A stretch of DNA of 64,000 nt, from positions 54,539 through 118,538 of the IMG/VR virus record IMGVR_UViG_3300030060_004050. One strand, written 5' to 3'. The position numbers were made by a program, and so were the translations under genes. Shown here piece by piece: positions 1-64,000 of this stretch. A model generated the notes under the pieces. It searched no databases. It was not told where the DNA came from and saw only the letters and a program-made list of their open reading frames with translations. The first letter of the stretch is position 1; every line of letters begins with the position of its first letter. Origin of the DNA: a virus.

Positions 1-1
1 A

Positions 2-175
2 AACATGGACATTCGAAAGCAACTATATAAAGAGAAGATGGAGCAACTTGAAGAGGAAATGACTCCGTTTGGATTTATTAATGATGGAAATTCTACAGAA
101 TATGAGATAGATTCAGATGGAACTCTATGGAAAAATATTGATGATGACTCCGGAAGAGGATTATTTGGCTGGTAA
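2..175 (+). CDS. g17: C-terminal end of terminase large subunit (partial, runs off the window start)
   Basis: Frame 2 reads NMDIRKQLYKEKMEQLEEEMTPFGFINDG...GW*, like the C-terminus of T4-like gp17 (E..M.PFGFI.DG); lies directly upstream of g18 as in T4-like synteny. Confidence 0.65.
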   Translation, partial: NMDIRKQLYKEKMEQLEEEMTPFGFINDGNSTEYEIDSDGTLWKNIDDDSGRGLFGW

Positions 176-255
176 ATGAAATACTCGATTAGTATACATA
201 AATCAGAACATAATAATTCCTACTATGAATTAAGTAAGACTCAAGGAGAATTCAC

Positions 256-2259
256 ATGGCATTTAGAGTAAGTCCCGGCGTATCCGTAACAGAGAAGGAT
301 TTCACTAATGTAATCCCTGCTGTTTCGACAACCAGAGGCGCCGCTGTAATTAACTCGGATTTTGGACCAGAAGAACAAAGAGTTCTCGTAGCAAACGAAC
401 CTGAACTTGTATCTCTCTTCGGAAAACCAAACGTAAACAACTATAGAAACTGGCTAAACGTTGCAAACTACCTCAGTTATGGTGGTTCGTGTCTCGTAGC
501 AAGAGCAACCACTACCGACTCGATGAACTCCGGATTCGGTGGATCTGGTAAGCACATTAAGAACGATGATGAATACAACACCGGATTTAGTGCAGGTGGT
601 GCTGTATATGGGACTGGAGTTGCTGCCGGTAGTGTATTCTATGGTAAGTTCCCCGGTGATCTTGGTAACTCGCTAAGAGTTGCGGTTGTTGCTGGAGTTG
701 CATCACAAGCAGGTGGTGGAACCGCACCAAACGGTATCAGAGCAAACTCTGCAACTGTTGCTGGTAGACACATGGGACTTTCTGGTTCCGCAGTCGCAAC
801 TGAAATTCTTGCAAGGACTGGTGGTACTGGTGGACAGACTGCTGCCATTGTAGGCGACACTCTTAAGATTGGAAACATCACCACTAAATTCACCGTCACT
901 GGTGTTACTCACGGTTCTGCTGGTAGTACAATCTCGTTTACACCTGCACTCAGTGACGCTACTGTTGCACTTGGAACCACTGCTGAGTGGGAATTCAAGT
1001 ATGCTAATTTCGTTGAGCGTCCTTACACCACATCTAGCCTAGAATTTGTAGGTGGTACTGGTGATCAATTTACCGTTCTAGTCGTCGATGAAGATGGTAA
1101 GTTTAACGGAACCAAGGATGAAGTTCTTGAAGTGTTCAACGGAGTTTCTCTCGCTAACGATGCTAAGGATGGAGATGGAAACTCTAACTTCTATGTTGAC
1201 ATCATCAACAAGAACTCCAAGTACATCAAAGCAGGAAACCAACTTCTAGGTGTAACTGGTGGATCTGGTGCAAACACAACCGTAGATAACGGTGCTGGTG
1301 GTGGAACTACCTTCGGTAACGTCATCCGACGATATGACTCTGGAGTTTCTGGTGCTTATGGTGCCACCTCCAGCGATACTCAACTTCTCACCGCATACAA
1401 CTTGTACTCTGATCCAGACACAGTAGATGTTTCACTGATCCTTAGTGGTGCTGCAAGTGCATCCCTCGCAGGAAGCATCGTCGATATTGCTGATGCAAGA
1501 AAAGACTGCGTTGCATTCATCTCTCCAGAAGAGGACGACTGTGTTGATGTCGATAACCTAAGCACTGGTGTTTCTAACGTCAAGGACTTTAGAAATACAC
1601 AATTCAACAAGTCTAGTTCCTACGCATTCATGGATAGTGGTTGGAAGTATCAGTATGATCGACACAACGACACTCTTCGTTGGGTTCCACTAAACGGTGA
1701 CATGGCAGGACTCTGTGCTAGAACAGATAATGTCAACGATCCTTGGTTCTCTCCTGCTGGTTTCAACCGTGGACAGGTTCGTGGTGTAGTTAAACTTGCC
1801 ATTAACCCAACACCAGAAGCACAGAGAGATGATCTCTACATCGATCAAATTAACCCTGTCGTTTCTTTCCCCGGAGAGGGAACAATCCTCTTCGGTGACA
1901 AGACTCTTCAGTCCAAGGGAAGTGCGTTTGATAGAATCAATGTTCGAAGACTCTTCATCGTCATGGAGAAAGCAATCTCCACTGCTGCGAAGTTCCAACT
2001 CTTTGAACAGAACGATGCATTTACTCGATCACAGTTCAAGAACCTCATTGAGCCATTCTTGAGAGATATTCAGGGACGAAGAGGTATTACCGACTTTAAG
2101 GTTGTTTGTGACGACACCAACAACACATCTGAAGTCGTCGATGGTAATAGATTCGTTGCAGACATCTTCGTCAAACCAACTCGTTCGATCAACTTCATCC
2201 AACTTAACTTCGTTGCTGCTCGATCTGGAGTAGATTTCAACGAAATCGCAGGTACTTGA
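256..2259 (+). CDS. g18: Tail sheath protein
   Basis: MAFRVSPGVSVTEKD N-terminus, PWFSPAGFNRG, FDRINVRRLF and RSINFIQLNFVAARSGVDF motifs; SD AAGGAG upstream. Confidence 0.97.
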   Translation: MAFRVSPGVSVTEKDFTNVIPAVSTTRGAAVINSDFGPEEQRVLVANEPELVSLFGKPNVNNYRNWLNVANYLSYGGSCLVARATTTDSMNSGFGGSGKHIKNDDEYNTGFSAGGAVYGTGVAAGSVFYGKFPGDLGNSLRVAVVAGVASQAGGGTAPNGIRANSATVAGRHMGLSGSAVATEILARTGGTGGQTAAIVGDTLKIGNITTKFTVTGVTHGSAGSTISFTPALSDATVALGTTAEWEFKYANFVERPYTTSSLEFVGGTGDQFTVLVVDEDGKFNGTKDEVLEVFNGVSLANDAKDGDGNSNFYVDIINKNSKYIKAGNQLLGVTGGSGANTTVDNGAGGGTTFGNVIRRYDSGVSGAYGATSSDTQLLTAYNLYSDPDTVDVSLILSGAASASLAGSIVDIADARKDCVAFISPEEDDCVDVDNLSTGVSNVKDFRNTQFNKSSSYAFMDSGWKYQYDRHNDTLRWVPLNGDMAGLCARTDNVNDPWFSPAGFNRGQVRGVVKLAINPTPEAQRDDLYIDQINPVVSFPGEGTILFGDKTLQSKGSAFDRINVRRLFIVMEKAISTAAKFQLFEQNDAFTRSQFKNLIEPFLRDIQGRRGITDFKVVCDDTNNTSEVVDGNRFVADIFVKPTRSINFIQLNFVAARSGVDFNEIAGT

Positions 2260-2294
2260 TCAAAGTAGGCATACATATAGAGAAGGAAACTTAA

Positions 2295-2885
2295 ATGAAC
2301 ATTAATACTTTTAAGAACAATCTAAAGCAAGGTGGAGTTCGACCGAATCTCTTCAGAGTTAACGGTCAAATCGGTCCAGAAGGGACAGACGATTCAGTTA
2401 GTTTTCTATGTAGATCTGCTGCACTACCAGCGTCAAATATGAGTACTATTCTTGTTCCTTTCCGTGGTAGACAGTTAAAACTACCCGGAAACAGAACTTT
2501 TGATGATTGGACAATCACAATCATCAGTGACAGCGAGTTCAATCTTCGCACTAAGTTTGAGCGTTGGTTCGAAGCAATCAATTCTACAATCGGAAACGTT
2601 GCAGAGCAAGCACACGACCTAAGTCAGGGAAGTTTCCTTGCTGGTGGTCTTTTCCCAACATGGAGCGTGGATCAACTAGATCGACAAAATAATCCAATCA
2701 AGACATACTCATTCTTCCACTGTTTCCCAACAGTGATTGGTGATATGGCACTTGATTCTGATGCAAGTGATACTCTCTCTGAGTTCACAGTGACACTAAG
2801 TTACTCCTACTTCTTAGCGAGTGACGCACCTGATGCCAATCTCATCGAATCCGTCGATCTCGGCGCTGTCGGTGAAATCGGTTAA
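2295..2885 (+). CDS. g19: Tail tube protein
   Basis: GGVRPNLFRV, VPFRGRQLKLPGNRTFDDWTITI motifs; follows g18. Confidence 0.95.
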   Translation: MNINTFKNNLKQGGVRPNLFRVNGQIGPEGTDDSVSFLCRSAALPASNMSTILVPFRGRQLKLPGNRTFDDWTITIISDSEFNLRTKFERWFEAINSTIGNVAEQAHDLSQGSFLAGGLFPTWSVDQLDRQNNPIKTYSFFHCFPTVIGDMALDSDASDTLSEFTVTLSYSYFLASDAPDANLIESVDLGAVGEIG

Positions 2886-2909
2886 TCAGATACAAAATGA
2901 GGATTTATA

Positions 2910-4421
2910 ATGCCAGAATTATTCGGATTTAGTTTCGGGAGAAAGAAGAATCCTGACGTACCAGTAAATGATGTAGAGTCTTTCGTCCCAAGAGATAGAG
3001 AAGATGGTGCTACAACAGTAGTATCAGGCGGTTTCTATGGATCGTATCTAGATCTCGAAGGTGATCAAAAATCAGATAGCGGATTTATCAACCACTATAG
3101 AACCATGATTCTTCAACCAGAGGTTGAGATTGCGGTTCAAGATATTGTCAACGAAAGTATTGTGTTTGATGATTACAGAACTCCTGTAAAATTAAATCTA
3201 GATCACTACGATCAAAGCAAAACAATCAAAAGTAAAGTCCAAGAAGAGTTCAAGGAAATTCTATCTCTCCTTGATTTTAATAATAAAGGTATTGACATGT
3301 ACAGGAAGTGGTTTGTTGATGGCAGACTATACTTCCACAAGGTGGTTGACGAAAAGAACACCAAAAAGGGGATCGTTGAATTACGACCTATTGATCCCAC
3401 TCGAATTAAAAAGATTCGTGAGGTTAAAAAAGAAAAAGACAATAAGGGTGTAGAAGTAGTTAAAGAGACAAACGAATTCTACATGTACGACATGTCAGAA
3501 AAGACTTCTAAGTATCAACCACAGTTCGTACAAAAGGGAATCAAAGTATCTCCCGATGCAATCTGCTACGTCACCTCCGGGTTGTTTGATTCTACTAAGA
3601 AAAAGGTAATCGGTTATCTACACAAAGCCATTCGTCCTCTGAATCAATTAAGAATGATCGAGGACTCCGTTGTCATCTATAGAATCTCCCGTGCGCCAGA
3701 AAGAAGAGTGTTCTATGTTGACGTTGGTAACCTACCCAAGAACAAAGCAGAGCAGTATCTAAAAGGTCTAATGAACCAGTATCGAAACAAACTTGTTTAC
3801 GATGCAAACACTGGTGAAATTAAAGACGACAAGAAGCATATGAATATGCTTGAGGATTACTGGTTGCCACGAAGAGAGGGTGGTAGAGGAACAGAGATCT
3901 CCACACTTGATGGTGGACAAAACCTCGGTGAAATGGAAGACGTTCAGTACTTCCAGAAGAAATTGTTCCGATCTCTCGGTATCCCTACCAGTAGACTAGA
4001 AGCCGAAAACGGTTTTAACATGGGACGAAGTGCTGAGATCACCAGAGACGAAGTTCGTTTTTCCAAGTACATCGAACGACTAAGACATCGCTTCAGTGAT
4101 CTATTCATGGATCTTCTTAAGACTCAACTCATTCTGAAAGGCGTTATTACTGCTGATGACTGGAAGCATATCAGTCAAGACGGGTACATCGAATACGCCA
4201 CTGACTCTTACTTCTCTGAACTAAAAGAATCAGAAATTCTTAAAGAAAGAATGGATGTGTTAAGAGAGGTCAATGAATACATAGGTAAGTATTACTCCAT
4301 GGAGTGGATTCGTAAAAACATCCTTAAGTTCAACGAGGATGAAATTAAGGAAATGGATGCTCAGATGTCCAGCGAAAAAGAAGGCGGACTTTACTCAGAG
4401 GGGGATGAAGGAGAACTCTAA
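2910..4421 (+). CDS. g20: Portal vertex protein
   Basis: WFVDGRLYFHK, IYRISRAPERRVFYVDVGNLPK, EDYWLPRREGGRGTEISTL motifs. Confidence 0.98.
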   Translation: MPELFGFSFGRKKNPDVPVNDVESFVPRDREDGATTVVSGGFYGSYLDLEGDQKSDSGFINHYRTMILQPEVEIAVQDIVNESIVFDDYRTPVKLNLDHYDQSKTIKSKVQEEFKEILSLLDFNNKGIDMYRKWFVDGRLYFHKVVDEKNTKKGIVELRPIDPTRIKKIREVKKEKDNKGVEVVKETNEFYMYDMSEKTSKYQPQFVQKGIKVSPDAICYVTSGLFDSTKKKVIGYLHKAIRPLNQLRMIEDSVVIYRISRAPERRVFYVDVGNLPKNKAEQYLKGLMNQYRNKLVYDANTGEIKDDKKHMNMLEDYWLPRREGGRGTEISTLDGGQNLGEMEDVQYFQKKLFRSLGIPTSRLEAENGFNMGRSAEITRDEVRFSKYIERLRHRFSDLFMDLLKTQLILKGVITADDWKHISQDGYIEYATDSYFSELKESEILKERMDVLREVNEYIGKYYSMEWIRKNILKFNEDEIKEMDAQMSSEKEGGLYSEGDEGEL

Positions 4422-5512
4422 TGTCAAACACACATGATCTAGTAAACAGTGCTTTAAATAAAAATCTACAAGAATTTAGACAGCATTTCTCTAAAGTGTT
4501 GGCAGAAAGATCTGTTGATTTTTTAGGTGCTAGATCTACAAATCTATCTAAAGAATTGGTTACCGAGTGTGAGTGTGGTTGCGATGCTCCCATAGATGAG
4601 GTAAAAACCTTACATCAAGACACCCATAAGATTAAAAAGACAAGAAATGGGTATCAGTTGTTTATCTATAGTCCAAGCACTGGTAAGTTTATCGCACAAG
4701 GACCTCCACACAAAACAAAAAGAGCAGCAGAAAAAGACGCAAGGAAGTTTCTAGAAAGTCTAGACGAAGAAAAGGCAACTTCAAGGAATATTGTCAAGGG
4801 ACTCTCTGATGCTGATGGACCGTTTACCGTTGTAGCAATCAAAAACAACAAGGTAATTAAACAAGAAGGCACCAAGATGAAAAACATGCTTCCTGCTATC
4901 GTTAAAGAGATGCGGAAAGATGTTGGTCGTGGGGTTACAATTTCCATCGAGGACAGAAAGGGAACTATTCGTAGTACCTTTAAGGAACAAAAAATCAATG
5001 AGGCAGTAAAAAGCGTTGATCAAAAAATTGCCATTAACGTATATAACAAACTAAAAAAAGGTGATAAAGTAAGAGTAAATTTTGGTAACGTAATGTCCAT
5101 GAACTCAAAACCAATCGAATTAGTTGTAACAAGTCCTCATAGAATTGTAGGTAAATCAAAAGTCGGTAGAATTATTCTCAAGAACCCAAAGAATATGGGG
5201 GGTGTAAAGTACACACTATACAACCGGGGTGGAAAAGTTTCACTCGCTCAGGGAGATATGGGAACAGTTCTTAAAGATATTCAGATTATCAAAGAATCAA
5301 ACCTCTATTCTATCGCAGAATCGGCAAGAACCAAAATGCCGGTTGATATAGATATAGATGGAAATATCGTTCACGTTACACCAGATGTATCAGAGCGAAT
5401 AGTAGACTTACACGATGAATTGAATGAATCGAATCAAAAAGACATGATCAAACTTTTAGAGTCTGATACGAGTTCATTCTTAAAACTAGTTAAATTCACT
5501 CAGGAGAGGTAA
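4421..5512 (+). CDS. Modular hypothetical protein, probable prohead core/internal protein
   Basis: 363 aa between g20 and g21, where T4 has core genes 67/68; segmented by IDE, LDEE, INE, IKES sites. Confidence 0.5.
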   Translation: MSNTHDLVNSALNKNLQEFRQHFSKVLAERSVDFLGARSTNLSKELVTECECGCDAPIDEVKTLHQDTHKIKKTRNGYQLFIYSPSTGKFIAQGPPHKTKRAAEKDARKFLESLDEEKATSRNIVKGLSDADGPFTVVAIKNNKVIKQEGTKMKNMLPAIVKEMRKDVGRGVTISIEDRKGTIRSTFKEQKINEAVKSVDQKIAINVYNKLKKGDKVRVNFGNVMSMNSKPIELVVTSPHRIVGKSKVGRIILKNPKNMGGVKYTLYNRGGKVSLAQGDMGTVLKDIQIIKESNLYSIAESARTKMPVDIDIDGNIVHVTPDVSERIVDLHDELNESNQKDMIKLLESDTSSFLKLVKFTQER

Positions 5513-5513
5513 A

Positions 5514-5942
5514 ATGGACCAAAGAGTAAACAATATTTTAAACCAAATTCTTAATGGTAATCTAGTAGAGACTAAGGATGAACTCCAGTCTGTTCTTTTC
5601 TCAAAAGCAAACATGTTCATTGAGGGTAAAAAGAAGAGCAACCTATACGGTGAGTTAGATCCAGTTGGTAAAGAAGACGACGACGTTGACAACGACGGAG
5701 ATGTCGATTCATCCGACAAGTATCTAAAGAAGCGCCGTAAGGCTATTGGTAAGTCAATGAAGAATGAGCAAAGAAGACCTGTTGGAGAACCTAGACCGGG
5801 AAGTCCTTATGGTAAGCAAGATCCATACTCCGGAATGGATCCGCGAAAACGTCGAGAGATTGGTAAGAAAAGACCTTCCGCTGCTGTAAACTTTGCAAGA
5901 GCATCAGAACTATCTGGTGGTATGCCATCATCAATGGGTTGA
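5514..5942 (+). CDS. Prohead core protein-like (gp67/gp68 position) with DxDxDG loop
   Basis: DVDNDGDVDSSDKYLKKRRKAIGK motif recalled from T4-like prohead core proteins; position; SD GGAG. Confidence 0.55.
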   Translation: MDQRVNNILNQILNGNLVETKDELQSVLFSKANMFIEGKKKSNLYGELDPVGKEDDDVDNDGDVDSSDKYLKKRRKAIGKSMKNEQRRPVGEPRPGSPYGKQDPYSGMDPRKRREIGKKRPSAAVNFARASELSGGMPSSMG

Positions 5943-5947
5943 AGTAA

Positions 5948-6343
5948 ATGAATCTATACGAAAAGTACAATCTACTAGAGCAAGGTATGCCCCCACAACT
6001 CGCAGCAATGATGGGTGGAGGTCCGGGAGGTCCGGGAGGTCCGGGAGGTCCACAGGGCCCCCCTCCTAGTATTGCAGATAAACTTTTTGATAGAGTTAGA
6101 GCATACCCAAAAATTGATTTATTCATTCAAAAGTTGCAACAAGCAGGAGTTTCAGACTCTCGTATTCTAGATGAGATCTATGAAAAATTTAAACCAGAGT
6201 TTGTTTATTTTGCTAAAGAAATAATTCAACAGGAAAACAAACCCAAACCACCTGCTGGACCTGGAGGTCCCGGTGGTATGCCTGGTATGCCTGGTATGCC
6301 TCCAATGCCTGCTGGTGAACCCATGGGTGCAGGAGGAGAATAA
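5948..6343 (+). CDS. Gly/Pro/Met-rich hypothetical protein with capsid-targeting-like N-terminus
   Basis: MNLYEKYNLLEQ leader; GPGGPGG and GMP repeats (9-bp units at about 6018-6050 and 6274-6300). Confidence 0.6.
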   Translation: MNLYEKYNLLEQGMPPQLAAMMGGGPGGPGGPGGPQGPPPSIADKLFDRVRAYPKIDLFIQKLQQAGVSDSRILDEIYEKFKPEFVYFAKEIIQQENKPKPPAGPGGPGGMPGMPGMPPMPAGEPMGAGGE

Positions 6344-6347
6344 TCAA

Positions 6348-6992
6348 ATGAAACTAATTACAGAAACAACTGAAGACATTAAACTCATCAAAGAAAATGT
6401 AGAGGGTGGTAATCCAAACTATTACATTAGTGGTGTGTTTATGCAAGCCGAACAAAAGAACCGAAACGGGAGAATCTATCCCAAAGATGTTCTCATGAAC
6501 GAAATTAAAAAGTATAATCAAGACTTTGTTTCGGGAAAGAGAGCATTTGGTGAACTTGGACATCCGGACGGTCCAACCGTAAACCTAGAAAGAGTATCCC
6601 ACCTTATTACAGATTTACATGAAAATGGCGATGATGTGATGGGTAAAGCAAAAATCATGGACACCCCCATGGGTAAGATTGTAAAGAATCTTCTTGATGA
6701 AGGCGCTCAACTTGGAGTTTCCTCCCGAGGAATGGGTAGTTTAGAAGAAAAAGGTGGTAAGAAAATCGTAGGTAAAGATTTTATGCTTGCTGCCGTTGAT
6801 ATTGTCGCAGATCCATCTGCACCAAATGCATTCGTCGATGGAATCATGGAAGGTAAAGAGTGGATTTGGGACAATGGTATGATCAAAGAGTCTACCATTG
6901 CTGGATATAAGAACATAATCAATAAAGCAAGTCAAAGAACAGAAGACGATATCGCAACTTTCTGTTTTGCCGACTTTTTGTCCAAATTATAA
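6348..6992 (+). CDS. g21: Prohead core protease
   Basis: MKLITE, NRNGRIYP, GELGHP, GVSSRGMGSL, DIVADPSAPNAFV motifs; start moved to ATG 6348. Confidence 0.97.
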   Translation: MKLITETTEDIKLIKENVEGGNPNYYISGVFMQAEQKNRNGRIYPKDVLMNEIKKYNQDFVSGKRAFGELGHPDGPTVNLERVSHLITDLHENGDDVMGKAKIMDTPMGKIVKNLLDEGAQLGVSSRGMGSLEEKGGKKIVGKDFMLAAVDIVADPSAPNAFVDGIMEGKEWIWDNGMIKESTIAGYKNIINKASQRTEDDIATFCFADFLSKL

Positions 6993-6997
6993 AAAAG

Positions 6998-7005
6998 TAT
7001 AAATA
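6998..7005 (+). promoter_or_regulatory. T4-type late promoter TATAAATA (g22)
   Basis: Exact gp55 consensus, intergenic, upstream of g22. Confidence 0.85.
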
Positions 7006-7039
7006 AACCTATAAGTACCAAAACTAAGGAGAATCTCCA

Positions 7040-8398
7040 ATGAACAGTGTAATTAACAGCGCCCGAAACCTTATGGAGCGGGCACAGCAAGAATCGGCAA
7101 AACGATCAGACGGTAGAGTTGATTTAGTAATCTCTGAACTCAACTCTATGGGCGTTTCTGATCAGTACATCGGCGGTGTTTTAGAAAGACTTTCAGTCTT
7201 CGACAACGAGTCCGACCTCGCAGAAGCAATCGACAGAGAACTTTACAAGGCAGCACAGTTCGCTCTTATGGAAGACGACGAAGAGGATGCTACTGGTAAG
7301 GGTTCTGAGGATGCTTCCGGTAAAGGTGCTGTCTTTGCTCGTCCCGTTGCAAAGCAGGACGCAGCAAGCACCCTAAAGGGTAAAAAGAAGAAGAAGATGG
7401 AAATGGCTCATGAGGGTTACCATGAAGATGCTCACGCTTCCATGGAAGATCCTGATGACGAAAAGAAGAGAATCAAGATGATGGCCGCGTACATGAAAGA
7501 GTACGGTGGTGGTATGAAGGAAATGCACCACGGTAAGAAGAAGATGAACGCTGGTTACCATAAAGAGATGGCTCATGGTGGTAAAAAGAAGATGAACGCA
7601 GGTCACATGATGAATGCTGGACACAGCATGAAGATGGAGCATCTCGACGCTCTGTTCTCCGGCGAAGATCTAACCCCAGAGTTCAAGGCAAAGACTGCTG
7701 CAATCTTTGAAGCAGCAGTTAACGCTAGAGTTGAAGAAGTTCAAGCAGAACTAGTTCGTCAGTCAAGAGACGTATTCGTAGAGGAAGTCACTTCTGCAAA
7801 GGCAGATATGGCAGAAAAACTAGACGATTACATGAACTATGTTGTCTCTGAGTGGATGAGCGAAAACGAACTCGCCATTGATTCTGGTATTCAGACTGAA
7901 GTTACTGAGTCATTCATGACTGGTCTTCGTGATCTCTTTGAGAGTCACTACATCGAAGTTCCTGAAAGCAAGGTTGATTTGGTTGATGCACTTACCAGCA
8001 AGGTAGATGCTCTTACTGAAAAACTCAACGAGAGCATTCATGAAAACGTTCAACTAAGCAACGCAAAGACTGTATCAAACTGTGATGCACTCTTTGAAGC
8101 CGCTTGTCACGGACTAGCAGCAACCGAAGTTGAAAAGTTTAAGTCCCTCGCAAGAGGTATTGAATATCGAACCGAGGATGAGTTTGCTACCAAACTAGCA
8201 ACCATCAAGGAAAGTTACTTTAACAGTTCAGCAAGAGGCGTTTCCGGACTTCTCACTGAAACAGTTGAAGACTACACTCTACCCTCGAACGCAGTCGCCT
8301 CTACTCCTATCGTAGAGAATCTAGATCCAAGAATGTCTGCGTACTTCAACAGCGTTGGTAGACTCGCTGATCACGAACGCCAGAACTCACAGTCGTAA
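7040..8398 (+). CDS. g22: Prohead core scaffold protein, with N-terminal extension and His/Met/Lys-rich insert
   Basis: LDALFSGEDLTPEFKAKTAAIFEAAV, LDDYMNYVVSEW, YIEVPESKVDLV motifs; lies between g21 and g23. Confidence 0.9.
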   Translation: MNSVINSARNLMERAQQESAKRSDGRVDLVISELNSMGVSDQYIGGVLERLSVFDNESDLAEAIDRELYKAAQFALMEDDEEDATGKGSEDASGKGAVFARPVAKQDAASTLKGKKKKKMEMAHEGYHEDAHASMEDPDDEKKRIKMMAAYMKEYGGGMKEMHHGKKKMNAGYHKEMAHGGKKKMNAGHMMNAGHSMKMEHLDALFSGEDLTPEFKAKTAAIFEAAVNARVEEVQAELVRQSRDVFVEEVTSAKADMAEKLDDYMNYVVSEWMSENELAIDSGIQTEVTESFMTGLRDLFESHYIEVPESKVDLVDALTSKVDALTEKLNESIHENVQLSNAKTVSNCDALFEAACHGLAATEVEKFKSLARGIEYRTEDEFATKLATIKESYFNSSARGVSGLLTETVEDYTLPSNAVASTPIVENLDPRMSAYFNSVGRLADHERQNSQS

Positions 8399-8470
8399 AT
8401 TTTAAAATTACTATATAAAAAGAACTCATAAACAGGTCTTTAACAACAGACAAACAAGGAGAATCATCAA

Positions 8471-9958
8471 ATGAGTAATCTCGAAACCGCAGCCCAGTTC
8501 TTGGGTGAGAAATGGAAGCCCATCATTGAGCATCCAAGTCTTCCCGCCATTAAGGACTCATATAGAAAGAACGTCACAACCGTTCTTCTTGAGAACCAAG
8601 AGAAGGCACTTCAAGAGCAGGCTAACAACATTGTAGGTGGCGGTATGTCGCCTGTCGTAGGTAGTGAAGGTGAGATTAAGGGTTTCGATCCTATTCTTAT
8701 CTCGCTCGTTCGTCGTGCTATGCCTAACCTAATGGCATACGATATCTGTGGTGTTCAGCCAATGACTGGACCTACTGGACTTATCTTCGCACTTCGTGCT
8801 AAGTTTGCCACACAGGATGGTACTGAAGCCCTCTTCAACGAACCTGACTTTACCTTCTCCGGTTCTACCAGTGCAACTGGTGGTACTGGTATCACTCACG
8901 GTGCTTCCGGTACTGATGGTGATCCAATTGGTCAAGCAGCATTCCGAGATGGTGCTAGTGCTGATGGTAACGCCAACTCTTACTCCGGTGCTACCGTACA
9001 GGGTGGTCTTTCTACTTCTGTCGGTGAAGTCCTTGGTGCATCTGGTAACTTCGTATTCCCAGAGATGGCATTCAGCATCGAGCGAACCTCGGTTGAAGCC
9101 AAGACTCGCGCCCTCAAGGCAGAGTACACCACTGAACTCGCACAGGACCTCAAGGCTGTTCACGGACTAGACGCTGAGACTGAACTTGCTAACATCCTTA
9201 GCACCGAAGTCCTTGCTGAAATCAACCGTGAAGTCATCCGTACCATCTACCGAATTGCTAAACTTGGTGCCCAGCAGAGTGATCTCTACTTTGGACCAGG
9301 TGGTACTACAACTGCTGGTGCCCTCAAGGCAGCAACTGGTGGTGGTGCAACCGCTATCGCAACTGCTGGACTCGGTGGTATCTACGACCTCGACAAGGAC
9401 TCTGACGGACGTTGGAGTGCTGAGAGATTCCGTGGACTCCAGTTCCAGTTAGAGCGTGAAGCCAACCAGATCGCTAAGGATACTCGTCGTGGTAAGGGTA
9501 ACTTCGTCATCGTCACTGCTGACGTTGCTTCCGCCCTCGCTATGAGTGGTTTCCTTCAGATCTCCGGTGCTGCTGGACTCGAAGGTGAAGTTGATGACAC
9601 TGGTAACACCTTTGTCGGTACTCTCAACGGTAAACTCAAGGTTTACATCGATCCATACTCTGCTGGTACTAACTACGCATGTGTGGGTTACAGAGGTACT
9701 TCACCTTATGACGCTGGACTGTTCTACTGTCCATACGTCCCACTCCAGATGGTTCGCGCCGTTGGTGAGAACGACTTCCAGCCTCGTATCGGGTTCAAGA
9801 CTCGTTACGGAATGGTAATGAACCCATTCGCTGGTGGTACTAACGCCTACGCTGATCTCGAACCTTCGAGCGATGCCGCACTTCGAAAGAACCAGTACTT
9901 CCGTATCTTCCGTATTGACGGACTCCACGGTGGACAGGTAATCTCGCCAGGTATCTGA
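8471..9958 (+). CDS. g23: Major capsid protein
   Basis: DPILISLVRRAMPNL, GVQPMTGPTGLIFA, RALKAEYTTELAQDLKAVHGLDAE, GLFYCPYVPLQ, FQPRIGFKTRYG. Confidence 0.99.
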   Translation: MSNLETAAQFLGEKWKPIIEHPSLPAIKDSYRKNVTTVLLENQEKALQEQANNIVGGGMSPVVGSEGEIKGFDPILISLVRRAMPNLMAYDICGVQPMTGPTGLIFALRAKFATQDGTEALFNEPDFTFSGSTSATGGTGITHGASGTDGDPIGQAAFRDGASADGNANSYSGATVQGGLSTSVGEVLGASGNFVFPEMAFSIERTSVEAKTRALKAEYTTELAQDLKAVHGLDAETELANILSTEVLAEINREVIRTIYRIAKLGAQQSDLYFGPGGTTTAGALKAATGGGATAIATAGLGGIYDLDKDSDGRWSAERFRGLQFQLEREANQIAKDTRRGKGNFVIVTADVASALAMSGFLQISGAAGLEGEVDDTGNTFVGTLNGKLKVYIDPYSAGTNYACVGYRGTSPYDAGLFYCPYVPLQMVRAVGENDFQPRIGFKTRYGMVMNPFAGGTNAYADLEPSSDAALRKNQYFRIFRIDGLHGGQVISPGI

Positions 9959-9975
9959 TAAACTAGGATGAATGA

Positions 9976-10005
9976 GGGGGAGTCCTTCGGGACTCCCCCC
10001 TTTCC
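9976..10005 (+). terminator. Intrinsic terminator after g23
   Basis: GGGGGAGTCC-TTCG-GGACTCCCCC 10-bp stem with C(UUCG)G tetraloop, then a short T run. Confidence 0.85.
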
Positions 10006-10035
10006 TGGCTTATAAAAAAAAGAAAGGATACTAAG

Positions 10036-10575
10036 ATGCATAGATTTCAACCCGGAGACGACAACCCAGTTCTAAACGATAAACTTCTTCGTGAAGCGTT
10101 TGAAGCAGGTCGTCTTGACGCTCTAAATGAGCAAATGGGAGGCGGTGGTAATCAATTTGCTGCTGGAGGTATGCCGACGCCTGGTGCTGCTAGACAATTA
10201 GGATCTAGAGCAATGGCTGATGCAATGTACGGAACCGACTCTGATATTCAAAACTACACTGGTTACGGACCAGGTCCAATGGAAAGAGGAGAACGACCAT
10301 TCGGTGGTAGAATGGGATCTGCAAGTGGAAAAGGCCCGGTGGATATGCAGGCAGGTAAAATTCCACCCGGACCAGGAACTCGCCCCGGTGGTGTTTACGA
10401 TCCACAGGACGGTACTCCCCCACAGGAAGTAGTTCCAGAGTGTCCATTCCCAATGCCAAAGGGATCCGATTATAAGTGGGTTAACGGTCAATGGATGGTA
10501 ATAGGACCTAATGGATATCCATACTACTACTACGCTTATCCGCCAGGGCGATGGATGCCTGTAATGGCTATGTGA
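10036..10575 (+). CDS. Pro/Gly/aromatic-rich hypothetical protein, probable internal head protein
   Basis: Leader ending LREAFE...ALNEQ, then low-complexity P/G/M tract and a WMVIGPNGYPYYYY module. Confidence 0.55.
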   Translation: MHRFQPGDDNPVLNDKLLREAFEAGRLDALNEQMGGGGNQFAAGGMPTPGAARQLGSRAMADAMYGTDSDIQNYTGYGPGPMERGERPFGGRMGSASGKGPVDMQAGKIPPGPGTRPGGVYDPQDGTPPQEVVPECPFPMPKGSDYKWVNGQWMVIGPNGYPYYYYAYPPGRWMPVMAM

Positions 10576-10601
10576 TGAACCTCACATTAAAACAAATAAA
10601 G

Positions 10602-10630
10602 AAGCACTCCTCTCGGGGAGTGCTTTTTTT
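10602..10630 (+). terminator. Intrinsic terminator
   Basis: AAGCACTCC-N6-GGAGTGCTT stem followed by a T run. Confidence 0.85.
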
Positions 10631-10637
10631 ATAAATA
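10630..10637 (+). promoter_or_regulatory. T4-type late promoter TATAAATA (g3)
   Basis: Exact consensus followed by AGGAG and the ATG of g3. Confidence 0.85.
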
Positions 10638-10653
10638 GAGTAGGAGAATACAC

Positions 10654-11190
10654 ATGACAACTGATCTTCCAGGTCTGTCTTCTAAAGTTTCACAAGACAT
10701 CACGGCAAGGCAACCTTCAAACACAAACTATATTCAGAACACAGGGTTCTTCTTTAGCATTCAAAGACTCCCCTCTGTTCAATTCTTTTGTCAGGAAGTA
10801 AATCTACCAGCAGTCAACTTTGGTGAGATCATTCAACCCACTCGGTTTATTAATGTAAAGCATCCCGCAACTAAACTAAGTTTTGATAATCTAGAAGTCA
10901 CCTTTGTAGTAGACGAAGATATGAAAAACTGGAGGGAAGTCTTTGATTGGTTAAAAACCATCGTACCCATCGAAGATACCGTCGAACAGATTCCAGCAGA
11001 CGATCACTTCTGTGACGCGACTCTAACGCTCCTGAACAGTGCAATGAACGAGAACTTAAGAGTTACATTCAAGAACTGCTTTCCCACTGCACTAACTGGA
11101 CTTCAGTTCATTACCACACCAGGCGAGACTGAACCTCAAACGGCAACTATGACCTTGACATTTGATACATATGAAATAGAAAAGGTATGA
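10654..11190 (+). CDS. g3: Tail completion / tube terminator protein
   Basis: FFFSIQRLPSVQFFCQEVNLP, FVVDEDMKNW, FKNCFPTALTGL motifs; position between g23 and uvsY. Confidence 0.85.
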   Translation: MTTDLPGLSSKVSQDITARQPSNTNYIQNTGFFFSIQRLPSVQFFCQEVNLPAVNFGEIIQPTRFINVKHPATKLSFDNLEVTFVVDEDMKNWREVFDWLKTIVPIEDTVEQIPADDHFCDATLTLLNSAMNENLRVTFKNCFPTALTGLQFITTPGETEPQTATMTLTFDTYEIEKV

Positions 11191-11194
11191 TTAA

Positions 11195-11746
11195 ATGAAC
11201 CTATACGAAAAATACAATTGGTTATTTAATGAATCTTCTAAACCCATTCCGGGTTTGATAAAAAGATACTATGATCAATACCAAGATGGAACCCCCGTTC
11301 CCGATGGATTTGTATATGATTGGAATAGAGATCAGAGTGTAAAAGTTCCATCTCAAGAAGAAGAGGAAGATGGGGGTGATGTGGAGGTTCCGAACATTCC
11401 ATACGGAGAATGGCTTGCTGAGAAACCGTTTGATTATAACAGAGACGGAGTAGTAGATGAAAACGATTATAAAATCTGGTCATTGAATCAATATGGATAC
11501 AGTATAATTGATCTTGTTTTAATGTTCCCAGACTGGTTCCCAAATGTAATCTACTATGATCCATCTATGGGTAGAGATGTTTTCCCGGTGCAAACTCCCA
11601 ATGGAATTCAAATAGTAATGGCTCCATTTAATAATAACGAAGCAGGGTATTATGTAATAGGACAGGATGGGTCCTTAATTCCACTTGAAGAGTACTTTGC
11701 TCCATTCCAATATGAGTTAGATGTAGAAGAGGCAGGACAACCATGA
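11195..11746 (+). CDS. Acidic hypothetical protein with capsid-targeting-like leader and EF-hand/dockerin-like loop
   Basis: MNLYEKYNWLFNES leader; DYNRDGVVDENDY. Confidence 0.6.
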   Translation: MNLYEKYNWLFNESSKPIPGLIKRYYDQYQDGTPVPDGFVYDWNRDQSVKVPSQEEEEDGGDVEVPNIPYGEWLAEKPFDYNRDGVVDENDYKIWSLNQYGYSIIDLVLMFPDWFPNVIYYDPSMGRDVFPVQTPNGIQIVMAPFNNNEAGYYVIGQDGSLIPLEEYFAPFQYELDVEEAGQP

Positions 11747-12093
11747 CAGAATACGAAGATTTCGATTTTGGATTCACTACAGTAGACGCCGATGATGTCG
11801 AGGGTGGTGAAGATAGAGTTACTGAAACACAGATCGCTAACGAAGTGGCGTCTGAGGTTTCCGATTCTATTTTAAGTAGAATGGAAGAACTTGAAGGTAA
11901 GATTGAAGATATTCGTGATTGTGTGCAAACAAGTCAACAAACGAAAAACAAAATGGAAGAGGTTGAAAATCTCGTTCTTCCCCTCTTGTATAATCTTTTA
12001 AAGAACCCAGAACGAGAATACATCTGTTGGCCTAACAGAACAGAAGTAATCCAAAAACAGATTGACAAAATTTTGTCGGTAACTAGAGAATAG
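11743..12093 (+). CDS. Conserved T4-like hypothetical protein
   Basis: DFDFGFTTVD and LPLLYNLLKNPEREYICWPNR pattern recalled from T4-like phages; ATGA overlap. Confidence 0.7.
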   Translation: MTEYEDFDFGFTTVDADDVEGGEDRVTETQIANEVASEVSDSILSRMEELEGKIEDIRDCVQTSQQTKNKMEEVENLVLPLLYNLLKNPEREYICWPNRTEVIQKQIDKILSVTRE

Positions 12094-12095
12094 AC

Positions 12096-12524
12096 ATGTC
12101 AGAATTTAAACAGTATCTAAGAGAATCATTACGGTTACACGAAGCAATTGGTATTCCGGGCCCCGGTGTAATAGCACCCATGATCCTACCGCTCATCAAA
12201 CCAGATGGAGGACAGGAGGCAGAACCAGAAGTGCCTCAGAATGATCCACCTGTAGAAGTAATGCCTTGGTGGCAAGATCCAGGCGCAAAAGACGGTAGAC
12301 CACATCTACCGACAGATTTTCCAGAGGACGGAGAAGGAACTTGGGTTATAGGTGAAGGTTTTGGATACTATATGTACACATTCACCATGAATGGTAGAAC
12401 ATATACAATATACTTCGATCCTGTCACACAAACTTGGTCCACATATCCGCCTGGAAGAAAACCTCAATTCGACTTCGATCCTCCACTACAAACATTCCCC
12501 CCAGATCCAACAGATATCGTTTGA
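12096..12524 (+). CDS. Pro-rich hypothetical protein with capsid-targeting-like leader
   Basis: MSEFKQYLRESLRLHE leader; YFDPVTQTW module. Confidence 0.6.
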   Translation: MSEFKQYLRESLRLHEAIGIPGPGVIAPMILPLIKPDGGQEAEPEVPQNDPPVEVMPWWQDPGAKDGRPHLPTDFPEDGEGTWVIGEGFGYYMYTFTMNGRTYTIYFDPVTQTWSTYPPGRKPQFDFDPPLQTFPPDPTDIV

Positions 12525-12548
12525 CTTCTGATTTATTTGTGATATACT
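12521..12548 (+). promoter_or_regulatory. Sigma70-like promoter TTGACT-N16-TATACT (extended -10), predicted leaderless, uvsY
   Basis: TTGACT 12521-12526, TGTGA-TATACT 12543-12548; ATG 6 nt later. Confidence 0.8.
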
Positions 12549-12554
12549 TTATGC

Positions 12555-12989
12555 ATGGATATTAGAGACATACAAAAACTAGTGGCAGAAGATATGCCTA
12601 TCGACGATACCGAACTGGATATCGAGTCGATGAACATTCCCCAACTCCACAGCAAGTATCTCAACATTTACATGGATGAGAAACTTGTTCTACAAAAACT
12701 CAACAGCGACTACTATAGGCTGAAGAAGGTAAAGTGGGAATACTATACAGGCAAACTCGATCAAGAACAACTCGATGATTATGGTTGGGAACCTTTTCAA
12801 CTAAAGATTCTCAAACAGGACATCGATCTGTATATGGATTCCGACGAGGATCTACAAAAAATCCTAAACAGAGTTGCATATCAGAAGGAAAAGGTAAACT
12901 ACCTAGATTCCGTTCTGAAGTCTATCAACAACAGGCAGTGGAACATCAAGGGTGCTATTGAATGGAGAAAGTTCATCAATGGACAGTGA
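12555..12989 (+). CDS. uvsY: Recombination mediator UvsY
   Basis: IPQLHSKYL, KWEYYTGK, PFQLKILKQD, INNRQWNIKGAIEWRKF. Confidence 0.93.
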   Translation: MDIRDIQKLVAEDMPIDDTELDIESMNIPQLHSKYLNIYMDEKLVLQKLNSDYYRLKKVKWEYYTGKLDQEQLDDYGWEPFQLKILKQDIDLYMDSDEDLQKILNRVAYQKEKVNYLDSVLKSINNRQWNIKGAIEWRKFINGQ

Positions 12990-13458
12990 GGTTGCAGAGT
13001 TCATAGAAAACGATGCAATGAATCGTATCTACCTGAGACATGCCTATCAATACGCACAGTCTTACAGTAATCACCCAACTAATCAACTTGGAGCAGTGCT
13101 TACACAACCCTCCGTAGGAGTCGTAGGATGGGGCGTGAACGTCTTCGTCGGGACAAATCCAGATATAGAGGGTGGTTGGGAGTTACCAGAGAAAAACGTG
13201 ATTTATAAGTGTGCTTGTAGAGGAATATGCACTGCTGAACTGATTTTATACTGTCCTCAATTCACATCTGATCAGGGTGCTAGAGCCATTATACAGTCCG
13301 GTGTACAAGCAGTGGTGGTACACGATACAGTATGTTCTCTGGAAAACAATGTCGGTGTTCAGATGGTAAGAGACGCAGGACTACTTGTCAAATCTTGGAA
13401 CGGTGAAATCGGTAATAATATATCCGTTCGAATAAATGGAGACACTCTTTCCCCCTAA
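12979..13458 (+). CDS. dCMP deaminase-like protein lacking zinc ligands
   Basis: Fold signatures QLGAVL and ARAIIQSGV..VVVH are present, but HAE reads LPE and CxxC reads SDQG. Confidence 0.7.
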   Translation: MDSEVAEFIENDAMNRIYLRHAYQYAQSYSNHPTNQLGAVLTQPSVGVVGWGVNVFVGTNPDIEGGWELPEKNVIYKCACRGICTAELILYCPQFTSDQGARAIIQSGVQAVVVHDTVCSLENNVGVQMVRDAGLLVKSWNGEIGNNISVRINGDTLSP

Positions 13459-13466
13459 ATAGAGGG

Positions 13467-14978
13467 ATGAGTGAACTTATTATTACAAACATCGATTCTG
13501 TGAATATTCATGTAGAATGTGACAAAAGCACCGCGAAGGAACTTTCGGATTTTTTCACGTTCAAAGTTCCGGGTCATGAGTACATGCCTGCTTTTCGTAA
13601 CAAACTGTGGGATGGACAGATCAAACTATACAACATATACAAGCAAACCATATACAAAGGTTTGTATGATTATGTCATCAAGTTTGCTAGGGATCGAAAG
13701 TATAAAGTAGTCGAACCCGAACCAATCACAGTTCGTAAGTCGATTCAACCAGAACACATTCAAAAATTTATAGACGAACACCTAAAGCCATTTGCTGGTG
13801 GTGAATCTATTACTGCACACCAACACCAAATCGAAGCAGTCACCCACGCAATAAATCATGATCGATGTCTTCTTCTTTCCCCAACGGGATCTGGTAAGAG
13901 CCTTATCATCTATGCACTCGTTCGATACTACTTAGATCGCATTGCACCAGATAAAAAGATTCTTATCATTGTACCCACAACATCGTTGGTACGACAGATG
14001 CTTTCTGATTTTACCGAATACTCATCCGATGATAAATGGAAAGCAGAAAACAACTGCCACTGTGTGTTTGCAGGGAAGGATAAGATCTCGAAGAAGCGAG
14101 TGATCATCTCTACATGGCAAAGCATATACAAGTTAGGAACTGACTACTTCGATAATTTTGAGGCAGTTTTTGGTGATGAGTGTCACTTGTTTAAATCCAA
14201 GTCTCTTACCACCCTAATGACTAAACTTCTCAAGTGTCCATATCGTATTGGAACTACAGGCACTCTTGATGATTCTCTCACACACAAACTTGTAATTGAA
14301 GGATTGTTTGGTAGAGTACAACATGTGACTACCACTAAGAAACTCATGAACAAGGATCTTCTATCTAAATTGAAGATCGACTGCCTATTGTTAAACTACC
14401 CAGAGAAGGTGCGTCTCGAAAACAAGAGAATGAAGTATCAGGACGAGATCGACTGGATTGTAACAAACGAAGATCGAAACAAGTTCATAACCGATCTTGC
14501 AGTAAATCTAAAAGGTAACTCGCTTGTTCTTTTCCAGTACGTTGAGAAGCACGGTAAACCACTACACGAAATGATTAAACAAAAAGCGGGGAACGATAGG
14601 GATGTGTTCTTCGTGTTTGGTGGTACGGACGTTGAACTGCGAGAGAAGATTAGAAAAATTACAGAGACAAAAGATAATGCAATTATTGTTGCATCCTATG
14701 GAACATTTTCCACAGGGATCTCTATCAGAAGACTACATAACATTATCTTTGCCTCACCATCTAAAAGTAGAATCAGAATTTTGCAAAGTATAGGTAGACA
14801 GTTGCGTAAGTCAGAACACAAGGACACAGCAAAACTATACGACATCGCGGATGATATTCATTGGAAGTCATACAAAAACCATACTCTAAACCACTTCGAG
14901 AGAAGAGTTAAAATTTATGAGTCTGAAGGATTTGACTACAAGAAAATATCCCTACATATACAAGGGAACAAAAAATGA
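13467..14978 (+). CDS. uvsW: SF2 DNA helicase UvsW
   Basis: SPTGSGKS Walker A, FGDECH, GTTGT, LQSIGRQLR. Confidence 0.97.
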   Translation: MSELIITNIDSVNIHVECDKSTAKELSDFFTFKVPGHEYMPAFRNKLWDGQIKLYNIYKQTIYKGLYDYVIKFARDRKYKVVEPEPITVRKSIQPEHIQKFIDEHLKPFAGGESITAHQHQIEAVTHAINHDRCLLLSPTGSGKSLIIYALVRYYLDRIAPDKKILIIVPTTSLVRQMLSDFTEYSSDDKWKAENNCHCVFAGKDKISKKRVIISTWQSIYKLGTDYFDNFEAVFGDECHLFKSKSLTTLMTKLLKCPYRIGTTGTLDDSLTHKLVIEGLFGRVQHVTTTKKLMNKDLLSKLKIDCLLLNYPEKVRLENKRMKYQDEIDWIVTNEDRNKFITDLAVNLKGNSLVLFQYVEKHGKPLHEMIKQKAGNDRDVFFVFGGTDVELREKIRKITETKDNAIIVASYGTFSTGISIRRLHNIIFASPSKSRIRILQSIGRQLRKSEHKDTAKLYDIADDIHWKSYKNHTLNHFERRVKIYESEGFDYKKISLHIQGNKK

Positions 14979-15556
14979 ATGATAAAAGTTTGTATCGTAT
15001 CATTAACCTCGACAGCGGCGATAATTTAATCGCTCAGGTTTCTGAGGTAAAAGAAAGTGGAATCACCCTGTATCGTCCTTTCCAAATGAAAGTGATTACA
15101 ATGCTGGACGAGGAAGGTCCAATGTCGATTCAATTTAGAAAAGAGGCATTAATTTTCCGAAACTGGTTAGAATTTTCCACAGATCAAAAGGTAACCATTC
15201 CTAGAAGCAAAGTGATTGCCATGACTCAACCAAACAATATGGTAAGCACCCTGTATGATCAAGAAAAGGAAAAAGAAGACAATCCCAAGTTCATGCAGGA
15301 ACTTATTGAAAAAATGAAAAAGCATAACCTCGAAGAAGAACTCGAAGAGGTCTTGGATGAAGTCGAAGAAGAATTTGATCTAGATCAGGATGAACTTGAT
15401 TCGATTGCGGAAATTTCTGTAGAGATCGATCCGGATGATATCAGAGACATCGTACATAAAATAATAGAGGACGCTAAATCTGATAGGTCCTCTGACGACG
15501 ATGATTCAATTGATGATACCAACTATGATCAAGATAAGGATATGTATGGTTGGTAA
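14975..15556 (+). CDS. Conserved T4-like hypothetical protein (Sm-like N-terminus, acidic tail)
   Basis: YRIINLDSGDNLIA...LYRPF pattern; usual position between uvsW and g55. Confidence 0.65.
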   Translation: MNDKSLYRIINLDSGDNLIAQVSEVKESGITLYRPFQMKVITMLDEEGPMSIQFRKEALIFRNWLEFSTDQKVTIPRSKVIAMTQPNNMVSTLYDQEKEKEDNPKFMQELIEKMKKHNLEEELEEVLDEVEEEFDLDQDELDSIAEISVEIDPDDIRDIVHKIIEDAKSDRSSDDDDSIDDTNYDQDKDMYGW

Positions 15557-15588
15557 TATATTATATCCTTTTGATTCCAGACAAAGAA

Positions 15589-15616
15589 ATTATAACCCCG
15601 AAAAAAAAGTTGTCAA
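15589..15616 (-). promoter_or_regulatory. Antisense sigma70-like promoter TTGACA-N16-TATAAT
   Basis: Both consensus hexamers on the - strand, back to back with the g55 promoter. Confidence 0.65.
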
Positions 15617-15624
15617 GAAATAAT

Positions 15625-15652
15625 TTGACAAATGTGAAAAAAAGAGTATACT
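15625..15652 (+). promoter_or_regulatory. Sigma70-like promoter TTGACA-N16-TATACT, predicted leaderless, g55
   Basis: TTGACA 15625-15630, TATACT 15647-15652; ATG at 15659. Confidence 0.8.
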
Positions 15653-15658
15653 TATATC

Positions 15659-16258
15659 ATGAGTAAAGAAAAAGATACATCAAGTCATTATGTGAACAAC
15701 AAAGAGTTCTTCGAAGCCATGAAAGAGTGGAAGAAGGTAGTTCACGAATGCGAAGAAGCAGACGAACCGAAACCACCAGTCACAGATTATATTGGTGAGT
15801 GTTTCTTGAAGATTGCTGAACACCTTTCATATCGACCTAACTTTATCAACTATGCATACCGAGAAGAAATGGTAGGCGATGGTATTGAAAACTGCTTGAT
15901 GTATGCCAGTAATTTTGATCCTGAAAAGTCAGACAATCCCTTCTCATACTTTACTCAAATTATCTACTACGCCTTTCTTCGACGAATACAGAAAGAGAAG
16001 AAACAGGATTATGTAAAGTATAGGTGTTTCGAAATTATGGATCAAAACGGTGTCATTCCCGAGGACTTCAAAAAGCAAATACAAGAGAGGTTTGATTCAG
16101 CACAGAATCCATACGCAAGTATGATGAAGTTAACAGAAAAAGACATAGAGAACTTTACTCCCAAGAAAAAGAAGAAAAGAAAACAGACAAAGAATGAGTC
16201 GAACAATTTGGATTCAATATTAGAAGAGGATAAGTCTGGTGAAGATAGCAGTAATTAA
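15659..16258 (+). CDS. g55: Late transcription sigma factor
   Basis: HYVNNKEF, YIGECFLKIAEHLSYRPNFINY, NPFSYFTQIIYYAFLRRIQKEKKQ. Confidence 0.97.
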   Translation: MSKEKDTSSHYVNNKEFFEAMKEWKKVVHECEEADEPKPPVTDYIGECFLKIAEHLSYRPNFINYAYREEMVGDGIENCLMYASNFDPEKSDNPFSYFTQIIYYAFLRRIQKEKKQDYVKYRCFEIMDQNGVIPEDFKKQIQERFDSAQNPYASMMKLTEKDIENFTPKKKKKRKQTKNESNNLDSILEEDKSGEDSSN

Positions 16259-17291
16259 TGATACGCACTTTGGTGCTAGAGGTGATTCACAATTATTTTT
16301 CGATCACTTTATGAAGTTTTTTGATGATGTGTTTTTTCCGTACCTCAAAGAAAACAAAATCAAGACAGTAATTCATGCAGGTGATCTTATGGATCGCCGA
16401 AAGTATGTTAACTTTAGTATTCTTAATCAAGTCAGAACCAGATTCATGGATAGACTTCATGCTGATGGTATTGATCTGCATTGTATCCTAGGCAACCATG
16501 ATGTATACTACAGAAATACAAACGAGATTAATTCCATCCGTGAATTGTTTGAGGGTGATCTGAAACTATATGAAAAGCCAGAGGTGGTAAACTTCGACGG
16601 ACTAGATGTTGCATTCTTACCTTGGGTAAACAAGGAGAATGTAGACGAAAGCATTGAGTTTATCAAGACTGCTGCTGCACCTATTCTGTTCGGACACTTA
16701 GAACTTGAAGGATACGAAGTTATTCGCGGGGTAAACTTTAATGGAGGAGGAACTGATCCCGGACTGTTCAGTAGATATGAAAAGGTTTTTTCGGGACATT
16801 TTCATTGTCGTCAAGAAAAGGGAAATGTTTACTACATGGGAACACAGTATCAGATCACGTTTGGTGATTTGAACGAGACGAAGGGATTCCATGTATTCGA
16901 TACAGATACCCGAGACATAAAGTTTATTGAAAATCCATACAAGATGTTCCACACTCTCAAGTATGACGACGCCGATGGACCGATTGATGCAGACAATCTA
17001 ACAGGTCTAGAATATTTGAAGAACTCGTATGTCAAACTGTTTGTTGAAAATAAAAAGCACCCATACGCCTTTGATAGATTTATGGACAAGTTGTATGACA
17101 TAGGCGTCTCAAAGATAACTGTAGTGGAAGATATCGAACAATCTGACTGGACTAAGGAAGAAATACTTGACATGGCTCAAGATACTGTTACTATTATCAA
17201 TAACGAAATAGATTGTATCGAAGAGGTACAAGATAAAAACAGAATGAAACGCCTTATCAAAGACTTGTACATGGAAAGTTTATCCCTATGA
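16239..17291 (+). CDS. g47: Recombination nuclease subunit (Mre11/SbcD-like)
   Basis: DTHFGAR, GDLMDRRK, GNHDVYY, GHLEL, SGHFH phosphoesterase motifs; GTG start. Confidence 0.95.
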   Translation: MKIAVINDTHFGARGDSQLFFDHFMKFFDDVFFPYLKENKIKTVIHAGDLMDRRKYVNFSILNQVRTRFMDRLHADGIDLHCILGNHDVYYRNTNEINSIRELFEGDLKLYEKPEVVNFDGLDVAFLPWVNKENVDESIEFIKTAAAPILFGHLELEGYEVIRGVNFNGGGTDPGLFSRYEKVFSGHFHCRQEKGNVYYMGTQYQITFGDLNETKGFHVFDTDTRDIKFIENPYKMFHTLKYDDADGPIDADNLTGLEYLKNSYVKLFVENKKHPYAFDRFMDKLYDIGVSKITVVEDIEQSDWTKEEILDMAQDTVTIINNEIDCIEEVQDKNRMKRLIKDLYMESLSL

Positions 17292-17845
17292 ATATTTTTG
17301 TTGTAAACAAATCACCCGAAGAATCTGCTAAATCTCTGTGTGACAAGCACATCGTAAAAATGGTTCTAGAATCTGCACAGATGATTTCTACGGCGCATCG
17401 TGTTCTAGATGGATGGCCTTGTGAACGAAGAAATCCGAACGGAAGACTTGTTAAGGATTGGATGTTGGACGATGAACGAGAGGATCTAATCTATAGAGGA
17501 CACCAACCAAACCATCCGTGTACAATCTGGACAAGACAAACCACAGCAAACTATGACTGGCATTGTGAACATGCAATGGAACTTTCAAGAGAGTATACTC
17601 GTCGCTATGACAAGGTACACAAGGTTACACCTATTCTAGAGTACCTATCTAAAAACCAACCCGAAAACCTTCCCGTAGGATCACTTACACCATTTGCACA
17701 AGCAATGCCTGAGATCTACAAAGATCCAGAAAATGCTGTTATTGCATATCGCAACTACTACATCAATACAAAGGCAAGGTTTGCAAAATGGAAGATGGGA
17801 AACATTCCAATATGGTTCAAGGAGTCATGTATTGATAACGTTTGA
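17288..17845 (+). CDS. Pyrimidine-dimer DNA glycosylase / endonuclease V-like protein
   Basis: MNIF...CDKHIVKMVLESAQM, NHPCTIW, AYRNYY pattern of the DenV-like family. Confidence 0.75.
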   Translation: MNIFVVNKSPEESAKSLCDKHIVKMVLESAQMISTAHRVLDGWPCERRNPNGRLVKDWMLDDEREDLIYRGHQPNHPCTIWTRQTTANYDWHCEHAMELSREYTRRYDKVHKVTPILEYLSKNQPENLPVGSLTPFAQAMPEIYKDPENAVIAYRNYYINTKARFAKWKMGNIPIWFKESCIDNV

Positions 17846-19544
17846 AACATTGAGTTGGAAGAACTTTCTTTCAACAGGAAATCATAAAACAACTATTGAT
17901 TTCACTAGACATAATAATACCTTGATCTCAGGAGAAAACGGTGCGGGTAAGTCAACTATGCTTGACGCACTTACTTTCTCTTTGTTTGGTAAATCGTTTC
18001 GTGGTATCAATATACCTCAACTTGTAAACTCCATCAACGAGAAAGAGTGTGAGGTAGAGATTAACTTTAAATTAGGATCCGATGACTATAAGGTGTTTAG
18101 AAGTCTAAAACCAAAGAAGTTTGAAATCTACAAAAATGGTGACTTGCTAGATCAAGATGCAAAAGCAAAAGACTACCAGAAGATTTTAGAAGAGCAGATT
18201 CTAAAAATGTCTTATAAGTCTTTTTGTCAAGTTGTTATTCTTGGTTCATCGAACTATGTTCCGTTCATGCAACTTAGTGCCTCCGACAGAAGACTCGTTG
18301 TTGAAAATCTTCTCGACATCGATGTGTTCTCCGTTATGAATACTCTTGTTCGAGCCAGACTGCAAATGACTAAAGAGTATGTGAAAGACATTGATACTAA
18401 GATTGAGATTACGAAAAACAAAGTAGATGACAAACAAAAACTAATCGAAACCCTAGAAAAGAAATCTAGTGACTCGGTGGAGGAGTATCAAAAAGAAATT
18501 GAACAGTCTAGAGACGCTGTAGAGGCACTAAATGTAGAAATCAAAGAACTCAGAAATGAAATCTGCAAGATGATCCAGACTGTAAAAGATAGAGACTCTG
18601 AACCTAAGTCATTAATTAAAATGGAGTCTCTGGAGTCTCAACTAAAAACAAAGATAAAGACGATTACTAAAAATGCAAAGTTTTACGAAGAAAACGATAC
18701 ATGTCCTACCTGTAAGCAAAACATCCAAGAACACCATAAGAAAAATGTGTGGGACGAAATGCAAAAGGAAAAAGAGGAAATTGAAACTGCTATCTCAGAA
18801 CTGGGTGAGAAAATTGAAAGCAGCGAGAAAAGGTTAACAGAAATTAATCTTGTTCTGGAAAAAATCAGAGGACTAGAGGGAAACATATCCACCAAAGAAA
18901 GCGAGATAAGTGCCTCTAATCAATACATCGATAAGATGCAACGAAGCATCGAGTCTGTAAGTGTAGAAGGAACAGAGATCCAAGAAGCAAAGGATCAACT
19001 CAGTCAGTTTATCGGTGAAGGTAAAGGTCATGTAGAAAAAAGAAAAGATCTCATCGAAGATCGACATTACCTAGACATCGCATCAGTTCTTCTAAAAGAC
19101 AGTGGGATTAAGTCTAAGATCATTAAGCACTACTTACCAATCATGAACAAACTGATTAATAAGTATCTAACGGATATGGACTTCTTCTGTCAGTTTAATC
19201 TAGACGAGAACTTTAACGAGACAATCAAGAGTCGCCATCGTGATGAGTTTTCCTACCACAGTTTCAGTGAAGGTGAACGATTGCGTATCGACCTGTCTTT
19301 GCTTCTTGCATGGCGAGAGATTGCACGACTGAAGAACAGCGTAAATTGCAACTTACTGATTCTTGATGAAGTGTTTGATTCAAGTCTTGACTCTGTTGGC
19401 ACAGAGGAGTTTCTAAAACTATTGACATCATTTGGTAACCGTGCTAATATATTTGTAATCAGTCACAAGTCTGATACAATGACGGACAAGTTTCAGAATC
19501 ACATCGTGTTTGAAAAGAAGAACAATTTTAGTAGGATAAAGTAA
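17832..19544 (+). CDS. g46: Recombination ATPase subunit (Rad50/SbcC-like)
   Basis: WKNFLSTGN, GENGAGKST, CPTC hook, FSEGE signature, LDEVFDSSLD; TTG start at 17832 with AAGGAG upstream. Confidence 0.95.
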   Translation: MITFETLSWKNFLSTGNHKTTIDFTRHNNTLISGENGAGKSTMLDALTFSLFGKSFRGINIPQLVNSINEKECEVEINFKLGSDDYKVFRSLKPKKFEIYKNGDLLDQDAKAKDYQKILEEQILKMSYKSFCQVVILGSSNYVPFMQLSASDRRLVVENLLDIDVFSVMNTLVRARLQMTKEYVKDIDTKIEITKNKVDDKQKLIETLEKKSSDSVEEYQKEIEQSRDAVEALNVEIKELRNEICKMIQTVKDRDSEPKSLIKMESLESQLKTKIKTITKNAKFYEENDTCPTCKQNIQEHHKKNVWDEMQKEKEEIETAISELGEKIESSEKRLTEINLVLEKIRGLEGNISTKESEISASNQYIDKMQRSIESVSVEGTEIQEAKDQLSQFIGEGKGHVEKRKDLIEDRHYLDIASVLLKDSGIKSKIIKHYLPIMNKLINKYLTDMDFFCQFNLDENFNETIKSRHRDEFSYHSFSEGERLRIDLSLLLAWREIARLKNSVNCNLLILDEVFDSSLDSVGTEEFLKLLTSFGNRANIFVISHKSDTMTDKFQNHIVFEKKNNFSRIK

Positions 19545-19951
19545 TGTGTTTGTTTGATAATGACACAAAAGAAGAAACAAAAGAATGCACTAAGTGTAAG
19601 CGAGAATTACCAAAGTCAAACTTCGGGCCTTCTAGTGGTGGAGTTTACTTACGAGGTGAGTGCAGAGAGTGCGCCCGTAAGGCAACAAAACTTGTTAAAG
19701 AACTAAGAGAGAAACAGAGCAAACCAAAAGAAACATATACTTGTCCCATATGTGAAAAAAATATAACAGAGATACAAGGTAATTCATGGTGCTTGGATCA
19801 TGATCACAAAACAAAAAAATTCAGAGGTTGGTTATGTCATAAGTGTAATCGAGCCTTGGGAAACTTTGACGATGATATTGAATTGCTTAAAAAAGCGATA
19901 GAGTACATAAAGAAAGATCGCAATGACGACACAAATCAAACCTTATTATGA
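19544..19951 (+). CDS. Endonuclease VII-like HNH nuclease, probably free-standing homing type
   Basis: CTKC/CREC Zn finger, CPIC, LDHDH...RGWLCHKCNRALG. Confidence 0.85.
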   Translation: MCLFDNDTKEETKECTKCKRELPKSNFGPSSGGVYLRGECRECARKATKLVKELREKQSKPKETYTCPICEKNITEIQGNSWCLDHDHKTKKFRGWLCHKCNRALGNFDDDIELLKKAIEYIKKDRNDDTNQTLL

Positions 19952-21518
19952 GCGAAACGAACATGTGATAAACTCACATGTAAACTGTAATTTCGAAGAC
20001 TTGCTTGAGATGACTCCCGACGAGTTTCGTGAGTGGGTAGTTGAAATGCGTAAGGTGGTTAAGGATGCATGGGACACCCATGGTTGTCCTCCACGCACAG
20101 GAAAAGATGAAGAAGAAATCGTTGATGCTTTCAATAAGATTGCAGAGTATCCTGTTCATCAATTTACACATACCGATGAACTGTCGGATGTAGAAAACGA
20201 TGTAATCATCAACAAGTCTCGTATGGCAGTTGAAGTTGATCAGTGGTTCTCTAATATGTTCAAGACAAGAATTAACTACACGGAGAAGGACAACGGGTAT
20301 TCAATTTATGATTTGGTTGCAGACGACAATCGCCTTGATCAAGTGGTAAAAGGTGCAATGCGACACCTTCGCCGAGATTCTTTTTACACACATGCCTTGT
20401 CTGCGATAAAGCATGATAGTAAGTATGCTATTGTAGATGTGTCTTCTGGTGAAGAGTGGATGCAAGTGTTTTTTGATAATCCTAAAATCTTCAAAGGACA
20501 TGACTTTCTTCTCGAACAAATTAAAATTAGAGAAGGCGTAAACTCCGGTTACTTTCAACTAGAGCAAGATGATGTTCTACAACTTACCAGAGAACAAGTA
20601 GAAAAATTTAAAGATAAGATGTCATACCGTCATCATTCTACATTTGACATTGATAATATGCCAGATGATAAAGTATATGCCATTAGAATTTACAAGACGG
20701 GAAGAAAAGTTTTTCCAGCAGGATTCAAGTCTTTTCGTATTGGATATATTCAACCTGCTGTAAACTTCCCACCAATGACTGCTAAATACTTGTATGAAAG
20801 ATTTACAGATGACATTAAAAATCAAGAACGTATTGTCATCTATGATCCGTCAAGTGGTTGGGGCGGTCGTATACTTGGTGCTATGGGTGTTCGGGATGAT
20901 CGTAGGATTCATTATGTGGGGACTGATCCTAATCCTGATAATCTTATTAATGATGGGACTTATAGTAAGTATGAGTCTCTTGCCGATTTTTATAATACCA
21001 AGACATATCGCGGAAACCCATTCTTTTCAGAAACGAATACTTTCGACGTATTCCAAGAGGGTTCGGAAGTAATTCATCTAAACAAAGACTTTCAAAAATA
21101 CAAGGGAAGTCTTGACTTGGTATTTACTTCACCCCCATACTTTAATAGAGAAGCGTACTCAGAGGACGACAACCAATCCTACAAGAAGTTTAATTCCTAC
21201 GAGTCTTGGAGACATGGATTCCTACGTCCAACTCTAGAAACTTGCGTCGAATATTTGCGAGAAGAAAGATACCTTCTTTGGAATATTGCAGACCTTCTGG
21301 TTAGTGGTGACTATCTTCCTCTTGAAAAAGATAGCAGAGATATTCTAGAATCATTGGGTATGGAATATAAATATACTTTGAAGATGGCATTAGAGGGTAT
21401 GCCTGGAAAGAACAGAATTGGTGAAGACGGAAAACCAACATGTAAAAATTTCTGTCAGGTTGATGGTAAGTACCTAAAGTATGAACCAGTATTTGTATTC
21501 TGGAAACCCAAACAATGA
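19923..21518 (+). CDS. Putative amino-DNA methyltransferase (m4C/m6A) with long N-terminal domain
   Basis: SAM motif I YDPSSGWGGR and catalytic motif IV FTSPPY. Confidence 0.75.
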   Translation: MTTQIKPYYERNEHVINSHVNCNFEDLLEMTPDEFREWVVEMRKVVKDAWDTHGCPPRTGKDEEEIVDAFNKIAEYPVHQFTHTDELSDVENDVIINKSRMAVEVDQWFSNMFKTRINYTEKDNGYSIYDLVADDNRLDQVVKGAMRHLRRDSFYTHALSAIKHDSKYAIVDVSSGEEWMQVFFDNPKIFKGHDFLLEQIKIREGVNSGYFQLEQDDVLQLTREQVEKFKDKMSYRHHSTFDIDNMPDDKVYAIRIYKTGRKVFPAGFKSFRIGYIQPAVNFPPMTAKYLYERFTDDIKNQERIVIYDPSSGWGGRILGAMGVRDDRRIHYVGTDPNPDNLINDGTYSKYESLADFYNTKTYRGNPFFSETNTFDVFQEGSEVIHLNKDFQKYKGSLDLVFTSPPYFNREAYSEDDNQSYKKFNSYESWRHGFLRPTLETCVEYLREERYLLWNIADLLVSGDYLPLEKDSRDILESLGMEYKYTLKMALEGMPGKNRIGEDGKPTCKNFCQVDGKYLKYEPVFVFWKPKQ

Positions 21519-22417
21519 ATTGTTTAATTACAGGTGGAGCAGGACATATAGGATCTCACCTCGCCCTTAGATTGCACGAAGAGGGACATGAGGTTGACAT
21601 CATCGATAACCTATCGGTAGGAAACCGTGATGCAATAAAAGATCTAGAAAATCTGGGATGGAAGGGCGAGTTTACTAAAGCAAGTATCAATGATCCTCAA
21701 ATGGTGGCATATGCACTTCAATTAAAGAAGTATGATGTGTGTTTTCATTTAGCAGGTTACACTGTCCCACAGGACTCTGTTGAAAAACCAGTGGTTTATT
21801 ATGAAAACAACTTGTCCCCGTTTACTCAGTTTCTATCCTCTCTCATATTCCATGGTGTTAATAGGGTAGTCTTGTGTAGAACTGAAAATACCTACACTCC
21901 TTGTGAAACATCTGCCAGAACAGTAGAGCAAATTATTTACGATGTATGTAAGGTAACTCCTAACATAAACTACTCATCTTTTAGATTACCAGAGGTAGTT
22001 GGAAATAATATTGATGGTAAGATTGGAGACTATGGGTTTGGTAAAAAAAATAAACTCATTTGCAATTGTATGTCCGCATCTGCAAACATTATTCCGCAGG
22101 TGGTGGTGGACAATGGAGCCGATTCACACAAATTAATTCATGTGGATGATGTGGTTGAAGAACTAATTAAGTCCTTAAGCGACACGAAGAATCAAATTCA
22201 TCATGTAAACCCAGCCATAATTACAACTGCCAGAAGTATAGTTGAATCGTGTATAAAGGTAACTGCCGGTAAATACCCTGTCATCGAGAAAAAGTATGAT
22301 CAGGATCAAGTTGATACCGTCGATATTAAAGTAAATAAAAGTGCCTCTATAACTTGCCTAGATACAATTACAAAATCAATTTGGAATTGGATCAAAAGAG
22401 TTAAAAAGATTCCTTGA
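21515..22417 (+). CDS. UDP-glucose 4-epimerase-like SDR protein lacking the catalytic YxxxK
   Basis: ITGGAGHIGS, DNLSVG, SVEKPVVYYENN are GalE-like; the catalytic segment reads PCETSA. Confidence 0.7.
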   Translation: MNCLITGGAGHIGSHLALRLHEEGHEVDIIDNLSVGNRDAIKDLENLGWKGEFTKASINDPQMVAYALQLKKYDVCFHLAGYTVPQDSVEKPVVYYENNLSPFTQFLSSLIFHGVNRVVLCRTENTYTPCETSARTVEQIIYDVCKVTPNINYSSFRLPEVVGNNIDGKIGDYGFGKKNKLICNCMSASANIIPQVVVDNGADSHKLIHVDDVVEELIKSLSDTKNQIHHVNPAIITTARSIVESCIKVTAGKYPVIEKKYDQDQVDTVDIKVNKSASITCLDTITKSIWNWIKRVKKIP

Positions 22418-22441
22418 CTTCCTCAATATTTGTGTTATACT
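22414..22441 (+). promoter_or_regulatory. Sigma70-like promoter TTGACT-N16-TATACT, predicted leaderless
   Basis: TTGACT 22414-22419, TGTGT-TATACT 22436-22441; ATG at 22448. Confidence 0.8.
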
Positions 22442-22447
22442 ATTTAC

Positions 22448-22927
22448 ATGTCTAAGAAGAAAACCAAGAAGACGGAACGAAAGTGGACTAGCGGGATTAA
22501 CCCAAAGTCCAGTATGTCATATGAAAAATACATAAGGTCCGCCTTTCAGATGATCGATCCAAGGCGATTGACAATCCGAGAGTACAAACTGGCAGATAAA
22601 GAAGAGTATCCTGCATTTCAAAGAGGCAAAGATCTTCGCATCGTAGTGTTCTGGGATAATAAACCTGCAATTGATACTAATGGTAGAAAGTATGAATTCA
22701 TTATTGAAAATGCTTTCTGGAGGCAGTCAAACAAAAACAAAGAAGATCGTGAATATATGCGTGATCACGCAAACATTCATGTGAAGACGTTCCATGATGC
22801 TGTGCAACAGGGTAAGGAAACTGCCGCAGCAAAGAGAGCAAAGAAGAAAACAAAGAAAACAACAAGGAAGACTCGGAGCAAAATTGGATCTACCCAAAAA
22901 GCATTCGAGGACGCAAAGAAAAAATGA
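22448..22927 (+). CDS. Basic hypothetical protein
   Basis: ORF with Lys-rich termini; start placed at the ATG 6 nt after the -10 box. Confidence 0.65.
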   Translation: MSKKKTKKTERKWTSGINPKSSMSYEKYIRSAFQMIDPRRLTIREYKLADKEEYPAFQRGKDLRIVVFWDNKPAIDTNGRKYEFIIENAFWRQSNKNKEDREYMRDHANIHVKTFHDAVQQGKETAAAKRAKKKTKKTTRKTRSKIGSTQKAFEDAKKK

Positions 22928-23775
22928 TTCTCATAGACAACAACCAATTAATCATTGCAAATGTTTTTGCATCAATGAAACATCACAACATCGAAGATGA
23001 AAGCATTCTTCGACATCTTGTGGTAAACACTTATAGATTTTACAATAGCAAGTTCAAGGATAAGTATGGTGACATTGTAATCTGTCATGATTCTGCACAC
23101 TGCTGGCGTAAAGACTTTTTTCCACTGTATAAGGCAAACAGAAAAGCAACAAAGGAAAAGTCAAAGCACGATTGGGATAAAATCTTTAACACCATGACAG
23201 AAATTCGTGGAGAGATTGAAGAGAACTTCCCTTGGAAGAATATTTCTGTTCCAAAGACAGAGGCAGATGATGTCATTGCATGTATCGCAAAGAACTCATC
23301 TCCCATGGAGCCAGTTTTGATTGTTTCTGCTGACAAAGACTTTCAACAACTACAGAAATATTCTAATGTGGAACAGTGGAGTCCGATGAAGCAAGACTTT
23401 TTGGTTTGCAATAATCCCGAAGACTTTCTTGTTTCTCATATTATTTCAGGTGATTCGTCAGACGGAGTTCCAAATATTTTGTCGGACGATGATACCTTTA
23501 TCGTAGAAGGTAAGCGTCAGCGTCCTTGTGGTAAAAAGAAGGTGCAAATCTTCAAGGATCGTTACTTGAATGAGAACACAATAGACGATGATGTAAAGAA
23601 AAATTGGGATAGAAATACAAAAATGATTGACTTCGATTCTATTCCAGAAGAAGTAGAAAAGGAAATCATGGAAGAATTTAATAAGGAACATGTTCGAGAA
23701 ACCAAAAATATTTTCCCGTATCTCGTTGAACACAAGTTGATTCAACTTCTAGAGTCTGTGGAAGAATTGTACTGA
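22924..23775 (+). CDS. rnh: T4-type RNase H (5'-3' flap exonuclease)
   Basis: WRKDFFPLYKANRK, EADDVIA, VSADKDFQQLQ, GDSSDGVPNILS. Confidence 0.95.
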   Translation: MILIDNNQLIIANVFASMKHHNIEDESILRHLVVNTYRFYNSKFKDKYGDIVICHDSAHCWRKDFFPLYKANRKATKEKSKHDWDKIFNTMTEIRGEIEENFPWKNISVPKTEADDVIACIAKNSSPMEPVLIVSADKDFQQLQKYSNVEQWSPMKQDFLVCNNPEDFLVSHIISGDSSDGVPNILSDDDTFIVEGKRQRPCGKKKVQIFKDRYLNENTIDDDVKKNWDRNTKMIDFDSIPEEVEKEIMEEFNKEHVRETKNIFPYLVEHKLIQLLESVEELY

Positions 23776-23778
23776 GCA

Positions 23779-23970
23779 ATGGCTAAGAACAAAAGAAAGA
23801 ATCGGGGTAAGAAGCAAGGCGAGTCCTTACATTATGAAGACTACTATGATCTTCGAAAGACTACAAAAAGACCTACAAAACATAGAAGAGTAAAGGATAA
23901 GAAATATCTTAAAGATATGATGCGGGGAGATATTGACATTGAATCGTATCACGACTATAATGGTAATTGA
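23779..23970 (+). CDS. Small basic hypothetical protein
   Basis: 63-aa ORF filling the gap between rnh and g45. Confidence 0.55.
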   Translation: MAKNKRKNRGKKQGESLHYEDYYDLRKTTKRPTKHRRVKDKKYLKDMMRGDIDIESYHDYNGN

Positions 23971-23987
23971 ACACGGAGATCTAAATC

Positions 23988-24689
23988 ATGGAAACTACAA
24001 TGACATCAACTAAAATTTCAAACGAAACTCTAGAAGTATTAAAGAACTTCTCATCAATCAACTCAAATATTCTCGTTAAGGAGGGAAATGTACTGACTAC
24101 CATTTCCCCCGTCAAGAATGTAATGGCAGAAGCAACTGTCCCCGAAACTTTCGATCAGGAGTTTGGTATCTGGGATCTTAACAAGTTCCTTGGAACCATT
24201 TCCCTTTTCGATAGTCCTGAGTTTATGTTTGAGGATAAGTTTGTAACGATCAGTTCGAGCAAAAACAATTCGTCTGTTCGATACTACTACTCAGAACCTT
24301 CTCTTCTTACCACGGTAAACAAGAAGATTAATATGCCCGAACCAGTTGTCACTTGTTCGATTACCCAAAAGGTATTCAATGACATCCTTAAGGCATCTTC
24401 CGTTCTTCAGGTTAGCGACATTGCAATTCAGTCTGACTCCGACGAACTGCAAATTGTCGCACTGGATAAGAAGGATAAGAGCAGCAACAGTTACTCCATC
24501 AAGATTGCAGACATGCCTATTGGTGGACCTACTTTTGCTTTCTACTTCAAGGCAGAAAACCTGAAGATGCTTCCGGGTGATTATGATGTAAACATCACGG
24601 AGAAGGTTGTGAGTGAGTTCACCAACACAAACCGAAGTCTTAAGTATTGGGTAGCACTGGAATCTGACTCATACTACCAGGCACCATGA
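23988..24689 (+). CDS. g45: Sliding clamp
   Basis: LKNFSSINSNI, FGIWDLNKFL, FKAENLKMLPGDYDV, YWVALE. Confidence 0.96.
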   Translation: METTMTSTKISNETLEVLKNFSSINSNILVKEGNVLTTISPVKNVMAEATVPETFDQEFGIWDLNKFLGTISLFDSPEFMFEDKFVTISSSKNNSSVRYYYSEPSLLTTVNKKINMPEPVVTCSITQKVFNDILKASSVLQVSDIAIQSDSDELQIVALDKKDKSSNSYSIKIADMPIGGPTFAFYFKAENLKMLPGDYDVNITEKVVSEFTNTNRSLKYWVALESDSYYQAP

Positions 24690-25591
24690 ACACTTTAGTA
24701 ACAGGTGGAAGTGGACTTGTTGGATCTTGTGTCGGAGGAACGCATAAACCGCGTTCTTCCGATCTTGATCTATTAAATTATGATCAGGTATACCAATACA
24801 TTAAAGATCACAACATAAAAAGAATAGTTCACTGTGCTGCTAGGGTGGGTGGTGTAAAAGAAAATACAGAAAAACCAGCAGACTTCTTCTATGACAATAT
24901 GCAGATGACACTGAACGTAATTCATGCTGCTAAAGAATGTAATGTTGAAAAAGTTATTTGTATGCTATCTACATGCATCTTTCCATATCAGGTAGAATAT
25001 CCATTGACAACCGAACAGATTCATCTTGGAGAACCCCACCCGTCAAATTATGGGTATGGTTTTGCTAAGAGAATGACTGAAGTAAACGCTAGAGCATATA
25101 GAGAACAGTATGGAATGAATATAGTTACTGTTGTTCCGTGTAATGTATATGGCATAGGTGACAATTTTAACTTGGATAGTTCTCATGTTATTCCGGGATT
25201 GATTCATAAGTATTATCTTGCATCAAGAGATGATACTGATGTTACAATCTGGGGAGGTGGACAAGCAAAAAGAGAATTTATATACAATAAGGATCTGGGT
25301 AAAATTGTAGACTGGGTTGTTGACAACTATGATGATGAAGAGCCTCTTATAATTTCACCCGATGAAGAAATTAGCATCGCTAGTCTTTCTAATGAAATTG
25401 CATCAATTTTTAGTTTCTTCAATACAATCTTTTTTGATAATTCGATGCCTGACGGAATGCTAAGAAAACCATCAGATAATAGCAAACTCAAAGAGTTGCT
25501 CCCTGATTTTTCTTATACATCTTTAGGAGAAGGACTTCAAGAAACCATAGATTGGTTTGTGGAAAATTACGATAAAGGTATTAGATTATGA
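24686..25591 (+). CDS. GDP-4-keto-6-deoxysugar epimerase/reductase (Fcl/ColC family)
   Basis: LVTGGSGLVG, HCAARVGG, LSTCIFP, YGFAKR, SHVIPGLI. Confidence 0.9.
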   Translation: MNTLVTGGSGLVGSCVGGTHKPRSSDLDLLNYDQVYQYIKDHNIKRIVHCAARVGGVKENTEKPADFFYDNMQMTLNVIHAAKECNVEKVICMLSTCIFPYQVEYPLTTEQIHLGEPHPSNYGYGFAKRMTEVNARAYREQYGMNIVTVVPCNVYGIGDNFNLDSSHVIPGLIHKYYLASRDDTDVTIWGGGQAKREFIYNKDLGKIVDWVVDNYDDEEPLIISPDEEISIASLSNEIASIFSFFNTIFFDNSMPDGMLRKPSDNSKLKELLPDFSYTSLGEGLQETIDWFVENYDKGIRL

Positions 25592-26757
25592 AAACCATGA
25601 AAAAATGGAAGTTGATGGATGATGCCATCACACAAGAACAAAGAGAAAAACTTGCAGCCTTCTGCTTAAAGAGCGACAGGTTTTCTCAGGGACAGGAAGT
25701 ACGAAAATTTGAAGAACAGTGGAGCAAGTGGCAGGGTTGTAAATACTCTGTATTTTGCAATTCCGGTTCCTCTGCAAACTTCTTGATGGTGCAAGCAGCA
25801 AAAGAACTTTGGGCCCCGCACCCCGGAGCAACTTGGGTTTCTCAGGCATGTACATGGGCAACTACAGTTTCTCCTATAATGATGTCGGGTGACAATTTGC
25901 AACTTTGTGATGTGAGTCTTCCCTCTCTTGGACCTGATAAAAAGAATCTTGAAAAGATTTTCCATGATGGTTGTTTTAATGGAGACTGTCCACGTTATCT
26001 TTTCCTCGCACACCTTCTAGGATTCTCTGCGATTGATAATGAAATTCTTCAAATGTGTGACTACTATGGAGTAACTCTATTGGAAGATTGTTGCGAATCT
26101 CATGGTGCAACATACAGAGGGAGAAAGATTGGAAACTTTGGTGATATGTCCTCCTTCTCATTCTATTACGGTCATCATATGACAACGATTGAAGGCGGAA
26201 TGGTTTGCACTAACCATAAAGATCTGTATGAAAAACTATTGCTCCTCCGCTCACATGGACTCATGAGAGAACTACCAGAGGACTCAAAAGAAGAATATAA
26301 AGATCATGTGGTGGATGATAACTTTACTTTTATGTTGCCTGGTTTCAACATGAGATCCACCGACTTCAATGCTATTCTAGGTCAAATGCAACTAGAAGAT
26401 CTCGACAAACACAATGACATTCGAACAGAAAACTTCGATGTGTTTGCCAATAAATTAGACAGTGAAAAGTATTACACCGATTTTAGAACAGAAGGAAACT
26501 GTAGTTTTTGTTTCCCTGTTATTTGTAAAGATGGTGGATCGAAAAAACTAAGAGAAGTTCTAGAGAAAGAGGGTGTCGAAACTCGACCTGTTATTGCGGG
26601 TAACCTACACAGACATCCGTTCATGAAGAAAGTAAATCAGTTTAGATATGATGATAACGCAGAGATCGTTCATAAGAATGGTTTCTACATTGGTAACAAC
26701 CACTCCGTGCAGACAGGAGATGTAGAGTGGTTGGTAGATTTATTGAATAGGAGTTGA
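25588..26757 (+). CDS. colD: DegT-fold PLP enzyme of ColD type (GDP-4-keto-6-deoxymannose 3-dehydratase)
   Basis: NSGSSAN, EDCCESHGA, and SFSFYYGHHMTTIEGG with His in place of the Schiff-base Lys; 389 aa. Confidence 0.75.
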   Translation: MKTMKKWKLMDDAITQEQREKLAAFCLKSDRFSQGQEVRKFEEQWSKWQGCKYSVFCNSGSSANFLMVQAAKELWAPHPGATWVSQACTWATTVSPIMMSGDNLQLCDVSLPSLGPDKKNLEKIFHDGCFNGDCPRYLFLAHLLGFSAIDNEILQMCDYYGVTLLEDCCESHGATYRGRKIGNFGDMSSFSFYYGHHMTTIEGGMVCTNHKDLYEKLLLLRSHGLMRELPEDSKEEYKDHVVDDNFTFMLPGFNMRSTDFNAILGQMQLEDLDKHNDIRTENFDVFANKLDSEKYYTDFRTEGNCSFCFPVICKDGGSKKLREVLEKEGVETRPVIAGNLHRHPFMKKVNQFRYDDNAEIVHKNGFYIGNNHSVQTGDVEWLVDLLNRS

Positions 26758-26758
26758 T

Positions 26759-27757
26759 GTGAAAAAAGCATTAATAACCGGAATTAGTGGACAAGATGGA
26801 TCTTATCTTGCAGAATTTTTGCTGGGTAAAGATTATGAAGTTCATGGAATTATTAGAAGAAACTCAGTTGCAGAAAATCAAACGGCAAGACTCAAGAACG
26901 TATTTGACGATGATCACCTTCATCTCCATTATGGAGACGTTGAAGATTTATCTTGTCTTATTGAATTGTTGCAGAAGGTACAACCAGAGGAAGTGTATAA
27001 CCTAGCAGCACAGTCTCATGTTAGAATTAGTTTTGATGTTCCTTTGTATACTGCTGCTGCAACTGGACTCGGTAGTCTTAAGGTAATCGAGGCATGTAGA
27101 TTGGTTTGTCCAGATGCTAGAATTTATCAAGCGTCTTCGTCTGAGATGTTCGGAAATAGTATCGATGATGACGGGTTTCAAAGAGAGTCAACACCTCTAT
27201 CTCCGGTGAGTCCATATGGATGTTCAAAAGTTTTTGCCTATAACATTGCGAGAAACTATAGAAACTCATATGACATGTTTATCTCAAACGGTATTCTGTT
27301 TAATCATGAATCGCCTAGAAGAGGATCTAACTTTGTAACAAGCAAAGTAGTGAAGGGTGCATGTGCAATTAAGATGGGTGAACAAGAAAATCTAAAACTA
27401 GGAAACTTAGATGCAACTAGAGATTGGGGACATGCAAAAGATTATGTCGAGGCAATGTGGATGATACTTCAACACAGTGTACCCGACGATTTTGTTTGTG
27501 CGACCGGAGTATCGCATAGTGTTCGTGATCTATGCGAATATACCTTTAAAGTTCTTGACATGGACTATAAACAGTATATAATTACAGATGAAAAGTACCT
27601 TCGTCCAGAAGAACTAGAGGATCTAAAAGGAGACTCGTCTAAACTTAGATCACAAGTAGGATGGAAACCGAGGTACTCTTTTGAATTGATGATCAATGAA
27701 ATGATTGAGCATGAACTTTGGAATGAATATCAAGTGAGTTTGGAGGACATTATATGA
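26759..27757 (+). CDS. gmd: GDP-mannose 4,6-dehydratase
   Basis: ALITGISGQDGSYLAE, YNLAAQSHV, QASSSEMFG, SPYGCSK, LFNHESPRRG, RDWGHAKDY; GTG start. Confidence 0.96.
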   Translation: MKKALITGISGQDGSYLAEFLLGKDYEVHGIIRRNSVAENQTARLKNVFDDDHLHLHYGDVEDLSCLIELLQKVQPEEVYNLAAQSHVRISFDVPLYTAAATGLGSLKVIEACRLVCPDARIYQASSSEMFGNSIDDDGFQRESTPLSPVSPYGCSKVFAYNIARNYRNSYDMFISNGILFNHESPRRGSNFVTSKVVKGACAIKMGEQENLKLGNLDATRDWGHAKDYVEAMWMILQHSVPDDFVCATGVSHSVRDLCEYTFKVLDMDYKQYIITDEKYLRPEELEDLKGDSSKLRSQVGWKPRYSFELMINEMIEHELWNEYQVSLEDII

Positions 27758-28707
27758 CGGTTGCTGAAGCAACAAAAGATTTTTTGTGGGTGGAGAAGTA
27801 TCGCCCTAACACTATTGCAGACTGTATTCTCCCGAAAGATATCAAAGATACCTTTCAGGCTATTGTTGATTCTGGTGAACTTCAAAACCTTCTCCTATCA
27901 GGTGGAGCAGGATGTGGTAAAACCACGATTGCAAAAGCACTTTGTAATGAGATGGGTTCAGACTGGATTATCATTAACTGTTCGGAAGATGGTAACATTG
28001 ATACCCTTCGAACGAAGATTAGAAACTTTGCAAGCAGCGTTTCAATCGGTGGTGGTAACAAGGTAGTAATCCTAGATGAGTTTGATTATGCTAATGCACA
28101 GAGTATGCAACCTGCTCTTCGTGGGTTCATCGAGGAATTTGCTAATAATTGCCGTTTTATTCTGACTTGTAACTTCAAGAACAGGATTATTGAACCTCTT
28201 CATTCTAGATGTACCAATATAGAGTTTCGTATTCCCAATGCAGAGAAACCTGCAATGGCAGCAGGATTCTTGGATAGGATTGAATACATTCTCAACCAAG
28301 AGGGAATTGAATATGAGCAGCGAGTTCTAGCAGAACTTGTGATGCGACACTTTCCCGACTTCCGCAGAGTAATCAACGAACTTCAAAGATACTCTGTTGC
28401 AGGGACAATTGACATTGGTATACTTTCTAGAGTTGGTAGTGTAAAAATCAACGAACTCATGGATGCGATGAAGATGAAGAAGTTTACTGACGTTCGTAAG
28501 TGGGTTGTTGAAAACCTTGATAACGATCAGACTAGAATCTTCAGAAAGATCTATGATGGTTTGTATGAAACTATGGAACCACAAAGTATCCCGAGAGCAA
28601 TTCTTGTTCTTGCCGATTATCAGTATAAGTCTGCATTCGTAGCAGATCAAGAGATTAACCTTACAGCATGTTTAACAGAACTAATGATGGAGTGTGAATT
28701 CAAATGA
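27754..28707 (+). CDS. g44: Clamp loader large subunit
   Basis: LWVEKYRP, GGAGCGKTT, ILDEFD, IIEPLHSRC, FPDFRR. Confidence 0.97.
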   Translation: MTVAEATKDFLWVEKYRPNTIADCILPKDIKDTFQAIVDSGELQNLLLSGGAGCGKTTIAKALCNEMGSDWIIINCSEDGNIDTLRTKIRNFASSVSIGGGNKVVILDEFDYANAQSMQPALRGFIEEFANNCRFILTCNFKNRIIEPLHSRCTNIEFRIPNAEKPAMAAGFLDRIEYILNQEGIEYEQRVLAELVMRHFPDFRRVINELQRYSVAGTIDIGILSRVGSVKINELMDAMKMKKFTDVRKWVVENLDNDQTRIFRKIYDGLYETMEPQSIPRAILVLADYQYKSAFVADQEINLTACLTELMMECEFK

Positions 28708-29003
28708 AGGGATTTAAACCACATGGAGATAAAGTAGTCATCGAACTCTGCGAAAAGAAGAAGGAGTATGAAAACATTATCTACGAAGACAAGAAGAATA
28801 TTCCTTGGATAAAGGGTAGAGTTTTATCAATTGGTGCAGGGACAAAGGATGAAAGCGGTAAAGTTTACCCTGCTGAATTTGAAGTGGATGACTATGTTGT
28901 TTTTGATAAAACCAAAGGCGTGGATACATACGAGGGTTTAGCAATCGTAGACATACGATCTGTCGTCATGGTTGTAGATAAAGATACAGAGATATCAGGA
29001 TGA
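28704..29003 (+). CDS. GroES/Cpn10-like co-chaperonin
   Basis: KPHGDKVVI, GRVLSIGAG, EVDDYVVFDK pattern of Cpn10; 99 aa. Confidence 0.7.
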   Translation: MKGFKPHGDKVVIELCEKKKEYENIIYEDKKNIPWIKGRVLSIGAGTKDESGKVYPAEFEVDDYVVFDKTKGVDTYEGLAIVDIRSVVMVVDKDTEISG

Positions 29004-29383
29004 AACTGGGAGACTATCTAAAGGCGATCAACAAGAGCAAAGAAGCACTCATGGACTCTGATGATGAGTTCATCGAGAGGGACTATGTGCCATTTGTCGT
29101 AAACAGATGTCTTTCGTTTTTTCCCGACACGATAATCCAAACCAACGAAGTAAATTTAAGATCCTCCATGGATAAGAAAATGCAGTTTGATTTTCTAAGA
29201 GGAACCATCCGAAAGGGTAATAGATATAGTCCTTGGATGAAGGAAAATTTACCCAAGGATATTGAAGTGGTGAAGGAGTACTTTAACTACAGCAATAAAA
29301 AAGCCAAAGAAGCACTTGAGATACTCACTCCAGAAGACCTTGAGAACATCAAAAATAAACTCTCAAAGGGCGGAAAAATATAA
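29000..29383 (+). CDS. g62: Clamp loader small subunit
   Basis: YVPFVVNRCLSFFPD, RYSPW, VKEYFNYSNKKAKEALEIL. Confidence 0.93.
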   Translation: MKLGDYLKAINKSKEALMDSDDEFIERDYVPFVVNRCLSFFPDTIIQTNEVNLRSSMDKKMQFDFLRGTIRKGNRYSPWMKENLPKDIEVVKEYFNYSNKKAKEALEILTPEDLENIKNKLSKGGKI

Positions 29384-29386
29384 ATA
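29379..29386 (+). promoter_or_regulatory. T4-type late promoter TATAAATA upstream of regA and the glycosyltransferase block
   Basis: Exact consensus at the g62 stop codon. Confidence 0.7.
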
Positions 29387-29420
29387 GTATAAACGTTATG
29401 CCATTTATATAAGAAGGAAC

Positions 29421-29834
29421 GTGAGCATGGAAAGACAAAAAATATCAGTAGATGATTTAATCGAGGTTGAACTGTACGAAGACGATGACTTTCTTAAAAT
29501 CAAAGAAACATTGACTCGAATAGGGATATCATCACGCAAAGAAAAAAAGTTATATCAATCTTGCCATATCTTACATAAGAGAGGTAAGTATTATATTGTC
29601 CACTTCAAAGAACTTTTTTCTCTGGATGGACTACCTTCAAATCTAACCGAAGAAGATATCGCAAGAAGGAACACCATTGTAAATCTATTAGATGAATGGG
29701 AACTCTGTGAAACTGTCGATCCGGAAAAGACAAAAGATCCAGTCCTAAACATAAAACAATTAAAGATTTTGTCCCACAAAGAAAAACAAGACTGGGAATT
29801 GTGTCCTAAATATCATATAGGAAAGAAGAAGTAA
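29421..29834 (+). CDS. regA: Translational repressor RegA
   Basis: DFLKIKETLTRIGI, LYQSCHILHKRGKYYIVHFKELF, WELCPKYHIG. Confidence 0.97.
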   Translation: MSMERQKISVDDLIEVELYEDDDFLKIKETLTRIGISSRKEKKLYQSCHILHKRGKYYIVHFKELFSLDGLPSNLTEEDIARRNTIVNLLDEWELCETVDPEKTKDPVLNIKQLKILSHKEKQDWELCPKYHIGKKK

Positions 29835-29850
29835 CAGGGGTTTTTATATA

Positions 29851-30537
29851 ATGAAAATTGATATTCGTGATGTGACTTGTCGCTGGATTAACCTAGACAG
29901 CGACACAGAAAATGCTAAAGAAATGGAAACCCAATTTAAAGAACTTGGGTTCGACAACCACAAAAGATTTTCTGCCAGAGTAGTAGATGCACCAGAGGGT
30001 ACTCCGTACAATCTCAGGCATTATGTCGGTTGTGCCCAGTCCCATATTGATGTGTTAACAGAAGAGTTTGATAGCGGACACCTCCTAGTATTGGAGGATG
30101 ATGTTGTTACAACCCCATGGTATAAAGATACAATAGAAGTTCCCGATGACACGGATGCTGTGTATCTTGGTGTTTCGCATGGAAATCAAAATTACCTCGC
30201 ACAAGATATATCAGAGCCGGGTGGAGAATGGTTAGCAAGAATACAGGGAGTATTTGCAACTCACGCCATTCTTTACTTGACAAACAAATACAAGCAAGCA
30301 ACAATCGACATCGCAAAAGAATACGCATACAATCGTAGCACTCCGTTTGACGTTGGTTGTGCAGAAATACAAAAATCGTTTAACGTTGTAACACCACACC
30401 TTCCTTTCTTTTATCAATCCGATGATCGAAGAAATGAAAACAACTGGGGTGATATAACGTCTCAACCATTAAGAATGATGGCTTATGGATCAGGACCACT
30501 AGGACCGGGATACGGTAGAGGACCACAAGGAGGTTAA
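29851..30537 (+). CDS. Glycosyltransferase, family 25-like
   Basis: WINLD, GCAQSH, LVLEDDV, ATHAILY. Confidence 0.7.
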   Translation: MKIDIRDVTCRWINLDSDTENAKEMETQFKELGFDNHKRFSARVVDAPEGTPYNLRHYVGCAQSHIDVLTEEFDSGHLLVLEDDVVTTPWYKDTIEVPDDTDAVYLGVSHGNQNYLAQDISEPGGEWLARIQGVFATHAILYLTNKYKQATIDIAKEYAYNRSTPFDVGCAEIQKSFNVVTPHLPFFYQSDDRRNENNWGDITSQPLRMMAYGSGPLGPGYGRGPQGG

Positions 30538-30538
30538 T

Positions 30539-31420
30539 ATGTTATGTTTTCCAAGATTAGGTGATTACGGTTACTTAGGTAACGCAATGTTCCAGTACTC
30601 TGCTCTACTCGGTATTGCAGATAAACATGGATACACCCCCGTTTATGATTATGAAAAAACAGGGACAATGGTTACCCTTCATGATCATTTTAAGATTACA
30701 AAGGCAGAGCAACTTGAACAATGGAAGCAAGTTCACGGAATGAAGAGAGTTTGGAAAGAACCTCACTTTAATTTTTCCGAATATGCATTTATGGACAAAC
30801 CTCCGCTATCAAGCGAAAGAAAAAAGAAACTTGGTATTGTTGACGAGTCTCCTCCTATCGTTCGAGAAGACACAGGACTAAATGGATACTTCCAGTCAGA
30901 GAAGTATTTCAATCACATTGAAGATACAATTCGATCCGAGTTTACCTTTAGTGATGAGGTGCGGGAACAATGTGAAGAAACAATCAAACCCATTAGAGAG
31001 AAGGACAAGATTGTAGTGTCCTTACATGTTCGATTAGGAGACTACAAGATGCTCGAACATGTCTATGTCCCTCTGGTAAAAACTGATTATTATCAAAAGG
31101 CAATCGCTTACCTATCAAATGAATTTGGTGAGGACAACCTACACTTTATTGTTTTCTCAGATGAACCTCAAATTTGCAAGCAGATTTTTCAAGGAGAGAA
31201 TATTGCTTACGCTGAAGGTGGATCTCAGACTCAAGATATGTGCCTGATGTCAATGTGTGATCACAACATCATCGCTAACAGTTCATTCAGTTGGTGGGGT
31301 GCATGGTTAAACAACAACAAGGACAAGAAGGTAATTGCTCCACACGGTTGGTTCCAACCAAATGAAAAAGATCCAAAGAACACTAAGGATCTATACTGTG
31401 AAGATTGGATTATTCTGTGA
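30539..31420 (+). CDS. Alpha-1,2-fucosyl/colitosyltransferase-like (GT11)
   Basis: GYLGNAMFQY, GYFQSEKYF, LHVRLGDY, FSDE, IIANSSFSWWGAWL. Confidence 0.9.
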   Translation: MLCFPRLGDYGYLGNAMFQYSALLGIADKHGYTPVYDYEKTGTMVTLHDHFKITKAEQLEQWKQVHGMKRVWKEPHFNFSEYAFMDKPPLSSERKKKLGIVDESPPIVREDTGLNGYFQSEKYFNHIEDTIRSEFTFSDEVREQCEETIKPIREKDKIVVSLHVRLGDYKMLEHVYVPLVKTDYYQKAIAYLSNEFGEDNLHFIVFSDEPQICKQIFQGENIAYAEGGSQTQDMCLMSMCDHNIIANSSFSWWGAWLNNNKDKKVIAPHGWFQPNEKDPKNTKDLYCEDWIIL

Positions 31421-33027
31421 AAAACATACTCTCATTTTATGGTGGACATGATGCATCTGTTACGTTTGTTGATAAGCAAGACAGGGTAAGAGTTATCGAA
31501 GTAGAGCGATATGTTAAGCAACGCTACGCTGCTTTCTCTTCATATCAAAACAAAAGATCTTTTGGTATTAGTGATGCGAAGAGATTAGATTTTCTAAATT
31601 ACTTGTATGACTCTGTTTTCGATCCGGAAAAGATCGACACTATTTTATACATGGGTTTGTCTGAAGATGATGCAAATCTAATTAAAAAGTTTTTTCCTAA
31701 TGCAGAGTTTAAACACATGAATCATCATCGTTCACATGCCTATTGTGGACATTACCAGTCGGGTTTTGAAAAGAGTATTATATTTTCAGTAGATGGTGGT
31801 GGTGTGGATCATGGACAGACGGTAACCACAAAAGTATTTTTAGGCAACGGAAACGACATCGAGGAACTTGAAGATTGTAAAATTGATTTCGGAACCGCCT
31901 ACATGTCAGTTGGTAAATATATTTCTGAAATCAAAAAAAAGCAAGACGACTCCCTTGCCTGGGCAGGAAAAATCATGGGACTTTGTGCCTATGGTGAAGT
32001 AAGAGAAGAATGGGTAGAACCCATGACAAGGTTCTATAAAACAATATCAGAAAAAACACATGAAAATATTGCATCTTCTGATCAAAGTTTCGGATCTGAA
32101 ATCATTCAAGAACTGTTTCCAGACACAGTTCTAACTCAAGACTGTCTAAAGGGTAAAGACAGTTATGATCTTGCTGCAACCAGTCAACATGTGTTTGAAG
32201 AACTTTTGTTCGAGTGGATGGAACCATATGTTAACGAATACAGAAGAGATGTTGTTTTAGTTGGTGGGTGTGCATTAAACGTTCTATACAATCAGAGATT
32301 CTCTGAGTATATGTTTGAAAAGAACATGAATAAACTGTACGTTCCACCAAACCCCAATGACTGTGGATTGTCTCTCGGATTTTTCCTAGAGGAGTGTCCT
32401 GAGTTAAGAGGTAAAGATTTCGTGTACGAAGGAATTGAACTCCTAGACAGAGACGATCTACAAAAGCATGTTTCTGAAAGAAACGCGAAAGAAGTCAATA
32501 CATCAGATATTGTTGACATTATCAAACGAGGAGAAATTGTTGGTTTGGTATATGGTGACTCTGAGATCGGACCTAGAGCATTAGGAAACAGAAGTATTAT
32601 CTGTGATCCCTCTTTCGAAAACATGAAGGACATCTTGAACAAGAAAGTAAAGTTTAGAGAGTGGTACAGACCTTTTGCCCCTGTTTCAATGCTACACCAC
32701 TCCAACACATACTTCCACAAGGTGTTCGAATCAAACTACATGAGTTTTGCACCAAAGGTTAAAGAAGAGTATCAGGAAAAACTTCGTGCCATTACTCATG
32801 TTGATGAAACCTCTAGACTACAAACTGTTTGTAAAGTCGGAGGACACCGAGGGTTCATGGACATTCTAGAGGAGTTGAATCGTAGAGAAGAGATCCCTGT
32901 CATTCTAAACACATCTTTTAATATCAGAGGGTATCCGATCCTCACAACGATAGAGGACGCACTTCATGTTCTGGATAATACTGAATTGGATCATGTTGTG
33001 GTAGAGGGTTACTTGTTTTCAAAATGA
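31405..33027 (+). CDS. Carbamoyltransferase (NodU/CmcH family)
   Basis: GHDAS, HHRSHA, GKIMGLCAYG, GGCALNV, GPRALGNRSI, REWYRPFAP, LNTSFN. Confidence 0.92.
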   Translation: MDYSVKNILSFYGGHDASVTFVDKQDRVRVIEVERYVKQRYAAFSSYQNKRSFGISDAKRLDFLNYLYDSVFDPEKIDTILYMGLSEDDANLIKKFFPNAEFKHMNHHRSHAYCGHYQSGFEKSIIFSVDGGGVDHGQTVTTKVFLGNGNDIEELEDCKIDFGTAYMSVGKYISEIKKKQDDSLAWAGKIMGLCAYGEVREEWVEPMTRFYKTISEKTHENIASSDQSFGSEIIQELFPDTVLTQDCLKGKDSYDLAATSQHVFEELLFEWMEPYVNEYRRDVVLVGGCALNVLYNQRFSEYMFEKNMNKLYVPPNPNDCGLSLGFFLEECPELRGKDFVYEGIELLDRDDLQKHVSERNAKEVNTSDIVDIIKRGEIVGLVYGDSEIGPRALGNRSIICDPSFENMKDILNKKVKFREWYRPFAPVSMLHHSNTYFHKVFESNYMSFAPKVKEEYQEKLRAITHVDETSRLQTVCKVGGHRGFMDILEELNRREEIPVILNTSFNIRGYPILTTIEDALHVLDNTELDHVVVEGYLFSK

Positions 33028-33851
33028 AAGTTGCTGAAGAAAAACTAAAATTATTCGTAGTGGGTGTCGATCCTTGCTGGACAGATCCAAAACAAATATA
33101 CCAAACAACAAACTCAAAGTGGACTCTTGATGAATCTGGTGTCAAGATTTTTGTTGATCATATGTTGGTAGAGGGCTTGTCCTGTCCAGACGAAAACAAA
33201 TATGCTTGGATATACGAACCAGCATCTGTCATACCAGACTTCGTTGATCACATAAAAAGTAGTGTGCATCTGTATGCTAAAACATATAATAAACTGTTTA
33301 CCCACAACAGACAGATTGCAAACCTACACGATAATTTTGTTCTTGTAGATCCCGGTTTTCCTAGTTGGATTGATTCACCAAAGATACACAAGAAGTCCAA
33401 AGTAGCGTCTATGATTACCTCCACGAAAAACTTTACACCGGGACACCGACATAGAATACATTGGGCGAATAAACTTCATGGACAGTTGGATCTATATGGA
33501 AGAGGACATAACGAAATTGAGTCAAAGGAAGACGGACTAAATGACTACATGTTCTCGGTTAGTCTGGAAAATGATGATACCGTATACACCGAAAAACTCT
33601 TAGATTGTTTTCTAACAGGCACTGTACCCATTTATTGGGGAAGCGATGATGTTAAAAATATTTTTAATAACGACGGAATCATATGGATTGACAGCAACTT
33701 TAGCGTAGATTCCTTGACAGAGGAACTATATAATTCTAAGAAAGAAGCAATACAAGAGAACTTTGAAATTGCAAAACAGGTAAACAAAGGCATCCCGGAA
33801 ATGGTAGACTTTTTCGTTGATGATTATATTTTAGGAGATATAAATGAGTGA
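33024..33851 (+). CDS. Fucosyltransferase-like glycosyltransferase (GT10-like)
   Basis: YMFSVSLEN...YTEKLLDCFLTGTVPIYWG resembles the GT10 alpha-1,3-FucT motif. Confidence 0.75.
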   Translation: MKVAEEKLKLFVVGVDPCWTDPKQIYQTTNSKWTLDESGVKIFVDHMLVEGLSCPDENKYAWIYEPASVIPDFVDHIKSSVHLYAKTYNKLFTHNRQIANLHDNFVLVDPGFPSWIDSPKIHKKSKVASMITSTKNFTPGHRHRIHWANKLHGQLDLYGRGHNEIESKEDGLNDYMFSVSLENDDTVYTEKLLDCFLTGTVPIYWGSDDVKNIFNNDGIIWIDSNFSVDSLTEELYNSKKEAIQENFEIAKQVNKGIPEMVDFFVDDYILGDINE

Positions 33852-35103
33852 TATTCCAGAACTAGGATTGTGCATGATTGTCAAAAACGAAGAGCATGTT
33901 ATTGAAAGATGCTTGGAGTCTATTCACAAATATATTGGATACTGGGTAATTTGTGACACAGGATCTACAGACAAAACAAAAGAAGTCATCGAGTCATTTT
34001 TCGAAAAGAAGGGAATCCCCGGTGAGGTAGTTGACATTCCTTGGGAGGGATTCGGTGCATCTCGAACGAAGGCACTTGAATGTGCTAAGGGAAAAATGAA
34101 GTATGCATGGATGATTGACGCAGACGATAGCGTCGAGGGAACTCCAAAACTACCCAACCTTAGCAATCCTGTTGATGGTTACTCCTTGAAAATTAAAAGA
34201 GGTGACTTTACATGGTGGAGAAATCATATTTTCAGACTAGAAAGTAACTGGAGATATGAGGGTGTTCTTCACGAATATGCAACATGTGATGCAGGCGCTG
34301 CTATGGTTTGTCTACCAATGAATGGAAATTACCATATCGAAGCAAGAACAGAGGGTGGTAGAAACGTCGATGTGACATCTCAAGAAAAGTATCTCAAAGA
34401 TGCTGAAGTGATTATGGATGCACTTACAAACGAAAAGTCTCCACACTATGAACCAGAAAACAGTCGGTATATCTTTTACCTTGCTCAAAGTTACTTCGAT
34501 GCTGGTGAATATGAACTCGCAAAGGAGTGGTATATTCAAAGAGCAAAGGCAGGAGGATGGGAAGAAGAAGTATTCTATGCGATGTATCGTGTAGGTATTT
34601 GTAACGTTCTTCTTGAACGTCCATGGCAAGAAATTCAAGATGCTTTTATGCAAGCATGGTCATATCGTCCTTGTAGAATTGAACCTCTGTGGCAGATTTC
34701 AAGACTCTATAGGCAGAACGGAAACCCAAGACTAGCATATCTGTTTGCAAACCAAGGACTGGGTGTTCCCTTCCCCGAACAAGATATTCTTTTCCTTGCT
34801 CACGACATTTGGGACTGGCAAATTCTAGACGAAGTTGCAGCAACCGCATACTATGTTCATGAATTTGAAAAGGGACTTGCTGCATCTAATATGCTGCTGA
34901 AGAATCCCAACTTCCCCAAAGAGCATCACGAAAGAACTCTAACAAATATCAAACTATATCAAGAAGCACTAGCAAACAAGCAAAAAGCAATACAAGAGAG
35001 AGAAGAGCGTCTGAAAGGACACTCTGACTATGGTGCTACTTCAAAGAAAAGACCTGAAAGAAAGAAGTCATTTAAGAAGAGAAAGAAACAAAAGGCAAGG
35101 TAA
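33844..35103 (+). CDS. GT2 glycosyltransferase with TPR repeats
   Basis: LCMIVKNEEHVIERCL, DTGSTD, IDAD (DxD), VLHE, then helical FYLAQSY/YRVG repeats. Confidence 0.85.
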   Translation: MSDIPELGLCMIVKNEEHVIERCLESIHKYIGYWVICDTGSTDKTKEVIESFFEKKGIPGEVVDIPWEGFGASRTKALECAKGKMKYAWMIDADDSVEGTPKLPNLSNPVDGYSLKIKRGDFTWWRNHIFRLESNWRYEGVLHEYATCDAGAAMVCLPMNGNYHIEARTEGGRNVDVTSQEKYLKDAEVIMDALTNEKSPHYEPENSRYIFYLAQSYFDAGEYELAKEWYIQRAKAGGWEEEVFYAMYRVGICNVLLERPWQEIQDAFMQAWSYRPCRIEPLWQISRLYRQNGNPRLAYLFANQGLGVPFPEQDILFLAHDIWDWQILDEVAATAYYVHEFEKGLAASNMLLKNPNFPKEHHERTLTNIKLYQEALANKQKAIQEREERLKGHSDYGATSKKRPERKKSFKKRKKQKAR

Positions 35104-35133
35104 TAATTTTCCTAAATACAATAGGAGAAACAT

Positions 35134-35598
35134 ATGGCAGCAGGCGAATATGACATTTTAGCAGAGCAAGGTACGACCTTCAAGTTATCTTTAACCTATA
35201 AAGACTCATCGGATGCGGTGATTGATCTGGAAGGACAAACGGGTAATATGCAAGTGCGTAGATCCGTTAGTGACAATCAGGCACTACTGTTCCTTTCTGG
35301 TCCTACGGGATCACATGTTGCACCGGGAATCCGAGGATCGTTGACAGGTGGTGGATCCACTGGAGAATTTACCACCGGAACTACTCAAGGACAAACCGGA
35401 ACTGGCGGTGTTATGCTTAACACCAGTTCTACTGGTGGAACAGGGACAACTGGTGGAATCTATATTCAAATTGATTCATCTACAATGGCAAACGTACCTG
35501 CTGGTAACCACATTTATGATTTAGAATTGGTTTCGGGTTCATCTGTAACTAGAATTCTACAGGGTAGATTCGAGGTAACTGCGGAAGTCACTAGATGA
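35134..35598 (+). CDS. Fibre-attachment/collar beta-sandwich protein with Thr/Gly-rich insert
   Basis: [11 protein letters not shown]...YDLEL...[10 protein letters not shown] pattern seen upstream of phage fibre genes; CTAAATA late-like box and AGGAG upstream. Confidence 0.55.
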
Positions 35599-37805
35599 GT
35601 TTCAAGATTGTAGTAAACGATAACAACGAACCAAACAAAGTCGTAGTAAACAACGACATTGTTACTGTTATCGCTCAATCCATAGAAGAAGATTCCACTA
35701 GTGTCTTCATTAATTCTCCGTCTGGGGTAGGACCTGGTGGAGATAAAGGTGATCCGGGAGCAACAGGAACCACAGGTTCTACAGGTCCAACAGGCGCTCA
35801 GGGAACTACTGGAACCACAGGGACTACAGGAACCACTGGTGCAACTGGTGCAACTGGTTCACAGGGTGTTCAGGGTATTCAAGGAACTACTGGAACCACT
35901 GGAACCACAGGGGCAACTGGCGCTACTGGTTCACAAGGTGTTCAGGGTATTCAAGGAACCACTGGGACTACCGGAACTACAGGCACGACAGGTGCAACAG
36001 GCGCGACAGGTGCAGATGGAAGTCAAGGTGTACAAGGAACAACTGGCACTACGGGTTCCACAGGAACCATAGGAAGGGTAGGAATTTGCGGTGGTTCTTC
36101 GTTCGACAATAATGAATCTCTTCTGTTCTTCTCTACAACCGATGGTTTAACATTAACATCATCTCAAAGTGGGACGGTAACTAAAGTCTTGTTTGATGGT
36201 GATGGACTTCTTGGTGCTGGTATGCAGGAAGCATTGTATACCTACGGTTTGACTAGTGGTGAATTGAATGCAGTTTCTCCGTCAAGCAATGGTGAATTGC
36301 TATTCAACGAAACCAACAACCAATTAGGAATTTTTAAATTTGACAACAGCGGCAGGGATTTCAGAACACAACTTTCTTCTGCTATAAACAATAATGCCAC
36401 TGGTAGAGTTGTCTTGAGATTCGATGATGGTATTCAAGCCAGATCATTTGAATTTGACGGAACTGATTCCGATGCTGTGTATAACGGAACGTTTTTCAGA
36501 ATTCCAGTTACTCAAATTAACGGCGGAACAGCAGGTAGCGGTAAAATAGTTGGGGTTGAAATTGAACTAGACAACCAGACTATGGGACCTGGTACAGCAT
36601 TCCGTCTTCCCGGTGGAGGAGAAACTTTCACCAGCGTTGTCACAATGCTTAATGGATTTACTGGTGGTATCACGCTCAATCACGGAGCAGGAATTACCAC
36701 TGCTGGTGCATCTGCCACTGGTATAACAATAGGGATTGATCCCTCCTCCACAATAAAGGTTGCAGGAATTTCATGCGATGGTGGTGCTACGTTTGGTAAT
36801 AATGTTAGATTCACCTCCGGCAATCACCTCGATATGGGAGAATCTACAATCCGAGGAGGAGGTAGTGCTGGTAATGCGTTGATGGGACTTGACCTCAATG
36901 AAACCCGACACTCCTTACAATTTGGTGAAATTGATACCGAACGCAACTCTACTATTCTTTTTATAAATGATCTTAATAAAGAGTATACTTTTTCCGCAGA
37001 TAGTGGTTGCACGGTAGACATCAATGGAAAACTTGAAGTGAGTGGACTGGTTGAGGCCACTGCTGGTATCGCTTCCGGTAAGGGAATAACATTTGCAAAT
37101 GATTCGGATATAATTTTTAATGGTGCATCATCTTCTTCGATCATTCAAAACGGCAACACCGTAGTGTTGTTTGATGATGCTAATGGACTTGTTAGATTTC
37201 CTGTTTTTGCAGTTGATATCGAGCAAAGACTCTCGCATGAGGGAGATAGTGACACATACTTAGACTTCACTACTAACAATTTAAAGATTCTTACAGGCGG
37301 AAATACCGCATTCAATGCTAACGCCACAGGCACAAATATTGGTGGAGTATCATTCGGAGTCACCGCCGGCGGAGTGACATTTGGTGGTCCAATAACATTC
37401 CCCGATGGAACAACACAATCTACCGCCGCAGATAAACAAGAAACTGTTGCACACTTTACTTTAACTTCATCCAGCGGACTTACCTCCGGTTCTAGAATTC
37501 ATAACTTACACTTTGTTCCTTTCAATGCAACAGCAAAACAGATAGGCATAAAAACTTGCGTCACTGGTGGAATCACCGCATCAATTCTTGCTGCTAACTT
37601 TGCATCTCCATTTGGTGCAACCCAAGCATCAGGAACAAGAACAATCGCAACACTAAACGCAGCAACCGCATCCTTTGGTGCAACAGGAACAACGATGTCC
37701 TCGGCAGCAATTACCGGAGGTTCCTTCTTGTACCTTAAGATCGACGGAATATCTTTCCCAGGCATTACTGGTGTTCAAGCATTCTTGACGTATGAGAGGT
37801 CATAA
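35595..37805 (+). CDS. Fibre protein with Thr-rich collagen-like repeat
   Basis: 38 consecutive G-X-Y triplets near the N-terminus, then G/T-rich beta-type domains. Confidence 0.75.
35739..36080 (+). repeat. Collagen-like coding repeat ([15 protein letters not shown] units)
   Basis: 38 G-X-Y triplets, 24 with Thr at Y; the block [18 protein letters not shown] recurs. Confidence 0.9.
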
Positions 37806-38977
37806 TGGCACTAACTGATGTATTCATTTCACCCGCTGGTGCTGGAGATAACTCTGGTAGTTCTGTTGCAAACGCTCTCCCTGCGATTAGCAGTGGTGAT
37901 TGGTCAACGAACATCGAAGGACTCGACCGAGCAAACAAGAGATTTGTGTTTCTTACTGGAACTTATGATGTTACAACCAAGTTGACATTCAGTGGTTCTG
38001 CTCCATCAGCAACCCAACCAAATCAATGGATCGGTGCAGACTCAAGTGGAAATCCTCTTCGACCAAAGTTTGATGAATCAGGTCTTCGACTGGTCACGAC
38101 AGACTATCCTAAATTTGTGTGTAGTACGAATGTCGCAATGGTTGATACAGAAGAAAACACATACTACAAGTGCTTATCGTTTGAAAACACAAGCACATCG
38201 TACTCCCTAACTTCTATTATTGAAACCACAACTACCGATGTTGACCAACAAATGTGGTTTGGTTGTGAATTTAAAACAGAGTATTCCCGTGCCAGTAGTA
38301 CGCTTGTTGTCATGACTGTTACCACCGCCGCTTTTTCAGATTGTGTATTTGAAGTAGGGGGTGGTGGAGGTTTTTCTCAGTTCGACTGCGTGGTAGAAGC
38401 GACTAGTAACAATACATTTGACAATTGTAGGATTATTGGTCCATTCTCCCCAGCGGACCCCCAACTCGTTGGTTCCGCTGGAGATCAAGTTGGATTGAGA
38501 ATAACTGCACTTACAACGAAGGTGAGAAACTGTGTGATTACGAGAGTGAATGGAACTGCGGTTGAACTTGAATTCTCAAACACTAAGACAGAAATTGATG
38601 TTGCTCATTGTACCATTTGTGATGCGAATGATGGAATCGTCACCAGCAGTGCCGCTTCCGCACTCCCCGGAAAAGGTTCGTTAGAGGGAAACATTGTATT
38701 TGGTTGCAGTTCTAATGGGATAGAGACGAACGCGGATGACTCCCGACAATCTGGCGCACAGATATTAGCAATGGGTTCTAATGGTAGTAATTTTGATTCC
38801 AACATGGACTCATACGAAGACATGATTGATGTAATTGCAATTACGACTGGTGACTTTTTTGATTACAACAACCAAGACTTCAGAATCAAGAGAGATTCTC
38901 CTTTGTATAAATTTTACGGAACTAGAAACTTTGGTGCGATTCAAAACGAGGACTTTGAAATAGGATCGGTAGGATAA
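37805..38977 (+). CDS. Right-handed beta-helix (pectin lyase-like) virion or carbohydrate-binding protein
   Basis: DVFISPAGAGDNSGSS start; periodic FSDCVF/FDNCRI/VRNCVI/VAHCTI/LEGNIV stacks. Confidence 0.65.
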   Translation: MALTDVFISPAGAGDNSGSSVANALPAISSGDWSTNIEGLDRANKRFVFLTGTYDVTTKLTFSGSAPSATQPNQWIGADSSGNPLRPKFDESGLRLVTTDYPKFVCSTNVAMVDTEENTYYKCLSFENTSTSYSLTSIIETTTTDVDQQMWFGCEFKTEYSRASSTLVVMTVTTAAFSDCVFEVGGGGGFSQFDCVVEATSNNTFDNCRIIGPFSPADPQLVGSAGDQVGLRITALTTKVRNCVITRVNGTAVELEFSNTKTEIDVAHCTICDANDGIVTSSAASALPGKGSLEGNIVFGCSSNGIETNADDSRQSGAQILAMGSNGSNFDSNMDSYEDMIDVIAITTGDFFDYNNQDFRIKRDSPLYKFYGTRNFGAIQNEDFEIGSVG

Positions 38978-38981
38978 AAAA

Positions 38982-39479
38982 ATGAAATATGAAGTAAACA
39001 TACCAGCGGGAGTTTCGGGAGACTACAAAATAGTTGAAGGACTCGACACCATCTTACAACAAAACATCAATGGTGAGTGGTTAACTATAATGGCAGATAG
39101 TGAACTGGAGGCGCACCAAGCAAAAGAATTCTTAGATGCTGCCACTGGAGATGTTTTACTTGCTGGACTTGGAATCGGAATGGTTCTTCAACCACTAATC
39201 GATAACGACAATGTTACCAGTATCACCGTAGTAGAAAAATTTCAAGAAGTTATTGATTTGGTGTGGACACATACACCATCGTCGAGTAAGATTACTCTAG
39301 TAAATGATGACATATACACATGGACTCCTGACAAAAATTACGATGTTGCTTGGTTTGATTCTTTCATAAATCCCATAGACGGATTAGACAACTTGGGAGA
39401 ATATAAGACTCAAATGCAAAATAAATATGAGAACATCGTTGGTTCTGGTTTCTTCTGGCCATCTCATCAAGGTTGGTAA
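38982..39479 (+). CDS. Class I SAM-dependent methyltransferase (spermidine synthase-like fold)
   Basis: DVLLAGLGIG, VVEK, DDIY, YDVAWFD. Confidence 0.75.
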   Translation: MKYEVNIPAGVSGDYKIVEGLDTILQQNINGEWLTIMADSELEAHQAKEFLDAATGDVLLAGLGIGMVLQPLIDNDNVTSITVVEKFQEVIDLVWTHTPSSSKITLVNDDIYTWTPDKNYDVAWFDSFINPIDGLDNLGEYKTQMQNKYENIVGSGFFWPSHQGW

Positions 39480-39500
39480 ACAAAAGGAAAACTTTACATT

Positions 39501-40160
39501 ATGAAAATTGATATTCGTGAAATGAGAACCAAGTGGATCAATCTCGACAAAGATACCACTAAAGCCGAACAAATGATAACTCTACTAGACAGTCATGGGT
39601 TTACTTCCCATGACCGTTTTAATGCAATGTGTGAAGACGAAGAGTTCGGAATTACAAGAGATAACTGTCAATGGTTCGGAACTCATATGTGTGGACTGTC
39701 TCATAGAAAACTTTTACAAGACACAATTATAGCAGATGGAAAACCTATCTTTGTTTTAGAAGACGACGTTGAAGTAGAGATGGATAAAATTAAATATGAG
39801 ATTGAAGTTCCCGATGATGCCGATGCTGTCTATCTAGGAACTTCTCAGGGCGATTGTAACTACTCTGCCATAAGTGTAAACGAAGATATAGCAAGGGTAG
39901 AGAGAATATTTGCCACACATGCAATCATTCATTTCAACCCAGAATACTCCAAAGCAGTAGCAAAAATAACTGAGGATGCAGTCAAAGGTGATGGACCTTT
40001 TGATGTTGGTATAGCGTATGGTGTACAAAAAGACTTCAACGTATACGCAGTAAAAACTCCATACTTTTATCAAGCAGATTCAAAGAATACCGTGAACAAA
40101 TACGAGTACATAACTCGAATCCCACTACTTTTAAATGATGAGGAATCTAACTTACTATGA
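39501..40160 (+). CDS. Glycosyltransferase family 25-like, paralog of 29851-30537
   Basis: MKIDIR..WINLD, CGLSH, VLEDDV, EVPDDADAVYLG, FATHAI. Confidence 0.7.
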   Translation: MKIDIREMRTKWINLDKDTTKAEQMITLLDSHGFTSHDRFNAMCEDEEFGITRDNCQWFGTHMCGLSHRKLLQDTIIADGKPIFVLEDDVEVEMDKIKYEIEVPDDADAVYLGTSQGDCNYSAISVNEDIARVERIFATHAIIHFNPEYSKAVAKITEDAVKGDGPFDVGIAYGVQKDFNVYAVKTPYFYQADSKNTVNKYEYITRIPLLLNDEESNLL

Positions 40161-40663
40161 CGCAACTTTCTTTTTATAAAATTTATGATGATGTTATATC
40201 ACCAAAACATGCCACCAGTCAATCAGCATGTTTTGATATCCACGCATACATTAAAGACGACATTCCTGTTACGGTGTATGGCATGGAAAATTTAAAAGGT
40301 TCTGTCAACCCAACCGATGGTGTCTTTGAACTTTTACCGGGAGACAGAGCATTGATTCCAACGGGATTGATCTTTAATATACCTGATGATTGTTCTGTTA
40401 GAATACATACTAGATCTAGCGTTTCTTTGAAAAAGGGTTTGATTAATCCCAATGGAGAGGGTATAATTGATGCAGACTACTACCACGAATCTTTTGTTAT
40501 TTTGTATAACTCAAGTGGTTGTGTCGCTATAATTGAAAATGGAGATAGGATCGCCCAAGGCGAACTAGTAAAACTAGAGTCGTATCCTCTAGTAGAAACC
40601 ACAAAAGAACCAGAACAAACCACCACCCGTGTAGGCGGATTCGGATCCACAGGAGTTAAATGA
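40157..40663 (+). CDS. dut: Trimeric dUTPase
   Basis: SACFD, IPTGL, TRSS, GIIDADY, GDRIAQ, RVGGFGSTG. Confidence 0.93.
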   Translation: MTQLSFYKIYDDVISPKHATSQSACFDIHAYIKDDIPVTVYGMENLKGSVNPTDGVFELLPGDRALIPTGLIFNIPDDCSVRIHTRSSVSLKKGLINPNGEGIIDADYYHESFVILYNSSGCVAIIENGDRIAQGELVKLESYPLVETTKEPEQTTTRVGGFGSTGVK

Positions 40664-40980
40664 TGAACAGAGAAGAACTATTGAACCACCATGCAGACAT
40701 TTGTAAAGAGGCACTAGAAATCATGAAGAAGAAAAATCATGATTATGCAGGGGAAGGCGGCGAGTCTCCTTTTGCCAACTTTACTCGCTCGGAGGACATG
40801 GGTATCTGTACAACCGAACAAGGATTTCTCGTTCGTCTCTGTGACAAACTTTCTCGTCTTTCTACGTTTGCCAGTGCCGGTGAACTAAAGGTAGACAACG
40901 AAGGTTATCACGATGCCATTCTTGATATCATTAACTACTGTATTCTGTTTGATGGTTATGTAAGTTCTAAGGATAATTAA
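40660..40980 (+). CDS. All-helical nucleotide-modification-associated (DUF1599-like) protein
   Basis: KKNHDYA, RLCDKLSRL, DAILDIINY pattern. Confidence 0.6.
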   Translation: MMNREELLNHHADICKEALEIMKKKNHDYAGEGGESPFANFTRSEDMGICTTEQGFLVRLCDKLSRLSTFASAGELKVDNEGYHDAILDIINYCILFDGYVSSKDN

Positions 40981-40981
40981 T

Positions 40982-41009
40982 TTGACTTTACCCTAAGTTG
41001 TGGTATACT
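40982..41009 (+). promoter_or_regulatory. Sigma70-like promoter TTGACT-N16-TATACT, predicted leaderless, upstream of lysozyme-like gene and g43
   Basis: TTGACT 40982-40987, TGTGG-TATACT 41004-41009; ATG at 41016. Confidence 0.8.
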
Positions 41010-41015
41010 CTGTAT

Positions 41016-41444
41016 ATGAAAACGACAGTGTTTACCGTACTTCTCGCCATGGTTGCTTCTCTCGAAGATATGAGTAGCAACTCTCTTCATGTAGATCTGT
41101 TAGCAGCCGTGTGCGAGGTAGAGTCAAACTGCGATCCTAGTGCAGTAGGAGATAACGGCAACGCTATCGGCGCATATCAAATTTGGTATGACTACTGGTA
41201 CGATGCCGTTACTTTTAAAAATAACGACAACCTTAAACTCTCGGATGGTTACGAAAGTTGCTACGATAAAGATTATTCTGAGAGAGTGGTGCTTGCATAT
41301 TGGGGAAGGTATGCTACAATTAAGCGTATTGGAAGAACACCCACAGACGAAGATCGAGCAAGGATCCATAACGGAGGCCCGAATGGATACAAGAAAGACT
41401 CCACATTAAAGTATTGGAGAAAGATACAAAATGCAAGTAGATAG
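41016..41444 (+). CDS. Lysozyme-like protein (destabilase/i-type-like) with N-terminal signal
   Basis: CEVES...GDNGNAIGAYQI, ARIHNGGPNG, KYWRK; hydrophobic MKTTVFTVLLAMVA. Confidence 0.7.
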   Translation: MKTTVFTVLLAMVASLEDMSSNSLHVDLLAAVCEVESNCDPSAVGDNGNAIGAYQIWYDYWYDAVTFKNNDNLKLSDGYESCYDKDYSERVVLAYWGRYATIKRIGRTPTDEDRARIHNGGPNGYKKDSTLKYWRKIQNASR

Positions 41445-43941
41445 GTTCTATACGAACATTGCAATGCGGGGTAAGAATATTCTTGCCCGTGGGTATGACT
41501 CAAACGGAGATGTCTTCAAAGAGAAGATTGAGTTTCGTCCTACTATGTTTGTACCCACAACCAAAGAAACCAAATACAAGACTCTCAATGGATTGTGTGT
41601 TGAACCCTTTCAACCAGGCAACATAAACGACACAAGAGACTTTATTGAAAAGTATCAAGACGTAAGTGGATTTGATATTTACGGAAACACAGATTTCATA
41701 TATCAATACATCGGAGAAAATTATAAGGGAGAGATTGATTATGATCCTGCTAAAATCAAAGTTGCGATTGTTGATATTGAATGTGAGTCTGAGTATGGAT
41801 TTCCTAGACCTGAAGTTGCTAACGAGAGAATCAATGCAATCACCGTTGACTTCAATGGTTGGATTTATGTATTCGGTTTAGGTGAGTTTGAACTAGACGA
41901 CTCTTCATATGACGGTAAACTCCGTCAGTTTGTATTTGAAACCGAGGAGGAACTTCTAAAGTCATTCTTATCAACGTGGAATCTTGAATCTCCAGATGTG
42001 GTTACTGGTTGGAATGTCAGGTTCTTCGATATTCCCTATCTTGTAAACCGAATCGAAAGAGTTCTGGGAGACGGTGAATCTAAAAAGTTGTCTCCTTGGA
42101 ACGTCACCAAGGAAAGATCTATTCGTAAAATGAACAGAGAAAACCAAACCTATGAGTTGGTTGGTATTTCTACTCTGGACTATTATGAATTGTACAAGAC
42201 GTTTACTTATGTAAATCAAGAGTCATATCGACTTGATCATATCGCATTCGTAGAACTTGGTGAGAAGAAGTTGTCGTATGATGAATACGACAGTATGGCA
42301 ACTTTCTATAGAAATGACTTTCAAAAGTTTGTCGAATACAACGTCAAAGATGTTGAACTCGTAAAGAAACTAGAAGACAAGATGAAGTTGCTTGAACTTG
42401 CTGTATCTCTTGCATATGCAGCGAAGGTAAACTTTATGGATGTGTTTGGACAAGTTCGTATGTGGGACTGCATCATTTACCACTACCTCATGGATCACAA
42501 CATTGTACCTCCTCCAAAGAAACTGAGCAGAAAGAACGCACAGTATGCAGGTGCTTATGTTAAAGATCCGATTGTGGGTATGCACGATTGGGTTGTGTCA
42601 TTTGACTTGAACAGTCTGTATCCGCACTTGATCATGCAGTATAACATCAGTCCTGAAACAATGATTGATGAAAAGAAAGACGTATACGTTTCTCCAGACA
42701 CCGTGCTTTCGGGTGTTCGACCTAACACGGGAAACTATTCTGTCGCCGCAAACGGTACGAAGTATACCAAGAATCATCAGGGGTTTCTTCCTGCACTCAT
42801 GGATAAGTTGTACAAAGAACGCAAGATGTACAAGGGAAAGATGATTGAGTGTCAAAAGAGACAACAAGCAGGAGAAAATCTAGAGAACGAGATTGCGAAA
42901 TATAACAACTTTCAGTTGGTTCGTAAGATTCAACTTAACTCCGCTTATGGTGCAATTGGTAACGAGTTCTTCCGCTACTTCAACGTTGACATGGCGGAAG
43001 CGATCACACTTTCAGGACAGTTAAGCATTCGCTGGATTGCGGATCGACTAAACGAATTTTTAAACAGAACAGTCGGGACGGAGGACTACGATTATGTTGT
43101 TGCGAGTGATACCGATTCTGTGTATCTTAGGCTTGGTAATCTTGTCGATAAAGTATGTGGTAAAAAGTCAAAAGAAGAAATAGTTGATTTCCTTGATAAA
43201 GCATCGGAAGAAATTATCCTTCCTTTCATCAAGAAGCAGTACGACAAACTTGCCACTATTATGAATGCATATCAAAACAAGATGGTGATGGATCGTGAGT
43301 GTATTTCAGACAAGGCGGTATGGACTGCCAAGAAGCGTTACATGATGCAAGTGTTTGATTCGGAGGGTGTTCGTTATGAAACACCAAAGAACAAGATCAT
43401 GGGAATTGAAACCACTCGATCTTCCACACCTCAAGTTGTTAGGGACAACCTTAAGAAAGCAATCACTTTGATTCTAACAACGGATGAGGAAACGGTAATA
43501 GAGTTTATTGATTCTTTCCGAGAAGAGTTCAATAAATTTGATCCAGAGGACATAGCATTTCCAAGGGGTGTAAATGGTATGAACAAATACTCAAACAGTT
43601 CTACCATTTATGAGAAGTCAACTCCCATAGCAGTTAAAGGTAGTTTGCTATACAACCACTACATCAAGAAGAACAAACTACATAATAAGTACCGACAGAT
43701 TGTTGATGGTGATAAAATCAAGTTCATACATCTAAAGAAACCGAACCCACTCGGAGGAATCGCGGGAACAGATCAGGTTATTGCCTTCCCTAACAGCCTC
43801 CCCGGAGAATTCAATCTTGGTGAGTTTATTGATTATGATGTTCAGTTTGAAAAAGCATTTTTAGATCCAATCAAAAACATCTTGGACAAAATAGGTTGGA
43901 ACCACGAAAAGGTTTCTTCTCTAGAGGAATTTTTTGGATGA
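41431..43941 (+). CDS. g43: Family B DNA polymerase
   Basis: DIECES exonuclease motif, SFDLNSLYP, KIQLNSAYG, DTDS, KKRY. Confidence 0.98.
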   Translation: MQVDRFYTNIAMRGKNILARGYDSNGDVFKEKIEFRPTMFVPTTKETKYKTLNGLCVEPFQPGNINDTRDFIEKYQDVSGFDIYGNTDFIYQYIGENYKGEIDYDPAKIKVAIVDIECESEYGFPRPEVANERINAITVDFNGWIYVFGLGEFELDDSSYDGKLRQFVFETEEELLKSFLSTWNLESPDVVTGWNVRFFDIPYLVNRIERVLGDGESKKLSPWNVTKERSIRKMNRENQTYELVGISTLDYYELYKTFTYVNQESYRLDHIAFVELGEKKLSYDEYDSMATFYRNDFQKFVEYNVKDVELVKKLEDKMKLLELAVSLAYAAKVNFMDVFGQVRMWDCIIYHYLMDHNIVPPPKKLSRKNAQYAGAYVKDPIVGMHDWVVSFDLNSLYPHLIMQYNISPETMIDEKKDVYVSPDTVLSGVRPNTGNYSVAANGTKYTKNHQGFLPALMDKLYKERKMYKGKMIECQKRQQAGENLENEIAKYNNFQLVRKIQLNSAYGAIGNEFFRYFNVDMAEAITLSGQLSIRWIADRLNEFLNRTVGTEDYDYVVASDTDSVYLRLGNLVDKVCGKKSKEEIVDFLDKASEEIILPFIKKQYDKLATIMNAYQNKMVMDRECISDKAVWTAKKRYMMQVFDSEGVRYETPKNKIMGIETTRSSTPQVVRDNLKKAITLILTTDEETVIEFIDSFREEFNKFDPEDIAFPRGVNGMNKYSNSSTIYEKSTPIAVKGSLLYNHYIKKNKLHNKYRQIVDGDKIKFIHLKKPNPLGGIAGTDQVIAFPNSLPGEFNLGEFIDYDVQFEKAFLDPIKNILDKIGWNHEKVSSLEEFFG

Positions 43942-44120
43942 TGGACTACACGACAGTAAAATTTATAGAAGAAACACTCAAGTCTTTGCTAGAAGAAGAA
44001 AGATCTAAACTAGGCAACATGATGCGAGACAAAGATTGTAGTATGGAAATATACGAAAATACACTGGACAACTGTAAGAAATTAGAGTATAGTATAGAAC
44101 AATTGGAGAAAATGATATGA
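43938..44120 (+). CDS. Small hypothetical protein
   Basis: 60-aa ORF coupled by overlaps to g43 and uvsX. Confidence 0.55.
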
Positions 44121-45157
44121 GCGACTTTCTAAAAACTATTATTAAGAATTCTGGAAACGAGTATGCAGGAATTGCCTCAGACGGGATTGAGGGTTCGGAT
44201 GTCACAGGGTTTATTGATACTGGCTCTCATGTGTTCAATGCCTTGCTGTCTGGTTCTTTGTATGGTGGTATACCAAACAATAAAATTATGGCGTTGGCAG
44301 GAGAGTCTGCTACTGGTAAAACTTATTTTGCACTTGGTATGTGTAAGAAATTCTTGGATGACAATCCAGATGGTGTGGTATTGTATTTCGACACGGAGCA
44401 AGCCATCACTTCAAGTATGATTTCTGAGAGGGGAATGGATCCCAATAGAGTCGCTGTATTCCCAGTTGCTACAGTCGAGACTTTTCGACACCAAGCAATT
44501 AGTATTGTTGATAAGTACATTGAGACAAAAGACAGTAAACCTGTCTTTGTGGTTCTTGACTCTCTTGGTATGCTTTCCACAGAGAAAGAAATGAACGATA
44601 CCGCCGAGGGTAAGTCCACTAGAGACATGACTCGCGCCCAAGTTATCAAGGCGACATTCCGTGTGCTTACTCTCAAGTTAGGTAAAGCAGGCATTCCTCT
44701 TATCATGACAAACCACACCTACGATGTTGTCGGTGCTTATGTTCCAATGAAGGAGATGGGTGGTGGTTCTGGTTTGAAGTACGCCGCATCTACGATTGTC
44801 TATCTTTCAAAGAAGAAGGACAAGGATGGAACAGATATCATTGGTAATATTATCAAGTGTAAGTTGTTCAAGGGTAGGTTTACCAAAGAAAACAAGGTTG
44901 TTGAAGTTCAGTTAAACTATGACACCGGACTCAATCCTTATTATGGATTAGTTCCAATCGCAGTAAAGTATGATATATTCAAGAAGGTTTCTACTAGAAT
45001 TGAATTGCCTGATGGAAAGACTGCCTTTGAGAAGTCCATCAACAACGATCCTGAAAAGTATTTCACACCCGAAGTTATGGAAAGACTCGAAGATGCAGTT
45101 GCAACAGAATTCAAGTATGGTAGCGTAGAGGAGGAAAGCACAGATGTCGAAGAATGA
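44117..45157 (+). CDS. uvsX: RecA-like recombinase UvsX
   Basis: [33 protein letters not shown]. Confidence 0.96.
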
Positions 45158-45371
45158 ACCACCCCCACCCCCCGGCGGAGGAGAACCGATCAAAGAGATT
45201 AGAGTGAATGGAAAGAGTGTTGGTATTGGAGATACTGTTTCTAAATTTATTAAGATGATGTCTCGCGGTAAAATACAAGAGTGTCCTCAGTGTGAGAAGA
45301 GAAAAGAAAAACTCAACGAAATGTTTCCATATAAGAAGAACGATGATGAAGAAAAAGTACAGGACAATTGA
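45144..45371 (+). CDS. Small hypothetical protein (GxGDTV / CxxC)
   Basis: GIGDTV...[17 protein letters not shown]. Confidence 0.55.
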
Positions 45372-45633
45372 AGGACAAGAGGAAGGAAACATTAGAATCT
45401 TAGACGATAGATTCAACGGTGTTGCAGTTTCTATAGGGAAAGTTTCTATAGTTCCAATAGAGGATTCAGACGAAGCAAAACTAAAGTATGACTACGATGT
45501 CCTAGAGTTACCAGAGGGTATGGAACTCAACAAGGAGTTTGATGCCCTGCTGGGAGATATTGTAGTTGATATCTTAGAATCAAAACTAGAGGAAGATCCA
45601 AAGTCTTTGAGGTTTAAAGATAGTGCAGATTGA
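45343..45633 (+). CDS. Hypothetical protein at the gp40 position
   Basis: Between uvsX and g41; LKYDYDV..F..LLGDI pattern resembles T4-like gp40. Confidence 0.5.
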   Translation: MMKKKYRTIEGQEEGNIRILDDRFNGVAVSIGKVSIVPIEDSDEAKLKYDYDVLELPEGMELNKEFDALLGDIVVDILESKLEEDPKSLRFKDSAD

Positions 45634-47008
45634 AAAAATTATTTTACATTCTATATCATGTGACGAACAGGTCTCCAGATCTGTCATTCCTTTTCTGAAG
45701 GGTGAATATTTTCATGAGGATGAACACAAGGTTGTTTTCGAAAAAATCAACGAGTACATTCAAGAGTACAACTCCCTCCCTTCGAAGGAGGCGATTTCTA
45801 TTAGTGTCGGTAAACTACCGCAAACAGACGATCAGCAAAAACTCTGTCAGTCCCTTATTGAAGAAGTGTTTTCTGTTGACAGTGACTACGACAAAGAGTG
45901 GATCGTCAAGGAGTCGGAAAACTTCTGCAAAGAAAAAGCGGTATACAATGCGATTCTAGAATCCATTCATATCATCGAAGGAAAGAGTCAGACACAATCA
46001 GAAAATGCTATACCCGGAATTCTTTCTGATGCTTTGTCCGTGGGATTCGATACACACATTGGACACGACTATATCGAGGATGCTAATGAGCGTTTCGAAT
46101 TTTATCACAAGAAGGAAGATAGGATTCCGTTTGATTTGGAAATGTTCAACACCATCACAAATGGCGGAACTCCTAAAAAGACTCTAAACATTATCATGGC
46201 TGGTACGGGTGTTGGTAAGTCTATGTTTATGTGTCACCATGCTGCTGCTTGTCTCGCACAAAACCTTAAGGTTCTTTATATCACATGTGAGATGGCAGAA
46301 GAACGGATTGCAGAACGCATCGACGCTAACCTTATGAACATCGCAATGGATGATCTTCGTTGTTTACCCAAGGACATGTATGATAAGAAACTCAGCAATG
46401 CTACCATGGGATTCAATGGAAAACTAATCGTCAAAGAGTATCCCACAGCAACTGCAAATGTAAATCATTTTAGACACTTGCTCGATGAACTTAAACTCAA
46501 GAAAAAGTTTGAACCTGATATTGTGTTTATTGATTACCTAAACATCTGTGCCGCTGCTAGGTTTAAGAATGCTGCAAATGTAAACTCATACATGTATGTG
46601 AAAGCAATCGCAGAGGAACTACGAGGACTTGCGATTGAGAAGGGACTACCGATATGGTCTGCTACTCAAACAAACCGACAGGGATTTGCAAACACTGACG
46701 TAGGACTTGAAGAAGTATCTGAGTCATTCGGACTTCCACAAACAGCAGACTTCATGTTTGCGTTAATCGGAACAGAGGAACTAGACGAACAGGGACAACT
46801 CTTGGTAAAGCAACTCAAGAATCGATACAACGATCTGGCAACAAACAGAAAGTTTGTCATTGGAATTGAAAAAGCAAAAATGAAATTCAGTGATGTTTCC
46901 CTCTCCGAGAATGATGATATAATGGGAACCGGAAACGATGGTGATATGGGACTTGTTGAAAAACAAGCATCTAAGTACACAGAGAAGTTTACAGAGTGGC
47001 AAATGTAA
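45623..47008 (+). CDS. g41: Replicative DnaB-like helicase
   Basis: AGTGVGKS, IVKEYPT, FIDYLNI, WSATQTNR, SESFGLP, KQLKNRY. Confidence 0.97.
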   Translation: MQIEKIILHSISCDEQVSRSVIPFLKGEYFHEDEHKVVFEKINEYIQEYNSLPSKEAISISVGKLPQTDDQQKLCQSLIEEVFSVDSDYDKEWIVKESENFCKEKAVYNAILESIHIIEGKSQTQSENAIPGILSDALSVGFDTHIGHDYIEDANERFEFYHKKEDRIPFDLEMFNTITNGGTPKKTLNIIMAGTGVGKSMFMCHHAAACLAQNLKVLYITCEMAEERIAERIDANLMNIAMDDLRCLPKDMYDKKLSNATMGFNGKLIVKEYPTATANVNHFRHLLDELKLKKKFEPDIVFIDYLNICAAARFKNAANVNSYMYVKAIAEELRGLAIEKGLPIWSATQTNRQGFANTDVGLEEVSESFGLPQTADFMFALIGTEELDEQGQLLVKQLKNRYNDLATNRKFVIGIEKAKMKFSDVSLSENDDIMGTGNDGDMGLVEKQASKYTEKFTEWQM

Positions 47009-48060
47009 TGTGCATACATATAGATCAGACATATATCAACAGAGTCTCTCCGATGCTAGATCGGTTTGCCTGGAAAAAGTCAAACTTAGCAAATTGTAGG
47101 TGTCCCATTTGTGGGGACTCTCAGAAAAACAAATCGAAAGCAAGAGGGTTTTTCTATCAAAAAGGAACCTCTTACTTTTACAAGTGTCATAATTGTGGAC
47201 ATGGTTGCAACCTGTATAATTTTTTGAAGAGTGTGTCCTCTCAACTAGCAAAAGAATATTCTCTGGAACGGTGGAAGAAGAATGATAAGAATGATAAGAA
47301 AGAAGATGATAAAATGTTTGGTATTCTAAGTCAGAAACCAGAGTTTAAGAAGAAGGACAAAATACTAGATCACGCAGTGTGCATCAATGATTTACCAGAG
47401 GATCATGATGTTGTAAAGTTTGCAAACATGAGAAAGATCCCAAAGCAGCATTGGAATATTTTATACTTCTCTGATGATTTTGGTAAATTTATGAAGAGGG
47501 TGGATCCAGACGTTAGAGCCCATTTGACTGTCGGACAAGAACCCCGTTTGGTAATTCCATTTTTCAACAAGAAAGGTGATGTAGTTGCAGTTCAAGGTAG
47601 ATCCATAAACTTTAGAGATGAATACAATGCGAGGACAACTGCAAAATATCTAACTGTAAAGTCGGACAAAAGCATTGATCGTCTTTGGTATGGTTTATGG
47701 AGAGTTGATCCGAGCAAAAGAGTTTATGCTGTCGAGGGACCTATTGATAGCATGTTCTTAAACAACGCAGTTGCAATGGTTGGTGCTGGAGCATTGGACA
47801 CACTACCAGCAAGATTGGAAAATAGTCCCATGACTTTCATCCTAGATAATGAACCAAGAAACCTACAGATCTGCAAGTACAACGAAAAACTAATTCAGAT
47901 GGGAAAGCAAATCTGCATCTGGCCAGATAGTGTAAAAGAAAAAGATATTAACGATTTAGCGTATAGAATGTCTACTCGAAAAATTCAGAAGATGATTGAC
48001 GAGAATACATTCAGTGGACTAGAAGCAAAGTTGAGATTTAAATCATGGAGAAAAGTATGA
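47008..48060 (+). CDS. g61: DNA primase
   Basis: CPICGDS...CHNC Zn ribbon, LVIPF, VEGPIDSMF, LDNEPRN, KDIND. Confidence 0.96.
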   Translation: MCIHIDQTYINRVSPMLDRFAWKKSNLANCRCPICGDSQKNKSKARGFFYQKGTSYFYKCHNCGHGCNLYNFLKSVSSQLAKEYSLERWKKNDKNDKKEDDKMFGILSQKPEFKKKDKILDHAVCINDLPEDHDVVKFANMRKIPKQHWNILYFSDDFGKFMKRVDPDVRAHLTVGQEPRLVIPFFNKKGDVVAVQGRSINFRDEYNARTTAKYLTVKSDKSIDRLWYGLWRVDPSKRVYAVEGPIDSMFLNNAVAMVGAGALDTLPARLENSPMTFILDNEPRNLQICKYNEKLIQMGKQICIWPDSVKEKDINDLAYRMSTRKIQKMIDENTFSGLEAKLRFKSWRKV

Positions 48061-48974
48061 AGTACTTAGTCACCGGCGGTGCCGGATTTATTGGATCTAA
48101 TATTGTCACCCGTCTGTTAGATGAGGGACATGATGTAGTTGTTATAGATAATGAATCCTCAGATGCTCACGAACAGTTTTACTGGGACGAACGAGCAGAA
48201 AATTATAACTATGATATCTCGAATCATGAGTTCTACTTCACCAGATTATTTGAGGGTGTTGATACTGTTTTTCACTGTGCAGCCGAAGCAAGAATTCAAC
48301 CCGCAATAATTAATCCTATTCTTGCTGTTAAAACCAACGCACTTGGAACTTGTAGCGTTTTGCAAGCAGCAAGAGAACATGGGGTTCGCAGAGTGGTATA
48401 TTCTTCTACGTCCTCTGCTTATGGTCTTATTAACGATGTTCCAAACGTAGAAACACAACCAGAGGATTGTTTAAACCCATACTCTGTCTCAAAGGTGTGT
48501 GGAGAAAAATTGTGTAAAATGTACCACTCATTGTTTGGGTTAGAAACTGTTGTGTTCCGATACTTCAATGTATACGGAGAACGACAACCGATCAAGGGAC
48601 AATATGCTCCCGTGGTTGGTAGATTTCTAAAGCAGGCAGAAAATGGAGAACCACTAACCATTGTCCCAGACGGAGAACAGCGTCGAGACTATACTCATGT
48701 TTCAGATGTGGTAGAAGCAAACATTCTTGCCTCTAGGGTGGAGTCTAATTTAATTGGACGAGGAGAAGTCTTCAATATTGGAACAGGATCAAACACTTCT
48801 GTAAACGAATTAGCAGCAATGATTTCAGACAACACCGTAATGGTAGAACCTAGACTGGGCGAAGCAAGATTAACTCTTGCAGACAACAGCAAAATGAAAA
48901 GTGTAATGGGTTGGAAACCAAAGGTTAAACTAGAGACTTGGGTTCAGGATCAACTAGAAATGGCAAACACATGA
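48057..48974 (+). CDS. NAD-dependent nucleotide-sugar epimerase/dehydratase with intact catalytic motifs
   Basis: VTGGAGFIGS, SSTSSAYG, PYSVSK (YxxxK), RYFNVYG. Confidence 0.9.
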   Translation: MKYLVTGGAGFIGSNIVTRLLDEGHDVVVIDNESSDAHEQFYWDERAENYNYDISNHEFYFTRLFEGVDTVFHCAAEARIQPAIINPILAVKTNALGTCSVLQAAREHGVRRVVYSSTSSAYGLINDVPNVETQPEDCLNPYSVSKVCGEKLCKMYHSLFGLETVVFRYFNVYGERQPIKGQYAPVVGRFLKQAENGEPLTIVPDGEQRRDYTHVSDVVEANILASRVESNLIGRGEVFNIGTGSNTSVNELAAMISDNTVMVEPRLGEARLTLADNSKMKSVMGWKPKVKLETWVQDQLEMANT

Positions 48975-49684
48975 AAGTTTTAAATAAAGGACATGTAGAA
49001 CTCGTAGATTCAATGGGTTCGGATCTAACAGTCTGTAATGCTGCCCGAGTTTCGTTTTCAAAAGATACAGATTGGGAGATCGACGAGGATGTTGTTGCAA
49101 GACTCAAGGATACTGGATCGAATTACCATGAAGAGGATGTGCGAAAGTTGTCGGAACGAGATCAGAAACTTATTCGCTATCTTGCAAAACACAACCACTG
49201 GACTCCGTTTGCTCACCCACAGATCACCCTACGGATCAAAGCACCCATCTCTATTCGGACACAGTTCTTTAAGCATAAGCAAGGATTCGTGGAGAATGAG
49301 ATTAGTCGGCGCTATGTCTCCTTTCAACCTGACTTTTATATCCCCCAGTGGAGAGGAAAGCCTAAGGGAAGTGCGAAGCAGGGTAGCGATGAGTTTATTG
49401 CGTTAAGTGCAGACAATATTCGCTCATATGGAAATGCTCTAGAACTATGTCTATACACATATGATCAACTCATAGAAGAAGGTGTCGCACCCGAACAAGC
49501 AAGATTTGTTTTACCACAAGCAATGTACACAGAATGGTATTGGACAGGATCTCTTGCTGCCTATGCAAGATTTTACAAGCAGCGTATTGATGAACATGCA
49601 CAGTGGGAAATTCGTGAATACGCAAACGCAATTGGTGAAATAATTCAACCCATTTTTCCAGCATCCTGGTCCGAACTCGTATAA
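48971..49684 (+). CDS. thyX: Flavin-dependent thymidylate synthase
   Basis: HWTPF, QFFKHK, NEISRRY, EQARFVLP, HAQWEIR. Confidence 0.95.
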   Translation: MKVLNKGHVELVDSMGSDLTVCNAARVSFSKDTDWEIDEDVVARLKDTGSNYHEEDVRKLSERDQKLIRYLAKHNHWTPFAHPQITLRIKAPISIRTQFFKHKQGFVENEISRRYVSFQPDFYIPQWRGKPKGSAKQGSDEFIALSADNIRSYGNALELCLYTYDQLIEEGVAPEQARFVLPQAMYTEWYWTGSLAAYARFYKQRIDEHAQWEIREYANAIGEIIQPIFPASWSELV

Positions 49685-49687
49685 ATA
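49680..49687 (+). promoter_or_regulatory. T4-type late promoter TATAAATA upstream of the RNR gene
   Basis: Exact consensus at the thyX stop; AGGAG downstream. Confidence 0.65.
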
Positions 49688-49726
49688 AAAAACACAGCAG
49701 ATATTAGTAATAGGAGATATTGATAT

Positions 49727-51652
49727 ATGTCATTACCAACACCATTTCAAGATTTCATTCACTTAAGCAGATACTCTAGGTGGATGGAAGATAAAGGAAG
49801 AAGAGAAACTTGGGACGAAACAGTTTTCCGCTACTTTGATTTTTTTGTACAGCATTTAGAAGAGAATCAAAACTATAAGGTTTCAAAGAAAGAAAGAGAA
49901 GAACTGCAAAGTGCAATCATCGGTTTGGATGTAATGCCATCCATGAGAGCATTAATGACAGCAGGCGAAGCACTAAAACGAGATCACGTTGCTGGATACA
50001 ATTGTGCTTATGTTAGTGCTGGTAGAGTTCGATCCTTTGATGAAATTCTTTATATCCTAATGTGCGGCACTGGTGTTGGGTTTAGCGTCGAACGAGACTT
50101 CTTAGATAAATTAGCGACAATCGCAGAGGAGTTTGAAGAGAGTGATACCACCATTGTTGTACAAGATAGTAAGTTGGGTTGGGCAAAGGCCTACAAGGAA
50201 CTTACGTCGCTACTCATTGGAGGTCAAGTACCACAATGGGATCTTTCAAAGGTTAGACCTGCGGGGGAACGACTTAAGACTTTCGGAGGTCGTTCTTCCG
50301 GACCGGATCCTTTGGATGATTTGTTTAGATTCACAGTGGATACCTATAAAAAGGCTCATGGAAGAAAACTCACTTCCATCGAATGTCACGATATCATCTG
50401 CAAGATTGCTGAGATTGTCGTGGTGGGGGGTGTCAGAAGAAGTGCCCTTATTTCCCTCTCGTCGCTCACCGATGAAAGAATGCGAGACGCAAAGACGGGA
50501 CAGTGGTGGCATGACAACCCACAAAGAGCCTTATCAAACAACTCGGTTGCGTATAAAACAAAACCAGAGGTAGGTACATTCATGGAGGAGTGGATTTCTC
50601 TTTACAAGAGCAAGTCCGGTGAACGTGGTATCTTTAATAGAGCAGCAGCAAAGAAAACCATAGAAAAACTAGGAGACAGAAGAGATCCTAATCACGACTT
50701 TGGTTGCAACCCATGTTCCGAGATCTTGCTGAGAGATCGAGAGTTTTGCAATCTCACAGAAGTTGTCGTTCGTAAAGAGGATACACCAGAGGACTTGAAG
50801 GAAAAGGTCAGACTTGCAACCATTCTTGGAACATGGCAATCAACCTTGACTAACTTTCGTTATCTTTCCAGTGAGTGGAAAAATAACTGTGAAGAGGAAC
50901 GTCTTCTTGGAGTATCATTGACTGGTATCATGGACAACGATCTTCTGAACGGAAAGCAGGGACAGGATGTCCTAATGAAGACACTAGAGGAAATGAGAGA
51001 GGTTGCAGTAAACACCAACAAGGAACTAGCAAGAAAGTTAAAGATTAATCAGTCTGCCGCCATTACTTGTGTAAAACCAAGTGGAACCGTCTCTCAGTTG
51101 GTTGATGCTGCCTCTGGTATTCACGCTCGACATAACCCCTACTATATTCGCACCGTTCGTGCTGATATTAAGGATCCCCTATGCATTTTCATGAGGGAAA
51201 GGGGTTTCCCATGTGAACCTGATGTAATGAAACCAGATCACACCATGGTGTTCTCATTCCCAGTAAAGGCACCAGAAAATTGTGTTGTCCGTACAGACAT
51301 GACTGCTATCGAACAACTAGAACACTGGTTGCTTTACCAGCGACATTGGTGTGAACATAAACCAAGCATTACCGTCACTGTCAAGGAACATGAATGGATG
51401 CAAGTTGGTTCGTGGGTATATGATCATTTTGATGAGGTAAGTGGAGTTTCATTCCTACCCCACTCAGATCACACATATAAGCAGGCACCATATCAAGACT
51501 GTACAGAGGAAGAATATAATGAACTTCTTTCTCAGATGCCGGTTGATGTAGACTGGTCGGAGTTGTCGAACTATGAAAAGGAAGACAATACCGCTGGTTC
51601 TCAAACAATGGCATGTTCAGGTAATTCGTGTGAGATAATAGATCTCACTTGA
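49727..51652 (+). CDS. nrdJ: Class II (adenosylcobalamin-dependent) ribonucleotide reductase
   Basis: SRYSRW..RRETW, NPCSE, KPSGT, HKPSIT and C-terminal CSGNSC; no nrdB gene adjacent. Confidence 0.8.
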   Translation: MSLPTPFQDFIHLSRYSRWMEDKGRRETWDETVFRYFDFFVQHLEENQNYKVSKKEREELQSAIIGLDVMPSMRALMTAGEALKRDHVAGYNCAYVSAGRVRSFDEILYILMCGTGVGFSVERDFLDKLATIAEEFEESDTTIVVQDSKLGWAKAYKELTSLLIGGQVPQWDLSKVRPAGERLKTFGGRSSGPDPLDDLFRFTVDTYKKAHGRKLTSIECHDIICKIAEIVVVGGVRRSALISLSSLTDERMRDAKTGQWWHDNPQRALSNNSVAYKTKPEVGTFMEEWISLYKSKSGERGIFNRAAAKKTIEKLGDRRDPNHDFGCNPCSEILLRDREFCNLTEVVVRKEDTPEDLKEKVRLATILGTWQSTLTNFRYLSSEWKNNCEEERLLGVSLTGIMDNDLLNGKQGQDVLMKTLEEMREVAVNTNKELARKLKINQSAAITCVKPSGTVSQLVDAASGIHARHNPYYIRTVRADIKDPLCIFMRERGFPCEPDVMKPDHTMVFSFPVKAPENCVVRTDMTAIEQLEHWLLYQRHWCEHKPSITVTVKEHEWMQVGSWVYDHFDEVSGVSFLPHSDHTYKQAPYQDCTEEEYNELLSQMPVDVDWSELSNYEKEDNTAGSQTMACSGNSCEIIDLT

Positions 51653-51677
51653 CATATAAAGAATAAACATATATAAT
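51649..51677 (+). promoter_or_regulatory. Perfect sigma70 consensus promoter TTGACA-N17-TATAAT
   Basis: TTGACA 51649-51654, TATAAT 51672-51677. Confidence 0.8.
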
Positions 51678-51749
51678 ATTTACATTTATGAAAAGGTGCA
51701 TCCGCACCGCCCCTTAGCCGGGTTACACTTAACAAAAGGAGAATAAGTT

Positions 51750-51956
51750 ATGGCTAATAAAGTTTGTCCCAAAGAGGACTGCCCAGTGACAGGAAACTGT
51801 CAGAAGGATATCGTAAGCAGATCACTTGCAAAGGTAGGTGTATGCCGAAGTATGCTATTCACCCTAGCACTTCTTCCATTCGCATGGGAAGGTGTCGTGT
51901 GGGTAGCGAGTGCGGTTAAGTCCATCTGGGACGCAGCAACCACAGCAGTTGGTTGA
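51750..51956 (+). CDS. Small Cys-containing membrane protein in its own transcription unit
   Basis: AAGGAG SD, four Cys, hydrophobic LFTLALLPFAWEGVVWV segment; own promoter and terminator. Confidence 0.75.
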   Translation: MANKVCPKEDCPVTGNCQKDIVSRSLAKVGVCRSMLFTLALLPFAWEGVVWVASAVKSIWDAATTAVG

Positions 51957-51988
51957 TAGAGCGAGTCCCGAACGCTCTTACATAACTG

Positions 51989-52020
51989 AAACCCTCTGGT
52001 GAAAACCAGAGGGTTTTTTT
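51989..52020. terminator. Bidirectional intrinsic terminator at the strand switch
   Basis: AAACCCTCTGGT-GAAA-ACCAGAGGGTTT 12-bp stem with GNRA loop and T run, between convergent genes. Confidence 0.9.
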
Positions 52021-52312
52021 ATTCAACAGGTGGTCTTTTCATCGATCCGAGGAACCAGTCTTCCCCAATCATGGCATCTGCTCCACCCATGTCATTTCCA
52101 AAATCAGATACACTTTGCGACGATGCTGGTCTATATCTTTGATCGTGAGTTAATCCTTTTCCATACTTGAACATGGTTAAAAGATCTGGATCAAAAGGAA
52201 AGTCTTGTCCTTGGGGTGTAATTTCTTGATTTGGTTCTGCGTCCGCGCCGCCTGGATCCATTGGGCGAAATTTACGTCCTCTTAGTTTAATGTAGTCTGA
52301 TCTCTTTCTCAT
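52019..52312 (-). CDS. Hypothetical protein
   Basis: 97-aa ORF; internal repeat MDPGGADA / MGGADA; ATGA overlap with the upstream gene. Confidence 0.55.
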   Translation of the reverse strand: MRKRSDYIKLRGRKFRPMDPGGADAEPNQEITPQGQDFPFDPDLLTMFKYGKGLTHDQRYRPASSQSVSDFGNDMGGADAMIGEDWFLGSMKRPPVE

Positions 52313-52893
52313 TCTTTACTTTCCTTAAAGTTGCCAAACAAAACATGTGCTAATGTTTGTCCTGCTAAATTATCTGTCGGGTAATTGTTTGAGGAGAGCA
52401 ATCTAGAATTTGCTATCTTATTTGCCATTTCCATAAACACCTCTTTATATAGGGGAAACTGATCGGCAAAGTATAATGAAAAGAACATGGATTCCGTCGA
52501 GTGACCTGATGGATATGATCCGTTAAACTCCGATTGAACTGTTTCCTTTAATTCAAATCCTTGCTTTTCTGCGACAACAATAGGTCTATTCCTAGCATGT
52601 TTTGTTTTTTCTAGAAGAACTATGCTTTTCAAATCTTCCGCTATCTCAAAAATTTCTTGCTCGTTTACGTTTAGCGAAAATTGATCAACAAGATGTAAGT
52701 ACTGATTAAGAATATCACCATTATAGTTTTCAATAATATTTACATCATCCTGCTTTAATCTCCTACCCACATTTTCCAACAACTCCAGTTCAACGCTAGT
52801 TTTTTCACTAGAGTCTTCTGGAGGAGACATTAACAGGGAAGTTGTGTTCACCTGTAGTCTCTTCAAATGAATGTTGTTATGGATGTTGTTCAT
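52309..52893 (-). CDS. PAP2/acid phosphatase-like protein with catalytic His replaced by Asn
   Basis: C1 KTKHARNRP, C2 SYPSGH, C3 SRLLSSNNYPTD; CATAAATA box upstream of ATG 52893. Confidence 0.7.
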   Translation of the reverse strand: MNNIHNNIHLKRLQVNTTSLLMSPPEDSSEKTSVELELLENVGRRLKQDDVNIIENYNGDILNQYLHLVDQFSLNVNEQEIFEIAEDLKSIVLLEKTKHARNRPIVVAEKQGFELKETVQSEFNGSYPSGHSTESMFFSLYFADQFPLYKEVFMEMANKIANSRLLSSNNYPTDNLAGQTLAHVLFGNFKESKE

Positions 52894-52946
52894 AAAAATA
52901 TTTATGTGTATTGACACCTACATATTGTAGATAAAGGAGAATTACG

Positions 52947-53537
52947 ATGGTAATTGCAGGAATAGATTATAGTTTAAGAGGACCAGCAATCTGTGTTTTT
53001 CATGGTGTAGACTCTTACACCGGAAAAAAGGTTGAAAAATTCTCTTTTAAAAACTGCTCTTTCTTTTACCTAACAGACGTTAAGAAATACGCATCCACCT
53101 TCATGAAGAACATTCATGGTAAGTTGTTTTCTGACGTTGAATGTGATCCTCAAAGGTACAACAGCATATCAGACTGGGCGATAGAAGTCTTAAAAAAGTA
53201 CAATTGCACTCAGGTTGCACTTGAGGGTTACTCCTTTGGTTCTAAGGGAAAGGTTTTTCACATCGCAGAGAACACCGGAGTTCTTAAGTATAGATTGTTT
53301 CAAGAGTCCATCCCAGTGGACATTATTCCTCCAACAACAATTAAAAAGTTTGCGACGGGAAAGGGTAATGCAGATAAAAAGGCGATGCATGAGGCATTTG
53401 AAAAGGAAACATGTCTAAATCTACATCAGGTGATAACACCCAAGAAAAAGGAAGTAACAAATCCTGTTTCTGATGTAGTTGATGCCTTTTATATTTGTAA
53501 AATGTTTTATGAAAGACTAACCAACGATAAAGAATAG
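52947..53537 (+). CDS. RuvC-like Holliday junction resolvase/nuclease
   Basis: AGIDYS, VALEG, IKKFATGKGNADK, SDVVDAF. Confidence 0.8.
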   Translation: MVIAGIDYSLRGPAICVFHGVDSYTGKKVEKFSFKNCSFFYLTDVKKYASTFMKNIHGKLFSDVECDPQRYNSISDWAIEVLKKYNCTQVALEGYSFGSKGKVFHIAENTGVLKYRLFQESIPVDIIPPTTIKKFATGKGNADKKAMHEAFEKETCLNLHQVITPKKKEVTNPVSDVVDAFYICKMFYERLTNDKE

Positions 53538-53539
53538 TA

Positions 53540-53803
53540 TTATCGAGGTAACTCTTTAGCAATTGACATCATCCTGTTTGTAGACCATTCTCTGTTCTTG
53601 TCTACGTTATCGATGATGTTGTCGATCTCTCTTCTGAGTTCTCTCTCGTTGCGTTGTCTCATTTCTCTCTCACTTGAGATGGTTCTCTCTAGTGTAGATA
53701 CTTTATGACTGATTTTCCAAACAAATCCAATCAGGGTGAACACGGCGGTGCCTAGTGCTGTCATTACGAAATCCATGAAGTAGTTGCTTAATGCATCTTC
53801 CAT
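53540..53803 (-). CDS. Small membrane protein with coiled coil
   Basis: One transmembrane segment (FVMTALGTAVFTLIGFVW), then a charged helix; AAGGAG SD. Confidence 0.65.
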   Translation of the reverse strand: MEDALSNYFMDFVMTALGTAVFTLIGFVWKISHKVSTLERTISSEREMRQRNERELRREIDNIIDNVDKNREWSTNRMMSIAKELPR

Positions 53804-53851
53804 GCGATTTCTCCTTGCGGGGGTTTTTTTAGTTACACCATATATATAATT

Positions 53852-54451
53852 TCAACCTGTCCAATTTGTTAATAAAATACCAAGATCTTCTGCATCCACG
53901 ATACCGTCTGAGTTGAAGTCTGCTGCTCCATCCATGCCCCATTGAGAGAACAGCATACCTAAGTCCCACCCGTCGATGTCACCATCGTCGTTGAAGTCAC
54001 CCCATACTTGTATCTCCACGGAATAAATCCAGTCCCTTGTGAATGGTATACCGCTTGCAAGAGCCGCATCTGTGTAGAACACAACTTGACCGTCATCAGC
54101 ACACACTTCATAATCTGTATCATGTTGTGTGATTGTGTATTCACCTTTCGGGACGGTAACGTAGTGTCTGTATTTAATGCGTCTTGCTTGAGGGGTTTGA
54201 TTCGTAAACGTGACTGTGCCCTGCGAGTCGAATAGGTTGGTTACAATTATTCGGTTATCAATGTAGTCAACTTCAATTACACGGGTATCGCTTACAACCC
54301 CACCAGTGGTATGCAGATATCCGTTTTCTAGTTCAAGTCTATGCACATCGAAGGAAACCAATGGCGGGGGACAAGAATCTTGTGCTGTGGTGGGGGTTGT
54401 TGTGAAAAAAACAAAGTATAATAAACTAGTTGAGAGTATCCTCTGCTTCAT
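53852..54451 (-). CDS. Exported protein with C-terminal dockerin-like double Ca-loop
   Basis: Signal-like MKQRILSTSLLYFVFF; GDFNDDGDIDGWDLGMLFSQWG and ADFNSDGIVDAEDLGILLTNW. Confidence 0.7.
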   Translation of the reverse strand: MKQRILSTSLLYFVFFTTTPTTAQDSCPPPLVSFDVHRLELENGYLHTTGGVVSDTRVIEVDYIDNRIIVTNLFDSQGTVTFTNQTPQARRIKYRHYVTVPKGEYTITQHDTDYEVCADDGQVVFYTDAALASGIPFTRDWIYSVEIQVWGDFNDDGDIDGWDLGMLFSQWGMDGAADFNSDGIVDAEDLGILLTNWTG

Positions 54452-54686
54452 CTTTCGCTGCTTTCTTGGTGGGTTTAAAAGCCGCATACGTTAAATATAT
54501 AGCACCCAAAAGCAACGGAGAATAAAATAACCAAAAGGCAGTGGAAGAAGTTTTTTCAATTTGAGCGTTATTCTTTACGGTGTGGACTTCAGGAATCGCA
54601 CCATGCTGTTGAGCATTTCCGTCAACTCGCATATAACCACTGCAAGATGTCATGAGTAAACTACAGACTAGAATCAAACTTCTCAT
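54426..54686 (-). CDS. Lipoprotein with C-terminal transmembrane helix
   Basis: Lipobox-like LLMTSC; C-terminal AFWLFYSPLLLGAIYLTYAAF. Confidence 0.6.
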   Translation of the reverse strand: MRSLILVCSLLMTSCSGYMRVDGNAQQHGAIPEVHTVKNNAQIEKTSSTAFWLFYSPLLLGAIYLTYAAFKPTKKAAKDEAEDTLN

Positions 54687-55126
54687 CGTCTAGAACTCTT
54701 TCCTACTGCTTGTCCAAAGTAGAAACCTACAATCGCCAGCAGAACCTGTCTGTTCTCTTCGGTGAATAAGTAACCATAAATTTCATGGAAGGTTACTCTT
54801 TGACCTCCACCAATACCAAGGAATGAACCCTCAGTTTCAGTAATCTCCACCACTGTTGGAATTCCAAAGAAAGGAAGAATAAACGGAGCCATTATTGTAC
54901 CAAACAATATGGTAACTACAATAAGTCTCCTAACGGTTTTTCCCGCCTCGATTCCGACTCTAGCAACGGCAAGATCTTGACTCTCATCTTGTCTCTTGCT
55001 TGCACCGATCATCCGCTCGAAGATCTCTTTTTGATCTTGTCGTTTTTCTGCCATAAACTTAAAAAGGAAGCCAGTTAAACTGCTACCAATCAAAGTAAGA
55101 AATTCTGGTGTTAGAAATGCACTCAT
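54683..55126 (-). CDS. Multi-pass membrane protein, holin-like
   Basis: Three hydrophobic segments, ending AIVGFYFG with a basic tail. Confidence 0.55.
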   Translation of the reverse strand: MSAFLTPEFLTLIGSSLTGFLFKFMAEKRQDQKEIFERMIGASKRQDESQDLAVARVGIEAGKTVRRLIVVTILFGTIMAPFILPFFGIPTVVEITETEGSFLGIGGGQRVTFHEIYGYLFTEENRQVLLAIVGFYFGQAVGKSSRR

Positions 55127-55956
55127 TTGTATGCCTCCTTGAATGGTGTAATGGTTCCATCCTTAGTTCTCAAAGCAATTTTAGTACCTTTGTTTTTATA
55201 TGAATATCTACGAATCGCGTTTTTCATTTTTTCATCGAGCGACTCATAGTTCCACTTTTGATATTTCTTTCTTCCGTGAATCATGCTGTGTGGCATATCA
55301 TCCACATCAAAAACTGCCATTCCTGCAATCATCTCTGGAGCAACTTTTATATCTTCGTGTATATACTCGACAGATTCTCTGCTTACGATAACTTCTTCGC
55401 CAGAATCTAAATGGACAGCAGTGTATAGGGGAATTGAAACCATTTCTGTTAATGGTAGTTTTTCATTTCCCACGATGATAATTTCACCTTCTTGTATTGT
55501 TTCGAACGATGGGGTTACGATTTCCTGACAAGCAACATAAACGCCTGGTTTCATGGTGGGTTCAAATGTGCTTTCGAACAAAACGTCAGCGTCCCTATTT
55601 GTGTCTGTTAAACGCTCTAGGATCCTCTCTACGAGGAGATCTCCCCCCGTTTCATGCTCCCCATTGTGTTGCTCCTTCAATAAGAACAAAGCAGTAGCAT
55701 AGGAACCCAGTTTGCTTTTCAAACCCGGCACTCGTAACATAATCTTCTTTAGATTCCAACAGAGGGTATGGAAGATAGTGTAGGCGGTTCGTTCATCGCC
55801 TCTTAGATCTTTTCTCTTCTTGAGAATGTTCCCATCCTTATCAATTATACCCATCTTAAATGCATCAGTATCTTTAAAATCTGTGGTTAAGATCTTGATG
55901 AATTTATAGGCGACAAGCATATCAACTTGTTCGTTTAACTGAGTTTGATGGTTCAT
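55123..55956 (-). CDS. Conserved T4-like hypothetical protein
   Basis: AYKFIKILTT..AFKMGIIDKDG..YTIFH pattern recalled from T4-like phages; LNEQ leader. Confidence 0.65.
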   Translation of the reverse strand: MNHQTQLNEQVDMLVAYKFIKILTTDFKDTDAFKMGIIDKDGNILKKRKDLRGDERTAYTIFHTLCWNLKKIMLRVPGLKSKLGSYATALFLLKEQHNGEHETGGDLLVERILERLTDTNRDADVLFESTFEPTMKPGVYVACQEIVTPSFETIQEGEIIIVGNEKLPLTEMVSIPLYTAVHLDSGEEVIVSRESVEYIHEDIKVAPEMIAGMAVFDVDDMPHSMIHGRKKYQKWNYESLDEKMKNAIRRYSYKNKGTKIALRTKDGTITPFKEAYK

Positions 55957-55958
55957 GT

Positions 55959-56357
55959 CTACAACTCCCTTAGTTTATTTATAACAAATTGATCTAGGGG
56001 AATCTCTACTAAATCGGCTTCTGGTATATCTTTCTCTGGTAGGTAATTCAGATACACTAAAAACGTCTTTAATAGATCATGCATTTCCTCTTCTATTTTA
56101 TAGAATAGTATTCTGGTTGCAGATTCTACACCAAATACGTTGTAGAATATAATGATGTGATTAAGTATAAGCCTCTCTCGTAGTATGTCGCTGTTGCGAA
56201 ACTTTCGAAAGAGGCGTTTAATATACTTTATTCTGTTAAGGTCTTCTTGGAACTCGTCCATACCGATACACTGTGGATTGTCATAATGCTTCATCGCATA
56301 CATCATGTAAGTGTTTGGGTTTAACTGATCATTCAGTTGCATAATACAAAGTTCCAT
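55959..56357 (-). CDS. Conserved T4-like hypothetical protein
   Basis: YAMKHYDNPQC..EF.EDL.RIKYIKRL..RLILNHII pattern. Confidence 0.75.
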   Translation of the reverse strand: MELCIMQLNDQLNPNTYMMYAMKHYDNPQCIGMDEFQEDLNRIKYIKRLFRKFRNSDILRERLILNHIIIFYNVFGVESATRILFYKIEEEMHDLLKTFLVYLNYLPEKDIPEADLVEIPLDQFVINKLREL

Positions 56358-56373
56358 AATATATTCTTTTAAT

Positions 56374-56781
56374 TTAAGAAATCTTGCCAGTCATTTTATA
56401 TAGTCCACTTTCATCTTGTGAAATTGATACAGTTAAGTTCATGCCAGTTGAAATTGGACTTTGATCATTGAAGTCTACATCAAAGTCATCAATCTCCATG
56501 CCTCTACCAAACACTTCTGTTGCCTTCTTTAGTGGGAAAGTAACAGATCCGCTGGCTGGAACTTCCTTGTTGTCGAAGTCAAAACCAACAAAGTTTAGTT
56601 TAGTTCTTAGGTTATCGATTGCATTTTTTGGACTGATATAACCTTTGTTCAATTCAAAATTAACTGCTTGGTTAATGTTTGCAATTGTTTCTGGGTCTGT
56701 CTTATCGACTTGATATCGTCCCTGTCTGGTGCTACCAACACCAATGGAATTTCCGTCTCTGATTTCTTTGAATCTTTTCAT
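56374..56781 (-). CDS. Hypothetical protein with capsid-targeting-like leader
   Basis: MKRFKEI leader; tightly coupled ORF. Confidence 0.6.
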   Translation of the reverse strand: MKRFKEIRDGNSIGVGSTRQGRYQVDKTDPETIANINQAVNFELNKGYISPKNAIDNLRTKLNFVGFDFDNKEVPASGSVTFPLKKATEVFGRGMEIDDFDVDFNDQSPISTGMNLTVSISQDESGLYKMTGKIS

Positions 56782-57104
56782 TTCTTGTTCCTAAAATATT
56801 CTGCTGCGTTCTCCCAGTCCTTTACCTGATCTTTGGTAGTTGACTGATCCCCTGCGTTTGATTTGGAAAGATAACTCTTGTAGATGTTTTGCTTATCTTC
56901 GAGAGTCTTAGCATTTGATGCAAGTTCTCCTGCTGCCTTTGCTGATTGTAGAAGGTGATCAGGAAGGGTAGTTGGGGTTGAACTTGTTACCTTTTCGATA
57001 TCACGGATCAACGATAAATTTGCATCACTGTTGTCGGTAAACGCACCTTGGGGGTTGAAGTTACCTTGTCCAGTTTCTACGGGATTGCTTTCTGGTTCAC
57101 TCAT
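56778..57104 (-). CDS. Hypothetical protein
   Basis: 108-aa ORF with AAGGAG SD and ATACATATG box upstream. Confidence 0.6.
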   Translation of the reverse strand: MSEPESNPVETGQGNFNPQGAFTDNSDANLSLIRDIEKVTSSTPTTLPDHLLQSAKAAGELASNAKTLEDKQNIYKSYLSKSNAGDQSTTKDQVKDWENAAEYFRNKK

Positions 57105-57137
57105 ATTGAATCTCCTTTATCATATGTATGTATAAAT

Positions 57138-57974
57138 TCAGCCTTCTCGCTGCATCCTACGACGATTCTTTTCTCTTTCCTGTGCAACGTCAATTTCACG
57201 TTCGTGCTTTGTCCTGATTCTTTCGTTTTCAGCACGATGTCTACGCTTTATTCTTTCTACTGGTGAGGCCTGTTCTCCAAAAATACCAAACGGGGCAGTA
57301 AAGGGTAGGTACTCTAGGTAGGGCGTCATGGTAGAGACGCCTCGGATCAGGGTTGGAATTATACTGTTGTCTGGGTTAATTGGACTTACACCACCACCAC
57401 CGATTGGTTTAACTCCTCCGGGAATTATATCTCCGGGTTGTACTGTAGGTCCAAAGATGTGCGGATACATATCTTCTAAAGTATCTGCTGCTATATCTAA
57501 ATTGTTAAGCATCCACGATCTAAGAAGATCTCTAAATATATTTTGCAACGCATTACCCTGTATTCCTAGTAGATCGAGAACTTGTCTCAGGAATGGGAAT
57601 CTGTTAAACAGTGTATTTGGAATATGGGGACGATAGAAAAATCTCATGATTGATAGAAAATTACCAAAATTAAGCACAAAACCAACCGCTGGATATTGCT
57701 GAATAAATACTTGATAAACTCCAAACATGGGATGTGATGCGTTTGCCGCTCCACCGGCAGGGGGTAGCAACCAAGGCGGGAAGTGGTAACCATGGGTGCT
57801 TAAAGATCCGGGATTCACTCCGGGAGGAACGTCTACTTCTGGTCTTTGAATAAGATCTGGAATACCATTACCGTCTTGATCCCAACTCGGATTTCCAGAA
57901 GTGTTGCCCATCATTTGTTCTAGAATCATGTCTGCTCGGTTTAATGATTCTGCTATTTTACTTAGATCTGACAT
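57138..57974 (-). CDS. Pro/Gly-rich hypothetical protein, probable internal head protein
   Basis: Leader ending IAES..ILEQ; DQDGNGIPD loop. Confidence 0.6.
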   Translation of the reverse strand: MSDLSKIAESLNRADMILEQMMGNTSGNPSWDQDGNGIPDLIQRPEVDVPPGVNPGSLSTHGYHFPPWLLPPAGGAANASHPMFGVYQVFIQQYPAVGFVLNFGNFLSIMRFFYRPHIPNTLFNRFPFLRQVLDLLGIQGNALQNIFRDLLRSWMLNNLDIAADTLEDMYPHIFGPTVQPGDIIPGGVKPIGGGGVSPINPDNSIIPTLIRGVSTMTPYLEYLPFTAPFGIFGEQASPVERIKRRHRAENERIRTKHEREIDVAQEREKNRRRMQREG

Positions 57975-60672
57975 CTTTAAACTTCTTTCTAAATCTTTCG
58001 ACTCCGCAGGCCTGCCCGGGTGTCATGATTTGATGATATTCTCTTGCCTTAGTTGTTCCATCTTCCATTGCTTCATTTTTTCTAGAAAAACTACGATTGG
58101 AACTCTTAGACTTTACCCTTAAATTCTTATCACCATTATTTAGGGGATTTCGATCTTTGTGATCGACATCTTTACCATCACCGAGACGAACTCTACCCTG
58201 TGCCTCTAGTTTTCTTCGTGCTTTATTTCGACTGCTTCTTTTGTCAATTTGATCTTGCTTACCTTGGTAGTTGTCGTACTCTTTTTTGTAGTTTCTGTCT
58301 TCATTTTTAGGAACACAGTTGGGAACCATCTTTCCGCCTTTTTTCTTCATACCTCTTTGAACATGTGTGTCCCAACACTCAGCAAACAATGATTCAAACT
58401 GTTCGTTTTTTTCCTTGGTTTTCTTCTTCATCTGGTTAATGTACTTACGATACACTGCCGCCTCTGATGTCTTACCCATCTCTCTTGCTCTTTGTTCCAT
58501 TGCAACTGCTGCTTGGATTTTGTGAGCGTGGGATCGATCAGAGGACTTGATTTTACTTACAGACGCCTTTGCTGTTTCAACATCTTTAAATCCCAATCCC
58601 TTGATTGTTCCCTTTGGATTTTCGTCTGTATATAAGTCGGAGTGCTTCTTAGAATTTGCAGGTTGTCCCTTCTTACGAGGGATTCTGGGGTTGTCTTCTT
58701 CTTTGAGTGTTGCTCTGTTTGTCTTACTGCTATATTTGTAATTACCTTTTGACTTACCAGAGTACTTCGCCGCACGATCTTTTGCACGATCCTCGGCGCT
58801 CATTGAGTTTCTTTTCTTACCCTTGTCGGTTAGTTCCTGCGATCCTTTTTTGAGGATTCCTCTTTTCTGAAGAGACGCAGTGGCGATAGCATAGGTCTTG
58901 GATTTAGACCAAGATGGGTTTTTATCTTTGAGTTGATTAACAAGTCTGTCTAGAATATCAGGTTCTGTTAGTAAACGACTCTCCACAACGGTAGGTCTTG
59001 GGCCTCCGCCTCCACCGGGAACCGTGTGAATCGGACCGGGACTGTATGGAACTTCATGAGGATTGTCGATATCGTCAGGACCAGGGATCCTTGGATCGCT
59101 TGGATAAAATGGTTTCTCGCCCCATCCACCAGGCTGACGTTTACCAACTATTGGACCAAAAGGTCTTTTCCAAGATGGAATTAGTCTTACGGGAATCGGT
59201 TGCGAGTGCATCCCACCCGGTCCTTTAAAAACAACCATCCATTCACCAGTGTTTGGATTAAAATAGTAATACCAACCAAACTGAGGTATACCGGGATTAC
59301 CAGAGGTAGGATCGGTTGGATTAAATGGTGAAGGTTGGAAGTATCCTCCCGGACCTGGACCGTCGGACGGTAAGAATTGTTCCTTTACATTTCCACGAAG
59401 TTTAGCGATTCTTTCTCGTTCTTGGGTTCGAATTCCCGGAAGAAGTTTTTGTGCTACCTTTGCAATTCTTGCAGGAGAATACTTCTTCTTTAGTCTCTTC
59501 TCGATTGCCTCTTTTTCAGCAAAACCCAAAGACTGCCAACTTCGGTTCTTAAGCATCTTCTTCTTGAACCCAGTAATAGCAGCCTTTCGTGCCTTCTTCT
59601 TTAAATCCTCAGCACCCTTCATCTTTCGTGCTTTGATTTTTCTACGCATTGATCGACGCTTTGAAGTTCTTCTGGCTGCTCTTGCCATTTTTCTTCTTGC
59701 TTCTTTTGAGAGTTCGTCAAGTTGAGTGGATTCGTTTATCTCTTGGTTTAAACCAATGTTGTCGCCAACATTACCACTGAATGTTCCTGCATTTACTTCG
59801 AGGACATACTTGGCAGGTTTATTTGGCATTCGTGTATTTAGATCATGCGGTTGAAGAGTGGCAATATCAACAATTGTGCCTTCTTCGTTGATCCAAACAA
59901 CGTCGAGAGGAATGTAAGTATTCTTCATCCAGATACCATGGTGATCCTCTTCGTCGAATACGAAAAGCATACCATCTTCATTGTCCATGGACTTTACATC
60001 CATGAGTCCCTTTTCTCTGGTTTCGTCGGTATCTGCTAGTCTAACATTGAATGTCTGCTCACCAAACGAAGCGTATTCTTCTTTCAGTCCCATTCCTTTT
60101 CGGATGGACTTAAAGAGACGAAGTGCAACTCTCTTGTTTACCTTTGCGGGAACACCCTTTATGAATTTTTCAAACTCGTCGTCTACTGCTGCCTTTCTCA
60201 TTTTCGATCCAGACATACCAACGACACCCTCTGCATCAGGATCTCGTTCACCAGCAGACAAGACTTCAAAAACTTCTAAGTCCTTGGTGTATGGTTTCAT
60301 TCTCTTGGTAAATTCGCCTACACGATCACCACCAACCACCATGTATACTTTGGTGTATCCCTCTTTGTATAAAGAGTCTAGTACTTGAAATGGAGTTTTT
60401 GCCGATCTGTCATCGACAATATTGGCTCCTGAAAACATCTTTCGCATAAATAGTACTTTATCCTTGTGCGAAAGAGGATTTTGCTTTTTGTCTTGCGAGT
60501 GGCTGGGATAGATCCTATGTTCCGCTCCTCGCTTTTTTGCTTCTCTTATAACTGTGTTGATGAGAAGTTGGTGCCCCGATGTGGGAGGCTGAAACCTTCC
60601 GAAAGTAAACACCACAGACTTACCTTCAGTCTGTTCCCGAATGTTTGCTTGTATTTCTCGGTATGATTTCAT
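57958..60672 (-). CDS. 904-aa multidomain protein: cytidylyltransferase-like (HxGH) + DUF192-like + small modules + HNH-like
   Basis: FTFGRFQPPTSGH; GMLFVF..IWMKNTYIPLDVVW..YVLEVNAG; CWDTHVQRGMKKK..VPNCVP; GKDVDHKDRNPLNN; start moved to MKSYREI. Confidence 0.75.
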   Translation of the reverse strand: MKSYREIQANIREQTEGKSVVFTFGRFQPPTSGHQLLINTVIREAKKRGAEHRIYPSHSQDKKQNPLSHKDKVLFMRKMFSGANIVDDRSAKTPFQVLDSLYKEGYTKVYMVVGGDRVGEFTKRMKPYTKDLEVFEVLSAGERDPDAEGVVGMSGSKMRKAAVDDEFEKFIKGVPAKVNKRVALRLFKSIRKGMGLKEEYASFGEQTFNVRLADTDETREKGLMDVKSMDNEDGMLFVFDEEDHHGIWMKNTYIPLDVVWINEEGTIVDIATLQPHDLNTRMPNKPAKYVLEVNAGTFSGNVGDNIGLNQEINESTQLDELSKEARRKMARAARRTSKRRSMRRKIKARKMKGAEDLKKKARKAAITGFKKKMLKNRSWQSLGFAEKEAIEKRLKKKYSPARIAKVAQKLLPGIRTQERERIAKLRGNVKEQFLPSDGPGPGGYFQPSPFNPTDPTSGNPGIPQFGWYYYFNPNTGEWMVVFKGPGGMHSQPIPVRLIPSWKRPFGPIVGKRQPGGWGEKPFYPSDPRIPGPDDIDNPHEVPYSPGPIHTVPGGGGGPRPTVVESRLLTEPDILDRLVNQLKDKNPSWSKSKTYAIATASLQKRGILKKGSQELTDKGKKRNSMSAEDRAKDRAAKYSGKSKGNYKYSSKTNRATLKEEDNPRIPRKKGQPANSKKHSDLYTDENPKGTIKGLGFKDVETAKASVSKIKSSDRSHAHKIQAAVAMEQRAREMGKTSEAAVYRKYINQMKKKTKEKNEQFESLFAECWDTHVQRGMKKKGGKMVPNCVPKNEDRNYKKEYDNYQGKQDQIDKRSSRNKARRKLEAQGRVRLGDGKDVDHKDRNPLNNGDKNLRVKSKSSNRSFSRKNEAMEDGTTKAREYHQIMTPGQACGVERFRKKFKDVRSK

Positions 60673-60770
60673 TTTACTTATTGAGATTGGATCACGCACC
60701 CTTTCTTGGTAAGGATTACCTCCACATCGGGGCGGACCAACTCTCCAGTTATTAAGAGATTAACAGGGAA

Positions 60771-60896
60771 TCAGTCTTTGTTCCACGGGAAGAACTTTCG
60801 AGTCCACTCCCATGCCGGACGACCGATAAGTGCGCCTGCTACAAAAACAATAATAGTGTGTGCTACTAAGCCGTAAGTTGTTGTTAAAAATTCCAT
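60771..60896 (-). CDS. 41-aa membrane peptide (absent from the ORF track)
   Basis: MEFLTTTYGLVAHTIIVFVAGALIGRPAWEWTRKFFPWNKD; AAAGGAG SD; CATAAATA at 60935-60942. Confidence 0.7.
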   Translation of the reverse strand: MEFLTTTYGLVAHTIIVFVAGALIGRPAWEWTRKFFPWNKD

Positions 60897-60955
60897 AGTT
60901 AATCTCCTTTGTTTAAATGTGAATAACCATAATGTATTTATGGTTTTTTTATGGT

Positions 60956-61567
60956 TTATCCAATAACATCATCGTCGTTACCGAAGCCATCGAAGTCATC
61001 CATACATGTCCAACAGAAACCACTGCCGGGTATTACGTTTCCGTCTGCATCATATTGTGGGGGGAAAGAATTTAAAAGGTACATGAGGTTAAAGAAATCC
61101 TCTGCTGTTTGAATTCCTCCTAATCCTAACACACCACCCAACCCAGAAATACTATTAGTTCCAGACAACAGAAGGATTGCATTAATCATGTCACTTTGTG
61201 GATTAAAGAAAAACTGCTCGAACCATTGTTCATAATCATCCCATGTCTGTGGGTATGTATCTACATCGTTGGGGTTAAAAAAATCAGGATTGAACACACC
61301 CTCATCATCACCAATTCCATCTCCATCATCATCAAGAAAATCACCGAGCATCTCCGCCCGAGTTTTTGGTGCAGAAGGCGCTTGTGAGGTTATCTGAGGA
61401 CCCTTACCAACAATCGGTTGTGCTGACAGAGATGTCACTGCTGAAGGTTGTGACATCTTCTGTGTAAATGGATCCATCCGTAAAGATAGTTCATCATCCT
61501 TGAACGATGCAACCGAAGCGGTTGTCATTTGTTCGTATAGAAATTGTTTGGTTCCGAAGTCGGACAT
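60956..61567 (-). CDS. Acidic hypothetical protein, probable internal head protein
   Basis: MSDFGTKQFLYEQ leader; DDDGDGIGDD loop. Confidence 0.6.
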   Translation of the reverse strand: MSDFGTKQFLYEQMTTASVASFKDDELSLRMDPFTQKMSQPSAVTSLSAQPIVGKGPQITSQAPSAPKTRAEMLGDFLDDDGDGIGDDEGVFNPDFFNPNDVDTYPQTWDDYEQWFEQFFFNPQSDMINAILLLSGTNSISGLGGVLGLGGIQTAEDFFNLMYLLNSFPPQYDADGNVIPGSGFCWTCMDDFDGFGNDDDVIG

Positions 61568-61571
61568 GAAC

Positions 61572-61739
61572 TCAGTCCTTCTTAGCAGTTTTCTTTGCTT
61601 TCTTTTCAACCTTCTTTGGTTTTACTTCAGCAACGGTTTCCTCTGCTCTAAGACCACGCATAACGCTGGATCTGCTGTTGAGGACTGCTCTTCCGAGTTT
61701 GCTGTCGTCTGTTCTTCTTACTTCTTCTCTAGTTGCCAT
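61572..61739 (-). CDS. 55-aa basic protein (absent from the ORF track)
   Basis: MATREEVRR...KKVEKKAKKTAKKD; AGGAG SD; ATACATAATA box upstream. Confidence 0.65.
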   Translation of the reverse strand: MATREEVRRTDDSKLGRAVLNSRSSVMRGLRAEETVAEVKPKKVEKKAKKTAKKD

Positions 61740-61789
61740 GGGTTTTCTCCTAAACAGAAATGTTGGTTAACTGTATTATGTATGCCGCG

Positions 61790-62995
61790 TCAACCTTTTA
61801 CCCAGTTTTTTGCAGCAGTAAAGTTTTGTCTTGAAAATTCAAGTCTATCGACGAGTTTAAGTGCTTTTGTGCCATATCTGTCGATTGCGACGTATCCTTC
61901 GGGTGCGGTTACGTCAAAACCGTCTCCGCTTCTGATGAAAGTACCGATTGATTTGATTTTTTCGAACTTTCGAACCAAAACAATCTTCGCTTCACCCAAA
62001 AGTGCATGGAGTTTGAACGCCTGATCAATTTTTGCTCCATTTTGTGCGATGAAAGACATGATTTTGTCTTTTTGCTCTTGCTTTCGCTTCTTACCACTCT
62101 CTGATTTCAATTTATCCACCTGAGATTGTAGTTTTTTGTCCATGTAAGCGGCGAAACCCTTTATGTTTCCGGTAGAAACGCCCTGACGAACGTTTGCATT
62201 GATATAAATCTTGATTTCATCGATGATCGACTTGTTTTTAATAAATTTGGTAAGGAAACTTCGGTTTTTGGACAGCAAAGCGTTGATGTTTTTGATAAGT
62301 TTATCGATTTTTGCAACCTCCTTGTTAGTGAGTGTTGCGTTGCCTGAAACATCTTTCAAATATGCATCATCAAACCACACATCGGATGTCTTTTTGAACC
62401 CACTAACGTTAACACCGAACGATGCACTTAGATCTGCGATGCTTTTACCACTATATTTCGTGTGAAAAACGATACCAATCCTTGCTCTCTCTATTCGTTT
62501 TGCAAGATCGGAGTCTTTAGGTACGGCATATGTGATAGTATTGGGTGTAAACGTAATGTGTGGTTCACCATTGATCGACTCTGTACCCAAATCGTCGTTC
62601 ATAAACATCATATCACCTTGGATAATACCATCGAACCCAAGTTTGGGTAGGTGATTAAGTGCAACATGGAGACGATCTGCTAATCCACCGGAGTGGTTTG
62701 CACGAATGTCATCGTGGGTGTAGTTAATTTTAGGTGTCTTGTTAAACAGACTCTTTGTAGCAACAAAGAATTTACCGTTTTCGGGATCCTTACCACAAAA
62801 TATAGCAGGCGCACCGTCCCATTTTACAGTGATATCAACTCCGCTCTTTGAATTTCCGCGAAGCATGTCTACCACGGAGTTCAAAAAGTTCACTGCATTA
62901 GAAACGCCTTTTGCGCCTTCGTTAAAAACAGAATCTTCAATGTGTTCCATATGAAGATTCTTGGATTCCTTCAAATATGTAAGGAAGTTTTTCAT
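61790..62995 (-). CDS. Ligase-fold covalent nucleotidyltransferase-like protein (DUF6267-like) with capsid-targeting-like leader
   Basis: MKNFLTYLKES leader; KWDG (motif I), QGD, IVFH, EGYV, K in the RNA-ligase motif order. Confidence 0.7.
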   Translation of the reverse strand: MKNFLTYLKESKNLHMEHIEDSVFNEGAKGVSNAVNFLNSVVDMLRGNSKSGVDITVKWDGAPAIFCGKDPENGKFFVATKSLFNKTPKINYTHDDIRANHSGGLADRLHVALNHLPKLGFDGIIQGDMMFMNDDLGTESINGEPHITFTPNTITYAVPKDSDLAKRIERARIGIVFHTKYSGKSIADLSASFGVNVSGFKKTSDVWFDDAYLKDVSGNATLTNKEVAKIDKLIKNINALLSKNRSFLTKFIKNKSIIDEIKIYINANVRQGVSTGNIKGFAAYMDKKLQSQVDKLKSESGKKRKQEQKDKIMSFIAQNGAKIDQAFKLHALLGEAKIVLVRKFEKIKSIGTFIRSGDGFDVTAPEGYVAIDRYGTKALKLVDRLEFSRQNFTAAKNWVKG

Positions 62996-63930
62996 CAGTC
63001 CTCCACTTTGGAACCGGCTCTCCACTGCTTACACGACCAGTATCGTGCTTTAGTCTTGGGTCCGGGGTTGTCACAATTATGTCTAGCACGGAAGTTCTTT
63101 CTTCGTTCCGGATCGTCTCGCTTGATCTCCATGTTGGGATCACCGAAACGAACAGTCTTTATATTTCCTGTGCTTGGATCTTTTACATAAACCTTAAACT
63201 TTTTATTCCCACCAGAGTCTCTCATGATTTTGTTGAGAGGACCCTTTTTCTTCTTCTCTTCTTCGAAGATGGGACTGGTGTAAGATTCAGGAAGACGCTT
63301 TCCCTTTGTCGGGGCAGTTGTTCCTATATCTAGTTTCTTAGCACGAATGTCATTTACTTTTGGTGCCTCGGGAACTTCTAGATCAGGTGGTGCAAATTGA
63401 TTGTTCCACTCATAAGCCCACAAAGGCCATATTCCTGACTGCCAAATTTGAGTCATTAAAGTATGATCCTCTTGAGTAAGCACACCATCTCCATTGAAAT
63501 CGTAATAGTAAACATAGTCTGGGGCATATACCCCGGAATCAATAAAACCTTGCAATTGATTCAATCCTCCCTGCCACGATTGATTCGCCTCAAGTCGTAG
63601 TGGGTGTTGAGAATCCATGGGGAGAAGATAAAGGTGATCTTTCCACCAAGATTCGAGATTGACATTCTGTGGTGGTGGATTCGGAACGCCTTGTGACCAT
63701 AACGAAAGAATAAGAGTTAAATCGTTGAATGTAATTTCACCATCACCGTCCCAATCATGTCTGGCGATAGTGAGGGACGAAGGATTTGTGTGTGTCATTA
63801 GTGCTTGAATGACCTGTACTCTATCCCACCACATATGATCACTTGTTCCTTCTGGATAAGGATTCGTTGGAGTCTGCTGTTCGTTTAGGTTAACAGACTC
63901 TTGAAGATAGTTTTGAAAACGAGTACTCAT
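62995..63930 (-). CDS. Modular probable internal head protein: leader + two Ca-loops + conserved basic phage domain
   Basis: MSTRFQNYLQESVNLNEQ; DWDGDGEITFND, DFNGDGVLTQED; KKFKVYVKDP..VRFGDP..NFRARHNC..ARYWSC. Confidence 0.7.
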   Translation of the reverse strand: MSTRFQNYLQESVNLNEQQTPTNPYPEGTSDHMWWDRVQVIQALMTHTNPSSLTIARHDWDGDGEITFNDLTLILSLWSQGVPNPPPQNVNLESWWKDHLYLLPMDSQHPLRLEANQSWQGGLNQLQGFIDSGVYAPDYVYYYDFNGDGVLTQEDHTLMTQIWQSGIWPLWAYEWNNQFAPPDLEVPEAPKVNDIRAKKLDIGTTAPTKGKRLPESYTSPIFEEEKKKKGPLNKIMRDSGGNKKFKVYVKDPSTGNIKTVRFGDPNMEIKRDDPERRKNFRARHNCDNPGPKTKARYWSCKQWRAGSKVED

Positions 63931-64000
63931 TTCTCCTTTTCCTTTCTCCAAGTACCACCCTTACTCTTGTAGTCCTTGGATGCCCATGCGTTTGCATATG
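63927..64000 (-). CDS. C-terminal end of a small basic conserved phage domain protein (partial)
   Basis: YANAWASKDYKSKGGTWRKEKEK*; ATGA overlap with the next gene. Confidence 0.55.
   Translation of the reverse strand, partial: YANAWASKDYKSKGGTWRKEKEK

Follow-up and report, generated by a model that had tools for sequence, protein, structure and literature searches.

In the regA-gp43 island of an uncultured marine T4-like myovirus, glycosylation genes and a fibre module lie together on the plus strand, and this phage probably decorates its own fibre apparatus with sugars. Between gp45 and gp43, the window (the whole stretch of 64,000 nucleotides analysed, taken from a record of 118.5 kb and 66% completeness) encodes Gmd, a ColD of the His type, an Fcl/ColC-like reductase, two GT25-like enzymes, GT11 and GT10, as well as a NodU-type carbamoyltransferase, a small methyltransferase and a GT2-TPR enzyme. 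The latter is followed by a gene for a protein of 154 amino acids (p154) and by the gene of a 736-residue fibre. We give about an even chance to the overall reading, in which the fibre module is glycosylated by GT2-TPR and the neighbouring enzymes maybe extend the glycan; the priming of the module by GT2-TPR is well supported, by inference.

Gene content of the island

The sugar pathway, transferases, tailoring enzymes and fibre listed in a preliminary description of this DNA were all found in place (Table 1). In the ColD-type protein a His takes the place of the Lys that forms the Schiff base in aminotransferases (G-H-H aligned to S-H-H), a replacement of the catalytic Lys which marks the DegT-fold 3-dehydratases, and the PDB entry of the H188N mutant differs at exactly this residue. 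The protein encoded at 24686 has a Rossmann motif at its N-terminus, but as it scores 228.8 bits against the NCBIfam Fcl model (GDP-fucose synthase), under the cut-off of 500, it is named Fcl/ColC-like only; judged by its sequence, its product could be GDP-fucose, GDP-colitose or both. The two genes formerly called GT25 are a pair of paralogues, but the family assignment is weak (a Pfam signal below the cut-off, in one paralogue only) and both proteins fall into a phage GT25-like cluster of the ESM Atlas, so that we label them GT25-like. The GT10 match covers the C-terminal domain and lies above the cut-off.

Table 1 Features of the island and its surroundings (positions in the window)
Feature	Position	Strand	Evidence
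Additional NAD-dependent sugar epimerase/dehydratase (outside the glycosylation finding)	21515..22417	+	Pfam Epimerase 82 bits
Fcl/ColC-like GDP-4-keto-6-deoxyhexose epimerase/reductase	24686..25591	+	Pfam Epimerase 155 bits
ColD-type GDP-4-keto-6-deoxymannose 3-dehydratase	25588..26757	+	Best PDB match 2gms (E. coli ColD/WbdK), 1e-55
Gmd, GDP-mannose 4,6-dehydratase	26759..27757	+	Pfam 393 bits; TIGR01472 409.5 bits, just short of the cut-off of 415
TATAAATA box 5' of regA	29379..29386	+	Exact match
CTAAATA box 45 nt 5' of GT25-like a	29806..29812	+	Sequence match
GT25-like a	29851..30537	+	phrog_24091 1e-36; PHROG glucosyltransferase 9.5e-10; Atlas GT25-like clusters 0.97-0.98
GT11 (alpha-1,2-fucosyl/colitosyl-transferase family)	30539..31420	+	Pfam PF01531 84 bits
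NodU/CmcH-type O-carbamoyltransferase	31405..33027	+	Pfam Carbam_trans_C 188.6 bits, Carbam_trans_N 79.8 bits
GT10-like (alpha-1,3-fucosyltransferase family)	33024..33851	+	Pfam PF00852 33.7 bits (cut-off 23.9)
GT2-TPR, soluble protein-type glycosyltransferase	33844..35103	+	Pfam GT2 54 bits; AF2 pLDDT 90
CTAAATA box 22 nt 5' of the p154 start	35112..35118	+	Sequence match
p154, Ig-like fibre-anchor (collar/adaptor-like), Gly/Ser/Thr-rich central insert	35134..35598	+	AF2 pLDDT 91.6
Fibre, 736 aa	35595..37805	+	Pfam Collagen; PHROG tail-fibre families via the collagen part
Collagen-like stalk of the fibre (residues 46-168)	35730..36098	+	Triplet count
Right-handed beta-helix protein	37805..38977	+	Pfam Beta_helix 25.7 bits (cut-off 25.9)
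Small SAM-type methyltransferase	38982..39479	+	phrog_15480 2.3e-14; weak Pfam matches
GT25-like b, paralogue of a	39501..40160	+	41% identity to a; Pfam GT25 21 bits, below cut-off

Both boxes that had been taken for late-type promoters, at 29379 and about 35112, are present. In the whole record, 11 of 35 sites matching [A/C/T]TAAATA lie 8-60 nt upstream of a start, where about one would be expected according to a rough estimate from the share of sequence in upstream windows rather than a shuffle test. Since such boxes are also located 5' of regA, a helicase gene and a ribonucleotide reductase gene, they are no proof of late expression.

The GT2-TPR enzyme and the fibre module

GT2-TPR (419 residues) contains a DxD motif, D92-A-D94-D95, which is invariant across 37 homologues, and its AF2 model is all-helical from residue 179 onwards; the Foldseek top matches include TPR structures as well as full-length SunS and ThuS, and a weak Pfam match to ANAPC3 was obtained. 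The best PDB match by sequence is GmaR (5.7e-12), with SunS at 2.8e-5, while by fold SunS and ThuS match best over the full length (about 400 aligned columns, E 3e-15). With a highest hydropathy of 0.94 over 19 residues, no transmembrane segment is indicated, placing GT2-TPR with the soluble enzymes of the SgtA/GmaR/SunS class. Sequence and predicted fold thus support its resemblance to protein or peptide glycosyltransferases, as had been proposed beforehand. Listeria GmaR, a flagellin O-GlcNAc transferase, and the glycocin S-glycosyltransferases SunS and ThuS are cytoplasmic, act on proteins or peptides and likewise join a GT2 catalytic domain to a helical or TPR substrate-binding domain, although identity to GT2-TPR is low (structure alignment gives about 14-17%, and the alignment with GmaR spans some 90 residues) and the substrates differ. 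The C-terminal tail of GT2-TPR is rich in Lys and Arg; this could point to binding of membranes or nucleic acids and was counted against our main reading.

The closest functional precedent by description is SgtA of C. difficile, correctly cited in the preliminary description: a GT-A domain followed by C-terminal TPRs, which puts the first sugar, beta-O-GlcNAc, directly on Thr of the G-X-Thr collagen repeats of BclA3 (PMC7157674). GT2-TPR likewise consists of a soluble GT-A (GT2) domain and TPR repeats, and its gene is close to a Thr-rich collagen-like gene; this likeness is one of description, not of sequence alignment, and GT2-TPR is longer than SgtA (358 residues) and carries the basic tail. 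Further differences are that the collagen-like protein is a phage virion fibre here and belongs to the spore coat (exosporium) there, that the p154 gene stands between enzyme and fibre genes, and that in sister phages GT2-TPR persists without Thr-rich collagen.

The fibre gene starts 492 nt 3' of GT2-TPR, past p154. Its stalk comprises 41 uninterrupted G-X-Y triplets, rather than the 38 counted earlier, with Thr at Y in 24 of them, exactly as claimed, and Thr at X in 15; such a long unbroken run with Thr favoured at Y is of the BclA type. The C-terminal part beyond the stalk is rich in Thr, Gly and Ser; for residues 169-736 no sequence match was found in the PDB, and the Atlas offers a poor model (pLDDT 0.47) with weak matches. 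The start of the beta-helix gene overlaps the fibre stop, and both genes travel together in the relatives L081, L005, L006 and L008.

For p154, the Foldseek top matches are from DT57C/T5. Its predicted fold aligns to the 139-residue chain 7qg9_R of the T5 tail tip (VIA Z 9.9, rmsd 2.4, 111 residues aligned) and to the baseplates of Douge (Z 9.9) and TP901-1 (Z 6.9), whereby a Z of 9.9 lies only modestly over the background of Ig-like matches (Z 7-8). The T5 collar protein p132 and the N-terminal domain of TP901-1 BppU are structural proteins anchoring side fibres (PMC10038345). Like these, p154 has a small Ig-like fold; unlike them, it contains the Gly/Ser/Thr-rich insert, shares no sequence similarity with them and is encoded by a myovirus. 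By gene order and predicted fold p154 resembles a virion fibre anchor, in agreement with its former designation as adaptor, and a large, variable fibre-like ORF lies 3' of it in most relatives. The best explanation of p154, the fibre with its Thr-rich collagen stalk and the beta-helix protein is that they form an accessory fibre module, with GT2-TPR directly 5' of it.

For glycosylation itself, its acceptor, the sugars and the order of steps, we infer the following course. In the cytoplasm of the infected cell, the TPR domain of GT2-TPR would bind unassembled proteins of the fibre module, and the enzyme would transfer a first sugar to Thr or Ser hydroxyls, likely those of the GTT/GAT repeats in the collagen stalk, of the p154 insert or of both; the reaction would require neither a lipid carrier nor a membrane step. 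In a second and less certain step, neighbouring soluble enzymes would build on this sugar: the GT25-like enzymes may add hexose, GT11 and GT10 may add L-colitose or L-fucose supplied by Gmd, ColD and the Fcl/ColC-like enzyme, and the carbamoyltransferase and methyltransferase may cap the glycan. Extension with colitose or fucose is plausible, and all these groups might be placed on one shared glycan.

Distribution of the gene pairing

A collagen ORF was found at 41 of 80 bacterial loci with GT2-TPR homologues, from at least eight phyla, and in 27 of these 41 it lies within 500 bp of the homologue, as compared with only four collagen ORFs more than 3 kb away despite about 4.6 times more sequence surveyed there. 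In 35 of the 41, Thr occupies at least 40% of the Y positions. Genome-wide, five consecutive G-X-Thr triplets occur at only one to four loci in each of the three genomes with listed match positions, and one of these loci adjoins the GT2-TPR gene. The same pairing is seen in the viral loci L012, L022, L032-34, L076 and L080, and clostridial homologues also stand beside collagen genes (L239). On this broad scale the expected co-occurrence with Thr-rich collagen genes is borne out, and the bacterial pairing matches SgtA-BclA3 of C. difficile.

Among T4-like relatives it is not. GT2-TPR is almost always present in this lineage, and of 22 non-redundant islands with GT2-TPR 12 contain any collagen and only two a Thr-rich one; elsewhere the enzyme persists with Gln/Glu-rich collagens lacking Thr at Y, with non-collagen fibres or with no fibre, and one relative of 75% completeness contains GT2-TPR and p154 and no collagen run anywhere in its record. 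The collagen stalk can therefore be neither the sole nor the ancestral acceptor of the enzyme. The neighbour that stays constant is p154, adjacent or near in 20 of the 22 islands, an arrangement which may be no more than conserved synteny, with no functional coupling behind it. The apparent link of the GT25-like, GT11 and GT10 enzymes and of the carbamoyl- and methyltransferases with Thr-rich collagen comes down to about three independent contrasts on the tree and is not significant. No isolate in the phage isolate collection has a close homologue of GT2-TPR or p154.

Other possible targets of the sugars

GT25, GT11, GT10 and colitose are classic components of LPS or O-antigen. The function of the island may be split, GT2-TPR serving the fibre module and the sugar genes, remaining transferases and tailoring enzymes remodelling a host surface glycan, be it LPS O-antigen or another glycoconjugate, with lipid carrier and export machinery taken from the host, which could block superinfection or keep progeny off debris. 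We regard this as a serious rival, though the less likely reading. It is in keeping with the interpretation favoured for clusters in the marine cyanomyoviruses P-SSM2, S-SCSM1 and S-SCSM2R and in pelagimyophages, which contain GT10, GT11, GT25, GT2 and NDP-sugar epimerase genes in hypervariable islands and are read as 'LPS genes', modifying the host cell wall or DNA (PMC12801897; PMC7029224); neither paper connects them with collagen fibres and an enzyme of the SgtA kind, and their host-surface reading is itself a proposal. In our lineage, too, the set of sugar and glycosyltransferase genes 5' of GT2-TPR varies freely as accessory genes do, and the tree-corrected association with Thr-rich collagen, as noted, is not significant. 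Against a split function, none of the island enzymes has a predicted transmembrane helix, and Pfam and NCBIfam scans of the island genes gave no match to a flippase, polymerase, ligase or initiating phosphoglycosyl transferase. Moreover, glycosylation genes bracket the fibre genes on both sides on a shared strand, and GT25-like b and the methyltransferase are placed 3' of the fibre in the close relatives L081 and L083 as well.

That GT2-TPR modifies a protein of the host or a non-structural one of the phage, in the manner of GmaR and flagellin, with its position beside the fibre reflecting conserved backbone order only, seems unlikely to us: GmaR is its closest solved relative by sequence and the enzyme is found almost throughout the lineage, irrespective of the type of fibre, but its family pairs with collagen-like genes across phyla, and in nearly all relatives the gene of a virion-type Ig-like protein follows it immediately. 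A glycan hypermodification of bases in the phage DNA is very improbable. Diverse viral glycosyltransferases do glycosylate DNA, according to work cited in PMC12619734, and dUTPase/dCTP-deaminase-like and DUF1599 'nucleotide modification associated' genes follow just downstream; yet no thymidylate-synthase or hydroxymethylase homologue was found in the 66%-complete record, dUTPase-DUF1599-gp43 is kept even in relatives without a glycosyltransferase island (L105, L132), and GT2-TPR resembles protein rather than DNA glycosyltransferases.

For glycosylation of the fibre module, mycobacteriophages of the Che8/Corndog type, which glycosylate their own virion proteins (Freeman et al. 2023, as cited in PMC12801897 and PMC12619734), offer a parallel by description. 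They also encode their glycosyltransferases; in these actinobacterial siphoviruses the acceptors, as far as the citing papers relate, are the C-terminal tails of capsid and tail-tube subunits, whereas a virion-protein target is only proposed here. It should also be noted that homologues of the additional epimerase at 21515 are located just 5' of GT2-TPR in L092, L099, L108, L121, L144, L148 and L151.

Gene content of the regA-gp43 island

The stretch forms the final 64 kb of a 118.5-kb IMG/VR record with an estimated completeness of 66%, and it belongs to a T4-like myovirus whose DNA polymerase shares at most about 53% identity with the polymerases of cultured cyanomyoviruses; psbA was not found in the sequenced part of this 66%-complete record. 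Among cultured phages, the sole nucleotide match was 98 bp in regA, protein searches with the 736-aa fibre and with p154, the 154-aa Ig-like protein encoded before it, gave no match, and no cyanophage isolate was among the matches of the glycosyltransferase GT2-TPR. The runs containing the stretch are marine and estuary metagenome DNA only, with no RNA run listed.

All relevant genes lie on the plus strand, in the order gp45, Fcl/ColC-like, ColD, Gmd, gp44, Cpn10-like, gp62 and regA, then GT25-like a, GT11, a carbamoyltransferase, GT10, GT2-TPR, p154, the collagen fibre and a beta-helix protein, and finally a methyltransferase, GT25-like b, a dUTPase-like gene, DUF1599, a lysozyme and gp43. 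The gene content listed in the preliminary description, which had proposed a virion glycosylation system here, is confirmed, and four details of it are corrected: the 24 fibre triplets with Thr at Y stand, but a recount gave 41 G-X-Y triplets, not 38; the family signal of the two 'GT25' genes is weak, GT25-like being the proper name; the 'ColC' is Fcl-like only; and the second 'late box' is there, but reads CTAAATA, not TATAAATA.

The assignment of ColD is solid, its best solved relative being E. coli ColD (1e-55), with the diagnostic His replacing the Schiff-base Lys. Together with Gmd and the Fcl-like protein it should provide GDP-L-colitose and possibly also GDP-L-fucose, and GT11 and GT10 are families transferring such 6-deoxyhexoses. 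A sequence search of the PDB found nothing significant for the C-terminal part of the fibre, the beta-helix protein and both GT25-like proteins; Atlas look-alikes of the C-terminal part of the fibre score below 0.85 and are leads only. The position of the Cpn10/GroES-like gene is kept in the close relatives L001-L003 and L011, and DUF1599, with 70-91% identity across the lineage, is a good anchor for relatives.

Positions of features in the window and in loci of relatives (L numbers)
Feature	Sequence	Position	Strand	Remark
131-aa Pro/Gly-rich ORF	window	5948-6340	+	near head genes
Cpn10/GroES-like gene, 99 aa	window	28704-29003	+	Pfam 5.4e-10; between clamp-loader genes gp44 and gp62
GT2-TPR	window	33844-35103	+	
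GT2-TPR basic C-terminus	window	34990-35103	+	final ~35 residues
p154	window	35134-35598	+	
Collagen fibre	window	35595-37805	+	
Beta-helix protein	window	37805-38977	+	
DUF1599, 'nucleotide modification associated'	window	40660-40980	+	with the lysozyme, directly 5' of gp43
Destabilase-type lysozyme	window	40998-41444	+	
p154	L122	817-1215		directly after regA
1641-aa ORF, 17% Thr	L122	1736-6658		downstream of p154
Gln/Glu-rich collagen	L089	2797-3861		
Gln/Glu-rich collagen	L099	3525-4784		
Gln/Glu-rich collagen	L121	5857-6894		
Gln/Glu-rich collagen	L137	4677-5867		

GT2-TPR and its collagen-like neighbours

In the 419-aa GT2-TPR protein, a GT-A domain at the N-terminus carries an invariant D-A-D-D motif, and the C-terminal half is entirely helical. 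By sequence, the best solved relative is Listeria GmaR (5.7e-12), followed by SunS; by fold, SunS and ThuS match best, over about 400 aligned columns (E 3e-15), and next come wall-teichoic-acid transferases, which align with just the GT domain, and TPR proteins, which align with the remainder. GmaR is a flagellin O-GlcNAc transferase, SunS and ThuS are glycocin S-glycosyltransferases, and the closest characterised relatives of GT2-TPR all glycosylate proteins or peptides directly, in the cytoplasm. The precedent named in the preliminary description, SgtA of C. difficile, is borne out by the literature in its architecture (a GT-A domain with C-terminal TPR), in the position of its gene, which adjoins bclA3, and in its activity, the in vitro transfer of beta-O-GlcNAc onto Thr of the BclA3 collagen repeats (PMC7157674). 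The C-terminus of the phage enzyme is very Lys/Arg-rich, and a consensus built from 37 phage homologues has a basic tail too; this tail could serve membrane binding, nucleic-acid binding or packaging.

A survey of one genome per prokaryote species gave 80 loci with GT2-TPR homologues of 24-41% identity, from organisms including Streptomyces, Solirubrobacterales, Bacillus, Brevibacillus, Clostridia and Streptococcus, and spanning as well Alpha-, Beta- and Gammaproteobacteria, Bacteroidota, Acidobacteriota, Chloroflexota and others. Collagen-like ORFs, defined by at least 8 consecutive G-X-Y and looked for up to 6 kb from the enzyme gene, are present in 41 of these loci; 27 lie at 500 bp or less and only 4 beyond 3 kb, despite 4.6 times more sequence surveyed there, and Thr takes at least 40% of the Y positions in 35 of the 41. 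Five G-X-Thr in a row are found at 1-4 loci genome-wide (three genomes with positions listed, of five searched), one of which adjoins the enzyme gene in each of those three genomes. The same pairing is seen in distant viral homologues (L012, L022, L032-34, L076, L080). Taken as comparative evidence, this argues strongly that the GT2-TPR family would work on collagen-like proteins.

The arrangement differs among bacteria: in Streptomyces (L173-L204) the Thr-collagen gene is usually the next one upstream of the enzyme gene, in divergent orientation, and in Bacillales (L189, L231, L235) it stands in tandem with the enzyme gene, sometimes in arrays of several collagen genes. Such a cassette crossing phyla seems little described, and the pairing merits attention in bacteria.

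The conserved partner in the T4-like lineage

Lineage loci were collected with GT2-TPR (L001-L011) or DUF1599 (L082-L161) as anchor and have a common backbone, in which regA is followed by variable sugar and glycosyltransferase genes, then by GT2-TPR, p154 and a variable fibre, in some loci by a methyltransferase, and lastly by dUTPase, DUF1599 and gp43. GT2-TPR is found in 22 of the 25 non-redundant islands with enough upstream sequence, accompanied by p154 in 20 of the 22, and four classes can be distinguished 3' of p154.

Classes of loci by what lies 3' of p154
Content	Loci
Thr-rich collagen fibre	window's clade; L005/L006/L008 clade
Gln/Glu-rich collagen, essentially no Thr at Y, plus separate fibre	L089, L099, L108, L121, L137, L141, L144, L148, L151
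Non-collagen fibre	L092, L119, L155, L157
Nothing	L086, L095, L097, L098, L100-L103, L130

One 75%-complete relative of 135 kb has GT2-TPR and p154 and no run of 8 G-X-Y anywhere, and the GT2-TPR tree shows five changes of state for Thr-collagen, with the enzyme retained throughout. Since the enzyme persists without it, the Thr-collagen stalk cannot be its only acceptor in these phages; the conserved partner of GT2-TPR in the lineage is p154, not Thr-collagen. The co-occurrence of enzyme and Thr-collagen holds broadly across bacteria and distant viruses; inside the T4-like lineage the presence of the enzyme does not follow that of Thr-collagen. The Gln/Glu-rich sister collagens (about 350-420 aa, with 50-60 triplets such as GEQ, GVQ and GIQ and almost no Thr), of which four are placed in the table among others, are a distinct type in the same slot, between p154 and the large fibre gene.

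The confident AlphaFold model of p154 (pLDDT 91.6) is a small Ig-like sandwich, whose best fold matches are a mycobacteriophage baseplate protein and the 139-140-aa T5/DT57C tail-tip chains (Foldseek E 3e-6; VIA Z 9.9, rmsd 2.4, 111 residues), with a Z only modestly above the Ig-like background; further matches are phage neck and baseplate proteins, including that of TP901-1. T5 p132, an Ig-fold protein of that size related in fold to BppU-N, forms the collar to which the long tail fibres are anchored (PMC10038345). Because the modelled fold resembles this fibre-anchoring, collar-type protein, the earlier label 'adaptor' seems reasonable for p154. Gly and Ser/Thr each make up 27% on average of a central insert that, across 38 homologues, holds about five G-x-[S/T] motifs. 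One relative alone, L122, lacks GT2-TPR between regA and p154, which are adjacent there, and its p154 is without this insert; this may hint, from one case, at p154 as acceptor, and the record of L140 is too short to bear on the matter.

Possible targets of the island

That the sugar and glycosyltransferase part of the cluster remodels the host surface is a serious rival, and we keep it for this part because similar clusters in cyanomyoviruses and pelagimyophages have been read, without experiments, as host-surface or DNA modification (PMC12801897; PMC7029224). No transmembrane segment is predicted in any island protein, which fits stepwise cytoplasmic protein glycosylation and also allows action on host lipid-linked intermediates. 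In raw counts, GT11 and GT10 are nearly confined to islands whose collagen contains Thr, but on the tree this link shrinks to three independent contrasts, with which significance is unreachable, and was dropped as support; L007/L098 is an exception, with GT11, GT10, ColC and ColD and no collagen at all. Glycosylation of DNA is unlikely, since no hydroxymethylase-type enzyme was found in the 66%-complete record, the downstream nucleotide genes are kept even in relatives lacking the glycosyltransferase island, and the lead enzyme is of the protein type.

The best reading, that the fibre module has a dedicated glycosyltransferase of the protein type, has in our judgement an even chance of being right as a whole; a protein-directed enzyme with an acceptor in the fibre module is more probable than that, and a cluster building one virion glycan less so. 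In this phage, p154 and the Thr-collagen may both be acceptors. The earlier interpretation is partly supported: the enzyme for the fibre module is retained, and p154 takes the place of Thr-collagen as conserved partner. We regard as rather improbable the joint proposal that GT2-TPR would be a near-core virion-maturation enzyme of the whole uncultured marine T4-like lineage, with the Gly/Ser/Thr-rich insert of p154 as conserved acceptor (plus collagen stalks where present) and the variable 'LPS-type' sets making virion glycans that differ between strains (capped with colitose or fucose, carbamoylated, methylated). If it were true, hydroxyproline-free collagen stalks could gain stability from these glycans, which could also tune adsorption or shielding.

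We know of no description in T4-like phages of such putative virus-encoded virion glycosylation working the SgtA-BclA3 way, and none was found in the searchable literature. Glycosyltransferase and sugar-nucleotide genes of marine T4-like phages have for twenty years been classed as host-altering 'LPS' auxiliary genes. Should they decorate the phage's own fibres, these abundant marine genes would need re-reading, the ocean would hold a widespread class of glycoprotein virions, and the SgtA-BclA3 principle, in which Thr-rich collagen repeats are O-glycosylated directly in the cytoplasm, would extend from spores to phages.

Over both strands of the whole record, 11 of the 35 [A/C/T]TAAATA sites lie 8-60 nt upstream of starts versus about one expected, an approximately ten-fold enrichment by a rough calculation from the share of sequence in upstream windows. 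These boxes would agree with the island being expressed late, rather than establishing it; they precede scaffold and tail-tube-like genes, and also regA, a UvsW-like helicase, ribonucleotide reductase, GT25-like a and p154. Outside the island, the 131-aa ORF carries a 10-triplet collagen-like run without Thr.
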